A stretch of DNA of 64,000 nucleotides from an uncultured Planctomycetota bacterium (GTDB lineage Bacteria > Planctomycetota > Planctomycetia > Isosphaerales > Isosphaeraceae). A model generated the notes under the pieces. That model saw only the letters and a list, made by a program, of their open reading frames with translations. It made no database searches and was not told the DNA's origin. Below, one piece after another: positions 1-64,000 of this stretch; the stretch's first letter is position 1; each line of letters starts with the position of its first letter. Location: positions 2,688,001 to 2,752,000 of the forward strand of contig CAWGMQ010000004.1 of NCBI GenBank assembly GCA_963823665.1, in the 5' to 3' direction. The position numbers were made by a program, and so were the translations under genes.

Positions 1-52
1 TCGGCGTGCCCAAGGATCTTTCCCGAGAACCCGACAGCAGAGAGGACCACGA

Positions 53-796
53 TTGATGCCCGCGACGGCCAATAGTCTTAAAGACCTGCATGAGCTTCAC
101 CAGCGTGCGAAAGCCCTGCGCGACCGAATGTCGTCAGGACCGAAGACCCTGGCGGTGCGCCAGGCGACGCTCGCGGCGCGAACGACCCAGATGGAACAAG
201 AGCGCAAGGCGCTCCAGGACGCGAAGGTGCAGCTCAAGAAGCACGAGCACGACCTGCAAGGGATCGAGAAGAAGATTGACGACTCGACGACCAAGCTCAA
301 TCTCGTCAAGAAAAACGACGAATACAAGGCGCTTCAGAATCAGATCGCGCATGAGAACGCGGCCAAGTCGAAAGTTGAAGAAGAGATCCTGGTGAACCTC
401 GAAGACGTCGAGACGCGCACGGCTGCGCTGGCGAAGCTCGATGCCGACGCGAAACGGTTCAGCGGCGAGGTTGCCGCGCTTCAGCAGCAAATCGAAAATG
501 AGGCGGCCGCTCACAAGGCTCAGCTCGCCGAGCTGGAGACGGCAATCGTGCAGGCCGAGGACGTGATCCCCGAAGAATACCGGGTGCAATACCGCCGAAT
601 TGTGGCGCGCTATGGCCCGGACGCGCTGGCCGCTTGCGATGAAGGCTCGTGCCTCGGTTGCTTCACCTCGCTGACGCCGCAGATGGTGAACGACCTAATC
701 AACGGCTCGGGGCTTTCGTTCTGCTTGAGCTGCGGGCGCTTGCTTTACCACGAAGAGAAGGTCGTTATCAGGACCAAACGAACCGCGAGCAAGTGA
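53..796 (+). CDS. Coiled-coil protein with C-terminal C4 zinc ribbon (DUF164/CT398-like)
   Basis: Long heptad-rich helix followed by CLGC...CLSCGRLLY; GAGAGGA RBS upstream. Confidence 0.85.
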   Translation: MMPATANSLKDLHELHQRAKALRDRMSSGPKTLAVRQATLAARTTQMEQERKALQDAKVQLKKHEHDLQGIEKKIDDSTTKLNLVKKNDEYKALQNQIAHENAAKSKVEEEILVNLEDVETRTAALAKLDADAKRFSGEVAALQQQIENEAAAHKAQLAELETAIVQAEDVIPEEYRVQYRRIVARYGPDALAACDEGSCLGCFTSLTPQMVNDLINGSGLSFCLSCGRLLYHEEKVVIRTKRTASK

Positions 797-972
797 GCGG
801 GCGAGCGGGCCGCGATCGCAAGGTTTCAAGTTGCATGGACTCCGGTCGACCGGTCGATCCCGGGGCTTGCGCCGCCGGGATTTATGACGGCGCCCGGTCG
901 GGGGTCTTGGAAGCCATTCTACGGGGGGGTGGGTTGGCGTTTTACCGATCGCGTCATCGCGTTCCGTGCTGG

Positions 973-1000
973 TTGACTCAGTGGCGGCGAACTTTATAAT
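973..1000 (+). promoter_or_regulatory. Sigma70-type promoter upstream of thioredoxin pair
   Basis: TTGACT (973-978), 16 bp, TATAAT (995-1000). Confidence 0.6.
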
Positions 1001-1091
1001 GCAATGGCTCGAGGATGCCGTCGGGCGTTTCTCGATTTGTGCTAAGTTTCGATCAGATTCTCAACTTTCGTAGCCTCGAGAGGCAATTCAC

Positions 1092-1427
1092 ATGGCCGGG
1101 AATATGAAGGAGTTCACAGACACAAACTGGAAGTCCGAGGTGCTCGATTCGCCTATTCCGGTGGTCGTAGATTTTTGGGCGCCGTGGTGCAACCCTTGCT
1201 TGAAGCTTGCTCCCACAATTGAAAAGCTGGCCGCCGAGTATGAAGGCAAAGTCAAGTTCGGCAAGATGAACTGCGACGAGAATCAGGAGATCCCGGGAAG
1301 CGAGCGAATCGGTTCGATTCCGACTGTTTCGATCTTCAATAATGGGAAATATGTGGACCGTCTGGTTGGGGTCAACGGGGAGCAGAAGTTCAAGGATTGG
1401 CTGCGCGATAAGCTCGGCGTCGCGTGA
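1092..1427 (+). CDS. trxA: Thioredoxin (active site WCNPC)
   Basis: PVVVDFWAPWCNPC motif, SIPT cis-Pro loop, 111 aa. Confidence 0.9.
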   Translation: MAGNMKEFTDTNWKSEVLDSPIPVVVDFWAPWCNPCLKLAPTIEKLAAEYEGKVKFGKMNCDENQEIPGSERIGSIPTVSIFNNGKYVDRLVGVNGEQKFKDWLRDKLGVA

Positions 1428-1533
1428 GGCGGCATGCGACGGCTGGCCGTCTGGTCGCAGAACGTTCGGCGGGATGAGTCGAGCCGGTGTTCTCGGTGTA
1501 ACAGAGTTTCGCGGCCCGATGAGGGCAGATCAC

Positions 1534-1869
1534 GTGGATGGCACAATGAAGGAGTTCACCGACGGAAATTGGAAGTCTGAGGTGCTCGATTCTGCCATTC
1601 CCGTGGTTGTCGATTTCTGGGCGCCCTGGTGCCCGCCGTGCAAGACCCTCGCCCCCACGATTGAGAAGCTGGCCGCTGACTACGAGGGCAAAGTCAAGGT
1701 CGGCATGGTTAACTGCGACGAAAACCAAGATGTTCCGGGGAGCCAGTGGATCCTCGCAATTCCGACCGTCCTGCTTTTCAGGGATGGCAAGGAGGTCGAC
1801 CGCCTGGTTGGGATCAACGAAGAGAGCAAGTTCAAAGCATCGCTACGGGAGAAGTGCGGTATCGTCTGA
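1534..1869 (+). CDS. trxA: Thioredoxin, tandem paralogue (active site WCPPC)
   Basis: PVVVDFWAPWCPPC, AIPT; GTG start at 1534 chosen by alignment to first copy (MAGNMKEF vs VDGTMKEF), GAGGG upstream. Confidence 0.88.
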   Translation: MDGTMKEFTDGNWKSEVLDSAIPVVVDFWAPWCPPCKTLAPTIEKLAADYEGKVKVGMVNCDENQDVPGSQWILAIPTVLLFRDGKEVDRLVGINEESKFKASLREKCGIV

Positions 1870-1965
1870 AAGCGACGGTCTCCGTCGGTGCTCTCGCCCG
1901 GGAATGATCGCCGCCAGAGGGACGGACCTGTTTTCTCCTGGTGCAAGCTTTAGCCCCGGCGAGTT

Positions 1966-2664
1966 TTGCCTATCGTGGTCCGCGTGAAGATCTGCGGCTT
2001 GACGTGTGTCGATGACGCCGTTGCGTGCGCCGAGCTGGGCGCCCAATGGATTGGGCTGAATTTCCATCCGCCATCGCCGCGGTATGTGACGGCCGAGAAG
2101 GCCGCGGCTATCGTCGCGGCGCTGCCGCCATCGGCTTCAGCGGTCGGCGTCTTCGTGGACCGGCCGGCGACTGAGGTTGCAGAGGCGGCGACGCGGGCAG
2201 GGATCGGGATCATCCAGTTGCACGGGCAGGAGCCCGAGGAAGACCTGGTTGCGCTCGAGTCGCTCCAGATCGTTCGAGCCTTTCGGCTGGATCGGGCCGC
2301 AGGTTGGAGCCGTGTGATCGATTACGTTGCCCGGTGTGGTGCTCTGGGGCGTTTGCCGGACGCCGTGTTGATTGACGCGTACATTCCTGGACAGATGGGG
2401 GGCACCGGATCGCTCGTGGCGGACGAGGTGATCGATTCGATTCCCCCGCTGCCCCGGTTGATCCTGGCCGGCGGCCTGTCGTCCGAGAATGTGGCGGAGC
2501 GCGTTGCACGTACCCAGCCGTGGATGGTCGACGTGGCCAGCGGGGTTGAGAGCACTCCCGGGCGAAAGGACCTGGCACGAGTTGCCGCGTTTATCCGCGC
2601 GGTGCGAGAGGTTGAGCATGAGTATCCGATGGTTTCCGATCATTCCGAGGTCACACCGCAGTGA
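1966..2664 (+). CDS. trpF: Phosphoribosylanthranilate isomerase
   Basis: VKICGLT, IQLHGQE, GGTG, ILAGGL, VDVASGVE motifs. Confidence 0.93.
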   Translation: MPIVVRVKICGLTCVDDAVACAELGAQWIGLNFHPPSPRYVTAEKAAAIVAALPPSASAVGVFVDRPATEVAEAATRAGIGIIQLHGQEPEEDLVALESLQIVRAFRLDRAAGWSRVIDYVARCGALGRLPDAVLIDAYIPGQMGGTGSLVADEVIDSIPPLPRLILAGGLSSENVAERVARTQPWMVDVASGVESTPGRKDLARVAAFIRAVREVEHEYPMVSDHSEVTPQ

Positions 2665-2672
2665 TGTAAGAG

Positions 2673-3285
2673 TCAGTCGGCGGCTTTGGGCAGAATTGAA
2701 TCGACGGGGATCCTGCTGAATTCGACCGCATCACAGACGACGGGGAACTTCGTCGCCGGCGACGAAGTCGATACGCGAGGCATAACCAGACGGCCCTGGC
2801 TGCGTGTAGACTTCGATCTGTCGCTCGACCAGGTTGACAATCCAATAGATGGGGACGCGAGCCCTGGCATAGGCATTTCGCTTTCCGCCGCGATCGCGTT
2901 CTAGACTTGAGTCGGCGACTTCGACCACGAGAGCCAGGTCTTTGGCTTCTGGTAGGCGGTCTTGGTACAGATCCTCGGGGCCGCGCACGACTGCGATGTC
3001 GGGCTCGGGTTCGTCGAAATCTGGAATTCGGACCGGATCTTCCTTGCGACACGTCCATCGGTCTGCGGGTAAGACGTCGAGTGCTTTGAAGACTCTTCCG
3101 ACACTCCAGATGTGAGGGGGCTTCTTTGCCATTTTGTTTACCACGTAGCCGTCGATCAGCTCAACGCGGGGGTCGTCGAGAACCTGGGCCATGCGTTCGT
3201 ACTCATGCACTGTGAATCGATACAGCGACAGGGACGCTACCGGTTCAGGTGCTGGCGTCGGCTGAATTGCCGTCATAGTGGACAT
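2673..3285 (-). CDS. Uma2/DUF820 family PD-(D/E)XK protein, probable frameshift near 2740
   Basis: RVELIDG, EPEPDIAVV, LVVEVADSSL..DR..K..YA, YWIVNL; natural-looking C-terminus (PVVCDAVEFSRIPVDSILP) lies in another frame. Confidence 0.82.
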
Positions 3286-3474
3286 GGGAGGCCTCTGGCC
3301 GCACGAGTGGCGGGCCGACCAGAGTGTCGGCCCTAAAGATGCCAACCACGGAGCACCGGCAAAGCCCGTGCTACCCCTTCCGTCCATGCGTCGGGGATGC
3401 GTTCGGTCGTGTATTGCATCATAACAGATATCGTGAGCGGTCGAAACGGCAGGGGACGGGGATGAGTGAGACGG

Positions 3475-3503
3475 TTGACAATGGTCGGCGGGGCTTATAG
3501 CCT
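3475..3503 (+). promoter_or_regulatory. Sigma70-type promoter for rnc operon
   Basis: TTGACA (3475-3480), 17 bp, TAGCCT (3498-3503). Confidence 0.5.
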
Positions 3504-3548
3504 ATCTAATCTGCGTCGCAAGCCCTTTTGTGCCTTCTGGGTGCGGCC

Positions 3549-4275
3549 ATGCCCCCGACGATTCATCGCGACGGATCCCGGCGCGCGGTCGAGTGCCAGG
3601 ATGTGCTCGGATATCGCTTCAACGATCTGAATCTTCTTCAGGAAGCGCTCACGCACGCTTCGGGGGCCAATCATCGGCTCACGTCGAACCAACGGCTCGA
3701 GTTTCTTGGTGATGCGATTCTAGGGGCGATCGTTTGCGACTTGCTTTTCCGGAAGTTTCCCGAGTATCTGGAAGGCGAGCTGACGAAGATCAAGTCGATC
3801 GTAGTATCGAGGCACACCTGCGCCAAGATTTCGCAAGATCTGGGAATCGACGAGTTCCTGGTGATGGGCAAAGGAATGGGATCGCGGTCGCAAACGCCGG
3901 TGTCGATGCTTGCGGATGTGTTTGAGAGCTTGATCGGGGCGATCTATCTCGACGGCGGGATGGAAGCGGCGCGGGAGTTCGTCGTCCGGCACATCGAGCC
4001 GCGAGATTGATGCGGCGGTGGACGTGGGCAACGGGCAGAATTACAAGAGCAATCTCCAGCAATTCGCGCAGCGTGAATATGGCGCGACACCGACGTATCT
4101 ACTGCTTGATGAGAAGGGTCCGGATCACTCGAAGTGCTTCAAGATTTCGGCGCGGGTCGGCGATCGGCGGTATGCCCCGGCGTGGGGCCGCACGAAGAAG
4201 GAGGCCGAGCAGCGAGCCGCCTTGAATGCACTTTGCCAGCTCGCCGGCGACCCGTTGCCTCACACGTCTGACTGA
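3549..4275 (+). CDS. rnc: Ribonuclease III, frameshift near 4005 (likely sequencing indel)
   Basis: QRLEFLGDAIL and ADVFESLIGAIYLD in 3528-4010; dsRBD (NYKSNLQQ...KKEAEQRAA) in 4018-4275. Confidence 0.92.
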
Positions 4276-4285
4276 CGAGGTTACC

Positions 4286-5573
4286 GTGAACGGCTCGCTG
4301 GTGACCGACCTGGGTCTAAGTCCGGAAGTGTGGGTCTTTCTGTCGCTCTTGAGCTGCGTCACGCTCTTCTTCAAGTTCAGCCGGATCTGGAGCGTGAGGA
4401 ACCTTGATCTTGCTGCTGTTGTTCGTGCTGGCGCCGGGGATGATGCTGATCGTGAGCAACCCTGGGCATCACCCGTGGAGTGCGTACATCTGGCTTTTCC
4501 TGGGGTCAGGGCTTGTGGCTGATTCGCTGCTGGGCCGACCTCGGGCTAGCGCGGCGGCCGCTGCTCGAGCCGAATCTGAACTGCGTCGGGACTGCTGTGT
4601 CTTTCGGTGGGCGTGCTCAGCTTGCTGCTGGCCGAAACGATCAGCCTTCCGGTCGAGCAAGGAGGCGGGCGAAACCCGGCCGAGCCGTCGGGACGCGAGG
4701 ACCGCGGAAAGACGACGGGGGATGCGGCGGCCGTTCCTCTTGCGGAGATCCCGCAGGGGATCAAGGATTCGCTACCAGGGCCGCTCCAGAACAAGACGCC
4801 GCAAGTGATCGTCTCTCGCGTGCTCGCAAGTATAGCCCATCTGGGCCTGGTGCTCGGCCTGATCGGGATTGGCTGGCGGTTCTTCGACCGGCCGCTGACG
4901 GGAATTGCGATGGCTGCGTGCTATCTTCTGCTGCCGTACACGCGTATGGCGCTGGTCGATAGCGGCCAGCTCGTTCCTGCGGCGCTGATCGTCGCGGCCG
5001 TGTTCTGGCACAACCGCCCCGCGCTGGCGGGCGCATTGATCGGGCTGGCGGCGGGATGGGTGCCGGCGTGCCTGGGGTTGATCGCGCTCTGGTGTGGATT
5101 CTATCGACGACGTGGGGCGGTGCGATTCACAGCTTTGGCGGTGGCGGTGGTGGCCATCTGCGCGCTGGCAGGCTTCTGGGTGCCGGTGCTCAGCGAGTGG
5201 GCTCGCGCTCTGGGCGCACGAAGCATCGACGAGGTCGGGCTGTTTCCTCAGTTCGAGCCCAGGTCGAGCGGCAGCTTCTGGGTGAGCATCCACTTCGAGC
5301 TTCCGGCTCCCGGTTCTCATCGGCTATCTGGCTCTCGTGATACTCACGATGTTCTGGCCGGCCGACAAGAATATCGCCGAGCTGATCGCGTTATCGGCGG
5401 CCTTGCTGGTGGCCAGCCAGTTCTGGTATCTCGACAAGGGTGGAACGCTGGTCATGCTCTATCTTCCACTGGCGATCGCGATGATGTTCCGGCCGACGAT
5501 TGCCATCAAGAGAGCCGCTGCGCCGGCGCATCAGCGGCGGTCCAACCGCCCGTCGCTTTCACCTTCTTCGTGA
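4286..5573 (+). CDS. Multi-pass membrane protein, several frameshifts (possibly GT-C-like)
   Basis: Hydrophobic segments continue across ORFs 4226-4522, 4404-4808, 4480-4962, 4607-5599 and 5337-5573; GTG start after GAGG. Confidence 0.55.
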
Positions 5574-5625
5574 TGCCGCGACTACGAGTCGAACCCTGAA
5601 ATACCCACGGCGGAGCAAGTTTCTC

Positions 5626-6317
5626 ATGAGTTTTGTGCTGACCTACGACGCGATTGCCAAGCGGATCGACCATTCTCTGCTCGGCCCGGCGCTCACGACC
5701 GCGGAGATGGAGGAGGGGTGCCGGCTGGCTCGTCCGCTACGGGGTGGCGAGCGTTTGCATCAAACCGGGCGCAGTGGGCTTGGCGGCAGGCATTCTGAAG
5801 GGCTCGGGAGTGGCTGTGGGGACGACGATCGGCTTTCCACACGGAGGGCACACGACAAGCGTGAAGGTATTTGAAGCGCGGCAGACGATGGCCGACGGAG
5901 CGACCGAGCTGGACATGGTGATCAACATCGGCCAGGCGAGAGGTGGCGAATGGAATGCCGTGAGCCGCCGACATCGCGGCTGTGACCGCCGCGGCCCATG
6001 ACGGCGGCTCGATCGTGAAGGTGATTTTCGAGAATTGTTTTCTGAACGACGAGCAGAAGGTGCGACTTTGCCGAATCTGCGGTGACGTGGGGGCCGATTA
6101 CGTGAAGACGTCGACCGGCTACGGCACGGGGGGCGCCACGATGGACGATCTGAGACTGATGCGACGGTCTTCGCCGCCTCATGTGAAGCTGAAGGCAGCC
6201 GGCGGTCTTCGCACGCTGGACGCCATGATTGAAGCGGCCGAGCTGGGCTGCGACCGGATTGGTGCATCGCGGACGGCCGAGATTCTGGACGAGCTCAAGG
6301 TGCGGTTGGGGATGTGA
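5626..6317 (+). CDS. deoC: Deoxyribose-phosphate aldolase, frameshifts near 5730 and 5970
   Basis: IDHSLL, ASVCI, IGFPHG, ELDMVINIG, VKVIFE, YVKTSTG, KAAGG, RIGAS across three frames. Confidence 0.92.
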
Positions 6318-6404
6318 GCTCTTCGAGCTGGAGGAACGGCCGGCCGGTTCGGCCTCGTTTTGGCGAGTCGAGCAGTCCGGCGGGCAGCACACGGGATGTG
6401 CCTG

Positions 6405-7136
6405 CTAGAGGGATCGCACGGCTGATTCGATTCGCTCGGCGCCCGTCTCCGTGCCCACGATCAATGTGTCGCAGAGGCCGATGAAGAGACCGGTCTCGAG
6501 CACGCCGGGGACAGATTGCAGGCGCAAGTCGAGCGATTCAGGGTCGTCGATCGAGCTGAAGCGGCAATCGACGATATGATTTCCGCCGTCGGTCGTGAAG
6601 GGTAAGCCGTCGCTTCCGAGACGGACAGCGGTGGTGCAGCCGAAGTCTTGCAATCGTCTCTCGGTGTGTTTCAAGCCGATCGAGCTGACCTCGACAGGGA
6701 TCGGACAGCGGGTGCCGAGTTGCTCGACGCGTTTTTCGCCGGTGATCATCGTGACGCGATGATTCGACGCATAGGCGACGATCTTTTCACGCAAGAGAGC
6801 GCCGCCGCGCCCTTTGATCATCCGGAACTGGGCGTCGATCTCGTCGGCGCCGTCGAGATTGATATCGAGGGCCGAGACCGTGTCGAGCTCCTGGACCGAA
6901 ATGCCGAGACTTTTCGCCAGGCGAGTGGTTTCGTCGCTCGTGGAAATCGCGGTGAATTTCAAGCCTTCTCGCTTGATCCTGTCTCCGAGGCAGTGGACAA
7001 GGAGTGCGGACGTGGAGCCGGAGCCCAAGCCGACGATCATGCCGTCTCTAACCAAGGCGGCGGCGGCGAGCGCGGCACGCGATTTGGGGGATTCGGTGTT
7101 TGCTGGCAAGGCGTACGACTCCCCACGGTGGTTCAA
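6405..7136 (-). CDS. rpiA: Ribose-5-phosphate isomerase A
   Basis: GLGSGST, DGADEID, IKGRGGALLREKIVA, TDGGNHIVD; exact start uncertain. Confidence 0.93.
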   Translation of the reverse strand: MNHRGESYALPANTESPKSRAALAAAALVRDGMIVGLGSGSTSALLVHCLGDRIKREGLKFTAISTSDETTRLAKSLGISVQELDTVSALDINLDGADEIDAQFRMIKGRGGALLREKIVAYASNHRVTMITGEKRVEQLGTRCPIPVEVSSIGLKHTERRLQDFGCTTAVRLGSDGLPFTTDGGNHIVDCRFSSIDDPESLDLRLQSVPGVLETGLFIGLCDTLIVGTETGAERIESAVRSL

Positions 7137-7739
7137 CGTGCCGGGAGACCGGCGTGTGAACGGAAACGGTCACGCGGCTGTCAAGCGAGAGCCATTGCGG
7201 ACGAGCGCAGAACAATTCGAATTGACGATTTCTTGGTCCTCGATCGCCACTCGTTAACATAGACCCTCGGCCTAAATCCAGGTGAGCTAGGATTATAAAG
7301 CACGGATTTCTGGTGAGCAATGGCCTGCGAGACTACGTACGTTTTGGTGGTTCTTCTAGCGCAAGGTCGCGTGGTTAACTTAGCGCGTTCGGTGTGCTGC
7401 CACCGTTTGACGGCGGCCTTTCGATGGCTCTTGTCCATGGCCCACGCCTCACGGCTTTATTCGTGATTCTCTGGCGACGTCATTTTGATAATGAGCGGAC
7501 CTTGACGGCGCGTCAATCACCGATCATGGCCACCAACGGGCGGCTCTTCCGCGTCATTGAATTCCATGTGAGAAAGCCGCGAAGATCAGGCCGAGGCAGA
7601 CGACGCTGCGCAAACCCGCGGTCCAGGGCGCACATGAGCACGCCGGTCAGTGCGCCCCAGGTGATTCCGACGAAGACAATCGTTGCGGCTGCCATCGCAT
7701 TCCGACGGAGCCATCGCGCGGCCAGTCCGGCGAGGCTGG

Positions 7740-7835
7740 GCGGGCGAGCTTTTGTCGGCTCGCCGGATGCGCCAGCACGCGCAGGTATTTTCGAAACGGC
7801 TCCAGGACACGACCGGCTTCGGGATTCGACGGCAT
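7740..7835 (-). pseudogene. Possible N-terminal remnant of a planctomycete-type ECF sigma factor
   Basis: MPSNPEAGRVLEPFRKYLRVLAH resembles the 'LE.FR.YL..LA' ECF start and has GGGAG upstream, but similarity stops after ~25 aa. Confidence 0.35.
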
Positions 7836-8061
7836 CTTGTGCTCCCTATCTCAAAGGGACGCCGTTTTTCGCGCCATTGTGCGGTGATTGTGCATTCAGG
7901 TCGACCGTTACCATGTTGTGTCTTCTCCCGGCCGCTGGCTTGTAGCGGAGTGCTCGATGGATACCATAGGGATTGTCATCAGCAATGCTGCGCGACTGTT
8001 CAGCGCACCGCAACCAGGGTTCGTCGATCGAGAGGGCAGGTGCTCATTCGGAGATGATTCC

Positions 8062-9237
8062 ATGAGCGAAGTTCGTTTGGTCGTTCGGGAGGCTGGACAG
8101 GATTGGTCCGGAACCATTCACGGGAGCTCGGCCGATCGCGCGATCGCCGCGCTCAGTGCGGACCCCGTTACGCTAGCGGAGCTGGAAACCGCATGCGCCC
8201 GCTTCGAGAAGCCCGGTCTGAATCGCCGATTTTTGGCGAATCTTTCGGCTGGATTGTGCGATGAACCGTATGACGCCGGGCTCGTCGTCATCGATCTCGT
8301 CGCACGACTGGTCGTCGTCGATTCCACGTATTCTTCGCCGGGATCAAGCGGAGAAGTCGACTATCACAACGGAAAATGCTGTACGGACAAGAGGTTGCGC
8401 TATCATCTGGCGGACGACTGGCTGTTCGCGGGCGATCAATTCGAGTGGCCGGGATTGGCGGCAAAACGTCGGCGGGAACGCACCGCCCGGCCGCCGCTCG
8501 ACGCCCGCGCCATCTTTTACGGGCGGCCTCTGATCGAGTTCGTCGCTCGCGAAACATTCGCGGCCCACGCTCGGCGGGAAACGATCGCCTCTGCGGCGCA
8601 AGACGCGCTCAAAGAGATTCACGCGGCCTGGCTGTTGACGCCGCGCGACGACCTGGGCTGCCTCTGCCCGCGCGAGGTGGCGCTCGAACGGCACGGTCAT
8701 CTCACCTGGGATCTGCAGGATCAATCGGAACGATGGTCGCTACTGCAGAAATGCCCGCCCGCACTGGACGAATCTTCGTTCGCGTACCGCTACGGCGGCT
8801 TCGGCACGCACGAACTGGTTCAGTATTACGAACTGGTTCGCGCGTTACTCTGGTCTTGCTGGGACCGGCTCGACGAAATAGGGAAAACCCGGCCGGCCGG
8901 GAATGGGCTGGAGCTGTTCGCCGTCGGAGATTTTCTCACGAGCGAAGTCCCTCGCCTGGAGCGCGTGCGCGACAAATGGCTCGCCATGCCCGACCCGGAA
9001 TGTCATGGGCGAACGCCGCGATCCATCATCGACCGCGAGCGCACCCGGCTCCCCGAAGGGGTGTCCGGCCATGAGGCGATCGTCGACCCCGACTGCCCGT
9101 GTTGCCAAATGATGGCCGACATGCCCGGGCCGAGCTTCTGGCACCTGGATGGCTGCAATATGGATGACGACTTCGCGTTCGACATCCGCCATCGCACGCG
9201 CGAGGAATGGGAGGCGGAACAACGCGCGATCCAGTGA
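8062..9237 (+). CDS. Hypothetical protein with Cys-rich C-terminal motifs
   Basis: 391-aa ORF from MSEVRLVV (GGAGA RBS); DPDCPCCQM and HLDGCNMDDDFAF motifs. Confidence 0.7.
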   Translation: MSEVRLVVREAGQDWSGTIHGSSADRAIAALSADPVTLAELETACARFEKPGLNRRFLANLSAGLCDEPYDAGLVVIDLVARLVVVDSTYSSPGSSGEVDYHNGKCCTDKRLRYHLADDWLFAGDQFEWPGLAAKRRRERTARPPLDARAIFYGRPLIEFVARETFAAHARRETIASAAQDALKEIHAAWLLTPRDDLGCLCPREVALERHGHLTWDLQDQSERWSLLQKCPPALDESSFAYRYGGFGTHELVQYYELVRALLWSCWDRLDEIGKTRPAGNGLELFAVGDFLTSEVPRLERVRDKWLAMPDPECHGRTPRSIIDRERTRLPEGVSGHEAIVDPDCPCCQMMADMPGPSFWHLDGCNMDDDFAFDIRHRTREEWEAEQRAIQ

Positions 9238-9344
9238 TCGAGCGTTTCGCCGAATCGCTGGCCGTGGTGGCCTCGGCCCGTCCTGAGCTGTCCGCGAAGT
9301 GCGAGTCCTTGACGAACAGCCTCGCCCGGTTTTTTGAAAGATAG

Positions 9345-9419
9345 TCGGGGCGACCGGATTCGAACCGGTGACCTCCTGCTCCCAAGGCAGGCGCGCTAAC
9401 CAGGCTGCGCTACGCCCCG
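9345..9419 (-). tRNA. tRNA-Pro (TGG)
   Basis: Reverse complement CGGGGCGTAGCGCAGCCTGGTTAGCGCG-CCTGC-CT-TGG-GA-GCAGG-AGGTCACCGGTTCGAATCCGGTCGCCCCGA; full cloverleaf, CCA not encoded. Confidence 0.96.
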
Positions 9420-9438
9420 CAGTGCTTGGCTTCGTCGC

Positions 9439-9468
9439 ATGTTATGCGGGTGGCGCGGCGGGAGTCAA
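9439..9468 (-). promoter_or_regulatory. Putative sigma70 promoter of tRNA-Pro
   Basis: TTGACT, 18 bp, TAACAT on minus strand, ~20 bp upstream of the tRNA. Confidence 0.45.
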
Positions 9469-9480
9469 GGGAAGCCGCGC

Positions 9481-10227
9481 TCAACACTTGTGCGGGTCTT
9501 CGCGGAATTGGGGCCAGCGGATCAGGGCGCTCAAGGATGGATCATGACGGGTTTCCAGGTCGCCGCCGTGATCGGCTGCCACACGCGCCAGGAGCAGAAG
9601 GGCCAGTGAGCCGGTGCAATCGCCGGGCGGGTACCCTCGCGGGGAGTCTGGGGGATCGCAGGCGGCGGATTCCGTGCAATCCGAGGTCTCCTCCCACGAA
9701 ATCTGGAACTGAGCTTCTGTCGTGCGCCACGACAAGCAGGGTTCGCGGGATTCACCGGAACACGCCCGCCACATGACGAACGCGTCCAAGCCGAGGCCGA
9801 GATGCGATGGATCAAAATCGCCGGCCAGATCGGTTTCTGGCGGGTCGAGGCGAATCGTGTGGGCCCAGTTTGGATAAAGCGATCGCCACAGCCGCAACCG
9901 CTCGACAAACAACTGCCCCAACGGCGAGCGCACCAGCGTCAACGGTGCCGAATGATAGATCCGGTCGAGCCGGTCGAACAGCTTTTCAATTTCGTTGTAA
10001 GAACGCCCAAGATCGCTCCAGCGGCAACTCGACGTGTCCGGGAGGTCCTTCCTCAAGAGGTAGAGGCCCAGCTTGATTCCGCTCAGCGAATTCCGGCAGC
10101 GATGACTGAACTTGCGCAACATTCGAGAGCCGGGATCGACATCCAACGGAGAGTCGGAGCGGTGCGGCGACCAGTCCGCCGAGAAATGCCCTTCTTCAAC
10201 CCGATCTCCTCGCGGCTGCGACTTCAT
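9481..10227 (-). CDS. Degenerate histidine-kinase-like protein (HisKA H-box, no sensor, no clear ATP-binding boxes)
   Basis: FSHRCRNSLSGIK H-box-like helix; 'LLARVAADHGG.L' resembles the HATPase end; G-boxes absent. Confidence 0.5.
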   Translation of the reverse strand: MKSQPRGDRVEEGHFSADWSPHRSDSPLDVDPGSRMLRKFSHRCRNSLSGIKLGLYLLRKDLPDTSSCRWSDLGRSYNEIEKLFDRLDRIYHSAPLTLVRSPLGQLFVERLRLWRSLYPNWAHTIRLDPPETDLAGDFDPSHLGLGLDAFVMWRACSGESREPCLSWRTTEAQFQISWEETSDCTESAACDPPDSPRGYPPGDCTGSLALLLLARVAADHGGDLETRHDPSLSALIRWPQFREDPHKC

Positions 10228-10492
10228 GAAGATAACACCCGTCTCTTGTGCGCTACTGCAAAGCCCGTCTGGATGCATCGCGTATCTATCGCAAGGACTC
10301 GAGTCGGCGGCGTGCAACGATGCGGGCGAAGCTTGAGCTGGCGATCCATCGTGTGAAGCTGCGTAAACTATTCGGGAACAAGATAGTCAAGTTCGGCTCG
10401 CACAGCCAGTCGATTTCTACCACCTGATCGGAAACGTCAACTCAGTTTCCCTTGACGCGTGAGTCTGCCGGGTGGGCTCCTGGCTGGACTGG

Positions 10493-11476
10493 TCACAGGC
10501 TGAGCACGATTTTGCCGAACACGTCGTTCGACTCGAGGCGAGCGAGGGCAGGGCGTACCTGGTCGAATGGAAAAACGGAATCAACGATAGGGCGAACGAG
10601 CCGCCGGTCAAGCCATGGGACAACCTGGGACGCAAATCGTTGGGTGGCGGCGATTTTCTCGTCGAGCGGGCGTGCGCGGAGGGTCGTGCCCACGATGGTC
10701 AACCGCTTGCGCAGCATCAGGTTCAAGTCGAGCGGAGCCTGGCTGCCACCGAGCAAGCCAACCAGGACGAGACGACCTTTGGGTGCGATTGCGGCCAGGT
10801 TGCGCTCGAGTGCGTTGCCACCCACCAGGTCAATTATCACGTCAACACCTCTACCAGCCGTCGAAGCTTGGACGGCTTCCGCAAAATCCTGCCGGGAGGT
10901 GTCGATTCCATGATCCAATCCCAGCGCCTTGGTCTGCTCAAGTTTGCTGGCTGTCCGCGAGGTGCCCCAGACTTCGCATCCCATCGCATGGGCGAGCTGG
11001 ACTGCGGCCGTGCCGACGCCGCTGCCAACCGCGTGGATCAGGATACGCTCGCCGGGCGATGTGCGGGCCTGCGTGATGAGCGCGTCGTGCGCGGTGATGA
11101 AGGCTTCGGGGACAGCAGCGGCGCTGGCGAAATCGAGGTTGTCCGGGACGGGGGCAGTGAGGCGCTCGTGGGTGATCACAAACTCAGCCTGGCCACCACC
11201 GCCGACGATGCCGAAAACGCGGTCGCCGGGTTTGATGGGAGTGACGACATCAGGGCCGAGGGCCTCGACTTCGCCGGCAAATTCGAGACCTGGAATGTCG
11301 GCAGGCGAGCCGGGCGGGGCGGGGTACACTCCCTTGCATTGAAGCAAGTCAGCCCGGTTCAACCCGCAGGCGCGAACGCGAATGCGAACCTGGTCGCCCC
11401 GCGGCTCGGGTGTGGCGAGCTCACGAACTTCCAGAACTTCCGGGCCGCCTTTGGCGGTGATGACGATGGCTCTCAT
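10493..11476 (-). CDS. NAD(P)H:quinone oxidoreductase, MDR/PIG3 family
   Basis: GLNRADLLQ..G.YP.PPG, PGLEFAGEV, HAVGSGVGTAA, GKIVL. Confidence 0.92.
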   Translation of the reverse strand: MRAIVITAKGGPEVLEVRELATPEPRGDQVRIRVRACGLNRADLLQCKGVYPAPPGSPADIPGLEFAGEVEALGPDVVTPIKPGDRVFGIVGGGGQAEFVITHERLTAPVPDNLDFASAAAVPEAFITAHDALITQARTSPGERILIHAVGSGVGTAAVQLAHAMGCEVWGTSRTASKLEQTKALGLDHGIDTSRQDFAEAVQASTAGRGVDVIIDLVGGNALERNLAAIAPKGRLVLVGLLGGSQAPLDLNLMLRKRLTIVGTTLRARPLDEKIAATQRFASQVVPWLDRRLVRPIVDSVFPFDQVRPALARLESNDVFGKIVLSL

Positions 11477-11538
11477 GGTTGGTTGCCTTGGGGATCGTCG
11501 AAGTATTCGGGTCGGTAACGATCGATGAACGTGATGAT

Positions 11539-11943
11539 TCAGTGTCGCGGTCGTCCGAAGGCGTGCGAAAGGGCTTTTGTTATTTCGATGATCAGACGAA
11601 GTATGAGGCTCAGTACCAAACCCACGATGAATCCTACGGCGGCGGCCTCGAACGCGTTGGATGCCAGTGTGGTGATCGCCTCGACGAGCGACGAAGCACG
11701 AGGCGCGGCATACCATAAGCCCCATCCGATGCTCAGCAACGCGGAAAATGCCGATTCGGAAAATGCGCCACCGAAGATATCCAAGCCGCCGTTAGCGCGG
11801 CTGATGAGGAAACCGGGGAGGAAAAGCATGAAATATGCGAGGAGTAAACCGACAGGTGATCGCAGCAAGGCGAAACAAAGGGCACACAAGGCGACGATGG
11901 CGACCAGCCGCCGGATCGTGAACTGAAAGCGTGGAAGTCGCAT
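11539..11943 (-). CDS. Small membrane protein with planctomycete-type 'RFQFTIRRL' N-terminus
   Basis: Several hydrophobic helices; MRLPRFQFTIRRLVAIVA start. Confidence 0.6.
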   Translation of the reverse strand: MRLPRFQFTIRRLVAIVALCALCFALLRSPVGLLLAYFMLFLPGFLISRANGGLDIFGGAFSESAFSALLSIGWGLWYAAPRASSLVEAITTLASNAFEAAAVGFIVGLVLSLILRLIIEITKALSHAFGRPRH

Positions 11944-12030
11944 ACCCAATACTACAATCCCGCGTTTCGACTTGAGAACGTACAATGTAGCGACGCGAAT
12001 CGAGAGACTTCATCTGTGTCTGACTGATCG

Positions 12031-12876
12031 ATGATGAGCTCGGACAAACTCAACATGATGAACGGCGGCAACGGTCTGGTGTGCCCTGCGCTGCGCGAAT
12101 GGACGCCTGGCGGCCCAGTCTCCGGACTGGACGGGGATGAGATCGGTGTGTGGGTGGTGGAGCTGGACGCTGGGCTCGAGAGCCAGGCGGAGATTGACGG
12201 GGCAGAGCCGGGCCGTGAGCTTAAGGTGCTCGATGCGGAGGAGCGGGCGCGAGCGGCACGGTTTGTGCGGGCGCGGGACCGCAGGCGGTTTGCTCGTTGC
12301 CGATCGGCGTTGCGCGAGATACTGGGCGGCCTGGTTTGTGAGCAGCCGGAGGCGCTGCGGTTCCGAGCTGTGGCGCGGGGCAAACCCGAGCTGGATTTCC
12401 CCAACATCGACGGGAGAGAGCCGCCTGTTCGATTCAACGTCTCTCATTCATCCGAGCTCGCGGTGATTGCGGTCTGTCGCAGCCGGGAGCTGGGGGTTGA
12501 CGTTGAGCAGGTCAGGGCTATCGGCGAAGCCGAGCGGATCGTGGAATCCTTTTTCTCAGCGAACGAGCTGGCTGAGTTCGGCAGGATTGGCCCCGAGAAG
12601 AAAGCGATGGCGTTCCTCCGGGGGTGGACGCGCAAAGAGGCAATCCTTAAAGGGTTAGGCGTCGGAATCGCGGGACTGGCGGACCGTCATGAGACGGGAT
12701 TCGGGACTGGTGAGGTCACGGCTCGATTCTCTCCGGCGCTGCCGAACTGGCGCGTTGGGGCGTGGCAGCTCTGGGAGGCGTCTCCGCGCAGTGGCTTCGT
12801 GGCAACCGTTGCGTGCCGGGTGGATGCGATGGATGGCGATGCTGCAAGGACTGGGGGGCCGAATTCATGTGGTTAG
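12031..12876 (+). CDS. Sfp-type 4'-phosphopantetheinyl transferase
   Basis: GKPEL, FNVSHS, LGVDVE, WTRKEAILKGLG motifs; start uncertain. Confidence 0.92.
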   Translation: MMSSDKLNMMNGGNGLVCPALREWTPGGPVSGLDGDEIGVWVVELDAGLESQAEIDGAEPGRELKVLDAEERARAARFVRARDRRRFARCRSALREILGGLVCEQPEALRFRAVARGKPELDFPNIDGREPPVRFNVSHSSELAVIAVCRSRELGVDVEQVRAIGEAERIVESFFSANELAEFGRIGPEKKAMAFLRGWTRKEAILKGLGVGIAGLADRHETGFGTGEVTARFSPALPNWRVGAWQLWEASPRSGFVATVACRVDAMDGDAARTGGPNSCG

Positions 12877-13703
12877 TGTTCCTCGGTCTTTGCGTCCTGG
12901 CGATTTATGTCGTCATCCGCCTGATGACCAATCTGAGCGCGTGGATCACGGGTGCGCGGTATCGGGCGTACCGGCAGGTTGCGGCGCGGTATCGGGGGCG
13001 TTACGAGACGCGAGGGCTCTCCGACCCGCCAACGGTCAGTTTCACGCACAACGGCGCGACGGTGAGGGTGGGCCTGGCGCCGACGATTCAGGGCCAACCG
13101 GGCCAGATTCCACGCACTCGCGTAGTCGCGCGGTTTGGCCAGGGAATTCCGTTCCGCATGGAGCTGGCGCCGGTGGCGCGACCGGCACCGCCGCAGTCGC
13201 CGCGGGCGACCCGGCCCGTGACGACGGGTGACCGGGAATTCGACAACGGGTACGTGGTCCGGGCCAACGACGTGGAGATGTCTCGCGACTTCCTGAACTC
13301 AACGATTCGCTCCACGGTGGCCGGTTTACAGCAGTTGGTTCATCGTGGTGGGATGCTGATCTCGATCAATCCAGAGCGGATGCTCGTGCAGGTGGACCGC
13401 AATCTAGGGACGAGCACGGAGCATCTTGCGTGGGTGGTCGAGCAAGCCCTGGTGCTGCACGACCGCCTGATTGAATCGGTGACGCGGCGAATGGGCGAAG
13501 GGGTGGACATCGTCGAGGAAGCCGAATCGTGGCCGGAGGATCAGGGTACGCCCACGTGCAAGGTTTGCGGCGACCCGATTGACGAAAGTGAGATCATCGT
13601 GTGTGCATCGTGTAACACTCCGCACCATCGTAACTGCTGGGAGTACAACGGTAATGCTTGCTCGATCTATGGGTGCAACGGCAAGGTCGGTGTCAGGGAG
13701 TGA
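12867..13703 (+). CDS. Membrane-anchored protein with C-terminal prokaryotic RING finger (candidate E3 ligase)
   Basis: N-terminal TM (MWLVFLGLCVLAIYVVI); C-terminal CKVC-x11-CASC-x3-HRNCW-x6-CSIYGC at 13557-13676. Confidence 0.8.
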   Translation: MWLVFLGLCVLAIYVVIRLMTNLSAWITGARYRAYRQVAARYRGRYETRGLSDPPTVSFTHNGATVRVGLAPTIQGQPGQIPRTRVVARFGQGIPFRMELAPVARPAPPQSPRATRPVTTGDREFDNGYVVRANDVEMSRDFLNSTIRSTVAGLQQLVHRGGMLISINPERMLVQVDRNLGTSTEHLAWVVEQALVLHDRLIESVTRRMGEGVDIVEEAESWPEDQGTPTCKVCGDPIDESEIIVCASCNTPHHRNCWEYNGNACSIYGCNGKVGVRE

Positions 13704-13738
13704 TTCTTTTGCAGCTTGAACCTATCAGGGAGCCCGAC

Positions 13739-14156
13739 ATGTCGAAAATGCGAGGAGCCCGGTGGCTGGCACCGGGTTTAGTTCTATTCGGTCTGCTGGT
13801 GGCCGGGGCGCCTTCGGCCGAGCCTTCGAAGGCCGAGGAGCGTCGGGAAAGCTCGACTTGAGGCGGCCAAAAAACAGTACGACGAAACCTGGGCGTACTA
13901 TCAGCAAGCCCGCATAGATTCCTATCAGGTTTATGTGTGGTCGCGCATCATGCTCGATTGCCGGCGGGAAATGGCGCCGAAGGCCGCCGACAGGCTGGTT
14001 GCGCTCGAGGAGCACCTGGCGCGGATGAAGAAGTTGGAGTCGCTGATTTCGCGGGTGCGCCGTCTGGGGTTTGGTCGTTCCTACGACGTAGGTGCTGCGG
14101 AATACTACCGATTGGAGGCAGAGCACTGGCTGGAGCTGGAACGTGCGCGTAAGTGA
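13739..14156 (+). CDS. Secreted helical hypothetical protein, frameshift near 13850
   Basis: Signal peptide MSKMRGARWLAPGLVLFGLLVAGA in one frame; helical domain ...VWSRIML...EEHLARMKKLE...EYYRLEAEHWL in another. Confidence 0.6.
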
Positions 14157-14325
14157 ACCGAGCAAAATCGGCGATAAGGAGTTTCGAGTTGGCGCGAAGA
14201 GCGTTATCCTGGTGGAAGGATCGCCGGACGGGTGATCTGGAGGCGAGCTGGGCTACTGAAAAGGCCGGGCTCTTCTCAATATTCAGCGGTGGCGGCCGAA
14301 GAGATGCTGAGGAGGTATACTGACC

Positions 14326-14628
14326 ATGTCATACGGCGGAACAGCCGATCCCAGCGGAATCCAGGTGACATTCCTGGACCAGACCGGCGCGAAGTCGGTC
14401 AAAGCGGTCATCGCCTTCAGCGTGCCCGTCAGCCGGATCATCCCCAATATCATTACCAAGATGAGTTTGCCCGCGACCAGTCCTGACGGGCAGCCGATGA
14501 GCTACTCCCTTGACCATAAAGAGGGTGGCCGGCGACTGCTTGAGAACTGGACGCTGGTTGAGGGGGGGGTCCAGAACGGCGACCACCTGATTGTGTATCC
14601 CGAGGTTGTAGCAGGACGGATTTGTTGA
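14326..14628 (+). CDS. Ubiquitin-like beta-grasp protein (YukD/EsaB-like) with C-terminal VAG-RIC
   Basis: 100 aa; 'GRRLLENWTLVEGGVQNGDHLIVYPEVVAG' parallels the ubiquitin C-terminal half ([24 protein letters not shown]); GAGGAGG RBS; next to E2/E1/JAB. Confidence 0.85.
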   Translation: MSYGGTADPSGIQVTFLDQTGAKSVKAVIAFSVPVSRIIPNIITKMSLPATSPDGQPMSYSLDHKEGGRRLLENWTLVEGGVQNGDHLIVYPEVVAGRIC

Positions 14629-14752
14629 GGCCCAGCGTGGGTGCCGCGATTAGCTCGCGGCGCGCAGCAATGGTGCACGACAACTCTCGGCCCGCGCTCG
14701 ACTTCGATGCACCGGGAGGCCTCCGCAGGGGCCGAGGGGCGATCGCACGACC

Positions 14753-15610
14753 ATGTATCAATCTCCTCGCATGCGCCGCCTGCGAAACGATTTGGCGGCG
14801 CTAGAACGACTTCAATCGGAAAGCAGTGTCTTTCGCTTCAAAGCCCACGGCAAGCCGGCGCATCATTTCCTTATCCATTTAGTGGGTAAGAGTTTATACC
14901 GTTTGCGCGGCCAGGTGATGGCGCACGACGACCATCGCGTCGAGATCAAGCTCGGTGCGTCGTATCCGCGCACGATCCCGGAAATCCGCTGGATCACGCC
15001 GATCTATCACCCGAACATCTCCGAGATCGGGATGGTTTGCCTGGGTGGGTATGGAACGCACTGGGTGCCGAGCGTGCAGCTCGACGAGCTGTGCAACATG
15101 CTGTGGGACATGGCGCGGTATCACAACTACGACATCCGAAGCCCTTATAACCGAGATGCAGCGCTCTGGGTTGCGAGCCAGACGAAATTCCTGTTCCCGA
15201 CTGATCCACGACCGCTGCGAGACCTTCGGGCCGCGCTGGGCCGGGTCGAGCCAGCGATGGACGCGGCATCGGGGCCCAAGCATGCGGGGGGGGACGATCA
15301 CACGAACGGCTCGTCGAATTCGACTGCGAGTGATCCGGAGGGCGGCGAAACCACGCCGACTCGGGTTCGCCAGTTCATGAATCGCTATGGCGGCATTTTC
15401 GCCAAGAGTCCAGGCCGGCGGGGCGGTGATCAAGGCGAGCGGGCCGATGATCGAGACGAGATCACCAGGCCTGCTGCAGCGGGTTCGGCGCCGATCGCGA
15501 GCGCTGCGGCCGTGCCGCAGCGAGATGACGAAGAGATCATTCTTCTCGAGTCGGCCAGTGCGGCCGATCACAGGCGTGAGGGTGTCGACGGGATCACGTT
15601 CATCGAGTAA
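14753..15610 (+). CDS. Ubiquitin-conjugating enzyme E2-like protein with disordered acidic C-terminal tail
   Basis: RRLRNDL helix, YPRTIPEIRWITPIYHPNISEIGMVCL (HPN triad, catalytic Cys codon 15038-15040), HWVPS, SPYNRDAA. Confidence 0.92.
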   Translation: MYQSPRMRRLRNDLAALERLQSESSVFRFKAHGKPAHHFLIHLVGKSLYRLRGQVMAHDDHRVEIKLGASYPRTIPEIRWITPIYHPNISEIGMVCLGGYGTHWVPSVQLDELCNMLWDMARYHNYDIRSPYNRDAALWVASQTKFLFPTDPRPLRDLRAALGRVEPAMDAASGPKHAGGDDHTNGSSNSTASDPEGGETTPTRVRQFMNRYGGIFAKSPGRRGGDQGERADDRDEITRPAAAGSAPIASAAAVPQRDDEEIILLESASAADHRREGVDGITFIE

Positions 15611-15721
15611 CGTGAGACGCCGTGCGCCGTTGTGGGTGGATGCGATTGCGGAATTTCGCGCCGGTCACTCGCGCGACGGGGGACGGCCGGTGAATTCAAC
15701 GGGCCGCGGCGAGGAGTCGTG

Positions 15722-16984
15722 ATGGCGGACGAGCGACCCATGGAATCAACCGGTCAAGCTCCGGCTCCCGGGGCGACCGGCGCCGGGCAGGGAGCGGAAG
15801 GCAATGCCCTTGCCAGTCCCATGGTCATCGACGACCAGGACCGGTACAGCAGCCTTCGATTGATCTCGTGGTGGCGGCAGGATCGGCTGCGCTCGGCGAG
15901 CGTGCTCGTCGTCGGCGCCGGGGCTCTGGGCAATGAGGTCATGAAGAACCTGGCTCTGCTCGGATTGGGGACGATCTACCTGGTCGACTTCGATACGATT
16001 GAAGCCTCAAATCTTTCGCGATCGGTTTTATTTCGCGATTCGGACGCCGGGCGCCCCAAGGCGATGGTGGCCGCACAGCGGGCGCGCGAGCTCAATCCGG
16101 AGGTGACGATCATACCGATTCACGGTGACGTCATCGTGGACATCGGACTGGGGCTCTTTCACGACGTTGATCTGGTGATCGGCTGCCTCGACAACCGGGA
16201 AGCCCGGCTGTGGGTGAATCGCCAGTGCTGGAAAACGGGCACGCCGTGGATCGATGCGGGCATTCAGGAGATTCAAGGGGTGGTCAAGGTTTTCGTCCCG
16301 CCGGATTCGTCATGCTACGAGTGCGCGATGACCGAGCGCGATTATCAGCTTCTCAACCGCCGGTATAGCTGCCCACTACTCTCACGCGATGAGATCCTCT
16401 CGGGCAAAGTGCCGACGGCCCCGACGATCGCTTCGATGATGGCGGCGCTTCAAGTACAGGAAGCGCTCAAGCTCTTGCACGGCATGCCGGTCGCTGCGGG
16501 ATCGGCTCTTGTGTACAACGGAGTAGCGAACCAGTTCTATTCCACGCGGTTACCGTTCCGGGACGACTGCTTGAGCCACGAGACCTACCCGGCGGCGGTT
16601 GAGCTTCCGCTGGGTCAGAAGCAGACGGTGCGGGAGCTTTTCGAGGCAGTGGGGCCACGTCTTGATGGCCGGCTGCACCTGGTGCTCGAGCGGGAGCTGG
16701 TTGTGGCGATCGAATGCCCGCGATGCGATTGGCGCAGGGAGGTGATGCGGCCGCGGGTGAAGGTGAAGTCATCGGAAGCCGAGTGCCCGAGCTGCCGGGA
16801 ACCAGCACGGCCAACGTTCGAGAGCGGCATCGAGGCGGATTCACCGCTTGTTGCTTGCTCGCTTTCGCGAGTTGGAATTCCACCTTACGATATCGTGAGG
16901 GTGGACGGGGAAAGCGAGTCGGGATTCTTCCTGCTGGCCGCTGATCGGGAAGACGGCAAGACGGGCTGGGGGTCAGGCGGTTGA
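15722..16984 (+). CDS. E1-like ThiF/UBA activating enzyme with C-terminal Zn-binding domain
   Basis: DRYS, VVGAGALGNE, DFDTIEASNLSRS, CLDNREAR, CYEC, YSCPLL (putative catalytic Cys 16370-16372), CPRC...CPSC. Confidence 0.92.
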   Translation: MADERPMESTGQAPAPGATGAGQGAEGNALASPMVIDDQDRYSSLRLISWWRQDRLRSASVLVVGAGALGNEVMKNLALLGLGTIYLVDFDTIEASNLSRSVLFRDSDAGRPKAMVAAQRARELNPEVTIIPIHGDVIVDIGLGLFHDVDLVIGCLDNREARLWVNRQCWKTGTPWIDAGIQEIQGVVKVFVPPDSSCYECAMTERDYQLLNRRYSCPLLSRDEILSGKVPTAPTIASMMAALQVQEALKLLHGMPVAAGSALVYNGVANQFYSTRLPFRDDCLSHETYPAAVELPLGQKQTVRELFEAVGPRLDGRLHLVLERELVVAIECPRCDWRREVMRPRVKVKSSEAECPSCREPARPTFESGIEADSPLVACSLSRVGIPPYDIVRVDGESESGFFLLAADREDGKTGWGSGG

Positions 16985-18387
16985 ACGGCGATGAAATCAC
17001 TTTCGGCGATGTGCGGGTTCGCGAGCCGGAGCGGCGCGCGCGGCCGGATCGGGACCGGCGATTTGCATCCGTTGCCTATGAAGTGCCGGGCGCGGCCGAC
17101 CTGCCGATCTTTCTCGATCGCCGCGCGGCGGACGCGATCGAACGGCACGCTCTCTCCGACACGTCGGTCGAGCTGGGTGGAATTCTGCTGGGCAAGGAAT
17201 GCCTCGACACGGCAACTGGACAGGCTTTCGTGTGGGTGAATCAGTCGCTCGAGGCCAAACACTACGCGAATACTCAGGCCAGCTTCACTTATACTCACGA
17301 TTCATGGGAAGAGATCACTCGAGAGCGCGACCAGCGGTTTCCGCAGTACGACATCGTCGGCTGGTATCACACGCATCCCAACTTCGGAATCTTTCTCTCG
17401 CACCACGATTTATTTATTCATCACAACTTTTTTTCACAGGCACTGCAAGTTGCCTACGTTGTTGACCCAATCAACCAGACTCGCGGTTTTTTCCAGTGGC
17501 GCGACGGCGGAATGGCGCAGGTGCAGGGTTACTACCTCACGGCGGATCGCGGCGATCGGATAGCACTGGCGAGGCTTGCGAACGACCTCGAGCAGCTTCC
17601 GAATGCGGAAGGCGGCTCGGGGGGAGCCTTTTCACCTCGCCTCGAAGCGGAGCTGATCAAGATGCTTACAAGAACTGGGCAGCGCGACGTCCATTCGCCG
17701 GTTGAGAGACTCCAGTTTGCCACTGTCTATGGCCTACTGGGGATTTTCCTCGGCGTGATGGGGCTGGCCACCGTGCTCTGGCTGAGCCAGCTTCTGGGCC
17801 AGATTCAGGCGATGAAGGAATCGATTCAGACTCGAGCGCGTGTGGACGAGGAATCAGCCGCGCGCGTGCGGCTGATGAGTGACGCTTTGCTGGAGCGAGC
17901 GGTCAAGGACCCTGTTGACTTCGTCGCGTTGTACGAGAAGAAGAAAAAAGAGCTAGATGACGTAGAGAAGCGAGCGGGAAGCTTAAGCACTTCAGTCGTA
18001 GAACTCGGGAGGGATCTGAAGCGCGAGCAGAAAGACAACGAGCGTCTGGTCAAGGAGCTTTCCGTTTCGAACGAGAAACTCGTGAAGGCCGAGGAGAAAG
18101 CCGCTGGAGCGGCGGAACTGAACTCGCGGGTTGTGGAGGTGGAAAAAGAGCGGGACACGCAGCAGCAGGAGCTCGCGGAGCTGAAGGAGCGGATAGACCC
18201 CGAAACCGGCCAAGTTGCTCTGGCAATGAAGCGCAAGCTGGATCGCACCCAATACATGATGTATGGGGGCTGGGCGTGCAGCGCGTTTCTCGGTGTCGCA
18301 ATCGCGGCCGCGTACTTCCTGCTCAAACCCGTTCCGAGCGTCCCCCTTGAGGATGACAAAGAGCGTCCCGCGCACCGGATCGAGTAA
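16981..18387 (+). CDS. JAB/MPN+ (JAMM) metallopeptidase with two TM helices flanking a coiled coil
   Basis: VELGGILLG and VGWYHTHPNFGIFLSHHD (E...HxH-x7-S-x2-D); TM ~17716-17785 and ~18252-18325; TTG start overlaps E1 stop. Confidence 0.9.
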   Translation: MNGDEITFGDVRVREPERRARPDRDRRFASVAYEVPGAADLPIFLDRRAADAIERHALSDTSVELGGILLGKECLDTATGQAFVWVNQSLEAKHYANTQASFTYTHDSWEEITRERDQRFPQYDIVGWYHTHPNFGIFLSHHDLFIHHNFFSQALQVAYVVDPINQTRGFFQWRDGGMAQVQGYYLTADRGDRIALARLANDLEQLPNAEGGSGGAFSPRLEAELIKMLTRTGQRDVHSPVERLQFATVYGLLGIFLGVMGLATVLWLSQLLGQIQAMKESIQTRARVDEESAARVRLMSDALLERAVKDPVDFVALYEKKKKELDDVEKRAGSLSTSVVELGRDLKREQKDNERLVKELSVSNEKLVKAEEKAAGAAELNSRVVEVEKERDTQQQELAELKERIDPETGQVALAMKRKLDRTQYMMYGGWACSAFLGVAIAAAYFLLKPVPSVPLEDDKERPAHRIE

Positions 18388-18411
18388 GATCGATGCCCGA
18401 ACACAGGACAG

Positions 18412-19740
18412 ATGATGGGGGTTCGCAGAAACAATCGGTTGCTGCTGTGCTTCGTCACCCTTGCGGCCGTTCTTGTGGCGGCGGGGGCGTTCACGCTCGT
18501 TCGGGCGCAAACAGCCGCAGACGGTCAGCGCACCGCGTCTCGAGCCGGTGAAATTGAACCGGTACCCGTTCCGGAAGCGAGCGCGCGCGCTCTTGAGTTT
18601 TACTGGAGCGGAAACAGGCTCTGGATCCTGAATGTTGCCTGGGCAATGACGCTTCCGGGCTTGATGGCGTTTTCGGGTTTTTCTGCGCGGCTGCGGAACT
18701 TGGCAGCAAGGTTGGGGCGAGTGAGGTTCGTCACGCTTGGCCTGTACGTGCTGATGTATCTGGCGATCGTCTTCCTGGTCGACCTGCCGCTGTCTTACTA
18801 CGAAGGCTACGTGCGGCTGCATGCGTACGGACTTTCCAATCAGACGCTTGGCAAGTGGTTCGGCGATTCGGTCATCCGGTTGGCAATCTCGATGGTGGCG
18901 GGCGTCGCTCTGGCCTGGGTTCCTTATCTTTTGATTGCTCGCAGCCCGAAGCGCTGGTGGTTGTATACGGCGGTGCTCTCAGTACCGTTTCTGTTCGCGG
19001 TCATGTTGATCAAGCCAATCTGGATCGATCCGCTCTTCAATCGGTTTGGGCCGATGCACGACCTCGATCTCGAGCAGCAAATACTGAAACTAGCACGGAA
19101 GGCGGAAATTGCTGCGGACCGGGTGTTCGAGGTTGAAAAGAGCGTCGATACCAAGGCGGTGAACGCGTATGTGACGGGTGTGTTTGCGACAAAGAGAATC
19201 GTTCTCTGGGATACCTTGCTGGCCAAGCTGGACGCGCCGGAAGTGCTGCATGTGATGGGCCATGAAATGGGGCATTACGCCCTGGGACATGTGGTCCGTT
19301 CCATCGTTCTATCGGCCGGGCTCACGCTTGTTGGACTTTTCCTGGTTGATTGGGCGGGGCGCAAGCTGGTCGGCCGATTTGCAGGTCGACTCGGATTCGA
19401 GCGGCTTTCGGACGTTGCCTCGCTGCCGCTCGTGCTCTTGCTACTCGAAGTTGCGATGTTCGTGCTGACACCCGTTGCGCTAGCATACAGCCGACATCAG
19501 GAGCACGAGGCGGATAAGTACGCGCTCGATCTCGTTAGAGACAATCACTCGGGCGCCTTGTCGTTCGTGAAGTTGATGGAAACGAACCTCAGCAATCCGC
19601 GGCCGGGGCCAATTTACAAGTTTTTCCGCTCAAGTCACCCGAGCATCGGCGAACGAATTGACTTCTGCAACAGCTATCGGCCGCCGCGATCAAGCGAGTC
19701 TAAGCGGGGCGAAGAAGAGCCGCGTTATCGATCGAATTAA
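18412..19740 (+). CDS. M48 family (Ste24-like) integral membrane zinc protease
   Basis: VNAYVTG...KRIVLWDTLL, HEMGH, SRHQEHEADKYA, SHPSIGERI; multiple TMs. Confidence 0.92.
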   Translation: MMGVRRNNRLLLCFVTLAAVLVAAGAFTLVRAQTAADGQRTASRAGEIEPVPVPEASARALEFYWSGNRLWILNVAWAMTLPGLMAFSGFSARLRNLAARLGRVRFVTLGLYVLMYLAIVFLVDLPLSYYEGYVRLHAYGLSNQTLGKWFGDSVIRLAISMVAGVALAWVPYLLIARSPKRWWLYTAVLSVPFLFAVMLIKPIWIDPLFNRFGPMHDLDLEQQILKLARKAEIAADRVFEVEKSVDTKAVNAYVTGVFATKRIVLWDTLLAKLDAPEVLHVMGHEMGHYALGHVVRSIVLSAGLTLVGLFLVDWAGRKLVGRFAGRLGFERLSDVASLPLVLLLLEVAMFVLTPVALAYSRHQEHEADKYALDLVRDNHSGALSFVKLMETNLSNPRPGPIYKFFRSSHPSIGERIDFCNSYRPPRSSESKRGEEEPRYRSN

Positions 19741-19780
19741 CCAGCTTCATTCCTTGATGGTTTGCTAAAGGAACCTCTTC

Positions 19781-20296
19781 ATGGCCAGGCCCGAAACGAC
19801 CGAATACGCCTCCTACTATGGTAAATACATCACGCTGGTTCCTGAGCACGACATCATTGACGCGATGAAATCTGACGCTGCGAAGACGTTCGCTTTCCTG
19901 GCCGGCATTCCCGAAGCGGCCGCGTGCGTTCCTCACCCACCGTACACGTGGTCGATCAAGCAAGTGGTTGGGCATCTGAGCGATTGCGAGCGTGTATTTG
20001 GCTATCGTGCGCTTCGATTTGCGCGCGGGGATTCAACGCCGCTTCCCGGTTTCGACGAGAACACTTATGCAGCAGCGGCCCAACATAACAAGGTTCCGCT
20101 CGTCAGCCTGGTTTCCGAGCTCGAGAATCTGAGGAGATCGCACATCGCGTTCTTCGAGCAGCTTCCTGCGGAGGCGTGGCTACGTCGAGGCACTGCGAAC
20201 AACGCCGAGGTGAGCGTCCGCGCGCTGGCGTTCATTCTTGTCGGGCACGAACGGCATCATGCGGGAATCGTCCGGAAGCGGCTTTCGAAGCAATGA
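19781..20296 (+). CDS. DinB/DUF664-like protein
   Basis: WSIKQVVGHLSDCERVF, LPGFDEN, GHERHH. Confidence 0.88.
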   Translation: MARPETTEYASYYGKYITLVPEHDIIDAMKSDAAKTFAFLAGIPEAAACVPHPPYTWSIKQVVGHLSDCERVFGYRALRFARGDSTPLPGFDENTYAAAAQHNKVPLVSLVSELENLRRSHIAFFEQLPAEAWLRRGTANNAEVSVRALAFILVGHERHHAGIVRKRLSKQ

Positions 20297-20309
20297 GTGC
20301 GGGCGACGT

Positions 20310-20788
20310 AGGTAATCTGTCTCTTCCTTTGCCGGACACCCGGGATACTGCTCGCGAATCGCTCTTGCAAATGCGGCGATGAATTCATGGTCTTCGTGTT
20401 GGCGGCGATCCGCGGCCCGCGCCTGACGCCGCGCACGTAGTTCCGCGTCCGCGAGTGATTCTTCCTCTGCGCGGAGCAGCGCTTCCGGCTCGACCAGGAT
20501 GCCCTGCCGCTCATATCGTTTACGCGTACGCGACCAGCGAACGACGACCGCGCGTAGCGTTGAGTATTTACTGGCCCGGCGCGTCACCGCCGCATCACCG
20601 CTGGGCAAAAACTCCAGCCGGTCGAGATCTGCACAGCTCGTGCAAAGGGCCTTCTCCCCCTCCAGCCGCAGCAGACTGCCCTTCCACAGCTCAGCACCGC
20701 ATTCCGTGCACTTGGTCTCACGAATCACGGAGAAGACGACGATCTCTGCTCCGGAGCCGCTTTTCGGTTTGTCTGCCTTGCGAGCCAT
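20310..20788 (-). pseudogene. DUF2293-like protein, C-terminally truncated
   Basis: CTEC...CTSCADLD, FLPSGDAAVTRRA, WSRTRKRYERQGILVE, YPGCP; then reads into the antisense of DinB instead of a family C-terminus. Confidence 0.6.
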
Positions 20789-20957
20789 GATCGTTCGGTG
20801 TTTCGATTGACGACGATGCCGCACCTCTTCACATTGTGGATAAATTGCGGTGAGACGGGCAAGAGGGAGATGCGGCCGCCACAACCTAGCGGGTTAATCA
20901 GGCCCGGCCAGGTCGCGCTGCAGTGGAGACGTATTTCGTCAGACGCACGATAGCCTG

Positions 20958-21668
20958 TTGCCAAGAGGAATTGCTAACGACAAGATACCGATCTTGGAGG
21001 CTACGCGACAACCACGCAGGCCGGACTGCTCGGTGACCAAGCGGATGCTCACCGCGGAAGGCTTCGCAACGGCCTACGACGTCGGGGAGGCGCCGTTCCG
21101 AGGAGTGATCTATGAGGACGGCCACGTTCGGGTGGAGGGTCGAATAATGGACCACGGCATCCCCTGCATGGCGTACGTCGTACGTGAGGCAACGCGGGTC
21201 AACATTGACCCGGCTATAGTCACCCGACTGGGGCTGAAGCCGGGCCCTTGGATGAGGCAGCTCAAGGAGACCGTGGGGGACGACATCGATACCATCACGA
21301 TCGACGGGACCCCTCACAGGCTGATGGACCTCCGACGCGAGCTCTTGATGACGACCTCCGGAGTGAGCCTCGCTTACCTGACGGACTTCTCCGTTGATAT
21401 CGAGGCAGCCCCGGATTTCCTGACGATGGTACGAGGGTGTGACGTGATCGTCTGCGAGAACAACTTCCGCGACGCGGACCGAGAGTTGGCGGTGCGAAGC
21501 CATCACATGGTCTCCTCTCAGGTGGGCCGTATCGCGGTGCTGGCGGGGGCGGGCCGGCTCGTCTTGTTCCACCTGTCCGACCGCTACACGCGGAGTCAGT
21601 GGCTGGAATTGCTCGAGGAGGTTCGCCGTGTCTTCCCGGGAGCAGAATTCCCGGAGGGCTGGAGTTAG
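20958..21668 (+). pseudogene. RNase Z/MBL-fold hydrolase, C-terminal part only
   Basis: DHGIPCMAY, GLKPGPW exosite, AYLTD, HHM, LFHLSDRY present; N-terminal HxHxDH motif absent. Confidence 0.65.
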
Positions 21669-21769
21669 CGGCGTGGCGATCGGATAGGATCGGTAAAGTT
21701 GTACACGCGGTGTGCAAGCAACCTGTTGCTGTGATTGAAAAGGAAGCGAGTATGGCTCAAGGTTGAAGC

Positions 21770-22111
21770 TCAGTTGGGTTCGCAGTCCGAGTCGATGACG
21801 TAACCGACGGCCTTGATGACGTCCCTCAATTTCGCGGTATCGAGCCGCCCAATCAGGCCAGACGCGATGTCGATCTCTCCTTTCTCTAAGGCGTATATCG
21901 CCTCGCACTGGGCCACACAATCGCTCGGCATGCCAAACTCACCCGCCTGGAACGGCAAGCAATTCGACAGCTTGGAACGGACGGCGAAACGCTTGGTCGT
22001 ACAGCGGACGATCACAACATAATTTCCCTAATTCAAACTTTCCCGCGAGACAACGATACCGGGCCGGCGTCCGGTTGCCAGGTCGACCCAATAGATCTCG
22101 CCCGGTTTCAT
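21770..22111 (-). pseudogene. MazF/PemK-family toxin with in-frame TAG
   Basis: MKPGEIYWVDLATGRRPGIVVSRESLN*GNYVVIVRCTT...AQCEAI; TAG at 22028-22030 (codon 28); ATG overlaps upstream TGA. Confidence 0.8.
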
Positions 22112-22335
22112 CAGTAGGGATTCTCCTTCGTCCAGGAAACCGCTGCTTGCCGGCCGAGGTTCGATAAGGCTGCTTTCTCGCGAATCTCATCGAGCGCTTC
22201 TTGGAGGACCGACTCGGTGCTTTCCCGCTGGGCTGCCAGAACGATGACGACGTCCCCACCGAGCTCTGGAACAGACACGCGGACAGGGTATCCTTGCTTC
22301 AATACGCTGGCTTGTTCATCGGACAATTCGATCAT
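22111..22335 (-). CDS. Putative antitoxin for the MazF-like gene
   Basis: 74 aa, AAGGAGGAG RBS, TGATG coupling to toxin, ends WTKENPY. Confidence 0.65.
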   Translation of the reverse strand: MIELSDEQASVLKQGYPVRVSVPELGGDVVIVLAAQRESTESVLQEALDEIREKAALSNLGRQAAVSWTKENPY

Positions 22336-22380
22336 GGTCTCCTCCTTCAAGGAATGATATCAGATCCGGAGCAGAGAGAG

Positions 22381-22610
22381 TCAGCCCAGCATGACGTCCT
22401 GGCAGGCGCGGAGGACTAGCTGCTCCGGCGAAACGCCTTTGACCCAAGCCATTCGCGCGACCGCTTCGGCCGCCTGCACCTCGAGAGGTACCTTGATGGC
22501 AGTGCTGCGCACGAAGACCGGCTCGGCAACTTCTTCCAGTTCGTCTTCAAAATCGGTCAGGTCGTGACTGTCCCAGAACTCAGCCAGCTTCTTGATTGAG
22601 TCGGTTCTCG
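22381..22610 (-). pseudogene. CopG/BrnA-like antitoxin fragment
   Basis: DSIKKLAEFWDSHDLTDFEDEL...AEAVARMA..KGVS..QLV; no proper start. Confidence 0.55.
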
Positions 22611-22614
22611 GACG

Positions 22615-22860
22615 GCTCCCCAGCGTAGGAGCCGTCGTATGCAAAGCTGACCCGGCGCATCCGAACTGGCTCGTCTTCTCGGCCGACGCAGGTGACAAAT
22701 GGGCTCCGTCCCATGGCCTCGGCCGCGTGAAACACGCCAACGGTGCTGCCCGACACGCTCACCGCGCCATCGGCATACCCGACCCACTCGCCTAGGTTCT
22801 GACTGAGGAGTTGGTCGCGGGCAGCCCAATACGCTGCCTCGTTCTTGTGCGCCAGGCGTG
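22615..22860 (-). pseudogene. DUF5678-like fragment
   Basis: NEAAYWAARDQLLSQNLGEWVGYADG...PFVTCVGRED; merges into the adjacent antitoxin fragment. Confidence 0.4.
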
Positions 22861-23734
22861 GTCGATTTGCCGGGCGATTTCGGGGGGTAACGCGTCTGCC
22901 AGACTTTTCATGGGTCACCCTTGGGTGCATAGCTATGCCCATTGTATTCTACAGCTCGCGGGCGAGACGTTCACCGGCCGAGCGCTTTGTTTTGAGAACC
23001 GGGAGACCGGCCGGAGCGAGCCGCTGGCATATCTGCGTCGAGGGCCAGGGTGTTGACGGAATTGGTGCACGTTCTACGGTCGCGCCAACGACCCTGCAGA
23101 TACGCCAGATATTTCGCCGTACCTACTTCGGTCGGCGTCGCATTGGCCGGTGATTTATGGAAGCTGGGGATCTAAGATTCGAGGCTAATACGAGCTTGTT
23201 TCGCTCGCATTGGGACAGCATTCGTACTGCAAATCCCAAGATTCTAATACCTTATGCCCACTTCCAGGCTTCACTGAAATTGTAGCCGCATTGGGCTCGT
23301 GCTTCCAGTGCTGCACCCGATTTGCACCCAGATCACAAATCGTCATGACCCAACTCGGGCGTCCGCAAGTGGTCCCCAGCATCACGATGGTCACGTTGCC
23401 TTCGAGCCAGTTGTTCACGAACAGGAAGGCGGGCCCCTTACGCATCCGCGGCTAGTCCCCGATCTCCGCTATGCCATCTTGTTCGGCTCCATTCTCAGCC
23501 CGCAGGGCTCGACGAAATTGACCGAGTCCTCGTCGCTGCGTCCTTTTCCGGCCGTGCAGCGACCATGCCATCAGCGACGCAGGTCGTCTGCAATTCCGTG
23601 GCACAAATTCATTCCGTGCGACGAAGGCCGAGTCCTTGGCAACCGAACCACTGCGCGGCGGCCACACGCACCTCTATTCTCCATCCAAGCTAAGAAGCGA
23701 ATACGCTATTCCACGGCGTCGAGAGGAGGCCCTT

Positions 23735-24307
23735 TTACGGGGGTAATCCGGCATCAAGTGGGGCGCCTGCCGCCTTCTTCTCCGTCTCGGACAAATTCGG
23801 CGCTCCGGGGGACGATGGGGCGCGCGGGGCCGGATGGCCCCCCTGCGTGAACAGCGTTGGCATAAGGTAGCCGACGTAAACCCCGAAGACCGTCTCGCTA
23901 GCCCCGAGCAGCATCTTGAACTGGTCGAACGAGGAGAATCCAACACTAAATCCTTTCAACGTGACGATCAGAAAGAGGTATGCGGTGAACGAGCCGCAGA
24001 AGGCGAGGGTGAGGAATCCGAAGTCCCACGGCAACTCCCGGGTGCGGATCGCGGCGGCTTCAGGTGCCGCCTCCGCGATCGCGTCCTTGACGATCATAGT
24101 TGTGAAGCCCGCGAAGAGGGGCATTAGCAGTGCGATGGAAGTTGTGAGGTCGTTGAAGGCAAACCCGCCAATAAAGTAGAGAGCCAGCAGCCAGAAGAAG
24201 GTCAGCAAATGCGAAGCGATCATTAGCATCGTGACAATACGCTTTAGCCGCAGGAAGTCCACGTCGCACCTTCTGTCTATTATTTGGCCACTAGGGTTTC
24301 TTGTCAT
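23735..24307 (-). CDS. Hypothetical membrane protein (~4 TM)
   Basis: Hydrophobic segments; overlaps the end of the upstream gene; start uncertain. Confidence 0.55.
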   Translation of the reverse strand: MTRNPSGQIIDRRCDVDFLRLKRIVTMLMIASHLLTFFWLLALYFIGGFAFNDLTTSIALLMPLFAGFTTMIVKDAIAEAAPEAAAIRTRELPWDFGFLTLAFCGSFTAYLFLIVTLKGFSVGFSSFDQFKMLLGASETVFGVYVGYLMPTLFTQGGHPAPRAPSSPGAPNLSETEKKAAGAPLDAGLPP

Positions 24308-26098
24308 CTTTCGGCTTCAGCAGATCGTCCTTCAGCCGGACGAGAAGCTGACCCGCGAAATCGCCGAGGTTCTTGGAGTATTGCGGCTCCATGTCGCGGA
24401 AATCTTCAGTCGACTTTGGAGGAAGGATGCCGGGAGCCCATCTCCCGTCCACGATGCAAAGCAGCCTGGCACCCTGGGAAGTGGCTGCAATGATGAAGTT
24501 GATGTCAACATCCTCCCACCGGTTCTTGGTGCCGAGGATCGTGTTTTTCGCATTATTCACTCGCAGAAGGAGATAGCTCGCCTCGTCGTGGATGACGGCG
24601 ACTTTCCCGTGAAAGGTCGTCAAGTACGTGACGAGGAAGTCCCTTGCGCTCCGATAGAGGGAGGGCACGACTCCGTCGGTCGCGCTGCTCGCGAGGGCGA
24701 TTGTCGCGAGATCGTCATTCTTCAACTCGCCACCGACCGTGGCAGACATATAGATCTGTTGGTTGGACGCCCAGACCAGTCCGTTTTGCCAGGTGTAATC
24801 CGAAATCCCCCAAAAACCACTCATCCTCATCGAGACGGCCGACGGCATCGCGCCGATCGACCCCGTGAATTTGTAAAATAGACGGTTCTCAAGGCCTATG
24901 TATCTCGTCGATGGATCGACACGGGGCAATGCGTCTCGTAACGATTCTTTTACGAGGAATCGCAGTTGCAGGCCGGCCGGCACAGTGATCTCCAGCGAGG
25001 TAAAGACCCGGTCCTTCTTCAGGCCGACCGCATCGATCCAGTTCTTCGCCTGCTTCAGCCCGGCGGCGACCAGTTCGGCGTTGGGATCGGAGAGCGGCAC
25101 GACAGCTGTCCACGCAAGGTCCAGGATGGCGGGGTCTATCCCGTCCGGCGGGTCTGCGTACGCTTGTGAGAGCGTCTGGCAGAGGTAGCCTGCCCGAAGG
25201 CTCGTGCGCAAGATTCTGGAGCGAACTACTTAGCTGATTCACGGGCCTCGGCGAGTAAGCCGCTGGCAACGACATGCGGGAGGACTTCTTAGCGACGGGC
25301 TCGTCCTTGGCCTCATCGGAGGGCTTCTCCGCGGCCTTAACCTCGATGGTTTTGAGTTCCCGCCGGAGACTCTCGGTCTGCTCGCGAATTTCCCATGCCG
25401 TAAAAACGGGATATCCAATCCTGGCGCATGCAAGGTCAATTGCCTCTAGCTTCCCTTTCAATTTCGAGAGCCAGGCGGCAACTTTCGTCGATGAGTCGAA
25501 TCTCGACATTCTCCTCAGCGAACTGGAGATTCGGATTCGCCGCCTGAAATTCCTTTTCCAGGAATTCGAATTCTCTAGACAGGGGCCCGGCGAGCTCGCT
25601 CAGGTTTCCGTAGGCTTTGGACTCGTCACCGAAATCCCGGGCCAGCGACGAGTTGGGCTTGGATCTCCGGAAGTGGAGTCCAACGCTCGCGACAGGGAGC
25701 TTTGACGCGGCCCCCTAAGTGGATGGCATGTCGCCTGAGAATCGTCTTGAGGTGGCGAGCAGCCCAATCCACCGCGTCAGACGCTCGCGCCGGGCGGCCA
25801 GATCGTCCGCGGAAAAGGTCGCCTCCTTCAGTTGGCCAATCAGATTCGGAAAGACGCGCTCCGGCGGCAGACGGTCTAGGGTGGTCTCGTTAGGTGTCCA
25901 TGTCGAATGCAATACATCTTCTATCCAGTCGTTGTACAAGTAAACTTGATGGCGCAGTTCCTGCCTGGTGAGCACCAGATCAGTTTTGTCAGCCGCCCCG
26001 CAGGTCGGACACGAGAAGGCCACGGAACCGAGAATCAGAGAAAAAGCCAGAACCGTTTTATGCCCCAGCCCGATCGCTGAATGCCCCCAACTCTTCAT
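24291..26098 (-). pseudogene. Large exported hypothetical protein, fragmented over several frames
   Basis: Signal-like N-terminus (25715-26185 ORF), helical middle (24889-25509), beta-rich C-terminus (24291-25211); joining is inferred. Confidence 0.4.
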
Positions 26099-26350
26099 GA
26101 GCCGAACTCGTAGGGACGGTGCGATGGTTGATCGTCGGTATCCGGCCATTCTTCCCCCGCTCTCTTTTCGGCAGCACGGACACAAGCGTCTTGGCGATTT
26201 GCCTCGTCGACCAGATTACTTATTCGTAACCGTTCCGCGGTTGTTGAGCGTGTCTTTTCGCGCAGGATCCCGCAATTCGACATCGGCACCCGCCCATGCG
26301 TGCCGAGGATGCCGACTCTAGCAGCGTGCCGACGATTTCGCAACATCGTG

Positions 26351-27631
26351 CAGGGCTGTTGACTAATTGAGGATACCCAGTTTGGCGAAGAGCGTTCGGA
26401 CTTGGGAAGCATTGCGACGAACGGACTCGGCGATGTTGGTCGCGCCAGTGATTCGAAGGAATCCGATCGCTGCATTACGCAGCGCAGCCATGATTTCCGG
26501 ACCGGACCCCTTGCGGATTCGGCTCTTATCCTCGGCGAACGTGACGTCACGCACGTAGTGGGATCGATTCTCGATGGACCAGTGGCCCCGTCCCCAAGCA
26601 AGCAAATGGCTGGCGTTGCCGAGAGCGCGGGGAACGCTGGTAATGAAATAGCGAGTCTCGTTTGAAACCTCTCCGCCTTGCTCAACCACACTCTCAATCT
26701 GCCCGACCTGAGCCACGCCGGGCCAATCCAGATACTCATTCAATGCTGTCGTTGCCTTCAAGGTGCGGCGTTCACGACGACCATGGCCCTTGTCTATGCT
26801 CGTGGTCGTGTCCTGCGCCTGTTCCCAGATTCGTCGCTGTTTAGGGGGAAAAAGCCGCCTCGGTTGATGCGTCGAAGGCGGCCTTAATATCGTTGAGGAG
26901 CGTCGGCTGGTTGTCCTTCACAAACCAAAAGTAGTGGCCGCGTGCATCGATGACCTGCTGGGAAAGATCACGCTGGCAGAACATGGCGTCGCCGGTTACC
27001 ACTCGCCCCTCCAGAACGATACCTCGGAGCAACTGAAGAGCTGTCTTGTGCTCGTTGGTCTTGTTTTCGCCGCCGTTGGGGACCTGTGTCTGAGCCAACG
27101 TTAATCCCGACTCGTGCGCTACCAAGGAGAGCAGGTGGACCGCCTTCTCGAGGCCGTCGAAGCTGCCACGAGCTGTCTTGCCATCGAGAGCAAAAGCTTC
27201 CGGCGGCGAAGGCTCGCTTGAGACTGGACGGTCCAGCAACGATTCGGCCCACCGGCTCAGAGCGTCCTCGAAGGCCTTTGGGTCTAATGCGATCAGAACC
27301 TTGCGAATGCCGCCCATCTTCGGAGGTCTGCGAGTGAAGCCAAGTCGATGCATCAGCCCGATGTCTTGGTCCCGTGCCCATTGCGCAATGGCAGAATAGC
27401 TCTTCGCACCACACATGACGGCACAACACACCAACGCAAGAATGGCCGACAGCGGATGTTGTCGGCCATGCCGACTGCGAGGATCGGGAACAACGGCAAG
27501 AAAGGAAAGAAGACTGCCGGTGGTTTGGGCTTCCATGCGATGCCTCCATGCCGAAAATCCTTGGTGTGGGCGGTTTCCATACCGATAGAACCTTTCCTAT
27601 CTGCCTCAGGCTCAATCTGTCAACAGCCGTG
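26351..27631 (-). mobile_element. ISAs1-family insertion sequence, 1281 bp
   Basis: 21-bp TIRs CAGGGCTGTTGACTAATTGAG / CACGGCTGTTGACAGATTGAG (3 mismatches); perfect 10-bp TSD CAACATCGTG at 26341-26350 and 27632-27641. Confidence 0.95.
26363..27536 (-). CDS. ISAs1 (H-repeat) DDE transposase split into two frames
   Basis: PDPR..G..HPL, ALDGKT, VTGDAMFCQ, VKDNQPTL in ORF1; DKGHGRRERR, RGHWSIEN, DVTFAED in ORF2; junction TTTTTCCCCCTAA. Confidence 0.92.
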
Positions 27632-28156
27632 CAACATCGTGGCGGCTAGGTCAATTCTTGGATAGCGTATGCGATATCATCATCGAGGGAAATCAAGACT
27701 CATCGGCCATCCGACGTGCCTCGGTGTGACGGTCGTCGAAATCTGCGTGTCAGATCACCCTTATGTGGCCGATCGACCGCGCCCAGGATGGGCCGGTAGA
27801 CGAAGGTTGAGCTGCCCAATCAATCCACGCGGTTAACGCGGTTTTACCGCCGACCGCGGGTGGCGGCGAATCGAACGGAACTGCGAGCACGCTGGCCGAA
27901 GCAGCCAAGCCGTCAGAAGTCTTTGGGTCGCGATTGCACGCGCATGAGAGCAACTGCGGACCGAGTGCGCCAAAGACGCAAGCTCGTCAAGACCGCGCGG
28001 GACGATGTTGCCAGATTGTTGCCACGCATTCCGATAGTCGATCGACACGCACTGAAAGCTTTGGATTTAGGAGTGCTGGGGATCTAGGATTTGAACATAG
28101 ACTAACCGAGCCTGCCTCATTTGAACGACAGCCGAGGCACGACTGTCGAACCAGCC

Positions 28157-28867
28157 TCACCGCGAACTGTAAGCCGCCGAATGATCGGCCATGGAGCTTG
28201 CTTCTGGGTGCACCAGCTCGCCGTCCTGGATTTCCAGAACCAGGTCGTCCGGCGTGATGAAACGGCGGTCGTGGGTGACAACGACGCAGGTCGTTCCTGA
28301 TGATTCCTGCATGCGCCGGAGAATTGTGTAAATCTCGTCGCCTGTCTTGGAATCCAGCTCGCCTGTGGGCTCATCCGCCAGAAGCAAGATTGGTTGTTTG
28401 ACCAGCGCCCGGGCAATTGCCACCCGTTGCTGTTCGCCTCCGGAGAGCTGGTACGGGCGGTGGTCCAGCCGGTCCTCCAGGCCAACCTGGCCAAGGAGAT
28501 CGGTCGCTCGCTGCCGCAACGCGGGCGTGATGCCCGTGGGCATGAACGGAATCAAGACGTTCTCGAGGGCAGTCAGGTTGTTGATCAGGTTGAATGACTG
28601 AAAGATAAAACCGACGCGGTCGCGCCGATAGGTATTCTTCGCCCGCTCGGACATCTTTCCGAGCTCCTGACCGTCAACGACGATCTCACCGGAAGTCGGA
28701 CGGTCGATTGCCCCCAGCAGATAAAGCAGCGAGCTCTTCCCAGACCCGCTTGGGCCCACGATGAACGCGAACCGCCCGGCCTCGATGCGGCAGGAGAGCC
28801 CCCGTAGAGCGTGCACCCAGCGGCTGCCGCTCCGGTACGATTTAAAGACGTTCACCACGTCAATCAT
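28157..28867 (-). CDS. ABC transporter ATP-binding protein (LolD/MacB-like)
   Basis: [43 protein letters not shown]. Confidence 0.95.
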
Positions 28868-28897
28868 CGGAAATCCCCGCTGAAAAAGTGCCGTCCG

Positions 28898-30112
28898 TCA
28901 GCGCGAGCCCAGCCGTATTGCTTCCATGGGCAAGAGGCGGGCCGCCCGCCACGCGGGATAAAGGCCTCCACATGTTCCCATCAGCACCGAGAGACCGATT
29001 CCCAGCACCAGCAGCGACGGCGTCAAGCCCAGACGAATGCCCGCATCCGCGACGAACTGGTTGATCACGATCGTCCCGACGGCAGCGAGCAAACAGCCTC
29101 CCACGCCGGCGAGGAGGCCGAGATACGCGCTCTCGAGCGTCACGAGCGCCAGGATATTGCCTTGCGACCAGCCGTTGGTCCGCAGCACGCCGAATTCTGC
29201 GAACCGTTCGGTCGTGCTCATGAGCATCGTGTTGATGATGCCCACAATCCCCACGACGAGCGCCAGGCTCACCGTCATCAACAAGAATGAGTCGACCTGG
29301 CCCATCAACGAGCCGAAATTGGCCTGGGCCTCGTTCATGCTTCGCGCATCGATGCCCGGATGCGCCTGCTCGATCGTCTTCGCGAGCGCCGTGTTCTGCG
29401 CGGGATCAGTTCCCTCGATGTAGATACAGGAGACTGATTCCTTGGGCTCGTTCACAACGCTCCGCGCCGTCCCGATATCCATCACGATGACGACGTCGAG
29501 AATCATCGAGCCGGTTTCGTACAGACCGATGATGTCGAACGGTTTGCCGCCGATTGAGATCTTGTCGCCAACCTTCTTGGGGTTACCTTTGGCGTCGGGA
29601 TGCTGCTTGGCGATTTTCCGGCTGATCACCACCCGGTTCGTGCCTTCATCTCCCGGCTCCAGGAACCGGCCCTCGCCGTTTTCCTTCAGTGCCCGGGGAA
29701 ACACCGCACTCCTCAGGTTTTGATGCGCGACGATGTCCTGGCCGGCAATCACCGGCTTGTCGAGGAACGAATTCAACCCCTGCCCGGCCATGAGATTCCT
29801 GAGTATCATGCCGCGCCCCTCGATCGGCGGCGCCAGCCCCCAGACTTCCGGCGCGACAGCGCGAACCCCCGGCGTCTTCCGAAGCTGGTCAGCCAGCGAG
29901 GCCGGCACGTGGCTCAACACCGGGCTGAGCATGTCCTCGCGTAGAACGAGGAGCCCCTCGATGCGGCTGAGAGTCGTGCCGACCAAGTCGCGCAGACCAT
30001 TCGATAAACAGAAAAGCCCAAGGATACCCAGTATCGGTATCGATAACCCAATAAGCGCCAAGAACGTACGCAACGGTCGGGTCAACAGATTTCGCCAGGC
30101 AAATACACCCAT
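28898..30112 (-). CDS. ABC transporter permease (FtsX/MacB-like)
   Basis: N-terminal TM, periplasmic domain, GIINTMLMSTTER..EFGVLR, YPAWRAARL. Confidence 0.93.
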   Translation of the reverse strand: MGVFAWRNLLTRPLRTFLALIGLSIPILGILGLFCLSNGLRDLVGTTLSRIEGLLVLREDMLSPVLSHVPASLADQLRKTPGVRAVAPEVWGLAPPIEGRGMILRNLMAGQGLNSFLDKPVIAGQDIVAHQNLRSAVFPRALKENGEGRFLEPGDEGTNRVVISRKIAKQHPDAKGNPKKVGDKISIGGKPFDIIGLYETGSMILDVVIVMDIGTARSVVNEPKESVSCIYIEGTDPAQNTALAKTIEQAHPGIDARSMNEAQANFGSLMGQVDSFLLMTVSLALVVGIVGIINTMLMSTTERFAEFGVLRTNGWSQGNILALVTLESAYLGLLAGVGGCLLAAVGTIVINQFVADAGIRLGLTPSLLVLGIGLSVLMGTCGGLYPAWRAARLLPMEAIRLGSR

Positions 30113-30439
30113 AAGTCGTCCGTCAAAGTACCACGGCGATCACTAACCGTCGTCGCCATCCGGTGAGGTCATTTTCGCTGCGCCAACTGCGGAGATTATA
30201 GTCCCGCCCTTGAAGCCGCATAAGGCGAGCCAATCCCCGCAAACGCAGGAACCTCGTTGCCATCCTGAAGATCGTGAATCCTTTCCGAAAGCGCCGCCTT
30301 TGCGCATTTCCCCGCTCTCCATAGTATCATACATGATATCTTGCGCTTTAGCACGACCCAGTGCTATCTTACGAGAGTCAGTCAAGCGATCGATTCTGAT
30401 TGATGTTTGTATGAGGCGAAAACCTTTATAGAGAAGAGC

Positions 30440-33400
30440 TTACGACGAGGTTGAATTCGTTTGGTCTTGAGGTTCGTTTGTGGCTGGGCTCGGGGTCTGC
30501 GCGAATTCGGGTTGTTCAGCAGGCGGTCTTTCGCTGTCGGCGGGGGCAGGGGCGGGAGAAGGTGCGGGTGTCGCGCCGATTTCAGGGCGATCGCTTACAG
30601 CATCGGTGATATCGTCGGTCCGTGCTTCCCAAAGTTGCTTGAGCTGGCCGAACGTTCGGAGCGGAACGTTGCCCTCGAGGGCTTCCTTGGAGAGTGGGGG
30701 CGGTGGCGCGGCAGGGCGGCGCGGTGGGCGGTTCTGACCGTGGTCGCTCTGTCCGCGGTCCAGCCGGGGTGGCCGGCCTGCGTTGGGCCCTGGAGCCGGC
30801 CCACGCGGGCCGCCGCGGCCAGGAGGTGGTCCGGATCCGCCGTGTCGTGGAGGGCCACCGCGATAATCCTGGTGCGGTGAGCCTCCACCCGCGGATGTTG
30901 CCGGCGAACGCTGTTCAGAACCACGCGGCCCTCCCGGACCGGGGCGCTCTCGGTCATTGCGTCGAAGGGGTGCATCCGGGAGCACTGCCACAGATGGTGC
31001 ACCCACCGGGGGAGCGGTGAGCGCCGAGGTTGTCGGCCTGGGGGGGCGGGCGCCGCCGCGCCGCCCCTGCGGGCCCTGCCCCTCGCGCTGTTCACCATCG
31101 GGAGCACCGCCACGGCGTCCGCCGGGCGGCCCGCCGCGCTGGCGCTCGGTGCCTGGCTTGACCATCGTCAGCGAAACGCGCTTGCGTTCGTGATCGACGC
31201 CCATCACCCACACGGTCACCACATCGCCCACGCTCACCATGTCGTGCGGGTTCTTCACGTACCGATTCGCGAGCTGGCTGATGTGAACGAGCCCGGAATC
31301 CTTGAGCCCGATATCCACGAACGCCCCGAAATCGACGACATTGAGCACCGTCCCCTTCAGCTCCATGCCGGTCGCGAGGTCTTCGATCTTCAAGATCCCC
31401 TTCTTGAAGATCGGCTTGGGAAGATCGTCGCGCGGGTCACGTTCGGGGCGTGAGAGAGCGTCGATGATGTCGCGGAGCGTGAACTCGCCCGTTTCCAGCT
31501 CCCGGGCCAGCTCGCTCACGTTCACGAGGGCCAGCTTGGCGCGCAAGTCCGCCAGCTTTTCCTTGTCGCGAACCGCTTCTGGCTCGCAGCCGACCTTTTC
31601 GAGCAGCCGCTTGGCGACCTCGTAGCTTTCCGGGTGGACCCAGGTTCGGTCCAGCGGTTGCTCGCCGTCCTGGATCTTCAGGAACCCGGCCGCCTGCGTG
31701 AACGATGCCGGGCCGATTCCCTCGATCTGCTGCAACTGCTCTCGCGTGGCGAACGGCCCGTGATCCTTGCGGTAGTCAACAATTCGCCGCGCGGTGAGCT
31801 GATTGAGCCCGGAAACGTGACGGAGCAGGGGAACACTGGCCGTGTTCACGTCCACGCCCACGAAATTCACGCAGCTCGAGATTACCGTATCGAGAGATTC
31901 CTTGAGATGCTTGGGATTGATGTCGTGCTGGTAGAGACCCACGCCGATATTCTGGGGCTCGATCTTCACCAGCTCGGATAACGGGTCTTGCAGCCGGCGG
32001 CCGATCGAGATACCGCTGCGCAAGGTTGCGTCTGCATCGGGGAGCTCATCTCGGCCAACCTGGCTTGTTGAGTACACGCTCGCGCCGGCCTCGTTCACGA
32101 CAACGTACAAGAGCTGCGCGATCTGAGCGTCGGCCGTATGCGGCCGGGGCGGTGCCTGCGGCGGGGGCGTTCCCTGTGGGGCAGTGTTTCTCGGAGGCTT
32201 TGGCCCGCGAGAGCGAGACGAGTCAGACCTTCCACGGCCTCCCCCGCGAGAGCCGCGCAAAGGCGGAGTCGAAGAAGCTGGGCCGCCCGCCGGTTTTTTG
32301 CCCCGATCGGCCTGCTTGTTCGCTGGACTGGGTACGGCCGGCTGTGCCGATTCGCCGGCCGATGTCTGCATAGTCTCGCCGACGGCGGCACCCTCGTGCG
32401 CGGCTTCAGGCGATTCGCTCGCGCCCACCTCTGGCCCCGGCGCGTCGATACCCTCCGACTCGACCGCGTTCACACCATGATTCACGTTGCTCGTCTCGCC
32501 AGTCGATTCGGCCGCGGGCCCGGCTTCAATCGGCCGGGGCTCGTGGGTACTAACCCCGGAAGTATCGATGTCGTCCCCCCCACTCGGCCCGGTCTCCGCT
32601 GCAATGTCCGCCTCCGGCATCGACGACTCCGGCGCACCGCCGGAGATGGGCGGCAAGGCCCCGACCGGCGTATCCGCGACTGTCGGCCCGTGTGGGTGCG
32701 CCGGCGCATGATCGTTGTCGCCGGCCCCGGCCTCATGCGCGGTGGCATGATTCGCGGCAGCCTCGGAAAGGGACGCCTCGGGCGCGCTTTCGGCCGTCAC
32801 TTCGGGCTCGGCCGGCGTGATTGCCTCCTCCGCAGAAGCCGGAGCAGCCTCTTGCGCGGCAGGCTCAACCGCGGCCTGCGCCTCGGCGCAACCAAGGGCG
32901 GAGACGATGGTTCGACTGATGCTGCCGCCGCTGCCGCCGCTGCCGCCGCCTGAGCACGTGCGGCCGCGGCTTGCTTCTGTCTTGCGGCTTGTTCCTGTCG
33001 TGCAGCCTGTTCTTTTGCAGCCAGTTCCTTCATGGCCTGCTCGTGTTTCGCGGTCTCTTCCAGCGCGGCGGCCGCGGCCTCCGGGTCCGTGCTGAACAGG
33101 GTTCCCTCGGCGATGATCTCGGCGACGAGCTCCTCGGTCTCGCGGCAGGCCGTGCCGTTCCCGATGGCGACCACGCCCACTTCGTGCTTGGCGACCAGGT
33201 CTTTCAGGAAGACCTTGGCATCCGACCGCCTGCACTGTGGCGAATGGGGGTAGATCACGCCTTGGTCCAGTAGATTGCCGCCGCGGTCAAGCACCGCGAC
33301 CTTGCAGCCGGTTCGGAATCCAGGATCGATGGCCAGCACGACTTGCTTGGGAATCGGCGGCTGGAGCAGCAGGCTGCGCAAATTCCTTGCGAAAACTTCG

Positions 33401-34305
33401 ATTGCATGCCGCTCGGAGCCTTCGGTCAGCTCCCTCCGGACCTCGCGCTCCATGCTGGGCACGATCAGCCGGTCCAAGGCGTCGATCGCCGCGCCACGAA
33501 AGAGCTCGGCGTGGGGATGGGCGTCCAGCGGAAGCTGTGCGAACAGAGCGGCCTCGACCTCGGGCCGCGGCAGTTCCAGCCGCACCTTGAGCGGGCCTTC
33601 CTTGTCGCCCCGGTTGATCGCAAGCACCCGGTGCGGTGGGATCTGGGCCACCGGCTCGGAATAGTCGAAATAATCCCGGTACTCGAGCCCTTGGCCTTCG
33701 GGAATCTCGGCCTTCGAGGTGACGATCTTGCCGGTTTTCCAGATGAGCCGGCGGATCGCATCGCGCACGGCCGCCATTTCACTGATGGCCTCGGCAAGGA
33801 TGTGACCGACACCCTCGAGCACTTTTTCGGTCGATTCCAACCCCTTTTCCGCGTTGACGAATTCCTGGGCTGCGGCCGCCAGCTCAGTGAGAGTCTCGTC
33901 ACGCGTCCAGATCCGGAACGCCAGAGGCTCGAGGCCCTTTTCCCGGGCGTCGGAGGCCTTGCTTCGCTTCTTGGGCTTGAACGGAAGATAGAGATCCTCG
34001 AGCCGCTTGGGATTGTCGGCCGCGCGAATCGCAGCGGCCAGATCCGGTGTGAGCTTTCCCTGGGCCTCGATCGTCTTCAGGATCGTCTCTTTACGCTCAG
34101 CAAGGTCGCGCAGGCGCTGGACGCGAGCCTGGATCTCGCCGACGACCACCTCGTTGAGGTTGCCGGTCGCCTCTTTGCGATATCGCGTGATGAAGGGAAC
34201 CGTGTTCCCGTCATCCAGGAGTCCAACGACGCTCTCGACCTGTGAGCGCCGAATTTGCAGATCCTGCGCGATACGACCCAGGTCCACCTGAATCGGGTTG
34301 GCCAT
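30440..34305 (-). CDS. tex: Tex-family transcription accessory protein (YqgF, HhH, S1) with large low-complexity insertion; frameshift near 32888
   Basis: GNTVPFITRYRKE, LEDLYLPFKPK, IDPGFRTGCK, AIGNGTACRETE, VNEAGASVYS, IGRRLQDPL, IGVGLYQHD, FGAFVDIG..GLVHISQL. Confidence 0.9.
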
Positions 34306-34457
34306 GTAGATTCGACTCGGCACCTGGTGAGACAAGAGCGGCGGCGACATGTCCGTCCGATACGAGGCATCGCCAGAAACTCTCACCATATCGGCGAGGC
34401 GCTGGCATTGCTCAAGGTGAGCGCACGTAGACACTTACCCATCAAAAGAGTTCGGTC

Positions 34458-34486
34458 ACTGTAGAGGATCGAACGTGCCTTGTCAA
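34458..34486 (-). promoter_or_regulatory. Sigma70-type promoter for tex
   Basis: TTGACA, 17 bp, TACAGT on minus strand. Confidence 0.55.
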
Positions 34487-34779
34487 GCGTGCGTGCTCAG
34501 GCGCACGGGGCCCTCGAGAGCCGGATTAACGGCGGCGGGGTTTCCTGGCGCGCCTCGGCAGGGCAGTCAGATTCATATGTTTGTTGCCGCACCGCCTCGG
34601 AACGTCGAAGCCGATGGATCGCGTTGCTCGGGCCCAACCCGCGACCTGGCAGACCGTCTCGAGGCCGGCCTCTGGCGATGCTCTCACGCGTGGGGTAAGC
34701 TCGCTCGACCGGCCGGTCGGTTTGACCAGATCGTTAGAGGTTACGCGGTTCAATTCGACGAACGGGGAGATCTAATACG

Positions 34780-35340
34780 ATGTCCGCCATAACGCAGAAT
34801 CGACGCATCGGGTTATTCACCGTGGGTTTGGCGCTCCTTGCCGTATCGGGTTGTATTCGGGAATCCGACGAACAGGGAGCGCATGTTATTCAATTCGCGT
34901 TGTGGGTTCCCGCCGCGATCTTTCTCGGCGGGATAGCTGCTGGTGCGGCCGGTTTTTTTCTTCGAAAGCACAACACGCGGTTTGGGTGGGGTTTGATGAT
35001 CGCGGGGCCTTTCATCGGGCTTGGCATCGGGCCGTCGATGATGTTCGAACGCGCCTCGGTCAGCAAAGAGGCGTTCGAGTTTCAAACCGGCATCTACGGA
35101 GGGACTGTCGTTCCGAAAACGCAATTTGCGGACCTCACGCAGATTCGCATGCTGGCCGAGACCACGCGAACTCGGCGCGGGGGGACGAGCACCAGTCACC
35201 ATCTGATGTGTGAAAAGAAGTCAGGCGGCGAGGTGCGCGTACCCTACAATAACGACGTCGCTCGCAAAGGCGTGGAGCTCGTTCTCAGAGAAGCGGCGGC
35301 CCGCGATATTCCGATTCTCGACCAGACCGGCGGGAAGTAG
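34780..35340 (+). CDS. Hypothetical membrane protein/lipoprotein
   Basis: Lipobox-like LAVSGC, two TMs, beta-rich C-terminus; GGGGAG RBS. Confidence 0.65.
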   Translation: MSAITQNRRIGLFTVGLALLAVSGCIRESDEQGAHVIQFALWVPAAIFLGGIAAGAAGFFLRKHNTRFGWGLMIAGPFIGLGIGPSMMFERASVSKEAFEFQTGIYGGTVVPKTQFADLTQIRMLAETTRTRRGGTSTSHHLMCEKKSGGEVRVPYNNDVARKGVELVLREAAARDIPILDQTGGK

Positions 35341-35345
35341 TGCGG

Positions 35346-38300
35346 TCACACGCTTTCGGATCCGGACGTCACGCTGAATGCTCGGCCCACTTGGTGGTTC
35401 TGCCCCGGCACATCGAATCGCGGTGGCCCCGGAGTCGGCTCGAGCCCCGCTTGATCTGTTCGGATGTACCCTCCCAGGCTCCAGACCAGCTCGCAGTTGT
35501 GCTGAAGGTCGAGCATGGTCAGGGTCTGGACCGCGCGGAGAACCAGGATCTGGTCGCTCCACAGGTCGGTTCGCAAGAGGACGTCGCGCATCCTAGACTG
35601 CACGACAGCCCATGGATCGCGTGAGCCCTGGCCCAGCACCACTTTGACCCAGCCGCGGGTCATTCGGCGGTGCCGCTTGAGGTAGGCTGTGATTCGCCGG
35701 CGGGAGGCTGCGTCGTAGGATGGAAAGCACGGTAGCTCGAAGAGGTCGGAAAGCGGCCGCCTTTTTCGCCGATGTACGGGATGCCAGAGTGTGCGGATAT
35801 TGACGATCGGATCGGGCAGCCTGGGCGGGAGCTTCCTCACGTCTTGCCGCCCATCGCAGGAGTACTCCATAACGGCCTTGAGCCCCTCGAGCGACAAGGC
35901 AAGGGTCGAGATATCGTCGTGGTCAAGGATGCAGGCTGCCACCAGCGCGCGCAGGGCCTCGCCGCCGCGATTGGCCAGGTAGGGAATCTCGTCGGCGAGA
36001 TAACCGGGGAGCAAGTCGAACGTCCAGCCGAAGCGATGCACCCAGCGGTGCACCCATTCCAGCCGCTTCTGATGCTGCCGGCGAAACTGCTCGGCGATGA
36101 TGCGGTCCTGCCGTGTCGCCCCGATGTAGTCGAGATCGGCCTCCATGAGCAGCTCGCCCGCGAGGCTTTCGGGCGCGGTCGGAAGCTTGAGCCCCATGTA
36201 CTCGACGTCGAAGCGGGCTCGCAGCCAGAGCGAGCCCATGAAGACAGGCTTGCGCATGCGATGGATCTTGCGCAAGGCGGCCCAGTAGGCATCAGCCGGA
36301 ACAACCTGCTGGCGGTCGACCTGAGGATGCAGGATCTCGTGCACGACACGCAGAATGCTGCGGAAACCGGCCGCGACGGCCTTTCCCAGCACGGCGAGGA
36401 GGACGAGAGGAAGCAGCACGATACGCCCGCCGGAGAGGTGGGCCTGATAGAATCCGAACGGGTTGAACGTGCGAGCAGTCAAGGGCAGCTCGTGCAGTGG
36501 AAAACTGCGGAAAGCCCGCCGGACATTCTGCTGCCGGTCGCGCCTCACAAGCTCGGCAACCTGCGGCCCGAAGCGAGCGTGAATCTCACAATCGCGCTCG
36601 GGGTCGTCTCCGAGAAAGTCGACGGCGGTGAACTCGACGGTCTCCAGAAAGGCCCCGGCCTCTTTGCGGAGGGTGCCTTCCGTTCCCACACGCGCGGTTT
36701 CACTTGCTCCAACCCGATGGATAGAGCTACCTTCCGGTACCGTATGGGGCGTCGAGAGCTCGGGCACCCATACCTCATCCGGGTCGATCTTCAGCCGGTC
36801 CGCCAGCCAGTTCCGGAACTTCTGGCGTACCGAAGGGGGCGAGCAGGCCAGGCGATCGAGCGGGATGGCGTGGCGGTTGTAGTCGAGCAAGAGCAGGGCC
36901 GTTTCCTGCACGAGCATTCGCGTGATGTAGTTGAACCAGAGATACGGGCCGCCGAAAAGGCCGCCGGCGCGGCTCAAGTCGAGCCGGTCGATGGTGCGGC
37001 CTTCTCGCAGCAAGTGCCCCAGGTGACTTCGCCGCAGGTTGCTGAGAGCCAGGTTCCCCAGGAGCTGAACCGAAGCCTTGGTGTCGCTGCGGTGGAGCGG
37101 CGATCCGTCGAGATAGTCCTGGTAGAGCAAGCGAACGTTCCGCAGGAACGCCAGCTCGCGGTTCTCGAACCAGGCAGGTTCGCTGCCTCCGGCTTCCTCG
37201 TCATGACCGGAGCCGTTGCGATGGATGGGTCTGTCGTCCGACTGCCGCAACAGCAGCTCGGGATTGATCACTCGCTGGCTGAGAAACTGCGAATCGTGGT
37301 CGCGACGGCGGGATTTGAGGGCCTTCGTGTGAGTGGCAAATTGGGCCTCGACCACCCGCTCGCAAAAATCAGCCGACTGATTGGCGATCTTGCGAAACCA
37401 CGCGCCGAGCAGCCAGAAAACCAGACAGATCACCCCGAGGATGATCACCGGCCAACCCAGGAGGGTCTGCACCTTGTCGACGACCTTCACGAACGGCGTG
37501 AAGAACGGCAGCGAGTTCACGATCAGGTAAAGAAAGAGAAACGCCGATCCCAGCCAGAGCAATCGCTTGGCGGGTGTCCGCGTGGCGTTGACGATCGTCG
37601 CACCCAGCCGGTCCAGGAAAACGGGAGGCGACAGCGTGCCGTGCAGATCGGCGAAGAAGTAGACGACGTCGAGGCCGCGCTGCATTGAGTGGCCGAGATA
37701 ATTGGCAGCCAGCGCCACGGCTTCTGCCGGGCTTTTTTCGCGGTAGGCAACCAGTCTGCGCACGAACGGCAGGCGTCGCACCAGGGGAAGATCGAAGAGG
37801 CGGACATAGCGATCGATTGCTTTCACGGCCGCGGGCCCGATCTGGTCGAGTAGCCGTTCCGGGGTCATCTGGATCAGGCGCTCGACGACCGCCTCGACGG
37901 GTATTTCGCGGCTCGTTGTTTCCGGAACGTCATCGGCCAGGGCAGGATCCGGCAAGCTCTCGACCCGGCGCTCCAGATCGAAGAGCACCCGCTCAGAAAA
38001 CCTGCGAGCTTGGTCGCGGTCCAGCCGCGCCACCGCGCTAACGCGGGCGTGCTCCAGCTCGCTGCGGAGAGCGATCAAGCGATGGCGCTCGCTTGATTCC
38101 GGTTTCTGGGCGTGCAGCGGCTCGAATAGCACGATGTTGCGGTTGAGGAGTTTGCCCATGCGGCGCACCAGACGATCGAGGAGGCGCAGCAGCACGAGCC
38201 CGACCCGCGCGAGCCTCAAGACCGGCAGGATCACCCGCAGAAACCGGAACGACCGGGCCACCCGTGCGATCCGGGCCGGCCCCCACCACGCCGAGCCGAG

Positions 38301-39947
38301 GCCGTCGGGCGCGCTCAGCAGGTCGCCCATTCGTTCCAGCTCGATCTGATGTGCGACGAATCCGAAAGGCAGCGAGGCCAGCAGATCGATCAGGACGTGG
38401 CGGAGCAAATAGCTGGTCCGGTGCGGCGCCAGCGCGAGCTTGAGCGTGAATTCGAACAGGAACACCGAGCAAACCGCCAGATCGGCCCAGGCGAAGAACA
38501 CGTGCTGTGCAGCCGAGAGCCCGCGTGGGCGCGCGCGCTCCAGCACCACCTCGGCCGCGATCAGACCGAATAGCACGAGGATGAGCACGAGCACGGTGTT
38601 TTCGAGAGTCGCGACGAATCGGCGTCCGAAGATCTTCTCCATGCGCAGCGTGAGCAGTTTCTCCTGCCAGTCGCGCTCCACCTGGCGGCTGGCGCGGCGG
38701 ACCGACCGCGCCTGCGCTCGCATCCGCTTGCGGGCACGCTCATCGCGCTGCTCCGCCAGAGTCCGCGCCGCCGCCTCGAGATCGCTTTCGGTGGTCGCCT
38801 GTGCCCCGGGCTCACCGACGGGCTCTATACTCACGGCATCCGGAATTGGACCCGGCGATGGGAGGTAGATCTCCTCCGGAAAATCAAGGGCGGCGTGGCG
38901 GCATTGCTCTGCTCGCGGCCACTCGAGGCAAGCTTCCGAGAGCCGCGCCAGGTCGTCGCCGATCAGCTTGAGCCGATCAACCGCGCGACCAAGGCTGATA
39001 TCTTCGAGGAAGGCCATCGTTTCCCCCGCCTCGTCGAGCGCTAGCTGGACGACGCGCTCACCGGGGGCAACCCGGTCGCAGAGGGTAAGCGATGCCATTT
39101 GCTCTCTGGCGGCGAGGGCGAGCTCGTCCCGACGCCGGTCCAGCCTGTCGATCCAATCGGCGCGCTGGCGCGCCAGGCGTGCGTGGAATGCGTCCTGTTC
39201 ACTGCCGTGATCGGTTGCCGTCGCTTGCGCCCGTAATCGCGTCAGGTGAAACCGATGTCCCCAGAGGGCCTCGGGCGTGGAACCCTCGACGGGCCAGGCA
39301 AGCTCGCGCACGATCCGTCGCGAAAGCAAGATCGCCTGCAAGCGCTCGCAGCCTTGGTGGAGCGGGAGATGACTCGGGTCGGGATCATGCCCTGACGCGA
39401 CGTGCAGCGAGGCGCTCAAACGAGCGAGCTCGACGTCGAGCCACGCCGTTGCCGGATCGGGCGCTTCACGATCGAGCCGATCGATGACGGCGCTATGCCA
39501 CTCGAGCTCGTTGCGCAGTCCCTCGATCGCGAGTGCTTTGTGCAGCGGATCCGGGCCGACGGCGGCCGTGATCGACCGAACTGCCGATTTGATTTCGGCC
39601 AGCCATTCTCTGGACCGGCGGGCGAGGAGCTCGTGGCGCTCGTTGCCGGGGACGAGCGTGGTCATCTGGGAGTCGGCGACTTCCTGGAGCTCGGCGAGAG
39701 CAGAGAGCATTTCGCGGCGAGTGTTCTCGATTTCTTCACTCTGGACCGACGAATCAAGGCTTCGGCGCAGGATCAATCCAGTACCGATCAGATCGAGTCG
39801 GTTCGCCAGGCTCTCGGGTCGGGAATCGATGGGCGATTCACAGAGCTTCCTCGCCCGCTCGCACCACTCGGCCGCCTGCGCCTTGATGTCATCCAATCCA
39901 CTGCTCCGTTGCTCTGGCCGACCGGTGATTGAACACCGGCGGCGCAT
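35346..39947 (-). CDS. Large membrane protein with ion-transport (S1-S4 voltage-sensor-like) segment
   Basis: Uninterrupted 1533-aa ORF; ADLAVCSVFLFEFTLKL, IDLLASLPF, RIARVARSFRFLRVILPVLRLARV; start uncertain. Confidence 0.75.
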   Translation of the reverse strand: MRRRCSITGRPEQRSSGLDDIKAQAAEWCERARKLCESPIDSRPESLANRLDLIGTGLILRRSLDSSVQSEEIENTRREMLSALAELQEVADSQMTTLVPGNERHELLARRSREWLAEIKSAVRSITAAVGPDPLHKALAIEGLRNELEWHSAVIDRLDREAPDPATAWLDVELARLSASLHVASGHDPDPSHLPLHQGCERLQAILLSRRIVRELAWPVEGSTPEALWGHRFHLTRLRAQATATDHGSEQDAFHARLARQRADWIDRLDRRRDELALAAREQMASLTLCDRVAPGERVVQLALDEAGETMAFLEDISLGRAVDRLKLIGDDLARLSEACLEWPRAEQCRHAALDFPEEIYLPSPGPIPDAVSIEPVGEPGAQATTESDLEAAARTLAEQRDERARKRMRAQARSVRRASRQVERDWQEKLLTLRMEKIFGRRFVATLENTVLVLILVLFGLIAAEVVLERARPRGLSAAQHVFFAWADLAVCSVFLFEFTLKLALAPHRTSYLLRHVLIDLLASLPFGFVAHQIELERMGDLLSAPDGLGSAWWGPARIARVARSFRFLRVILPVLRLARVGLVLLRLLDRLVRRMGKLLNRNIVLFEPLHAQKPESSERHRLIALRSELEHARVSAVARLDRDQARRFSERVLFDLERRVESLPDPALADDVPETTSREIPVEAVVERLIQMTPERLLDQIGPAAVKAIDRYVRLFDLPLVRRLPFVRRLVAYREKSPAEAVALAANYLGHSMQRGLDVVYFFADLHGTLSPPVFLDRLGATIVNATRTPAKRLLWLGSAFLFLYLIVNSLPFFTPFVKVVDKVQTLLGWPVIILGVICLVFWLLGAWFRKIANQSADFCERVVEAQFATHTKALKSRRRDHDSQFLSQRVINPELLLRQSDDRPIHRNGSGHDEEAGGSEPAWFENRELAFLRNVRLLYQDYLDGSPLHRSDTKASVQLLGNLALSNLRRSHLGHLLREGRTIDRLDLSRAGGLFGGPYLWFNYITRMLVQETALLLLDYNRHAIPLDRLACSPPSVRQKFRNWLADRLKIDPDEVWVPELSTPHTVPEGSSIHRVGASETARVGTEGTLRKEAGAFLETVEFTAVDFLGDDPERDCEIHARFGPQVAELVRRDRQQNVRRAFRSFPLHELPLTARTFNPFGFYQAHLSGGRIVLLPLVLLAVLGKAVAAGFRSILRVVHEILHPQVDRQQVVPADAYWAALRKIHRMRKPVFMGSLWLRARFDVEYMGLKLPTAPESLAGELLMEADLDYIGATRQDRIIAEQFRRQHQKRLEWVHRWVHRFGWTFDLLPGYLADEIPYLANRGGEALRALVAACILDHDDISTLALSLEGLKAVMEYSCDGRQDVRKLPPRLPDPIVNIRTLWHPVHRRKRRPLSDLFELPCFPSYDAASRRRITAYLKRHRRMTRGWVKVVLGQGSRDPWAVVQSRMRDVLLRTDLWSDQILVLRAVQTLTMLDLQHNCELVWSLGGYIRTDQAGLEPTPGPPRFDVPGQNHQVGRAFSVTSGSESV

Positions 39948-40132
39948 CGGTTCGAATTCTACTCGTTTGCCGCGCGCTCTTCCACGAACGGCACGGACGC
40001 TGGCGGCGAAGTTGGCTTGTCGATGGGTGGAACATGGCTTAATCTGCTGCTCTCGTGGATCGTCGTGAATCTACGGACGGGTGCCGGCCACGTCTGTCGA
40101 CGCAGTCAAACACCGACCATGGAAGGAAGCGA

Positions 40133-41512
40133 ATGCCGACCCCGGAATTGATGAGTGACGAGCTCGACCCCGGCTCCGGCGAGGGGAAATGGAATTCCTG
40201 GCTCAACAAGCTCGGCCTGCACCGGAGCGAGCTGCGCGCGTGGGCGATGTACGACTGGGCGAATTCGGCAGTGATGACCACCATCATCACCGCGGTTTTT
40301 CCCATCTACTACGAGAAGGTCGCCTGCAAGGGAGTGGTCGGGGTCGAGGAAGCCACGCAACGGTATGCAACCGCCACCGTGATCGGCATGCTGATCATCG
40401 CGCTCTTGTCACCCGTGCTGGGAACGATTGCCGACTTGAAGGGCGACAAGAAGAAAATGCTGGGCGGATTCATGGCTCTGGGGGTTTCCTCGGTCGCCGG
40501 GATGTTCTTCATCTACCAGGGACAATGGCTGCTGGCTTCCGTCCTTTTCATCCTCGCCAATATCGGCGTGAACGGCAGCTTCGTCTTCTACGACGCTTTG
40601 CTGCCGCACGTTGCGGGCAAAGACGAGATCGACCGGGTTTCGACGGCTGGCTACGCCTTTGGCTACATCGGCGGCGGCACTCTGCTGGCGATCAACCTCG
40701 CGTGGATCATGAAGCCCGCCTGGTTCGGTCTACCGACGGTGTCAGATACTTCGGCGCAGGGCACACTGCCCACGCGTCTGGCATTCCTTTCGGTCGCTGT
40801 CTGGTGGCTGGTTTTCTCGATCCCGCTGTTCCGCCGGGTGCACGAGCCAGCGGCCTCCGCCGCCGGGATTACCGAACGATTTCCGGTGCGGGCTGCATTC
40901 GCGCGCCTGTGGGAAACAGCCCGCGGCTTGGGCTCGCACCGTCAGGCCTTCCTGATGCTGCTCGCTTTCCTGATCTATAACGACGGCATCGGCACGATCA
41001 TCCGCATGGCGTCGAGCTATGGCGCGGTGATCGGCATCGATACGACGGTCATGATCGCCTCGATCGTGATCGTGCAATTCGTCGGGATTCCGTTCGCCTT
41101 CCTCTTTGGAATGCTGGCCCAGCGCATCGGCGCCAAGCGCTCGATCGGAGTCGGGCTGGTCGCCTACATGGCGATCTGCGTCCTCGGCTATTTCATGACG
41201 AGCGCGATCCACTTCGTGGCGCTGGCGGCCCTGGTGGGGGCGGTGCAGGGGGGAACGCAAGCCCTGAGCCGCTCGCTCTTCGCCAGCATGATTCCGCGCG
41301 ACAAGTCGGGCGAATTCTTCGGGTTCTTCGGTGTCGCTGAGAAATTCGCCGGGATCCTCGGGCCGGCCGTGTTTTCGGTCGCACCCAGCCGCACTGCCAT
41401 TCTGGCCGTGATCGCATTCTTCATTGTCGGTGGCTTGATGTTGTTCTTCGTCGACGTCGCCGCCGGCCAGCGCAAGGCGCGGGCCGACGAGGTTGGGCCA
41501 CTCTTCGAGTGA
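40133..41512 (+). CDS. MFS transporter, UMF1/Atg22-like
   Basis: AWAMYDWANS, FYDALLP, RVSTAGYAFGYIGG, YNDGIGT, QALSRSLF, EFFGF. Confidence 0.9.
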   Translation: MPTPELMSDELDPGSGEGKWNSWLNKLGLHRSELRAWAMYDWANSAVMTTIITAVFPIYYEKVACKGVVGVEEATQRYATATVIGMLIIALLSPVLGTIADLKGDKKKMLGGFMALGVSSVAGMFFIYQGQWLLASVLFILANIGVNGSFVFYDALLPHVAGKDEIDRVSTAGYAFGYIGGGTLLAINLAWIMKPAWFGLPTVSDTSAQGTLPTRLAFLSVAVWWLVFSIPLFRRVHEPAASAAGITERFPVRAAFARLWETARGLGSHRQAFLMLLAFLIYNDGIGTIIRMASSYGAVIGIDTTVMIASIVIVQFVGIPFAFLFGMLAQRIGAKRSIGVGLVAYMAICVLGYFMTSAIHFVALAALVGAVQGGTQALSRSLFASMIPRDKSGEFFGFFGVAEKFAGILGPAVFSVAPSRTAILAVIAFFIVGGLMLFFVDVAAGQRKARADEVGPLFE

Positions 41513-41521
41513 GGCGTCAGG

Positions 41522-42376
41522 TCAGGCTCTCGTCAAACGCTTCTGCCAGTGGGAAATGCTAATGGCCCAGGAAACGCCCAGGTAGAACGCGGGATAACAC
41601 AAGGATATCCAAGCCCATTGCAGGGTCGATGCGCTCGAGACGGTCTGCGTCTCTCCCGGAAGCTTCCAGATCAGCCAGAAGAACAGAACCGTCCAGGGAA
41701 TGCCGAGCACGGTTGCCAGCCGATTGATCCTGCCCGGCTGTGACGGGTAGAGGTGGCGCGTGGGCACGAAGGTCAGTATCGCCAGCACGACGATGACGCC
41801 GAGCGACGGCCATGGACCTAGCGGCAGCATATAGAGGTAAAAAGCGACGACGTTCCAGAGGGAGGGGAAGCCGAGGAAATAGCCATCGTCGGTCTTGGCC
41901 TGCACCTGGCAAAAACCGTACGCGCTGGCGACGAGCGGCAGGAACAACCAGGGTTCCTGACCGGGCGGCAAGATTCCGGCCCGCCAGATCAGAAGCAGTG
42001 GAAGAAACGTGTAGGTGAGAAAGTCGACCAGGTCATCGAGCCTGCGGCCGTCGAAGCTTGGAACGACTTCCTTGATTCGCACCTTGCGCGCCAGAAAGCC
42101 GTCGGTCGAATCGACAATGGTCGCGGCGGCCATCAGCAGAAACGACCATCGGAACGCTGCGGGACCCCCGTCGACCAAAAGCACGGCGATCAGGCCGGCC
42201 GCGATCAGCCCGAGTGCCGTATAGGCATGCACGCACCATCCCAGGAAGCGCTCGACCGTTCCTGCCGGTCTGGCGGGCCGGGGATGGGCGGGTTTCTGCC
42301 GTTTCCGGACCTGAAGCTTGACCAGCGTCGCCGACCGTCTGGCGATCCTTCTTAGCCCGGATTCATTGGTTCTCAT
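41522..42376 (-). CDS. pcs: Phosphatidylcholine synthase-like CDP-alcohol phosphatidyltransferase
   Basis: VHAYTALG, VDSTDGFLARKVRIKEVVPSFDGRRLDDLVDFLTY, YFLGFPSLWN. Confidence 0.82.
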   Translation of the reverse strand: MRTNESGLRRIARRSATLVKLQVRKRQKPAHPRPARPAGTVERFLGWCVHAYTALGLIAAGLIAVLLVDGGPAAFRWSFLLMAAATIVDSTDGFLARKVRIKEVVPSFDGRRLDDLVDFLTYTFLPLLLIWRAGILPPGQEPWLFLPLVASAYGFCQVQAKTDDGYFLGFPSLWNVVAFYLYMLPLGPWPSLGVIVVLAILTFVPTRHLYPSQPGRINRLATVLGIPWTVLFFWLIWKLPGETQTVSSASTLQWAWISLCYPAFYLGVSWAISISHWQKRLTRA

Positions 42377-44013
42377 GATCGAGCCGCTTCTGGTTCACCC
42401 GATGCGTACAGGCCGATCCAGCCGTTTTCAACCGTTTGATTCTTCGATTCCGCGGGATTCTGGTCAAGGTCTTCTGCTGCAGCGTGCACTGCCACGATGC
42501 CGGTCCGCTTTCGTTGATAGAGAACATAATACGCAGCACCGGCTGCAACGAGCGAGAGGGTTGCCAGGGGCGCCGCAAACCGGCCCAAGGGATGCTCCCC
42601 GTAAATCTCCAAGCGCGGCCAGCTCATATTGATCACGACGAACAGCCCCCAAAGCGCGGCGGCGACGTTGACCGGCAAACCAAATCGCCCCAGAGAGAAA
42701 TACGCCCGCGGCGCGGCGGCATTGGGTCCATTGCGTGGAGCATCTTGGCGATGCAGGGACGAGCCCGGTGCAGGCGCAGGTGATTTTCGCCGCGATATCA
42801 AGAGTGGAATGGTGACCATCAGATATGCCAGGTTGGCCCAGATGACGGCCATCGAACAGAGCAATTCGATCACGTTGGGAAGGCTCGAGTTCACAATCAG
42901 GATCGCGCCGGCCAGGAAACCGATCACGAGCGCAGGGACACCCGGCGCCCGGGTGCGCGGCGAGACGTGCGAAAGCACGTCGGCAAAGGGAAGGTTCCGA
43001 TCGCGCGCCATCGCGAACATCAGCCGGACTGCTGCGGCGTGTACGGCCAGCGCGCACACGAAGACGGCGAAGATCACTTCAACCAGGAGCAGGACACCGA
43101 GCTTATCTCCGAGGACATTTCTGACCAGAAACGGCAGGCCGCCCGAGATCGTGCCGAGCTCCTCGAGAGCGGGGTCGCTGACGGCGAGAATGCCGAAGAG
43201 AATGAGCAGCGCGCCCGCGAGCCCGGCGGCGGCGAGTGCTCGCAGGATCGCCCAGGGCGCGCGCCGGCGCGGGTCGCCGGTCTCCTCGGCGAGGGCCCCT
43301 GCGGTGTCGAACCCGTACATCACGTACGACGCCATGAGGGCAGCCGCCAGGAAAGGGCCGAGGTAGCCGAAGGGTTGTCCTTGTCCTTTCCCCATCGTGT
43401 CGAACAGGATCACCGGCCCGCGGCGAACTCTGAGCGCGAGCAGCACGATCAAGAGTCCCACTCCGCAAAGCTCGGCGATCACGCCGACGTTGTTGATTCG
43501 CGCGAGATGCCGCACTCCGATCGAATTAATCAGTGTCGAGACTGCGATCAGCGCGCAGCCCAGCAAGACCGCGTTCAAGGCCGCGCTCGAGCGATCGCCG
43601 GGATCACCGACGAGCTGAAACGCAGGCGCGATCTGAGGCAAGGTCGCCTGCAAGGCCAGGGCGACGGCAGCCAGGCTGATGACCGATCCCGAGAGGTACA
43701 CCCAGCCCGCCATCCAGCCGATCGAACGCGAGCTGAGCCTGGCGGACCATTGATAGACACCGCCCGAGAGGGGATATCTTGCCGCGAGCTCCGCGAAACA
43801 GAGAGCGACTGCGCCCTGGCCAAGGAAGACGGCCGGCCAGGTCCAGTAAAAGGCCGGCCCCCCCGCGCGGTATCCCAGATAGAACGTCTGGAAGACGCCC
43901 GTCAGGACCGAGATGTACGAAAACCCCGCGGCAAATGACGAAAAGCTGCCGAGCGTCCGGTCGAGAACCTGCTTGTAGCCGAAGGTGGCGAGGTCTCGAG
44001 TGTCGTCCGACAT
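42373..44013 (-). CDS. APC-family amino acid/amine permease
   Basis: GYKQVLDR.LG.FSSFA.GFSYIS, FAELAARYPLSGGVYQWS, YGFDTAGALAEET; stop overlaps pcs start. Confidence 0.9.
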   Translation of the reverse strand: MSDDTRDLATFGYKQVLDRTLGSFSSFAAGFSYISVLTGVFQTFYLGYRAGGPAFYWTWPAVFLGQGAVALCFAELAARYPLSGGVYQWSARLSSRSIGWMAGWVYLSGSVISLAAVALALQATLPQIAPAFQLVGDPGDRSSAALNAVLLGCALIAVSTLINSIGVRHLARINNVGVIAELCGVGLLIVLLALRVRRGPVILFDTMGKGQGQPFGYLGPFLAAALMASYVMYGFDTAGALAEETGDPRRRAPWAILRALAAAGLAGALLILFGILAVSDPALEELGTISGGLPFLVRNVLGDKLGVLLLVEVIFAVFVCALAVHAAAVRLMFAMARDRNLPFADVLSHVSPRTRAPGVPALVIGFLAGAILIVNSSLPNVIELLCSMAVIWANLAYLMVTIPLLISRRKSPAPAPGSSLHRQDAPRNGPNAAAPRAYFSLGRFGLPVNVAAALWGLFVVINMSWPRLEIYGEHPLGRFAAPLATLSLVAAGAAYYVLYQRKRTGIVAVHAAAEDLDQNPAESKNQTVENGWIGLYASGEPEAARS

Positions 44014-44021
44014 GCCGGGGA

Positions 44022-44832
44022 TCAGCCTTTTCTGGTCGCCAGGAAATTGCCCCACTTCATGTCGCCGTTCTTGCAGAAGCCGACTTTCATCTCCCAGCGA
44101 TCGACCAGGTACTTCAAGTCGGCCTCGGAGAACGCCGCAAGGAACTCGCCCGAATGATCGACAAGTCGAGCGGTTTCACTGTTCAAAATCTCGACGAATC
44201 GCGCAGTCGCGTCGTCGACGACCACGTCGCTAAAACCCGCGGCCTCGAGCAATCGGCCGTATTGCGCGGGCTCGACGACGTTATAGCCGGTGGATTCGAT
44301 GTATTTCTCGAACTCCGGCGATGCGGGTGTCTTTCCCCGAGCGTAATCCGTGATCACGAGCCGTCCGCCGGGAGCCGAGAGGTCAAAAAGCCGCGAAAAC
44401 AGCCGGCCCTTGTCGGGAATATGCATGAACGCATCGCGGCTCCAGATGATGTCGAATGGCTCCGCGAACTTCTCTTCGAGCACGTCTCCCAGCACGAACT
44501 TGCACCGAGTCATTCATTCCGAGTTCCGCCGCGCGCTCGTGGGCCACGGCAACCATTTCTTCCGCCAGGTCGATGCCGATGACCTTGGCACCATACGTCT
44601 TTGCCAGGTGAAATGCCGCTCCTCCGATGCCGCTGCCGACGTCGAGCACGCGAGCGCCTGCTCGCAATGACGGGCTCAGCCGGGCGCACAGGTCGTCGGT
44701 CGTCCGGGCGCCGCCGGTGCTGATGTAACCCGCGCCGAAGATCATCTCGTATCTCAAGATGCTGCTGCGGCTGTACTGGCCATGATTGTCGAACTTGGGT
44801 CGGGCGGCTGGCGCCGCGGGGGTCGTCGTCAT
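44022..44832 (-). CDS. SAM-dependent phosphoethanolamine N-methyltransferase-like protein, frameshift near 44505
   Basis: DNHGQYSRSSILRYEMIFGAGYISTGG, VLDVGSGIGG, FDIIWSRDAFMHIPDK, PGGRLVITDY, WGNFLA: matches plant PEAMT C-domain / nematode PMT-2 / Plasmodium PMT pattern. Confidence 0.82.
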
Positions 44833-44920
44833 GTGGTCTCTCAAATTGAAAACCGGCCAGCTCGCTGGCGGATGATCTCGGTTCCGCAACTACCAAAGAC
44901 GGCGGGCCGGGATGCTTATT

Positions 44921-45922
44921 CTACTCGAGAGCCGCCCGCGCGGCACGATAAGCCTCGAGATTCTCGCGGGCGTAGCTCGCGTAGTCGAACTCGATGTCGG
45001 ACGCGACCGTCTGGATGGTCGACCAGAGCGTTTCGCGCAGAAGTGCGACAACCCGGAAGATCTGGAACTCAGCCAGGGCCGCCGTGGGCAACGGGCCCGG
45101 ATAGGCATCGACCAAGGCACGCTGTGCCGCGGCGCTCATTCCCGCAGCGGTCGTCGCATGCGCCAGATCGAAAAGTGGATGGCCCACGCCCGCGTATTCC
45201 CAGTCGAGCAGCCAGAACCGTCGGCCGTCGTCAATCACGTTCGCCGGCATCATGTCGTTGTGACAGAGGACCGGGCGAAACGGCGCGATCCGCCGTGATA
45301 GAGCGGTGATATCTTCAATAATCTGATTGATGTCGTGCGGAAGTGACGCTTTGAGCCGCGCCGCGGTGTGCGCATAGGTGCGCACGGTCTGAAACGCGCA
45401 GAAATAGAGAACCTCGCCCGTCAAGACGGCCCAACCTTCGTGCAGGTGGCCAAGCAGGGCCGCCAGGCGAGGGAGCATGGCCGGCTCGCGAATTGTGACT
45501 GGATCAAGTGTTCGACCGTCGACGAACCGGGTCACCAGGAGCCCGCGCTCGTGATGAATGATCTCGGGCGCCAGACCGCGAAGGCTGGCGGCCTGGTGAC
45601 ACACCATTTCGTTCCGCCGGTCGACCCCAACGAGCGGGAGCTCATGGCAGATGCGAGCAAAATACGATTGCCCTCCCGTTCGAACTGCGAAGTTGCGGTT
45701 CGAGAGCCCGCCCGAGATCGGCTCGATCGAGAACGCACCGCGCACGAGACCAAGCTTCCGAAGCCGATCGATCAGCTCTCGCTCCGGGCGATTGCGCCGA
45801 CGCCTGAAAGGAAGCCGCTGTACACCCAGCGCACGCTTCCAGTCGAGCTTTAGCTTGGCGACCGGACCGCCGTGGTTCCGGTCCGGCGCAAACAGCATCG
45901 ATTCGTGTTCGTTGGAAAACAC
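44921..45922 (-). CDS. Choline/ethanolamine kinase (APH-like) family
   Basis: ISGGLSNRNF, GVDRRNE, LCHNDMMPAN, LLDWEYAG.GHPLFDLA; start uncertain. Confidence 0.85.
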   Translation of the reverse strand: MFSNEHESMLFAPDRNHGGPVAKLKLDWKRALGVQRLPFRRRRNRPERELIDRLRKLGLVRGAFSIEPISGGLSNRNFAVRTGGQSYFARICHELPLVGVDRRNEMVCHQAASLRGLAPEIIHHERGLLVTRFVDGRTLDPVTIREPAMLPRLAALLGHLHEGWAVLTGEVLYFCAFQTVRTYAHTAARLKASLPHDINQIIEDITALSRRIAPFRPVLCHNDMMPANVIDDGRRFWLLDWEYAGVGHPLFDLAHATTAAGMSAAAQRALVDAYPGPLPTAALAEFQIFRVVALLRETLWSTIQTVASDIEFDYASYARENLEAYRAARAALE

Positions 45923-46053
45923 AGAATTGTTTCCAGGCGGTGGGGGCGTCAGCGTGAACGCGCTGCGGTCAATTGAACGATGGATTATACTGCCCGGGAG
46001 AATGCCTACGCGATGGTCAAGCCGTCATTTCGGATCCGGATAGGAGGAATCGC

Positions 46054-46866
46054 ATGGCGACTGCCCCCCACCGCCCGCGGGCCCGCAAGGTTGAATACCC
46101 TACCAGCGACGGAAAGCCCATGGCGGAAACTGAAATCCACCGTGACGACATGATCGACCTGATCCAGACGTTGCAGCACCACTATGCCGACGCGCCGATG
46201 GTTTGTGTATCAGGCAACATGCTGATGTACTATGAGGAAGGAAATCGTCGCAAGCATCTCTCTCCGGACGTCTTCGTCGTGCGGGGCATTCTTAACAAGG
46301 AGCGCAAATATTACCTCATCTGGGAGGAAGGGAAGGCGCCGGATGTGGTGATCGAGATCACCTCGAAAACGACCAAACGCGAAGACCAGGGGAAGAAACG
46401 CGACCTCTATCGCGACGTCTTGCGCGTGCCGGAATACTTCCTGTTCGATCCGACGGAAGATTATCTGAAGCCGCCGCTGCAAGGTTTTCGTCTGGAGGGC
46501 GACGAGTACATTCGGATCGAACCCATCGACGGCCGGCTTCCCAGCGAAGTTCTCGGGCTACACCTCGAGCGAGATGGAAAAGAGCTCCGGCTCTACGATC
46601 CCGAAATGCGCTCTCGGCTGTCGAAACCCCGCGAGCGACAAAAAGCGGCCGAGCAGCGAGCGGAGACGGCCGAGCAGCGAGCGGAGACGGCCGAGCAGCG
46701 AGCGGAGACGGCCGAGCAGCGAGCGGAGACGGCCGAGCAGCGAGCGAAGACGGCTGAGCAACGAGCAGAGGCTGAGAGCGTTCTCAATCAAAAGATCGCC
46801 GCCGAGAAGGAAGAACTCGAGCGCGAGCTAGAAGCTCTCCGCCGGAAGTCGAGCTCGGGCCATTAA
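46054..46866 (+). CDS. Uma2/DUF820 family protein with C-terminal coiled-coil repeat
   Basis: YPTSDGKPMAET, SPDVFVV, PDVVIEITS, VPEYFLFDP; AGGAGG RBS. Confidence 0.9.
   Translation: MATAPHRPRARKVEYPTSDGKPMAETEIHRDDMIDLIQTLQHHYADAPMVCVSGNMLMYYEEGNRRKHLSPDVFVVRGILNKERKYYLIWEEGKAPDVVIEITSKTTKREDQGKKRDLYRDVLRVPEYFLFDPTEDYLKPPLQGFRLEGDEYIRIEPIDGRLPSEVLGLHLERDGKELRLYDPEMRSRLSKPRERQKAAEQRAETAEQRAETAEQRAETAEQRAETAEQRAKTAEQRAEAESVLNQKIAAEKEELERELEALRRKSSSGH
46648..46770 (+). repeat. 21-bp coding tandem repeat (AEQRAET), ~6 copies
   Basis: GCCGAGCAGCGAGCGGAGACG x4 exact, followed by two degenerate copies. Confidence 0.95.
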
Positions 46867-49800
46867 TTACCGCCGGCCCATCCGCTCAAGCGCCCTGCCA
46901 GCCATCGCACCCGCCAGAGCAGGGGACCCAGACCGCGATTTCCTCGCATCCACATCTGCCACGATCGACGGCGCCTGAAAGACAAACGGCGGCGACTTGA
47001 GTCGCACACGCACACCCGCCGAGCCGCCAATCGGCGGCAGAATCGTCCGTGCCGTTCCTCCCCGGCCTCGGCTGACCGAGCCGCTCAATATCGTCTTCCT
47101 GGCCACCGTGCCGATCAAATCCAGTTCGGCCGCATTTCCGGACGCGCTGCGAAACATCTCCATGAACCCGCCTTTGGTCAACTGGAGCGACACGACATTT
47201 CGCGAAGAGTCCGTATAGACGAGCCGTTTCCCAGCCCCAAACGTGACGTAGAGCGGAGTGCCGACAATCCCGTTGAAACCGATCAGCAAGTTGTTCGACG
47301 AGTCTGTCAATCCATTGTTCAAAAGCGTGCTCGTCTGCCCGTCAACCGTCACCTGCCAGAAGGTGTTGGGCGATAAGGGAACACTCGGGGTAATCGTCAC
47401 AGTCTGCGACGCCGCGTTGTAGACCGCCGAGCTCAGGCTGACGTAATTTCCGGCGCTGCTGCCGAAAGTTCCATTCGCTCCGGCCGAGTATGCGAAGTAA
47501 CCGAAGCTGGCCAGATTCTGCGCTCGCACGGCAACCAGCGGCTTGCTGAAGCCAAGCACGATTGCCGAGATCGCCTGGCCGCTCATGATCAACTGCTCGG
47601 AGGTCAGCCTGGGGGCGACCAGGTTGATCGGCGGTGGTGGTGGCGGGGGCGGTGCGGGTAGCTCGCTGATCGAGAGCGTCGCGGTGCCGATCGCCCCGAG
47701 CGTGGCCCCGTCGCCAGGCTGGCTGAGCGTCAAATTGACCGTCGTCGTTGCGGCCGACTGACTGAGATTGGGAAGGATCGTGATCGGAAAGGTCTGCAAC
47801 GAGTAAGGCTGGCCGGGCAGAAACGTCAATATTCCCGAAGCAGCAGCATATTGCTTGCCCGCGATCGCGGTGCCGTTGCTGGTGGCGTACGAGACCGTCA
47901 CGAGCGCGCTCAAGTTGCCCACGCGCTCGACCTGAATGTTTGCCACGCCCGCCGCGGAATTGACGGCATACTGCGCCGTCGTGAACTGCACGCTCACGGG
48001 CTGTGCAGTCAGGTCGGCTGCGAATTCCGAGGTATCGCCTGTGGCTAGATTTGTTGCGGTGGCGCTGACCCAGGTGTTCGCCGGAATGCCGTTTTGCGGT
48101 GACAGCAAGGCCACGGCCAATCCATTCGCGCCGGTCGTGACTGCCTGAGATCCCAGCAGGGTTTGCCCCTGGCCGTAACCGGTCGGATCGGGCGTCGTGT
48201 TGCTGAAGAACTGGATGAGGAACGACGTATTCGGGAGGCTGCTCAAGCTTGCCTGCGCTGCACCTGCTGCTCCGCCGACGACGGCAGTCATCACCGGCGT
48301 GTTCTCTAGATCGTTGGGCCCGACCCGCACACCCGGGCCATTTGGAGTGACACCACTGGGAGGGTCGCCCGCCGCGACCAGATCGATGCCCAGGTGTCCG
48401 TTCGAGAAGATGCTGTTTGAGAGGATCGAGTCGCCCGTTCCCGACTGCACGCTCACCCCTGCCGCCACGCTAAACGCAATCGTGTTCCCAGCTCCCGTCG
48501 CCGTTCCCCCGATCGTATTGTTCGAGGCGCCATTGCTCACGATCACTCCGTTGATCTCGTTGCCCAGATTCAGTGTGCCGCTCGTATCGGTTCCAACGTA
48601 GTTTCCTTCGATGACGTTGAGCTCGGCGGTCGAGCCGTCGAGGCGAATTCCCCACTGGTTGGCGGAGATCACGTTGCGCGCCGCGGAGCTCGTGCCACCC
48701 ACCGTGTTGCCAAAGGCACCTTCGATCAGGACCCCCTCGCCCGAGTTGCCCAGCTCGGCCGTGCCCGACTTGTCGGTGCCGACCAGGTTGCCCTCGATCA
48801 GGTTCTGGGTCGACGTGGCGCCGTCGATCTCGATGCCCACGAGGTTGCCCGAAATCACTTGCTCACTCTGGCTGTCTCCTTCGATCGTGTTGCCGGACGC
48901 GTTGTCGATCTGGATGCCGCTTTGGGCATTGCCCAGGTCGGCAGTGCCCGTGGAATCGGTGCCGATCAAGTTACCCTGGACGGTCACGCCCTGGGCCAAC
49001 GCACCGGAGATCAGGACGCCGATCAGGTTGTCCGAGATGACATTGCCGGTGCCGATCAGCGTGCCGGGCGAGTAGTCGGCCACACCGGCGCCCGACATTG
49101 CCGAGCGCCGCCGTGCCGTCCGCGGTCAAACCGATGATGTCGTTCTCGATCGAGTTACCTGTCGCGTTCGCGCCCGTCACGTAAACGCCAGCCCCTTTGT
49201 TCGAGGAGATCACGTTGCCATCGGCCGACGCGGGGCCGCCGACCATGTTGTCCGGCGCGTCGTCGATGCGCACGCCGTCGGCCGAATTGCCGGGCTGTCC
49301 GTTGCCGAATGCGTAGCCGCCTCCGGGTGCCGCGCCGATGTAGTTGGCCTCGACAAGATTACTCGTCGCACCGACTCCGATGATATGCACGCCAAATCCG
49401 TGATTCGCCGAAATGACGTTGCCCGACCCCGAGGCAGCGCCGCCGATGACATTGCTTGATGAATAGACGATTCCCGATGGATTGCCGGCGCTTCCCGACG
49501 ACTCGATGGCGACTCCGTCCGAACCATTGCCGGCTGTGAAATAGAGCCCGCTCGAGGCGGGCCCGATTACCCCGATCTCATTGCCAAGAATCTGGTTGCC
49601 CGATGCCCCGGGTATCAGCAAGACGCCTTGCCCCCCGTTGCCGCTGATCACGTTTGCGTCCTGGGGCTTGGTGCCGCCTACCGTCGCGTTGGCGGAGCCG
49701 AGTGAGATCCCTTCCTGAGTGTTGCCTAGCCCTCCTAGCGCCACGTTGTTCGGCGACGGGCAGCGCGATACCCGTCAGCGGATCGACGGGATAGACCAGA

Positions 49801-52800
49801 AACTCTCCGATCGCGTTGCCTTGGATCAGATCGCCTACGTTGTCCGGATCAGGAACGGAAACACCGATGCCGAAACCCTCGATGGCGAGTCCGCGAATCA
49901 CACTCTGCGAAGTGTCCAGAACCAGTCCGGTTGACCCGCCGGTCTGGTTGCCGTTCAAAATCACCCGGATTTGCGCATTGTCTCCATCGATTGCTGCGGT
50001 CGTATTGGTGACCGATGATATCAGCATTGGGTTACCGATCAGTGCTCCGCCGGCAGTGACCGTCTGGACATGTATGTTCGCGTTCGACCCCCCGGTGAGA
50101 TCGTTGGAGGCGATGAGATTCGGAATGGCTTCGTCCGCGTCGGCTCCCTGAAATGCTATCGCGAACGTGCCCGGAAGTGACTCCGTGACTGAAACGTTGG
50201 CATTTCCGAGCACAAGGGCGAGCGCCTGCTGGACCTCGTCGGCCGACGCCGAATAGGAAATGGGAGGCGTCGTGCCTACTGGCAGAGGCGCCAATGTGGA
50301 GAGGGTGAAGGTGCCGCCGGTGGGCTCTCCGCCGATGGTCAGATCCTGGACCGCCGAGCTGACCTGGTCGGGGTAGCGGTAAGGCACCGCGACATTGGCC
50401 TGGGTGAACCCGTCAATCGACACCGGATGCGTGATCGCTGGTAGCGGGCTGTCGAGCGAGATCGTCCAGATCTGGTTGACCGGGTCGAATCCGGGAACGG
50501 GAATGTTCTCGTTCCCGGCTGTCGACGCGGGGATCTCGAAGACGATGTCGTCAACTCCGGGATTGGGGTCGTCGTTTGCGGCGGTGATCGCGTCGCGCAG
50601 GGTTCCCGGGCCTGAATCACCCGTGTTGGTGACGACGAAGGTGAGCGGATTTCCGGTGGAGTTGTTGATGATGGTGAGAGTGGCGAGAGCGATCGAGCCC
50701 AGGGTGGCGCCGCCAGCGGGCTGGCTCAAGGTCAGGTTGACGGTGGAAAAAGTGGTTGGGCGGTTGGGGTTGGGCAGGATTGGGATCGAGAAGGTTGCGT
50801 CGGTCTGATCGGGCGCGAACGAGACGATGCCGGAGACGGCGGAGTAATCCTGTCCGGCAACCGCTGAGCCGCTGGAGGTGGCATAGCCGATCGAGACGGC
50901 CACGGCGAGGTTGCCGGAGCGCTGGATGTCGATCGAGGCTGTTCCAGCCGTGGACTGGACGGTGGGAGCGGCGTTCGCGAACGAGATGGTGACGGCTTGC
51001 GCAGCGACTGCGTTGGAGAATCCGGAGGAATCGCCGGTGGATTGGTTGGTCGCGGTGAGCGTCATGAAGGTGCCGACGGCCAGGCCGCTCGCGACGGTGA
51101 AGTTGATGGTCGCGGTGCCAGTGGCGCCGGTTGTCACAACGGTTGAGCCCAAGAACGTCTGCCCCTGGCCCACTCCAGACGGGTCTGGAATCGCGCTGCT
51201 GAAAAACTGGATCAGAAAGCTCGTATCAGCGACGCTCGTGAGCGAGCCCTGGACGTTACTCCCGGTGCCGCCACCCGCGACTCCGGTGACGGTTGGAGCG
51301 CTTTGCATGTGGTTGCCATTTTCGAGCGCGATTCCTTGCTGTCCGTTGAACGCGATGCCGTTCGAGAGGATTGAATCGCCCGTTCCCGATTCGACGAGCA
51401 CGCCCGCTTCAACGTTAAAGCCGATCACATTTCCCTGTCCGCCGCCTGTGCCGCCGATCGTGTTGTTCGAGGCGTTTGAGCTAAGGAGGACTCCGTTGAT
51501 TTCATTGCCAAGCGGGGCAGTGCCGCTCGAATCCGTGCCGACGTAGTTCCCTTCAATCAAGTTGCCGCTCGCGGCGGCGCCGTCGATTTGAATGCCACAC
51601 TGATTGGCGGAAATCACGTTGCGTGCCGCCGCCGTGGTGCCGCCGACCGTGTTGTTCGGGGCCCCTTCGATCAAGATGCCTTGGTTCGAGTTGCCAAGGT
51701 CGGCCGTGCCCGACTTGTTGGTGCCGATCAGGTTGCCCTCAATCAGGTTCCCAGTCGACGTGGCGCCGTCGATCTCGATTCCCGCGAGGTTGCCGGAAAT
51801 CACCTGCACTCCCAGGTTGTCGGCTTCAATCGTGTTCCCGGCCGAGTTGACAATTTGAATTCCGTCCTCGGCATTACCCAGATCGGCGATTCCTGTGGAA
51901 TCCGTGCCGATCAGGTTGTCTCGAACAATCACGCCGGTTGCCGTTGCACCCGAGATCAAGATTCCTGTCAGGTTGTCGGATATGACGTTGCCCGGTCCGA
52001 TCAGCGTTCCGGGCGAATAGTCGGCCACGCCGGCGCCGACGTTGCCCAGCACGGCGCTGCCGTCGGCGGTCAGTCCGATGATGTTGTTTTCAATCGAGTT
52101 GCCCAGACCATCGGCCCCCGTCACATAGACTCCAGCTCCTTTGTTCGACGAGATCACGTTGCCGTCGGAGTTTGCGGGCCCACCGACCTGATTGTCCGGC
52201 GCGTCGTCGATCCGCACCCCGTCGAGTGAATTGCCCGGCTGGCCGTTGCCGAAGACGTAGCCGCCTCCGGGGGCCGCCCCGATGTAATTTGCCTCGACGA
52301 GATTTCGCGTGGCACCGACGCCGACCAGGAGAACTCCGTAACCGTGATTGGCTGAAATGACATTGCCCGCGCCGGAGGCGGCGCCACCGATGACATTGCT
52401 CGACGCATAGACGATGCCGGCAGGGTTGGCAGCCGAGCCCGTCGATTCGACGTCGACCCCGTCTGCGCCGTTGCCGTCGGTGAAATAAACGCCACTCGCC
52501 GCGGGCCCGATGACCCCAATCTGGTTTCCGAGCACCTGATTTCCCGATGCGCCAGGCTCGATCAAGACACCTTGCGCACCGTTGCCGCCGATCACGTTGG
52601 CGTCTTGGGGCTCAGTGCCGCCGACCGTCGCGTTGGCGCAGCCGAGCAGAATCCCTTCCTGAGTGTTTCCCTGCCCGGCCAGAGCGACCGAGTTGGGCGG
52701 CGGAAGCGCGGTGCCCGCGAGCGGGTCGACCGGGTAGACCAGGTATTCTCCGATCGCGTTTCCCTGGATCAGATCGCCGACATTCAAAGGCCCTGGAATC

Positions 52801-55800
52801 GAGACACCGACACCGAATCCCTCGATGGCCAGACCGCGAATGAGGCTCTCCGAAGTGTCGAGCTCGAGCCCGGTCGCGCCGCCGGTCTGGCTTCCGTCCA
52901 GGATCACGCGAATCTGGGCATTATTGCCGTCGATGGCAGCGGTTGTATCGGGGACCGACGAGATCAACGTTGGAGAGCCGATCGGTACGCCGCCGATCGT
53001 GACGGTCTCGATCTGGATGGTCGGCGTGAGTCCTCCGGATAGGTCATTCGCGGCGATCAGATTGGGAATCGCTTCGTCCGCATCGGCGCCCTGAAACGTG
53101 ATCGCGAGCGTACCCGGCGTCGTCTGGATGACCGAGACACTGCTTGACCCCAGGATCGTGTCGAGCGCTTGCTGCACTTGCGCGGCGGTCGCGGTGAACG
53201 GGATCGGCGGTGTTGTGCCGATGGGCAGAGGCGCCAGCGTCGAGAGGCTGAACGTGCCGCCGGTCGGTTGCCCGCCGATGGTCAGATCTTGCGTTGCCGA
53301 GGTGACTTGATCCGGGTACCGGTAGGGCACCGCGATATTGGCCTCGGTGAACCCGTCGATCGAGACCGGATGGGTGATCGCTGGTAGCGGGCTGTCGAGC
53401 GAGATCGTCCAGACCTGGTTGACGGGGTCGAATCCGGGAACGGGAATGTTCTCGTTCCCGGCCGTCGACGCGGGGATCTCGAAGACGATGTCGTCAACTC
53501 CGGGATTGGGATCGTTGTTTGCGGCGCTGATCGCGTCGCGCAGGGTTCCCGGGCCTGAATCACCCGTGTTGGTGACGACGAAGGTGAGCGGATTTCCGGT
53601 GGAGTTGTTGATGATGGTGAGAGTGGCGAGAGCGATCGAGCCCAGGGTGGCGCCGCCGGCAGGCAGGCTCAAGGTCAGGTTGACGGTGGAAAAAGTGGTT
53701 GGGCGGTTGGGGTTGGGCAGGATTGGGATCGAGAAGGTTGCGTCGGTCTGATCGGGCGCGAACGTGACGACGCCGGAGACAGCAGAGTAATCCTGTCCGG
53801 CCACCGCGGAGCCGTTCGAGGTGGCATAGCCGATCGAGACGGCCACGGCGAGGTTGCCGGAGCGCTGGATGTCGATCGAGGCCGAGCCGGCGGTGGATTG
53901 GACCGTGGGAGCGGCGTTCGCGAACGAGATGGTGACGGCCTGGGCAGCGACTGCGTTGGAGAATCCGGAGGAATCGCCGGTGGATTGGTTGGTCGCGGTG
54001 AGCGTCATGAAGGTGCCGACGGCCAGGCCGCTCGCGACGGTGAAGTTGATGGTCGCGGTGCCACCGGCGCCGGTTGTCACGACGGTTGATCCCAAGAACG
54101 TCTGCCCCTGGCCCACTCCGGATGGATCCGCGATCAGGCTGCTAAAGAACTGGATGAGGAAGCTGGTATCGGGCAGGCTCGCCAGCGAGCCGACGACGTT
54201 ACTCCCCGTTCCCCCGCCGGCGACGCCGGTCACGGTGGGCGCAGCTTGTAGATCGTTGCCGCTTTCCAGTGCAATCCCCTGCTGTCCGTTCGACACGATG
54301 CTGTTCGATAGGATCGAGTCACCGGTTCCTGACTCGACCAGGACCCCAGCCTGGACGTTGTAAGCGATCACATTTCCTTGACCTCCGCCCGTGCCGCCGA
54401 TCGTGTTGTTGGATGCGCTATTCGTCAGGAGAATTCCGTTGATCTCGTTCCCAAGCGGGTTATTGCTGGTGATGTCCGTGCCAACGTAATTTCCTTCGAT
54501 CAAGTTGCCAGTGGCGGTGGCGCCGTCGATCTGAATGCCCCACTGATTGGCGGAAATCAAATTGCGTGCCGCTGCGGTCGTGCCCCCGACCGTGTTATTG
54601 ACAGCGCCTTCGATCAAGATTCCCTGGTTCGAGTTGCCCCGGTCGGCTGTGCCCGACTTGTCGGTGCCGATCAAGTTGTCCTGAATCAGGTTTTCGGTCG
54701 ATGTCACGCCGTCGATTTCAATTCCAGCCAGGTTGCCTGAAATCACCTGTGTGCCGAGGTTGTCGCCTTCGATTGTGTTTCCCGAGGAGTTAACGATCTG
54801 AATTCCGTCCTCGGTGTTTCCCAGGTCGCCGCTCCCCGTAGAATCGGTGCCGATCAAGTTGTCGCGAACGATCACACCAGTCGCCGTGGCTCCCGAGATC
54901 AAGATGCCGATCAGGTTGTCGGATATCACGTTGCCAGGGCCGATCGATGTGCCGGGAGAAAAGTTGGCGACGCCCGCGCCGTCGTTGCCCAGCACGGCTG
55001 TTCCGGCCGAGGTGAGCCCGATGATGTTGTTCTCGACGGAATTGCCGGCCGCGTCCGCGCCGGTGACGTAAACCCCGGCCCCCTGGTTCGAGGAAATCAC
55101 GTTGCCGTCAGAGGCGACGGGGCCGCCAATCTGGTTGTCGGGCGCATCGTCCAGTCGCACGCCGTCGGCCGAGTTTCCTGGATTGCCGGTTCCGAAGACG
55201 TAGCCGCCCCCGGGAGCAATGCCGATATAGTTGGCTTCGACCAGGTTCCGCGTCGCGCCCACGCCGCTCAAGTGAACGCCATACCCGTTGTTGACCGAGA
55301 TCACATTTCCCGAGCCTGCAACCGCACCGCCGATCACGTTGCTCGAGGAATAGACGATGCCCGACGGGTCGGCCGCCGTGCCCGAGGACTGGATCCACAC
55401 CCCGTCAGCGCCGTTGCCGAGCTGGAAATAAAGCCCGTTCGTCGACGGCCCGATGACTCCGATCTGGTTTCCGAGAATCTGATTGCCGGAGCTTCCCGGC
55501 ATCATCAAGATTCCTTGCTCACCATTGCCGGAAATCACGTTGTTCTCATCCGGGTTATAGCCGCCCACCGTCGCGTTGGCCGAGTCGAGCAGGATTCCTT
55601 CCTGGCTGTTTCCCGCCCCGGCCAGAGTCACCGTGGCCGGCGCAGGCAGCGGGTCACCGGTGCCCTGGTCGACGGGGTAAGCCAGATAGGGGCCGATGAA
55701 GTTGCCCTGGATGATATCGCCCACGTCGGTCGGCTGCGGAATCGAGATACCGATGCCGAAACCCTCGATGGCGAGGCCGCGGATGACGCTCTGCGACGTG

Positions 55801-56644
55801 TCAAGCACGAGCCCGGTTGCGCCTCCGGTCTGGCTTCCGTCCAGGATCAACCGGACCTGTGCGTTGTTGCCGTCGATCGCCGCCAAGGTGTTGGGCGCTG
55901 AAGTGATCTCGCTCGGCACCGAAAGAGAACCCGGCCGTTTCGGTTTCCACGTCGACGCTTGGGGTTGTTCCTCCCACCAGACTGGCATTCGGCAAGAGAT
56001 TCGGGACCGGCTCTCCTGCGTAAGCCCCTTGAAATGCGATCAACAGCGTATCCTGCGGTAGATTCCCGCCGCTGACTGCAACGTTGCCTGCACCGACGAT
56101 CGCCTCGAGGGCAGCCTGCACCTGAGCCTCGGTCGCTGTGATCGGAAGCGCGGCGGTCGTGCCGATGGGAAGGGGCGCCGACGTGGTCAACGTGAACGTG
56201 CCGCCAGTCGGTGCCGCCGAGGACGGTTAGCGTCTGCACCGCCGACGTGATCTCGTCAGAATAGCGATAGGGCACGTCATCATGCGCTTGCGAGAAGCCG
56301 TCGATCGAGATCGGATGGGTGATCACCGGTAAAGGACTATTGAGCGTGATCGTCCATGTTTGGTTAACGGGATCAAAGCCCGGCACCGGCACATTCAGCT
56401 CCGGCGCGGTCGAGGCCGGGATGTTGAAGACGATGTCGAATGGGTCCGGATCCGCGTCCTGGTTCGCGGCCAGGATCGCCGAGCGCAACGTCCCGGCGGC
56501 CGTCGAGTCGTCCGTCACGTTCACAACGTAAGGTTGCGACGCCAGCAACTGCCGTGATTCGAGCTTTTCGAGCCCGGGCGTCATGCGCCGTGCCTGTGCG
56601 AATCGGCGGGCCAACCTCATACGGCGGCGTGACGGGCGAAACAT
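46867..56644 (-). CDS. Giant exported surface protein (~3200 aa) with beta-helix repeats and Calx-beta-like domains; frameshifts near 56210, 55900-55990, 49760 and 49100
   Basis: N-terminal LEKLESRQLLA motif; repeated NxIxGNxIGT / NVISGN; V.YATSNGSAVAGQDY Calx-beta; collinear ORFs 55847-56644, 55801-56190, 49578-55988, 48971-49744, 46867-49098. Confidence 0.85.
47700..56530. repeat. Three tandem ~2.94-kb internal modules
   Basis: Near-identical blocks offset by 2943 bp (e.g. 50339-50620 vs 53282-53563, 50911 vs 53854). Confidence 0.85.
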
Positions 56645-56973
56645 GGAGATGGCTCATCCTGCGCATGTGTCAGCGGGCATGGACCTTCCGTGGCGCACGC
56701 CGAGCCGACCGAAAATCCGGACCCTCCGGCCTTGATCGTTCATTGCCGCGCTTGAGGCGCGAACTTCGAGGCTTCTGGAAGAAGCTTAGGACAGATCGCG
56801 GGCACCGGTTTCCGGATCCGGCCGAATTCGAATTCCCCGAGCGCAGAGTAGGTTAGACTCTACTTAGCACGGACTCACGCTCGGCGGTGGTTTGCCCGCG
56901 CCCTGGTTTCGAAAAAGCAGACGGCGCCAACCCGATCCACGTGGCCGCTCTCTACCAACCTTGAGGTGCATCG

Positions 56974-57963
56974 ATGAGTGAACGGCTAAGGCGCCGGCCC
57001 GTGGCGGCGCTGGCCCTTGTTGTTTTGCTGTGTCTGGCCGGTTTGCGAAGCTGGGGTCGATCGTTCGGGCTTTTCAAGCCGACCAAGCCGGCAACCGATT
57101 TGACGGAGCTTCGGTATGGTCCGCACGAGCGCAACGTGCTCGATCTGTGGAAAGCAAAGCCGCAACCTGGGCGCCCCAACGGCCCGAGTCCGCTCGTCGT
57201 TTACTTCCACGGCGGTGGTTTTCGCGGCGGCGACAAGTCGAGCGTGCCCGCATGGCTGGTGCGCGACTGCCTGGATGAGGGGATCTCGATCGCGTCGGCC
57301 AATTATCGGCTGTCGCAGACCGCCACGTTTCCCGCGCCGATGCTCGACGGTGCTCGCGCCATCCAGTTTCTGCGGCACAACGCGGTTGAGCTGGGAATCA
57401 ATCCGGATCGCATCGCCGCGTCGGGAAGCTCGGCCGGCGCCGGGATTGCGCTCTGGGTCGCGTTTCACGACGATCTGGCTGACTCCAAGAGCAATGACCC
57501 GGTTGCCCGGCGGTCGTCGCGTGTTTGCTGCGTGGGGGTTGACGGTGCCCAGACTTCGTATGACCCGCGGTTCATCAAGACCCACATCGGCGGCCGTGCC
57601 CACGAGCATTCGGCACTCCGCGAGTTCTACGGCATCAAGTCGGACGCCGAGCTGGACTTGCCGCGGATTCACAAACTCTTTGAAGAGGCCTCGCCGATCA
57701 ATTACGTTACCTCGGACGACCCCTCGGTGATCTTGTTTTACGCCGAGCCCGATAAACCCCTTCCGCCTGACGCGAAACCCGGCCAGGGCATTCATCACCC
57801 GCGCTTCGGCAAGGTGCTCAAATCCAAGCTCGACACGCTCGGCATTGAATGCATCATGCGGCACTGGGGCGACTATCCCAGTCAGGAAGATCCCGTCGAA
57901 GATATGTGCCGCGACATGACCGGCTTCTTTGCGCGGCAGTTCCAGGCCAGGCGCTCGAGATAA
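56974..57963 (+). CDS. Exported alpha/beta hydrolase (HSL-like esterase)
   Basis: Signal-like N-terminus, YFHGGGF, ANYRL, SGSSAG, IHHPRFG. Confidence 0.9.
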   Translation: MSERLRRRPVAALALVVLLCLAGLRSWGRSFGLFKPTKPATDLTELRYGPHERNVLDLWKAKPQPGRPNGPSPLVVYFHGGGFRGGDKSSVPAWLVRDCLDEGISIASANYRLSQTATFPAPMLDGARAIQFLRHNAVELGINPDRIAASGSSAGAGIALWVAFHDDLADSKSNDPVARRSSRVCCVGVDGAQTSYDPRFIKTHIGGRAHEHSALREFYGIKSDAELDLPRIHKLFEEASPINYVTSDDPSVILFYAEPDKPLPPDAKPGQGIHHPRFGKVLKSKLDTLGIECIMRHWGDYPSQEDPVEDMCRDMTGFFARQFQARRSR

Positions 57964-58105
57964 AGCCGTTCGTGCACGCAGAATCGCTCGTTCCCATGCT
58001 CCACATGGCAACAGCCTTGGTGCCGCTCCGCGTCGTGCTCACTGTGAAGAGGAGGGACCGAGGCAGTCGCCGGCCAGGTGCCCGACGACCACCTCGCGCC
58101 GCGGT

Positions 58106-59728
58106 TCAGGAAATCTTGATGCCGCCCAGACCGTTGTTGAGCAGCGTGTTGCCCGTCAGAACGGTATCGGTGCCGTCGTTCACGAAGATGCCCCAGCCTG
58201 CGTTCGAGTCGATCGTGCAGTTGATCACCGACGTGTGCGCCGTGTCGACGATCGAGACGCCGTCACCCGGGCTGCCTGCCTGCGGGCCGAAGCCGTTGGA
58301 GTCGATTGTGTCGGCTTCCACCAGGTTGCCGTTGCCTGCGTCGTTCAGCGCGACGCCGCGGTGGTCGTTGCCGGAGATGGTGTTGCCCGCTCCGGAGGCC
58401 GTCCCACCTATGGTGTTTTTGGACGAACCGCCGTCGACCATCACGCCGTCGAGAGCGTTCGGCACGGCGCTGGTGTTCGTGGAATTCATGCCGATCACGT
58501 TGCCCTCGACCATGGTCCCTGTTGAACATCCTGTGAGGTGCACACCGTCCTCCAGGTTGCCTGAAATGGTGTTGCCGGATCCGGCGGTGGTTCCCCCGAT
58601 TGTGTTATTGAACGAATTGCCATCGATCAGCACGCCGCTATCGTCATTGGGCACGGCCGCGGTGCCCGCCGCGTTGGTGCCGATCAAGTTTCCTTCGACC
58701 AGATTGGCCGACGAGCCGCCGCTGATGTGCACACCGCGGAGCTCGTTGCCGGAGAGGACGTTGCCCGTTCCCGCGGTCGTTCCACCGATCGTGTTGTTCT
58801 CCGAGCCGCCATCGATCAGCACCCCGCTATCCTCGTTCGGTACGGCTCGATTGCCCGCGGCATTGGTGCCGATAAAGTTTCCCTCGACCAGGTTGCCGGA
58901 CGATCCTCCAGAAATGTGCACGCCGCGAAGATCGTTGCCCGAAAGGACGTTGCGAGCACACGCGGTGGTGCCGCCGATCAGGTTGTTGTCGGCCCCGTTA
59001 TCGAGATAGACGCCGCTATCGCCGTTACCCATGGCGGCCGTCCCTGTCGCGTTTGTGCCAATCCAGTTTCCTTGAACGACAATGTCGTCGGCGCCGCTCA
59101 ACACAACTCCGTGGGCCTGGTTGCCTGAGATCAGGTTGCCGGCATCGCTTGTCGTTCCTCCCACGGTATCGTGCGACGAGCTGCCCGAAATCACGACGCC
59201 GTTGCCGCCGTTCCCGGCCTTGCTACCCGTTGCGTTGACCCCGATGTAGTCATCAGCAATCACGTCTCCTGAGGCCGAAACGACGTCCACGCCATCGCCG
59301 CCAAAGTTCACGATGGCCAGGCCTTTGACCTTGCTGTTGGAAGCTGTGAGCTTCAGACCCACGGCAGACGCGCTCGCGCAATTGCCGTTGAGCACAATCC
59401 GGGGCGCCGCACCCGTGCCGGGCTGGGTGTTGCCGTCAATCACGACGGGATTGGAGATCGCCGGCAACGCCGACTGAAGCGCGATGGTCTCGGTACCGCC
59501 GGAGCCGATGTTGAAGTCGATGGCGTTCACCGCCGACCCCGTCGTGGCGTTCGACGAGACGATGGCCTGGCGCAGGCTGCCGGTGCCGCTGTCATTGGTG
59601 TTGGTGACGGTGAACGTGCTGAGGAGTTGCCGGCCCTCGAGTCCTTCGAGGAACGGTTGACCCCGGCGATTCTGCCGGCGACGGGTGATTCGGTTGATTT
59701 GACGTCCGGAAAACCAGAAGGTGGTCAT
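58106..59728 (-). CDS. Exported right-handed beta-helix repeat protein
   Basis: LEGLEGRQLLSTFTVTNTNDSGTGSLRQAI; repeated N.IGGTT.G.GNV.SGN; GGAG RBS. Confidence 0.88.
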   Translation of the reverse strand: MTTFWFSGRQINRITRRRQNRRGQPFLEGLEGRQLLSTFTVTNTNDSGTGSLRQAIVSSNATTGSAVNAIDFNIGSGGTETIALQSALPAISNPVVIDGNTQPGTGAAPRIVLNGNCASASAVGLKLTASNSKVKGLAIVNFGGDGVDVVSASGDVIADDYIGVNATGSKAGNGGNGVVISGSSSHDTVGGTTSDAGNLISGNQAHGVVLSGADDIVVQGNWIGTNATGTAAMGNGDSGVYLDNGADNNLIGGTTACARNVLSGNDLRGVHISGGSSGNLVEGNFIGTNAAGNRAVPNEDSGVLIDGGSENNTIGGTTAGTGNVLSGNELRGVHISGGSSANLVEGNLIGTNAAGTAAVPNDDSGVLIDGNSFNNTIGGTTAGSGNTISGNLEDGVHLTGCSTGTMVEGNVIGMNSTNTSAVPNALDGVMVDGGSSKNTIGGTASGAGNTISGNDHRGVALNDAGNGNLVEADTIDSNGFGPQAGSPGDGVSIVDTAHTSVINCTIDSNAGWGIFVNDGTDTVLTGNTLLNNGLGGIKIS

Positions 59729-59928
59729 GGCGCTCGTCTCCACTCGGGCGCGGAGCGCGAGCCGGCAACCCGGGCACCGCCCGGATCTCACTCCCGCTCG
59801 CACTCCGGCCTCGTTCCCTTGTTCCCCGAGCCTCGCACTCTCGCGGCCCGGATGTTTCTCTAATCAGGAGAGAAGCAAACGGAATGATTCGTGACGTTTG
59901 AACGGGCGATTCTTTTGCGAGTCGAAGC

Positions 59929-60072
59929 GGAAGGGCGGCGTTGATGCAGAGGAGACCTGCGGTCGCAAGCGGGGCGGGGTCGGAGACCCGCGCCCAACAT
60001 GGGAAGGGCGGCGTTGATGCAGAGGAGACCTGCGGTCGCAAGCGGGGCGGGGTCGGAGACCCGCGCCCAACA
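59929..60072. repeat. Two exact 71-bp direct repeats (period 73), REP/MITE-like
   Basis: GGAAGGGCGGCGTTGATGCAGAGGAGACCTGCGGTCGCAAGCGGGGCGGGGTCGGAGACCCGCGCCCAACA at 59929-59999 and 60002-60072. Confidence 0.9.
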
Positions 60073-60260
60073 GCCGAGACCACACGAGCGAGAGTCCGCC
60101 GACGATAATAACCCAAAGCCAGCGAGGTTTGCGGTGATTGACATCGCACCCGGTTGGGCACCGTTGCTCCTTCACGCCGCGCCAGGAAGATTGTTGTCCG
60201 GTGGATCGTCCGGCCGGGCAGTACAATCAGATGACGAAGGCATCGGGCTGAGGAGGCGGC

Positions 60261-63200
60261 ATGATCAAGGGCACTTTGCCGGGACGGGCGCTCGAACCGC
60301 TGCGGACGCTATTCGGCGCGGGCACGACGGCCGGTTTGACCGACGGCCAGTTGCTCGAGCGATTCGCGGGCCGATGCGGCCATGATGCCGAAGCTGCTTT
60401 CGCCGCCTTGGTGTCACGCCACGGCCCGATGGTTCGGCGCGTCTGCCGCTCGCTGCTCGCCGACGCCAATGACGCTGATGATGCCTTCCAGGCTACGTTT
60501 CTTGTCCTCGCTCGAAAGGCCGGAGCGATCAGGCGCCCCGAGCTGCTCGCCAACTGGCTTTATGGAACGGCGCATCGTGCAGCCCGAACACTCAAAACCC
60601 GGGCCGCACGCCGGCTCAAGCACGAGACGCGGGAGGCCGTCATGGCTCACACGCGAGTGTCCAGCATCCAGATGATCTTGCACAACAGGCAACGCGCCGT
60701 GAAGAGGCCCGGATCATCCATGAGGAGCTGGCCCGGCTGCCGGGAACTTGCCGGATGGCCGTGGTGCTCTGCGAGCTGGAAGCGCGTCCCCAGCATGAGG
60801 TCGCCCAGCTTCTGCGCTGTTCGGATCGGACCCTTCGCCGGCGGCTGGATCGAGCGCGCCAACTGCTGCGGCTGCGGCTGGCTCGCCGGGGACTGGCGCC
60901 CACGGCCGGGCTAGTAGCAGCGGCTCTAGGGCCTGGGCCAGCCTCTGCGGCAATTCCACAAATCACAGTCGAAACAATGGCCCGGGCCGCGGTCCGTTTC
61001 GCGGCCGGGCAGGCTACAGCCGGGGTCGTCCCGGCATCGGCATCGGCTCTTGCGGAAGGAGTGATCACGACCATGCTCTGGACCAAGCTGAAAGCGATCG
61101 CGGGTGCCGGGTGTGCAGTCCTTGTGCTCGGTGTTGGGGTCGGAGTCGGGGAAGGTACCTGGGTCAGACATGAAGCGTTGGCCCAGGACCGTGAAAAACG
61201 CGCTGAATCAACACGCGCGGGAAATAAAGGAGCCCGTGCTGCTCTCCCATCCCCGGCGGAACAATATCAGGCACTTGTGCAAAGGTTCGACGTCGCCATG
61301 GCGGCGTACAACAAGCTCGGCGAGAACGCACAGACTCAAGCGGAACGAGAGGCCGCCTACAAGGGGCATCGCCTTCCCGAGCTGGAGTTCAACCCGCAAT
61401 TCCTTGCGCTGGCCGAGCGCTACCCGAATGATCCGGTTGCCATCGATTCTTTGTCGTGGATCCTTGAGAAAACCATGCGGTACTGGGATAGTTATCACCA
61501 GGCCCGCGGTGATGCGCTCGAGCGCACCATGGAGATTCTCGCTCGCGATCATCTCGCGAATCCGCGCCTGGGCGTCGTTTGCCTGAAGCTCACCCTTTAC
61601 CCCTCACCGCGGCGCGATCAGTTCCTTCGGGCGGTTGCTTCGCGGAGCTCCGATCGGGTCGTGCGCGGGCGGGCAACGCTGGCGCTCGCTCAGTATCTGA
61701 AGAATAAGGGTGAATTTGTGGCGAGCCTGCAGAAGCCGGGGTCGCCGCAGGAAGAGAAAACAGTGTTCGAGATTTATGGACCCGAATACCTCGGTCAACT
61801 CCGCGCATCCGATCCGGCGGCGATGCTGGCCGAGGCCGATCGGCTGTTTGCACGCGTGTCCACCGACTTCGCCGACGTGGCTTTAGCGCCGCCAGGCGAT
61901 CAGCCTTCGCGTGAGACCCTTGCGGACGTCGCCGCGCGCGACCGGCGAAGGCCGCCGCCCGGCAATTCGCAAACGAGCGTGCCCGATGAACCCGCGGACG
62001 GGTTCCGATCCATCGACGAAGCCTTCCGCTCGGGCGTCAAGGCTGCCAACGAGGCCGCCGAAAAAGCGCAGAAGGATGCGGGCAAGACCGGGATGGACGA
62101 GGTTAGCTTGCAAGCCTACATCAGGGCGTATCCGAAATGGACCGATGCCGGTGTCTCGATGTGGCGGCTGGCCCAGGCGTACCCGCGCAACCAGGCGGCG
62201 TTCAATGCTTTGATATGGCTCGTCGAGCAAGGGCCCCGTTTTTTCGATTCGCGGCCGGAGCGCGACGCCGTGCTGTCTCAGGTTGTCGACGTGTTCGTTC
62301 GTGACCATCTCGAAACGATTGCCGGGCACCTCACCGATCGAAATGTCGCGATGGCCCTGAGCTTGGGCGAGCCGCTGCCGGCCACTTACCGCGAGCGACT
62401 CCTGCGGGCGCTCTTCACGCGATGCCGCGACCGCATCGCGAGAGGGCGGATGGGACTTATCCTCGCCCGATATCTCATGGCCGAAGCCGAGTGCATCGAG
62501 CGGCTCAACCGCCCCGGAGCCGAGTCTCGAGCGCCCGTGGGAGCTCATCTTTCTCGATCCTGCGGTTGCCGATCAACTCCGGAAGGCAGACCGCCAGGCG
62601 ATTGGCCGTCAGGCTGAAGAAGTGCTCAACCGCCTCATTACTGATTACGGCGACGTGGCCCATGTCGAAGGCCAGGTCGTGACGAGCGACACGCTTGCGA
62701 CCATCGCCAGGCGCGAGCTGTTCGAGATTCAGAGACTCTCCGTCGGCTGCCAGGCGCCGGAAATCGTCGGCGAGGATTCGGATGGCAAGCCCATGAAACT
62801 CTCCGAGTTCCGCGGCAAGGTTGTGCTGCTCGACTTCGGCAGCCACGAGCACTGCGGCGGCTGCAAGGTCGTCTACCCGCGGCTGCGCGGCACGCTCGAG
62901 CGCCTGCATGGCCGGCCGTTCGTGATCCTGGGAATCAATAACTTCGACCAGCGCGACAAGCTCAAAGAGGCGATCGCACACGGTGAAATCACCTGGCGAT
63001 GCTGGTGGGACAGCGACAAGCCCGTCACACCCGGCCCGATCACGACAACCTGGAACATTCGCGGCTATCCCACCTTCGTCCTGATCGACCACCGCGGCGT
63101 GATCCGCTCCAAGAAGGATAACCACCCCTTTGCCCCGTGGTTCGACAGCAGCGTTGATTTGCTGGTGAAAGAGGCGGAATCGGATCAGGCACGCCGGTGA
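60261..63200 (+). CDS. ECF sigma factor with TM and C-terminal extension ending in a TlpA/redoxin domain; frameshifts near 60660 and 62530
   Basis: LTDGQLLERF, AFAALVSRHGPMV, DAFQATFLVLARKA, IHEELARLP, TM VLVLGVGV, two helical repeats, APEIVGEDSDGKPMKLSEFRGKVVLLDF...CGGC, GYPT. Confidence 0.82.
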
Positions 63201-63326
63201 TCGAGCGAGCCCGAGCGGGTGTCATTGGAACGCTCGCGGGTGTCGCATCCGGCTCGCCGCATCGTTACAGTAATCTTGGTGCGGGTAGAGAGCGGTCGGT
63301 CGCGATGTCCTACGATTCCCAGAGCC

Positions 63327-63764
63327 ATGTCAGAGCCGCGCAAAGCCTTCCCGATTTTTGGCGTGATCGCTGTCGTGCTCGGAGCGGTTCTCGGTTCTTA
63401 TGCGGTGCAAATGGCGTTCTCGAATCGCACCGCCGACATCGAACGCGCCCTGACAATGGCCTCGAACGAGGCCAACAAGAACGTGCCGCTCATGCTGGAT
63501 GCGGAAACCCGCCTGGATGGAACGAGCGCGGGCCCCGGCCGGGTATTGATCTACAACTATACGCTCGTCAATGTGACGAAAGGCGAGGGCTTGAACACAC
63601 AGAAGTTCGAGGAAGTGACGCGGCCGAACATCATCAGAGAGTACAAGACAACCCCCGGACTCAAGGCGCTGCGAGAGGCCGATGTTTCCATGCACCATCG
63701 GTTTTCGGATAAGGACGGGGTGTTTATCATCGAGATCGTCATTGCGCCGGACGATCTCAAGTGA
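63327..63764 (+). CDS. Hypothetical membrane-anchored protein
   Basis: N-terminal TM (IFGVIAVVLGAVLG), then NKNVPLMLDAETRLD...IYNYTL domain. Confidence 0.65.
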   Translation: MSEPRKAFPIFGVIAVVLGAVLGSYAVQMAFSNRTADIERALTMASNEANKNVPLMLDAETRLDGTSAGPGRVLIYNYTLVNVTKGEGLNTQKFEEVTRPNIIREYKTTPGLKALREADVSMHHRFSDKDGVFIIEIVIAPDDLK

Positions 63765-64000
63765 GACGTGGTAACCGTCAGGCGAGGGCGTTTGGATCGC
63801 TCGGCGCCGGCTCTCGCCAGGGCCGTGTTAACTCCGCGGCCCATGCGGCGTCTTCTTCGGTAAGTGGCGGCTCCGCAGGCGCGCCCGCGTAATCGAATGC
63901 CCCCCGGCGGTACGGGCCTGAAAGGTGATCAGCTTGTGCCCCTGAGATGAGTCACGAATTTCGACAAAGTGATGTCGAATGGGGTCCACCGAAATGATCC

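Follow-up and report, generated by a model that had tools for sequence, protein, structure and literature searches.

The operon around the Ubl gene

The window, which is the whole stretch of 64,000 nucleotides analysed here, contains a run of genes on one strand in the order RING, small ORF, ubiquitin-like protein (Ubl), E2, E1, JAB and M48. The genes and the features of the Ubl gene are:

12762..13703, plus strand: Prok-RING_1 protein (PF14446, E 7e-10) with an N-terminal predicted membrane helix, candidate E3; likely start ATG 12867
13935-14156: small ORF in the interval between RING and Ubl, without Pfam family; possible start further upstream
14310..14315, plus strand: AGGAGG, a hexamer resembling a ribosome-binding site, 10 nt upstream of the ATG (sequence)
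14326..14628, plus strand: Ubl of the YukD family with beta-grasp fold, 100-aa precursor (PF08817, AlphaFold model and fold search)
14614..14616, plus strand: GGA codon of Gly97, predicted reactive C-terminus after trimming (invariant in a 35-sequence alignment and in 117 of 117 parsed proteins)
14617..14625, plus strand: Arg-Ile-Cys overhang, CGG ATT TGT (sequence; compare loci L123, L163 and L001)
14626..14628, plus strand: stop codon TGA of the Ubl gene (sequence)
14753..15610, plus strand: E2 (UQ_con) with HPN at residues 86-88, Cys96 and a low-complexity C-terminal tail (family match and motif)
15722..16984, plus strand: E1 (ThiF family) with a GAGALG loop and CxxC pairs (family match and motif)
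16981..18387, plus strand: JAB/JAMM peptidase with an N-terminal catalytic domain and two predicted helices; its start overlaps the E1 stop
18412..19740, plus strand: M48 (Ste24/HtpX-type) membrane peptidase, a frequent neighbour (family match)

The catalytic cysteine of the E1 is likely Cys217, which is a guess from its position. Some of the close relatives have a homologue of the small ORF at 13935-14156 in the corresponding position. A search of positions 12000-20400 revealed no sigma-70-like promoter, and the terminator-like sites in this region stay below the number expected by chance. A tRNA-Pro(TGG) is encoded on the minus strand at 9344-9419, about 3.3 kb upstream of the RING gene.

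The Ubl gene translates into 100 amino acids with the C-terminus ...LIVYPEVVAGRIC, given also as LIVYPEVVAG-RIC. This confirms the initial annotation, which had read VVAG followed by RIC and a stop, with the Gly codon at 14614-14616; the tail recurs on independent contigs, as described below. The protein matches the Pfam family YukD (PF08817) with an E-value of 7e-13 and has 1039 homologues, of which the nearest named ones are from Isosphaeraceae planctomycetes. The AlphaFold model, calculated from 35 homologues, reached a pLDDT of 84, and in a Foldseek comparison with the PDB it was most similar to SUMO, ubiquitin and the ubiquitin of C. subterraneum (CsUb, rank 4). A profile of the Ubl alignment gave no significant match to the PDB; the best E-value was 0.38, and ubiquitin followed with 0.66-0.68.

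Full flanks are available for 53 of the 80 related genome loci. The E2 gene adjoins in all 53, E1 in 50, JAB in 48, M48 in 39 and RING in 32. The Ubl was found in 22 of the 24 genomes searched from the same family, in none of the 16 genomes from other families of the class, and in 39 of the 301 genomes sampled across the phylum. The operon thus looks like family-wide housekeeping and not like a sporadic defence island. The position of M48 after JAB in 39 of the 53 full-flank loci is a hint of membrane-protein quality control.

Prokaryotic tri-ligase operons, consisting of Ubl, E1, E2, RING and JAB, were reportedly predicted by Burroughs, Iyer and Aravind in 2011. The operon described here has the same parts, namely a Ubl with ubiquitin fold and conserved Gly, linked to an E1, a Cys-bearing UQ_con E2, a Prok-RING_1 protein and a JAB. 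According to PMC7159879, the JAB of tri-ligase systems was proposed to cut a longer polypeptide and so set the Ubl free, and Planctomycetes have related systems. We also considered type VII secretion, to which some YukD proteins are linked (PMC1779556), as an origin of a YukD/EsaB-like protein. However, among the nine neighbouring proteins scanned, which include E2, E1, JAB, RING, M48, a phosphopantetheinyl transferase, DinB and one protein without family, neither ESAT-6/WXG100 nor an FtsK-type ATPase was found, and this candidate was rejected.

A fixed glycine and a variable tail

Gly97 is invariant across an alignment of 35 sequences (A1), and conservation drops exactly past this residue, where an unconserved overhang follows. 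From the 120 protein matches listed 117 could be parsed, and all 117 contain the Gly (VVAG in 110, IVAG in 5, two odd endings). Within the same set 37 proteins are tail-less, 36 carry two extra residues and 4 end in Cys. The genome loci, of which 78 of 80 were parsed (one is frameshifted and one cut at a contig end), comprise 14 tail-less genes, 44 with dipeptide tails and 2 ending in Cys; the corresponding numbers for the 79 parsed of 80 metagenome loci are 6, 55 and 3. Taken together, these 157 related loci show 73 distinct endings, with 20 tail-less genes, 99 dipeptides and 5 Cys endings, and none of them ends in RIC. The protein and locus sets keep duplicates and count kin as if separate, so that the numbers are not independent. 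Among cultured relatives, Singulisphaera acidiphila has the tail RS and Aquisphaera insulae the tail RA, and the Ubls of Paludisphaera soli and Tautonia sociabilis are tail-less. A more distant set from the phylum sample, with 26 of 29 loci parsed, contains the Gly in 25 cases and Ala in one, and 4 of these loci are tail-less.

The initial annotation had proposed that the Ubl is encoded as a pro-form, and that an alignment of homologues could tell an invariant Gly from a variable tail. The pro-form is likely right, and the alignment shows the expected contrast: in close relatives the Gly does not change, the tail does (73 endings in 157 loci), and the JAB of the operon has a full JAMM site. 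The annotation had further noted AG instead of GG. This is not unusual here, as VVAG or IVAG is the usual ending in the relatives, and BilA and UFM1 also have a single reactive Gly. The one Ala among the distant loci belongs to L087, an orthologue which adjoins E2 and JAB and in which the terminal Gly, otherwise kept, is replaced. In C. subterraneum the Gly78Ala mutant of CsUb is reported to be still cleaved by the Rpn11 protein (CsRpn11; PMC6043591).

A tree of the concatenated Ubl, E2, E1 and JAB sequences was calculated with FastTree for 72 tips, i.e. 70 of the 80 genome loci, the window and one outgroup; the 10 omitted loci had a coverage under 60% or lacked the motif. Tail and no tail are separated by at least 7 changes on this tree, whereas 1000 shuffles of the labels required 11.3 on average and never fewer than 8; for a Cys-containing tail at least 4 changes are needed. 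The tail state is inherited within clades, yet repeatedly switched. For the 42 tips with dipeptide tails we counted no amino-acid change from E93 to G97, 10 changes at the first tail residue and 27 at the second. The four triplets past the stop, taken without indel alignment, each show 22-27 changes. The second tail codon therefore varies like non-coding DNA, the first codon less. The length of the tail is exactly two in 99 of the 157 loci, despite a second residue that varies in this way.

The first tail residue is biased. Asp, Glu or Pro occupies this position in one of 137 tails, whereas these residues fill the second position in 20 of 133 tails and make up about 20% of the background. Arg is the first residue in 66 of the 137 tails, for which five different Arg codons are used in addition to AGA. 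In C. subterraneum a Glu in the first tail position blocks Rpn11, and the authors concluded that steric fit is what the distal residues are selected for (PMC6043591). The scarcity of Asp, Glu and Pro therefore fits a selection for cleavability, and the bias may be taken as indirect support for the tail really being cut. Acidic first residues do exist, as in the proteins P0027, P0113 and P0123 and at locus L118. The bias could alternatively be due to the loss of stop codons together with shared ancestry. Codons for Arg, Ser, Cys, Gln and Gly are one step away from a stop codon.

The JAB peptidase and the probable maturation of the precursor

The JAMM site of the JAB protein is complete, with E64, H130, H132, S140 and D143. 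E64, S140 and D143 are invariant in 58 aligned domains (57 of the 69 extracted relatives and the window), which were chosen by their two His residues. The best solved relative is CsRpn11 with an E-value of 2.5e-7. Hydropathy indicates two helices, 248-266 and 430-448, which flank a long charged segment behind the N-terminal domain, and 59 of the 64 complete JAB relatives have one predicted helix or more. The position of the two predicted helices behind the domain suggests that the JAB domain faces the cytoplasm.

The peptidase is not confined to loci with a tail. Twelve of the 14 tail-less loci have a JAB gene within the fetched DNA, and all 12 proteins keep the E, HxH, S and D residues as well as the two helices. 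The JAB thus appears to be needed even where there is no tail to trim, suggesting that it serves mainly in deconjugation. Where a tail is present, its trimming by the JAB of the operon is likely.

A parallel is found in C. subterraneum, where the C-terminal peptide of pro-ubiquitin is reported to be removed by an Rpn11-like JAMM protein that also deconjugates (PMC5654768, PMC6043591). As in the operon described here, a tailed Ubl precursor and an Rpn11-like JAMM protein occur together with an E1/E2/RING set. However, CsUb carries nine residues after its terminal Gly-Gly, and CsRpn11 is a soluble protein, whereas the Ubl of the window has Ala-Gly and its JAB has predicted membrane helices. Since the Gly77Ala exchange in CsUb strongly slows the cleavage (PMC6043591), the JAB of the operon must have adapted to Ala-Gly.

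The Bil systems show the same combination of a single conserved Gly, an unconserved overhang and a JAB partner. In Type II BilA proteins the Gly is described as conserved throughout, with an unconserved stretch of at most nine residues behind it; the cut by BilC falls directly after this Gly, and uncut BilA cannot be adenylated (10.1101/2023.09.26.559546). Overhangs of 2-9 aa are given for 12 Type I BilA proteins (10.1101/2023.09.04.556158). Bil is, however, a four-gene anti-phage system without RING, while the operon described here has a RING and a membrane JAB and is near-universal in the family. We also looked for the Bil system itself with PADLOC, and it was rejected: Ubl, E2 and RING match no model, E1 and JAB are found only as general E1 and JAB folds, and the BilD score of the E1 (1.5e-11) lies below those of several E1-E2 models.

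Bil and Bub are treated together in 10.1101/2024.11.21.623966. In Type I Bub the BubCD JAB is reported to cut BubA from a longer pre-protein right after the conserved Gly (10.1101/2024.11.21.623953), which is a precedent for a JAB that frees a Ubl from a fusion, as would be required for the fused paralogue described below. Bub differs in that Tyr and Ser replace the catalytic Cys and the Ubl is fused to E2, whereas the E2 of the window has a canonical Cys. UFM1 has a single reactive Gly with a Ser-Cys tail (PMC4936604); this likeness is by description and an analogy only, as the UFSPs are cysteine proteases whereas the JAB is a JAMM protein. A pro-form is ordinary for Ubls linked to a JAB, and a cap behind a single Gly is already documented in Bil and UFM1.

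We consider it probable that the Ubl of the window is a routine precursor, trimmed by the JAB and with a dispensable tail; for cleavage, conjugation, topology and targets this is what we infer from the genes. The Ubl would be made as a short precursor, and the membrane-anchored JAB would cut after Gly97 as a routine step. The E1 would then adenylate Gly97 and hand the tag, via Cys217 if the guess from position is right, to Cys96 of the E2. The membrane RING may aid the transfer of the tag onto targets, which the anchors of RING, JAB and M48 suggest to be membrane proteins. The main reason for keeping the JAB would be to strip the tag from conjugates with membrane proteins and return it for reuse. 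The tail itself would be a tolerated leftover that has to be short and cleavable, whereas neither a particular sequence nor the Cys, nor indeed any tail at all, would be required. In the literature searched, with most subscription journals outside reach, we found no experimental study of cleavage or conjugation in this planctomycete operon family. Several observations run counter to routine trimming. Most lineages keep a tail, and a length of two residues in 99 of the 157 loci is not obviously explained by pure neutrality. Tailed and tail-less loci group together on the tree more than shuffled labels do (7 changes, shuffled mean 11.3), L087 has Ala for the Gly, and two further JAB genes of the genome could trim as well.

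According to the initial annotation the activation of the Ubl could be gated at the membrane. In such a scheme the tagging would be blocked by the tail up to its release by a regulated membrane JAB near the membrane-anchored ligases. The helix predicted in 59 of 64 complete JAB proteins and in the RING protein would suit such a gate, as would a tail that is present in most lineages and narrowly of two residues, and a paralogous Ubl which is itself membrane-tethered. However, a tail is lacking in 14 of the 78 genome loci and in 37 of the 117 parsed proteins with the same JAB kept (12 of 12 intact among those in view), and the tail was switched at least 7 times. A small soluble precursor would moreover be expected to reach a cytoplasm-facing JAB domain by diffusion, and the JAB is without a recognised sensor domain. 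We thus find the argument for a gate weak and regard it as unlikely.

We judge it improbable that another enzyme trims the tail, be it the JAB of a second operon, a soluble JAB, a carboxypeptidase or the M48 neighbour, even though the genome contains three JAB genes and M48 adjoins in 39 of 53 loci. Against this, a lack of cross-reaction between Rpn11 and the SAMP JAMM is reported for C. subterraneum (PMC6043591). The JAB gene of the second operon is split across two frames in this assembly. The third JAB gene (L194:1432-1938) encodes a soluble protein and is located beside an ORF which looks like a cysteine synthase, as named from a reading of its sequence. This neighbour points to sulfur-carrier work, and the protein is probably a peptidase of the Mec type. 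A CAAX-type processing by the M48 protein was rejected as well, for the tail is not a CaaX motif and is variable.

Very improbable is a Ubl that remains unconjugated or serves as a sulfur carrier. Its Pfam class is YukD, the YukD protein of B. subtilis is reported to be unconjugated (PMC1779556), and ThiF-type E1 and JAB proteins serve in sulfur relays too. Against this stand the E2 with HPN and Cys96, which adjoins in 53 of 53 full-flank loci, the RING in 32 of them, the invariant Gly, and SUMO and ubiquitin as leading fold matches.

The terminal Cys of the tail was supposed by the initial annotation to make the precursor redox-sensitive, and lipidation or a disulfide link would be related ideas. 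In five of the 14 listed members of the 90% cluster the tail indeed consists of three residues with Cys as the last (RIC twice, RNC, WNC and RAC), the Cys is constant within this small clade while the other two tail positions vary, and the UFM1 tail is Ser-Cys. However, only 5 of 157 loci and 4 of 117 parsed proteins end in Cys. The near clade is also very recent, with mature parts 0-3 residues apart, so the constant codon carries little weight. A simpler origin is indicated by the DNA. Across tail and stop the window reads AT-TTG-TTG-A, with TTG at 14622-14624 repeated at 14625-14627, and L123 reads CGG ATT TGA (RI*). RIC* is thus RI* plus a repeat of 3 nt, and RNC* of L001 relates likewise to RN* of L163; L008 (SRC*) has CTG-CTG-A at its stop. 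As any repeat of xTG at a TGA stop, with x being T or C, gives a Cys codon followed by TGA, RIC, RNC and SRC can be explained by slippage, with the Cys codon apparently the product of a 3-nt duplication at the stop. A function of the Cys is highly unlikely in our opinion, and the redox idea finds no support.

There is next to no chance that the tail stems from an assembly error, with the true gene ending at the Gly, although indels are likely elsewhere in this assembly (E1 and JAB of the second operon), since the exact protein is found on 3 contigs, the window's own being one of them, from 4 sources, GRIC also ends P0002 and P0130, non-identical members of the cluster from other contigs, and the sister locus L001 ends in RNC. 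Judged by these sequences, the Ubl is a real gene and its tail is no one-off error. The strain itself is absent from public read runs, the best of which contains 0.17 of the window's words. Three DNA runs at 85% likeness gave no contigs at any depth over 14611-14629. In one RNA run at 85% likeness the contigs over the Ubl gene are those of relatives and inform neither about the strain nor about the expression level.

With routine trimming as the preferred reading, the tail itself is of little weight, as capped single-Gly Ubls are known and relatives manage without a cap. For a reconstitution of the operon family the tag should be expressed ending at Gly97 or together with an active JAB, and removal of the tail would be the simplest first readout of membrane JAB activity. 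The natural tails are a ready series for the P1' position, with Arg, Ser, Ala, Cys, Gln, Gly and His common and Asp, Glu and Pro nearly absent.

A membrane-tethered paralogue

The genome encodes a paralogous Ubl outside the window (L082:1465-2166; G000:C4, about 2467243-2467944), which is 41-42% identical to the Ubl. In this protein PEITAG is followed by a zinc ribbon and a DUF4190-like two-helix anchor. A Ubl with zinc ribbon and at least one helix was found in 81 among 120 matches listed, with [IV]TAG in 79, Arg for Gly in one and one mis-parsed; OJF2_27250 of Aquisphaera giovannonii is one such fusion. Since a JAB would have to free this tag from a membrane anchor, the idea of a release at the membrane suits the paralogue better than the Ubl at 14326-14628, and for regulated release it is the better place to look.

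One may go further and see planctomycete Ubl tagging at the membrane as a process in which maturation is the first controlled step. The membrane JAB would clip a short, selected cap and also free a second tag from an anchored zinc-ribbon precursor, as a bacterial counterpart of ER-linked control of the UFM1/ERAD type. We regard this as rather doubtful.

The second operon (L113:9244-17137) encodes a Ubl fusion, E1, JAB, a membrane FHA protein, a zinc-ribbon membrane protein, two Prok-RING_1 proteins and an E2 with zinc ribbon. In this assembly an apparent frameshift interrupts the start of its E1, and another one its JAB. One of the two Prok-RING_1 proteins is fused to DUF4190 and a trypsin-like protease. 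Both halves of the Ubl fusion also exist as stand-alone forms.

Follow-up and report, generated by a model that had tools for sequence, protein, structure and literature searches.

A JAMM protease with two predicted membrane anchors as the likely deconjugase of a vertically inherited ubiquitin-like operon in one planctomycete family

The window analysed here, a stretch of 64,000 nucleotides from an uncultured Planctomycetota bacterium of the family Isosphaeraceae (assembly GCA_963823665.1, contig CAWGMQ010000004.1), encodes a ubiquitin-like protein (Ubl), an E1, an E2, a RING protein and a JAB-domain protein in one shared neighbourhood, with a peptidase gene downstream:

12867..13703, + strand: candidate E3 with an N-terminal TM, a middle domain and a C-terminal Prok-RING_1 domain (PF14446, E 7e-10)
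14326..14628, + strand: YukD-like Ubl with an A-G end and a 3-residue removable tail (PF08817, E 7e-13)
14753..15610, + strand: E2 with HPN at 86, Cys 96 and a disordered tail (PF00179, E 3.6e-12)
15632..16984, + strand: ThiF-family E1, its stop overlapping the JAB start (PF00899, E 4.2e-60)
16981..18387, + strand: whole JAB gene, 468 aa, encoding JAMM protease, TM1, coiled-coil spacer, TM2 and tail (ORF, Pfam, hydropathy, AlphaFold)
18412..19740, + strand: Ste24-like M48 membrane peptidase, a frequent but not obligate neighbour (profile match, genome survey)

The ATG start of the RING gene (12867) was inferred from homologues, its longest ORF beginning at 12762, and the E1 coordinates are those of the longest ORF, the true start probably lying later. 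The Cys after HPN in the E2, the nucleotide motif and Cys of the E1, the full RING ligand set and the terminal Gly of the Ubl are all present, and the disordered E2 tail terminates in an acidic/hydrophobic SIM-like motif. Bacterial Prok-RING_1 (PF14446) RINGs carry TM helices. The operon's neighbours are housekeeping-type genes. The M48 peptidase was considered as an obligate, ERAD-like protease of the system and rejected, as the two are decoupled by genus: it occurs in 5/5 genomes of the genus without the system, is absent from 5/5 of a genus with it, and was not seen in eight loci of another family, f3. A proteasomal fate was also rejected; this genome (92% complete) gave no 20S proteasome and no Pup ligase match, and its single PF00227 match is read as HslV, an HslU-like start lying beside it. 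A promoter scan found none, and terminators were no more frequent than chance.

The JAB gene is a single intact ORF, whose TTG start and the stop of the E1 overlap in TTGA (16981-16984), and its product can be divided as follows:

16990..17010, + strand: acidic/hydrophobic N-terminal motif D-E-I-x-F-G-D/E (homologue counts, alignments)
17101..17550, + strand: Rpn11-like JAMM/MPN+ domain, residues 41-190, with E64, H130, H132, S140 and D143 (Pfam, alignments, fold search)
17551..17715, + strand: helices 190-204 and 219-230 with loose linkers 206-221 and 231-239, joining the JAB domain to TM1 (AlphaFold)
17716..17787, + strand: predicted TM1, residues 246-269, with a GxxxG packing motif (hydropathy, alignment)
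17788..18252, + strand: heptad coiled-coil spacer, residues 270-424, 155 aa (periodicity, AlphaFold, structural search)
18253..18324, + strand: predicted TM2, residues 425-448 (hydropathy, alignment, orthologues)
18325..18387, + strand: disordered tail ending H-R-I (model, homologue counts)

A preliminary description of this DNA had read the protein as an N-terminal JAMM domain, a TM, a coiled coil, a second TM and a short tail, and this order is confirmed, with the hydrophobic segments lying where it had placed them. Kyte-Doolittle hydropathy exceeds 1.2 in only two 19-residue windows of the protein, 248-266 (peak 2.02) and 430-448 (peak 1.85), and the homologue alignment contains charge-free stretches at 246-270 and 425-448. 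Among the matches listed, both segments are present in 117/120 homologues at a threshold of 1.3 and in 91/120 at 1.6, TM2 being the weaker segment in this set; at a threshold of 1.5 both are found in 39/39 genome orthologues. Such recurrence speaks against a chance feature. The term TM is used here for calls based on hydropathy, conservation and AlphaFold helices. The two-TM layout is kept in all 39 genome orthologues examined and in 102/123 long distant representatives, and its carriers form one clade of the JAB tree, throughout which TM2 is retained. That the JAB and the TM/coiled-coil parts might be separate genes, as the same description had considered, is not what the homologues show: the two are fused in 22/24 full-operon loci of the family, and the remaining two are frameshifted in neighbouring genes too. 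A split gene or artefact was therefore rejected, the cases L006, L008, L026, L034, P0023, P0071 and P0115 having frameshifted or partial neighbours or ending soon after TM1, with the apparent splits in P0023, P0071 and P0115 judged from proteins alone.

At the N-terminus, the D-E-I-x-F-G-D/E motif occurs in 108/120 close and 65/123 distant homologues, with F8 invariant in the alignments, and is possibly a Ubl-binding strand. The tail after TM2 is disordered and variable in homologues (6-98 aa, median 33). Its terminal H-R-I is found in 105/120 close vs 9/123 distant homologues, a family-restricted pattern on which a universal regulatory element was rejected.

Residues 54-150 match JAB PF01398 (E 3.1e-9), the five catalytic-domain residues listed above do not vary among the 70 close and 40 diverse homologues aligned, and the E ... 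HxH(x7)SxxD motif is complete in 120/120 homologues among the matches listed. The MPN fold is confirmed by the AlphaFold model, for which the best Foldseek matches are Rpn11, archaeal Rpn11, CSN5 and BRCC36 (E about 1e-9), and in profile and fold searches combined the nearest solved relatives are Rpn11/PSMD14, archaeal Rpn11, CSN5, BRCC36 and AMSH. These results support a JAMM protease with all catalytic residues that would act on the operon's Ubl. Searched against the ESM Atlas, a full-length relative matches only Planctomycetota JAB clusters. The closest prokaryotic solved structure is Rpn11 of Caldiarchaeum subterraneum (PDB 6FJU/6FJV/6FNN; E 1.2e-7 by profile, 1.9e-9 by fold), whose Ub-E1-E2-RING operon likewise encodes a complete three-enzyme cascade. 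In excerpts of PMC5654768, archaeal Rpn11 trims pro-ubiquitin, which has a short tail after the terminal Gly, and is also described as a deubiquitylase. However, the Caldiarchaeum Rpn11 is soluble and accompanied by a true di-Gly ubiquitin, whereas here the JAB is a predicted membrane protein, the YukD-like Ubl ends A-G and the 20S proteasome is missing from the genome search. The preliminary description had set this JAB against the soluble characterised JAMM proteases, which is a fair contrast, though membrane-anchored JABs are common in the class of operons with a TM-RING, YukD-like Ubl, E2 and E1.

The same description placed the catalytic domain in the cytoplasm and the coiled coil in the periplasm. 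A signal-like N-terminal segment is found in only 1/222 two-TM homologues and LysM is placed after the TM in one-TM JAB relatives, so a cytoplasmic JAB with the spacer outside, probably in the periplasm, is the most likely topology. The positive-inside test is nevertheless mixed: K/R counts in close relatives are higher before TM2 than after it (2.65 vs 1.35), distant relatives have the reverse TM2 bias (56% vs 18%), and TM1 is uninformative. Export by a signal peptide or Tat was rejected, as the N-terminus is without a hydrophobic segment. The order of an Rpn11-like JAB, a TM and an outer domain recurs in JAB-TM-LysM proteins and in a paralogous Ubl-E1-JAB-FHA-RING-protease-E2 operon, of which this genome has one. 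These one-TM JABs differ from the two-TM JAB in their single TM and outer helical bundle, TPR or LysM, and they fall in separate clades; the paralogous operon is patchy, a second Ubl being present in about 12/60 genomes of the family. The GxxxG of TM1 is found in 116/117 close and 10/12 nearer distant homologues, with a mid-membrane Gln in 91/93 of the more distant ones, and it is plausible that the JAB oligomerises via its heptads and this packing motif.

The hydrophobic periodicity of the spacer (3.45-3.55) is that of heptads, so the coiled coil noted earlier holds in its repeat, though not as one helix: hinges near 305-313 and 403-410 divide it into helices of ~40, 93 and 18 residues. The AlphaFold monomer shows the spacer as an extended rod that lacks a defined tertiary arrangement (pLDDT 84, pTM 0.42). 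Its length in homologues ranges from 89 to 202 aa, with quartiles of 138-163 aa. It is also the fastest-evolving part of the operon, with 53% identity where the JAB domain has 98%, and was undetectable by tblastn in 16/21 loci of the family. Pairwise dN/dS is 0.17-1.27 for the spacer vs 0.01-0.22 for the JAB, up to 20-fold higher in close pairs; the closest and most reliable pairs give 0.17-0.52, and values above 1 occur in 1/19 pairs. Positive selection is not shown by these 19 pairwise values, several of which are near saturation. No sensor family of Pfam is matched at E 0.1, a Foldseek search with the membrane module gave no match at E 10, and the ESM Atlas gave no usable match for residues 225-468. 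In the VIA structural search, the best 50 rows listed are long coiled coils including tetherin, tied at Z 7.1-7.7 and not significant, with no sensor bundle among them. Disulphide-based sensing was rejected, Cys being present in only 6/205 spacers.

These properties bear on the suggestion that the protein is built like a transmembrane sensor, in which a periplasmic coiled coil would detect envelope state or a ligand and switch the cytoplasmic JAMM, for example via its oligomeric state. An inner catalytic domain, an outer ectodomain and a conserved TM1 packing motif are consistent with such a design, and relatives exchange ectodomains (LysM, TPR) as one-component receptors do. In eukaryotes, BRCC36 provides a precedent for clustering-dependent JAMM activation. 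However, a spacer so variable in length, so hard to detect within the family and so much faster in dN/dS than the JAB, with neither a compact fold nor a Pfam sensor family, argues against a ligand-detecting domain. Furthermore, the two linkers before TM1 (both with pLDDT under 50 in the AlphaFold model) would uncouple the JAB from TM1, and only the short variable tail follows TM2. In chemoreceptor and histidine-kinase receptors, the output domain comes after TM2 and a compact ligand-binding domain lies between the TMs, while here the enzyme precedes TM1 and the intervening model is extended. The sensor part of the preliminary description thus fares less well than its layout, and this function is unlikely.

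As to the class of operon, Burroughs, Iyer and Aravind reportedly predicted prokaryotic E1/E2/RING/JAB operons with YukD-like Ubls in 2011 (Mol Biosyst). Excerpts of the citing papers PMC4197634, PMC3417536, PMC10557695 and PMC7159879 describe this class, whose gene set is the same as here (YukD-like Ubl, ThiF E1, UBC E2, Prok-RING_1 and JAB), and Planctomycetes are named among the carriers in part of PMC4197634. In the relevant excerpts, these operons are described as sporadic, mobile and often absent from close relatives (PMC3417536, PMC4197634), and are read as mobile, selfish or antiviral (PMC3417536, PMC10557695). In contrast, the subtype found here belongs to the near-core gene content of one family, where its inheritance is vertical. 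Within that family the module is single-copy, with the JAB in 53/59 genomes, the Ubl in 53/59 (the same six genomes lack both) and the RING in 54/59. Every genus represented by at least two members, seven in all, is monophyletic in the JAB tree, on which the module is vertically inherited in the family. The JAB, Ubl and RING are absent from all five genomes of genus g16; as this loss is a single event, the co-absence counts as one observation, not five. In six genomes the RING is kept even though it lies at least 0.2 Mb from the JAB on the same contig. The sporadic, mobile pattern described for the class is therefore not seen in this family, and the system is patchy only at class and phylum level, being found outside the family in 8/27 for f3 and 0/54 for f5, with a JAB relative on one plasmid. 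Median identity is 89% for the Ubl vs about 70% for the E1, E2 and JAB. Near-core retention in one planctomycete family suggests that the predicted ubiquitin-like tagging system has a routine role in the cell and not one in virus defence.

Were this instead an anti-phage or other conflict system of the Bil or CBASS kind, its Ubl would mark the proteins of an invader at the membrane, a step licensed or reversed by the JAB, and the exposed rod would act as a diversifying contact surface. In excerpts of PMC10557695, all characterised bacterial E1-E2-JAB systems whose role is known are defensive, and a defensive role is predicted for those with a RING; the rapid evolution of the spacer, with its one pair above 1, the patchiness beyond the family and the plasmid-borne relative all fit this idea. 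BilC, Cap3 and BubC also share the JAMM motif, with Ubls in which a variable tail comes after a conserved Gly (PMC10557695, PMC11601596, in part). However, Bil, Bub and type II CBASS have no RING E3, differ in their E1/E2 types and are located in defence islands or mobile elements, and BilC, Cap3 and BubC, unlike the predicted two-TM JAB, are not integral membrane proteins. With a RING present, and with PADLOC returning no match for the Ubl, E2 or RING, only a generic ThiF for the E1 and a weak hit for the JAB (E 1e-6), the locus does not group with these systems. Additionally, the near-core, single-copy and genus-congruent distribution, the RING kept when unlinked, the housekeeping-type neighbours and the low spacer dN/dS of the most reliable pairs make a conflict role quite unlikely.

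The rod could also be a tether or spacer, with TM1 and TM2 in different membrane sheets (the faces of an invagination, a budding neck) or ~10 nm apart in one, shaping the envelope and localising the protease. Arithmetic on the monomer model gives helices of about 60, 140 and 27 Angstrom, a lateral offset of ~10 nm and a full span of ~23 nm; with a straight central helix, such lengths do not allow a hairpin that brings the two TMs together. Furthermore, the spacer length is banded while its sequence drifts, and TM2 is kept across the whole clade. The layout and helix arithmetic fit a tetherin-like tether, a parallel dimeric coiled coil with anchors in different membranes, but the structural match is generic, the geometry of a monomer model is a poor guide to the real one, and about 60% of close homologues have a Pro near residue 378 at which the central helix could bend, leaving this role improbable.

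The likely function of the JAB is that of a membrane-bound deconjugase, or eraser, of a vertically inherited ubiquitin-like cycle, a proposal based on the intact JAMM, the fused layout, the shared operon and the co-presence and co-absence with the Ubl and RING. An intact JAMM need not denote an eraser, since the JAB of the Bub system showed no apparent deconjugation and is proposed to be mainly a maturase, as described in part of PMC11601596. In family f3, 7/8 loci encode, next to the two-TM JAB, another JAB that is soluble and has an intact motif, the two kinds forming separate supported clades. In 9/24 own-family loci A-G is the very end of the Ubl, which leaves no tail to remove, yet the JAB is intact in all nine. 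Because a soluble JAB is kept alongside in f3 and these nine Ubls need no trimming, deconjugation at the membrane is likely. That the JAB is a membrane-anchored maturase only, clipping the Ubl without deconjugating it, would suit the tail after the conserved Gly of the Ubl at 14326..14628, an operon lacking a soluble JAB, the Bub precedent (PMC11601596, in part) and the paralogous operon of this genome, whose Ubl is fused to a membrane domain and needs release, but is very improbable given those intact JABs and the soluble enzyme of f3.

As a deconjugase, the two-TM JAB would remove the YukD-like Ubl from target proteins on the cytoplasmic side of the inner membrane, where the E1, E2 and membrane-anchored RING of the operon would attach it. 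The JAB and the tail would lie in the cytoplasm and the rod in the periplasm, as judged from relatives. The JAB may also clip the Ubl tail where one is present and a soluble JAB is lacking, as in this genome. Through TM1 and the heptad rod it may oligomerise or pack on a partner and so be positioned in the membrane, the rod presumably serving as a scaffold or spacer rather than a ligand-binding sensor. Eukaryotes have membrane-anchored deubiquitinases, the cysteine proteases USP19 and USP30, which erase ubiquitin beside membrane-bound E3 ligases, and endosomal AMSH is a JAMM without a TM that is recruited by partners. Ubiquitin erasure at a membrane is thus akin to the proposed role, with no homology to these enzymes outside the JAMM domain.

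A more far-reaching version of the deconjugase proposal is a housekeeping, eukaryote-like ubiquitin cycle of the inner membrane in one planctomycete family, in which the TM-RING would write and the JAMM erase a Ubl of near-invariant sequence on membrane proteins of the cell itself, SIM-like motifs on the E2 and JAB would read it, and a 14-20 nm double-anchored rod would space or bridge invaginated membranes and confine erasure there. In this extended form the idea is doubtful. If true, no earlier bacterial E1-E2-E3 system would have a core role outside defence, and the control of membrane proteins by ubiquitin would have a counterpart in bacteria.

While the class of operon was predicted earlier, its occurrence as a near-core (about nine of ten genomes), single-copy and vertically inherited module in one family is new. 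A literature search whose scope did not include Burroughs 2011 and 2012 found no description of a TM-anchored JAB or of a two-anchor integral-membrane JAMM, and no experimental study of Ubl conjugation to proteins by RING-containing YukD-like operons was found. Where the role of a bacterial E1-E2-JAB system is known, it is anti-phage, whereas the subtype here is conserved, with its putative writer and eraser both predicted to be membrane-anchored. One conserved locus makes ubiquitin-like conjugation in ordinary bacterial cell biology testable, with genus g16 as a natural deletion; the bacteria are harmless and environmental, and cultured members of the family exist. In one soil RNA library, contigs of relatives, from which level and strain are not readable, lie on the regions that encode the Ubl, E2, E1 and JAB, the Ubl having most of them.

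The gene for the JAB (JAMM) protease has a TTG start that overlaps the stop codon of the E1 gene immediately upstream, and it closes a same-strand run of genes, with an M48 peptidase gene and then a DinB protein gene downstream. The genes of this run are:

12867-13703, + strand: TM-RING protein (Prok-RING_1)
13739-14153, + strand: small broken ORF between the RING and Ubl genes, out of frame in the window
14326-14628, + strand: YukD-like Ubl
14753-15610, + strand: E2
15632-16984, + strand: E1
16981-18387, + strand: two-TM JAB protein, an open frame of 468 codons

Pfam places the JAB domain at residues 54-150 (E 3.1e-9), with no significant Pfam match C-terminal to it. The catalytic set E64, H130-x-H132-x7-S140-xx-D143 is present, and the JAMM residues are invariant whether 70 close or 40 diverse homologues are aligned. 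Hydropathy reveals hydrophobic segments at residues 246-269 (TM1) and 425-448 (TM2), with no 19-residue window above 1.2 elsewhere in the protein, and the 155-residue stretch between them has a hydrophobic period of 3.45-3.55. The preliminary description, which had a JAMM domain, a TM, a charged coiled coil, a second TM and a short tail, was correct in layout and coordinates. AlphaFold models the full protein (pLDDT 73, pTM 0.44) as an MPN domain (17-204), loose linkers (206-221 and 231-239) with a helix between them (219-230), three helices (240-307, 314-404, 407-447) and a disordered tail, while the membrane module modelled alone (pLDDT 84, pTM 0.42) has confident helices of undefined packing. 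The closest solved structures, in both sequence and fold, are Rpn11/PSMD14, an archaeal Rpn11 homologue, CSN5, BRCC36 and AMSH.

A homologue search gave 865 matches; among the 120 listed, the JAMM motif occurs in 120/120, both hydrophobic segments in 117/120 at a threshold of 1.3 and 91/120 at 1.6, and 3/120 end shortly past TM1. With the JAB domain alone as query against 50%-identity representatives, 150 of 5088 matches were listed, and 102 of the 123 listed representatives of at least 380 aa are two-TM proteins with an 89-202 aa spacer, the remainder being 17 one-TM, 3 TM-less and 1 three-TM proteins. Orthologues extracted from genomes, 31 from the own family (29 from the 53 genomes with a JAB match) and 8/8 from family f3, are intact with two TMs each in 39/39 cases; together with the 102/123 long representatives, they bear out conservation of the architecture. 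Judged from sequence, the two-TM JAB is real and conserved, with a JAMM motif predicted to be catalytically intact. In a JAB-domain tree of 63 chosen sequences, a single clade (support 95/97) unites 28 two-TM proteins with 1 one-TM protein, and the f3 soluble JABs and one-TM paralogues lie apart from it; two further two-TM proteins, P0197 and P0257, fall outside this main clade, placed without resolution. Six homologues (P0242, P0252, P0262, P0265, P0269 and P0270) have two tandem JAB domains, with a TM and then a long outer portion behind them.

It had also been proposed that the catalytic domain is cytoplasmic and the coiled coil outside. This topology, with the tail inside, is likely, because signal-like segments are nearly absent (1/222 two-TM homologues among the matches listed), the Ubl and enzymes are cytoplasmic, and LysM lies C-terminal to the TM in relatives (among 34 hand-picked representatives, this position holds LysM in 4 and TPR or HEAT repeats in 4); a charge-bias test gave a mixed outcome. 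Among the matches listed, GxxxG occurs in TM1 of 116/117 close homologues, and 91/93 distant ones have a Gln there at mid-membrane. Both are helix-packing signals, suggesting that TM1 probably self-associates or binds a partner.

The spacer changes fast, with 53% identity where the JAB domain has 98%, and over 19 pairs its dN/dS is 0.17-1.27 (0.17-0.52 in the closest pairs) versus 0.01-0.22 for JAB. Structural matches listed for its central helix are only generic long coiled coils, all tied (Z 7.1-7.7), and Foldseek with the membrane module found no match. By helix arithmetic, a straight central helix would set the TMs of one chain ~10 nm apart in a single membrane. A scaffold or spacer role suits the module better than that of a ligand-binding sensor, and regulation may occur via clustering. 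The proposal that the JAMM - TM - coiled coil - TM layout is a transmembrane sensor is thus unlikely, given the fast-evolving spacer, the generic matches among those listed and the helix geometry.

The strongest new point, rather than a sensor, is a near-core, vertical distribution. Across the own-family genomes of 90% or higher completeness, JAB occurs in 53/59, Ubl in 53/59 and RING in 54/59. Genus g16 (G016, G201, G226, G269 and G362) lacks JAB, Ubl and RING matches in 5/5 genomes, forming a natural comparison group for the Ubl system; despite this absence, all 5/5 keep the M48 peptidase, whose presence does not track the system. One further, fragmented genome is without JAB and Ubl, and in 6 genomes where RING and operon share a contig, RING is retained although it lies far away. 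In the JAB tree, 7/7 multi-member genera are monophyletic (supports 0.71-1.0), and Ubl is the most conserved operon product (median identity 89% vs about 70% for E2, E1 and JAB). Named relatives at 45-59% identity belong to Isosphaerales or Isosphaeraceae, which makes Isosphaeraceae the probable identity of the own family (f1). Outside the family, the two-TM orthologue occurs in 8/27 f3 and 0/54 f5 genomes; weaker matches in families f4 (8/62) and f78 (2/13) are of a paralogous kind in both examples inspected, and phylum-wide 14/151 genomes have any match.

Burroughs, Iyer and Aravind reportedly predicted this E1/E2/RING/JAB operon class in 2011. Planctomycetes are named as carriers in the available part of PMC4197634, which calls the operons uncharacterised, sporadic and frequently missing from close relatives. 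The near-core, vertical distribution in the own family departs from this description. Excerpts of other sources propose mobile selfish elements with Ubl removed by JAB (PMC3417536), predict antiviral roles (PMC10557695) and show an archaeal cascade and its Rpn11 (PMC5654768). Set beside the near-core inheritance, a defence system of the predicted antiviral kind is also doubtful, marginally more so than a sensor. A TM-anchored JAB is not described in the accessible portions of PMC7159879, PMC8195603, PMC3239186, PMC11354881 and PMC1779556, nor does that of PMC7203096 hold anything matching. Literature searches turned up no description of the two-TM architecture, although the founding 2011 prediction, a 2012 review and supplements may show it, nor did they yield experimental work on the RING-containing class.

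The E2 Cys, E1 motifs and RING ligand set are all intact. At its end the disordered E2 tail (window 15500-15607) carries an acidic-hydrophobic motif, frequently present twice, whose strict pattern occurs in 24/32 tails (L001-L124), several misses being near variants or frameshifts. The motif resembles a SUMO-interacting motif (SIM) and could be a non-covalent Ubl reader. Searches of the own genome turned up neither a 20S proteasome nor a Pup ligase.

Across two membranes, a straight central helix would allow TMs up to ~23 nm apart, and a frequent Pro near residue 378 may bend it; a two-membrane tether is improbable. The Ubl C-terminus is a conserved A-G, then a variable tail or nothing, and the tail is missing in 11/33 loci overall and 9/24 in the own family, where an intact two-TM JAB is kept in 9/9 such loci. 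In f3, 7 of the 8 loci L111-L118 have the order Ubl, E2, soluble JAB, E1, two-TM JAB, second E2 and TM-RING, the second E2 lacking the catalytic Cys and retaining the SIM-like tail. As intact JABs stand beside tail-less Ubls and f3 has a soluble JAB as well, the membrane JAB appears to be kept for more than trimming, and the simplest reading is that it would strip Ubl off conjugates near the membrane-bound RING. Against this, the Bub-system JAB appeared to serve mainly as a maturase, according to the part of PMC11601596 available; a role as maturase only is very improbable here. On balance, a membrane deconjugase with a scaffold rod is moderately favoured, and the protein is a two-anchor variant of membrane JAB in a predicted operon class.

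Two f3 operons hold two TM-RING genes. The 13739-14153 ORF, whole in loci L001 and L002 and seen only among the closest relatives, has a small, helical product whose N-terminus is signal-like and which has no Pfam match. In one soil RNA library, many distinct contigs from relatives pile on the Ubl gene (14326-14628), contigs that carry no expression level. Elsewhere in the window are a tRNA-Pro(TGG) (9344-9419, minus strand), preceded by a 449-aa Cys-containing protein (7888-9237), a 306-aa protein next to a multi-TM one of 190 aa (23735-25211), all three proteins without Pfam match, and a DDE transposase in two ORFs (26363-27536).

The same genome has a second, paralogous Ubl system (L050:7232-15607 and L051; G000:C4 about 2,467,000-2,475,600), in whose Ubl the A-G is followed by a fused zinc ribbon and a DUF4190 domain with two TMs. 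Its other genes encode an E1, a one-TM JAB, a multi-TM FHA protein, a zinc-ribbon TM protein, a RING-TM, a RING/TM/trypsin protein, an E2 and DUF2752, with the E1 and JAB frameshifted in the source genome and whole in L051. On the cyanobacterial plasmid NC_019754.1 (L127:4357-9575), an E1, two small ORFs, an E2 and a JAB relative adjoin a type IV coupling protein.

Follow-up and report, generated by a model that had tools for sequence, protein, structure and literature searches.

The eukaryotic phosphobase route to phosphatidylcholine (PC) proceeds through CDP-choline. Among its phosphoethanolamine N-methyltransferases (PMTs), the single-domain Plasmodium enzyme PfPMT catalyzes all three methylation steps, and the second domain of the plant enzymes and nematode PMT-2 are limited to the second and third. 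For bacteria, the literature excerpts available describe PC formation by PmtA, by Pcs fed with external choline, by acylation and by the CDP-choline route of Treponema. According to the accessible sections of these papers, described Pcs routes need outside choline (PMC10434233, PMC11409717), the Treponema denticola route needs outside choline, LicC and CPT (PMC3972451) and bacteria are generally unable to make choline de novo (2024 paper, PMC11409717). Excerpts of PMC12493201 give PC, TMOL, PG and PA as the major lipids of S. acidiphila, a member of the Isosphaeraceae, and describe the organism as amenable to gene knockout.

The locus analyzed here lies in a 64-kb window, the whole stretch of DNA under analysis, and comprises four minus-strand genes and a convergent neighbor:

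40055..41512, + strand: ATG22-like MFS transporter, convergent (PF11700)
41522..42376, − strand: predicted Pcs-type CDP-alcohol phosphotransferase (D-x2-DG-x2-AR-x12-G-x3-D-x3-D motif)
42373..44013, − strand: APC-family permease (PF13520; best NCBIfam model TIGR03428, below cut-off)
44022..44832, − strand: gene for a predicted single-domain phosphoethanolamine N-methyltransferase (PMT); 269 aa on reading across a single frame break
44499..44502, − strand: extra base splitting the PMT frame (alignment with four related loci)
44921..45922, − strand: choline/ethanolamine kinase-family gene, function predicted (PF01633, 82.7 bits, above cut-off)

A sequence-only reading of this DNA had described four tightly packed minus-strand genes for a kinase, a methyltransferase, a permease and a Pcs-like enzyme, and all four lie at that place and on that strand, separated by 88 bp (kinase/PMT) and 8 bp (PMT/permease) and then joined by a 4-nt ATGA overlap (permease/Pcs). 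The kinase frame is open from 45922 or 45898 to 44921, its likely start being ATG 45898 as judged by related locus L034; the HND and DWEY motifs are intact, the Brenner motif is present and the best solved relatives are 3dxq and choline kinase 4r77. Profile matches at the locus revealed neither a phosphatase nor a LicC-type cytidylyltransferase among its genes, as the same reading had noted, and scans for promoters and terminators returned nothing useful. The ATG22-like transporter is present in 27 of 74 clustered loci and often adjoins Pcs in relatives.

The best solved relatives of the methyltransferase over the full domain are 11 PMT sequences (E 1.7e-65 to 8.5e-40; next family 1e-21), with the second domain of Arabidopsis PMT and nematode PMT-2 ranking above the single-domain Plasmodium enzyme. 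Arabidopsis PMT2 matched at E 1.7e-65 compared to 3e-5 for sarcosine enzyme 2o57 (C-terminal half), and the sarcosine/dimethylglycine model NF041675 scored 31.5 and 32.1 bits for the two halves against a cut-off of 550, in agreement with the initial assignment to PMT rather than to sarcosine or dimethylglycine methylation. Scanned against the models, the read-through gave no match at E 1e-25; in the source genome, no other PMT-like gene scored over 50 bits. Both signatures named by that reading, QY..ILRYE.IFG.G..STGG and SRD..HI.DK, were located within 44832-44022, where the ORF runs in two frames. Intact relatives share 92–95% identity.

Pocket residues were counted in 120 aligned close relatives and in a further 150 distant representatives, with roles of PfPMT Tyr19, His132, Tyr27, Tyr160, Tyr175, Tyr181 and Lys247 as given in excerpts of PMC6705855. 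The catalytic pair is kept (Y20, equivalent to Tyr19, in 118/120; H137, equivalent to His132, in 120/120), as are the SAM motif D64-G66-G68 (120/120) and the phosphate ligands Tyr27, Tyr160, Tyr175, Tyr181 and Lys247 (118–120 of 120). The position of Arg179, another phosphate ligand of PfPMT, is occupied by Thr in 119 of the 120, and an arginine, Arg245, is gained in all of them, four residues before the phosphate-binding Lys249 and on the same helix in the predicted structure (pLDDT 95.6 for the alignment-based fold; 39 for the single-sequence fold). Arginine occurs at one position or the other among the 150 distant representatives, the sole row with both being a garbled frame. The methyltransferase can be grouped as a PMT-family variant with Arg179 lost and Arg245 gained, for which PMT activity is predicted. 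Its description as eukaryote-type is apt for the family, although the Isosphaeraceae enzymes group separately, apart from the large Arg179 clade. The arginine swap offers a natural probe of phosphate binding by PMTs.

The frame break placed near 44505 by the sequence-only reading was traced to one extra base at about 44499, with placement ambiguous to 44502 relative to four related loci; this base is probably an assembly error. That the break is instead real in the source genome, leaving a recent PMT pseudogene and choline salvage, would fit a base that lies outside any homopolymer and alone breaks the frame when the four genes are compared with those of the closest relative, but it is improbable in view of the purifying pattern in both halves of the split gene (silent/replacement codons of 18/10 and 43/10), the conserved tex gene that is likewise split in the same window and the breaks in 12 other PMT loci, which fall at scattered positions, often with neighbors also broken, the four nearest having no common motif. 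A programmed frameshift was ruled out, as the four nearby breaks are not alike in position or sign. The best of the read sets listed as matches shared at most 0.13 of words, with no RNA set among those listed, and none of the listed contig pieces spans 44499.

Presence and absence across genomes were judged by family searches, the source genome being 92% complete. PMT was found in 77 of 121 genomes of the Isosphaeraceae, a family of bacteria from soil and peat, and was not found in 400 planctomycetes outside this family. Pcs is present in 75 of the 77, and because the two genes lie within 3.5 kb of each other in 62 of these 75 genomes, which are kin, their grouping is not due to chance. The locus is typical of Isosphaeraceae. 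Its least constant gene is the kinase, which is dispensable: orthologs occur in 45 of the 77 PMT genomes, within 2.7 kb of PMT in 23, and 45 of the 48 genomes with a kinase ortholog also carry PMT. The PMT–permease–Pcs arrangement is seen in Paludisphaera soli (L047), and PMT directly precedes Pcs with no permease between them in L027, L028, L029, L078, L310 and L311. Unrelated metagenome loci (L177, L179, L180, L182 and L188) likewise carry kinase–PMT pairs, suggesting that bacteria use phosphobase methylation more widely than textbooks state. A search for fused PMTs among longer proteins, a weak test, gave six matches consisting of two-domain PMTs and apparent read-through artefacts, none joined to a kinase or phosphatase, and the phage collection searched contained no PMT match.

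Five Pcs models scored the Pcs-like protein at 100–145 bits, all below their cut-offs (300 for the best; the models are lineage-specific), compared to 25 bits for PssA, a lead of 120 bits. Among 47 aligned matches, 95% or more keep each of the motif residues D89, D92, G93, A96, R97, G110, D114 and D118, with the spacing taken from the available part of PMC3972451, which prints the last portion as GX3GX3D. The gene encodes a Pcs-type enzyme with an ordinary motif and predicted Pcs activity. With this ordinary motif, and with no LicC-like gene seen in the genome, the unusual specificity once proposed for it lacks support. For the permease, the likely import substrate is choline or a related amino alcohol. 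Since the permease adjoins Pcs where PMT was not found (L069-L071, L306 and L307), it more likely brings a choline-type substrate directly to Pcs, and the two genes are a separable module with a predicted role in choline salvage. Pcs orthologs of other planctomycetes adjoin three unrelated transporter types (a sodium symporter, a betaine/choline-type ABC transporter and an APC transporter). The original scheme, in which imported ethanolamine or choline passes through kinase and methyltransferase into lipid, is upheld by the PMT family and the PMT–Pcs linkage but weakened by the inconstant kinase and by a permease that belongs with Pcs.

Other routes and the missing steps were sought across the source genome. 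Phosphatidylserine decarboxylase (Psd) gave no match and none of four PF01066 matches is PssA-like, so the substrate normally used by a PmtA route would be lacking; among the 77 PMT genomes, only 22 gave a Psd match. No LicC-like cytidylyltransferase, the search for which the sequence-only reading had advised, was recognized among six PF12804 and five PF01467 matches, which were read by eye from sequence and neighbors, in a genome 92% complete, as MobA/MocA, sugar nucleotidyltransferase, CoaD, NadD and RfaE types. No phosphatase is linked to any locus examined, clustering of the 74 loci brought out no additional conserved member (a phosphatase, for instance) and PF06888 was not found in any of five genomes. 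The suspicion that a step is missing is supported, and it falls on dephosphorylation.

A source of phosphoethanolamine is suggested by CobD-like decarboxylases. One clade of these (group A; support 100/100) occurs in 14 genomes, all with PMT, and includes Tundrisphaera lichenicola (P0320); no CobD-like gene was found in the source genome. Group A adjoins PMT in nine genomes and the kinase in a tenth. It shares with CobD (L-threonine-O-3-phosphate decarboxylase) the HGG start, the PLP lysine and two C-terminal arginines and differs from CobD and from SMUL_1544, which reportedly uses serine phosphate to yield ethanolamine phosphate, in forming its own clade and standing beside PMT or alone rather than among cob genes. 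Group A scored 229–238 bits toward TIGR01140 (cut-off 290.55), but because group B is also below the cut-off (236–257 bits), this score does not separate the two. Some group B genes lie beside cobQ/cbiB, and nine genomes without PMT carry this group. Group A likely supplies phosphoethanolamine from phosphoserine, although it may serve cobamide synthesis in G077, where it is the only CobD found and cobQ/cbiB are present. Group II decarboxylases were rejected as an ethanolamine source, being DABA-decarboxylase-like, unlinked and present in three of five genomes.

From the gene families, the family-wide linkage and the conserved pocket residues, we infer a route in Isosphaeraceae from phosphoethanolamine through phosphocholine and choline to PC, to which we give a somewhat better than even chance. 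Phosphoethanolamine would arise from the kinase acting on ethanolamine in the source genome or, in 14 relatives, from the CobD-like decarboxylase acting on phosphoserine. PMT would then add three methyl groups from SAM to form phosphocholine. Its phosphate could be removed by the kinase, via ADP/ATP, onto incoming ethanolamine, by analogy to MthK, or by an unlinked phosphatase. Pcs would join free choline to CDP-diacylglycerol, and the permease–Pcs pair would also salvage outside choline on its own. Dephosphorylation is the weakest step, which phosphotransfer by the kinase would close. Of the 39 PMT genomes with completeness of 90% or more, 11 have neither a PF01633 kinase nor group A, and six more have only a distant kinase; the PMT pocket is unchanged in kinase-less genomes. 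The phosphoethanolamine source is thus unexplained in those 11, and kinase phosphotransfer is not general. Also counting against the route are the closest solved relatives (nematode PMT-2 and the second domain of plant PMTs), which perform just the last two methylations, the fact that PC in yeast-extract cultures can come from choline salvage alone and the frameshifted PMT gene in the source assembly. A fully de novo version, in which a CobD duplicate decarboxylates phosphoserine, the arginine-swapped PMT methylates the product, the kinase frees choline via ADP to ethanolamine and Pcs makes PC without PE, is tentative and on balance doubtful. If true, it would add one more way in which bacteria make PC, and soils and peats would hold a bacterial source of free choline.

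Several other readings of the locus were weighed. PMT might only finish partly methylated bases, with imported mono- or dimethylethanolamine phosphorylated and converted to phosphocholine as improved salvage rather than de novo synthesis. The rank order of the solved matches, a permease usually within the operon and the acceptance of MMEA and DMEA by Pcs enzymes (in the available part of PMC11409717) agree with this; we nevertheless regard it as unlikely, because the CobD-like enzyme beside PMT would deliver unmethylated phosphoethanolamine and no other PMT-like gene of the source genome exceeds 50 bits. Single-domain PfPMT, with the same listed residues, performs all three steps. Alternatively, the methyltransferase could act on free ethanolamine or on a lipid-bound head group produced by Pcs; choline or PC would then form without a phosphobase, and the kinase would be incidental. 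The loss of Arg179, a linkage to Pcs tighter than that to the kinase and the 11 genomes devoid of any phosphoethanolamine source would all be accommodated, and dephosphorylation would not be needed. The invariance of Lys249, the four tyrosines and the new Arg245, kinase-less genomes included, implies an anion in the pocket, and the linked kinase and CobD-like enzyme both come from families making phospho-amino alcohols; we consider this reading quite unlikely.

It is very unlikely that the Pcs-like enzyme takes CDP-choline and diacylglycerol, as in the Kennedy-type route of Treponema, with a cytidylyltransferase encoded at another genomic site. Phosphocholine would then be used without wasting its phosphate, and the Pcs scores are below curated cut-offs, but the motif has the Pcs-type x12 spacing, orthologs stand beside the three transporter types and the PF12804 and PF01467 matches were read by eye as other types. 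A role in osmolyte synthesis, in which glycine betaine is made from sarcosine or choline and adjacency to Pcs is secondary, draws on the betaine transporters and GcvT-type oxidoreductases that adjoin the PMT–kinase pairs of L177, L179, L182 and L188. This seems exceedingly unlikely, as the sarcosine/dimethylglycine model scores are low, linkage in Isosphaeraceae is to Pcs and betA had no match at E 1e-30 in the source genome and none above cut-off in five of five genomes.

The preferred route from phosphoethanolamine through Pcs can be compared with several described systems. PfPMT, Arabidopsis PMT1/2 and nematode PMT-1/2 belong to the same family and share the catalytic Tyr and His as well as the majority of phosphate ligands, whereas the enzymes described here are bacterial, single-domain, arginine-swapped and encoded in linkage with Pcs, and no cytidylyltransferase was seen. 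PmtA likewise performs three SAM-dependent methylations of the ethanolamine nitrogen and does not need outside choline, but it methylates the lipid PE, in contrast to the predicted soluble phosphobase pocket in a source genome showing no Psd or PssA. The T. denticola pathway (LicA, LicC and CPT) also starts with a choline kinase; here, a LicC-like gene is not seen and the transferase is Pcs-type. As excerpted from PMC12155760, the Eubacterium limosum choline kinase MthK uses ADP to transfer the phosphate of DMAE-phosphate onto choline and is paired with an enzyme altering phosphobase methyl groups, a functional likeness, in a pathway that strips methyl groups for energy. The Pcs pathway of Sinorhizobium, Agrobacterium, Legionella and Pseudomonas shares the Pcs-type motif and a neighboring importer, and what sets the Isosphaeraceae locus apart is a predicted head-group-making methyltransferase linked to Pcs. 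This family-wide link would add a bacterial route to PC and could explain why PC is a major lipid of S. acidiphila and PE is absent from its listed major lipids.

The four-gene minus-strand cluster described by the sequence-only reading is present, with intergenic spacings of 88 bp and 8 bp and a 4-nt overlap. The kinase gene scores above the PF01633 cut-off and its closest solved relatives are choline/ethanolamine kinases; the permease is APC-type. The Pcs-like gene matches five phosphatidylcholine synthase (Pcs) models at 100–145 bits, each below its own cut-off, and PssA at only 25 bits, and it carries the Pcs-type x12 motif given in PMC3972451. Other features of the window are as follows.

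14311–18384, plus strand: bacterial ubiquitin-like conjugation cluster of consecutive E2 (UQ_con), E1 (ThiF) and JAB genes, preceded by a small ORF
30443–34323, minus strand: tex gene, split in two within the YqgF domain
35346–39947, minus strand: 1533-aa protein whose sole domain match is a weak ion-transport one, conserved close to the operon at 9 of the 74 loci
40055–41512, plus strand: MFS gene of ATG22-like type that converges on Pcs at 27 of the 74 loci
46867–55988, minus strand: giant repeat protein of Calx-beta/beta-helix type, present as three fragments

An ATG22-like MFS gene also adjoins Pcs at locus L308, whose genome gave no phosphoethanolamine methyltransferase (PMT) match, and several relatives have genes similar to the giant Calx-beta/beta-helix one next to the kinase.

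A single extra base near 44499 interrupts the methyltransferase reading frame, as had been flagged. Relatives of 92–95% identity have an intact frame, silent changes outnumber replacements in both halves relative to the closest locus (18/10 and 43/10), and PMT frame breaks in 12 other loci are scattered in position. The tex gene of the same window is broken too, likely by another frame error of the assembly. Although no read spans the site, the methyltransferase break is very probably an assembly error.

An intact relative (P0002) matched 11 PMT sequences among solved structures at E values of 1.7e-65 to 8.5e-40, led by the second domain of Arabidopsis PMT2, with the next family at 1e-21. Many relatives are already labelled phosphoethanolamine N-methyltransferase by JGI, and some named Isosphaeraceae by NCBI, so the enzyme label itself is not new. 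Pocket positions were compared with Plasmodium PMT (PfPMT) using the residues listed in PMC6705855. Among the best 120 of 863 matches, Tyr19, His132, Tyr27, Tyr160, Tyr175, Tyr181 and Lys247 (PfPMT numbering) are retained, the Arg179 position is Thr in 119, and Arg245, a position held by Gly in eukaryotic enzymes, is invariant. Arg245 lies four residues ahead of Lys249 on the same helix of a predicted model (pLDDT 95.6). The two arginines are mutually exclusive among 150 distant representatives, and their coupled switches on the PMT tree are few and separate (P0157, P0174 and P0224). We infer that the pocket with the swapped arginine still binds phosphate. In that tree (FastTree, 121 rows, without a true root, built after dropping three garbled rows and any row with fewer than 225 residues aligned), the Isosphaeraceae PMTs form one clade (support 99) outside a large Arg179 clade of 74 rows (support 98). 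The description 'eukaryote-type' holds for the enzyme family, but transfer from eukaryotes is not established. A sister clade including P0210 and P0241 has an altered pocket, with Arg at Gln18 and often Tyr, Phe or Cys changes, and some of its proteins are fused to a cytidylyltransferase or a class V aminotransferase; its members are possibly, at a guess, aminoethylphosphonate methyltransferases. In another relative (P0235, L185:1344-2984), a class II aldolase domain is fused to the PMT domain.

The search of 121 Isosphaeraceae genomes gave PMT in 77 and Pcs in 86, one of these a weak partial match; 72 have the permease and 56 a PF01633 kinase, with 48 of the kinases counted as orthologs on the basis of at least 42% identity. 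Several of the family genomes also have a second, distant gene of the choline kinase family (~31–34% identity) that is unlinked to PMT (L098, L099, L170 and L172–L176). Pcs accompanies PMT in 75 of the 77 genomes, the two exceptions being 61% and 76% complete. The distance from PMT to Pcs is at most 3.5 kb in 62 of these 75 genomes, that from PMT to the kinase at most 2.7 kb in 23 of 45, and both links are present in 19. A sample of 400 genomes from other planctomycetes, with six candidates scored per genome, yielded no PMT. Split operons break into kinase–PMT and permease–Pcs pieces, and the latter pair also occurs in genomes without a PMT match. At eight Pcs loci in other planctomycetes, the neighbour was a sodium symporter (four), an APC permease (two), a betaine/choline-type ABC transporter (one) or no importer (one). 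Importer plus Pcs therefore reads as ordinary choline salvage, with PMT as an add-on. Of the import-then-methylate pathway proposed earlier, the linkage of PMT to Pcs and, in part, to the kinase stands, while the permease belongs with Pcs.

Gene families, linkage and residues are what the sequences establish. From them, phosphoethanolamine would be supplied by the kinase or by a decarboxylase of relatives (group A, below), PMT would methylate it three times to phosphocholine, choline would be released and Pcs would complete the condensation; we lean modestly towards this overall route. CDP-alcohol phosphotransferases, whose chemistry Pcs shares, require a free hydroxyl, so phosphocholine must lose its phosphate. 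Within the source genome (92% complete), no PHOSPHO1-like phosphatase was found and no LicC-like gene was recognized by eye among PF12804 and PF01467 matches, which bears out the missing step noted earlier. Psd and betA gave no match there, and its four PF01066 matches are PgsA, the locus Pcs and two tied to sugar enzymes, none PssA-like. On yeast-extract medium, the cultured family member S. acidiphila has PC, TMOL, PG and PA as major lipids (PMC12493201).

For the source genome, we prefer phosphate exchange by the kinase, by analogy with MthK, the Eubacterium limosum choline kinase, which uses catalytic ADP to transfer phosphate from dimethylethanolamine phosphate onto choline (PMC12155760). 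A similar exchange of phosphocholine and ethanolamine for choline and phosphoethanolamine would close the four-gene pathway, pulled by PMT and Pcs. It cannot be general: of the 39 PMT genomes with a completeness of 90% or more, 11 lack both the kinase and group A, and a further 6 carry only a distant kinase; PMT pockets are unchanged in these genomes. The alternative source proposed for phosphoethanolamine is the product of a PLP enzyme gene, outside the window, often divergent beside PMT in relatives. Its best model is the threonine-phosphate decarboxylase CobD (229–238 bits, below cut-off) and its best solved relative Salmonella CobD. CobD-like genes occur in 35 of the 121 genomes and form two groups. 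Roughly half of the 13 group B loci examined have cobQ and cbiB next to the gene, and 9 of the genomes with group B gave no PMT. Group A, a separate clade (100/100) retaining the PLP lysine and conserved arginines, is present in 14 genomes, every one of which has PMT, and adjoins PMT in 9; both groups coexist in 7 of the 14 (9 counting two with a distant kinase). By analogy, a CobD-type reaction on phosphoserine would yield exactly the PMT substrate, and SMUL_1544 is reportedly a precedent for such an enzyme. Against this source, genome G077 has cob genes yet only group A, and neither group is present in the source genome.

PMT homologs were reportedly noted in some Burkholderia in a 2011 review, and one Burkholderia plasmid record holds a relative (38%). 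On a Burkholderia plasmid (L257:8971-10966), a PMT-like gene precedes a TauD dioxygenase gene and is divergent from a thiaminase/bacimethrin-type cluster. Of 80 metagenome loci retrieved, 18 were examined, and five of these (L177, L179, L180, L182 and L188) have a PF01633 kinase beside an Arg179-type PMT, mostly with betaine transport or GcvT-type genes and with no Pcs recognized; these pairs from other bacteria point to a second bacterial use of phosphobase methylation, perhaps for betaine.

PMTs are placed in plants, nematodes and Plasmodium by bioRxiv 2024.11.28.625837, and bacteria are generally incapable of de novo choline synthesis according to PMC11409717. The titles and abstract openings searched, a set outside which most subscription work and the main bacterial PC reviews fall, held no description of a bacterial PMT–Pcs route, consistent with the earlier suggestion of a potentially undescribed path to PC. 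Every part of the locus belongs to a known family; what appears new is the joining of PMT with Pcs, the exchange of one pocket arginine for another and the recruitment of the decarboxylase.
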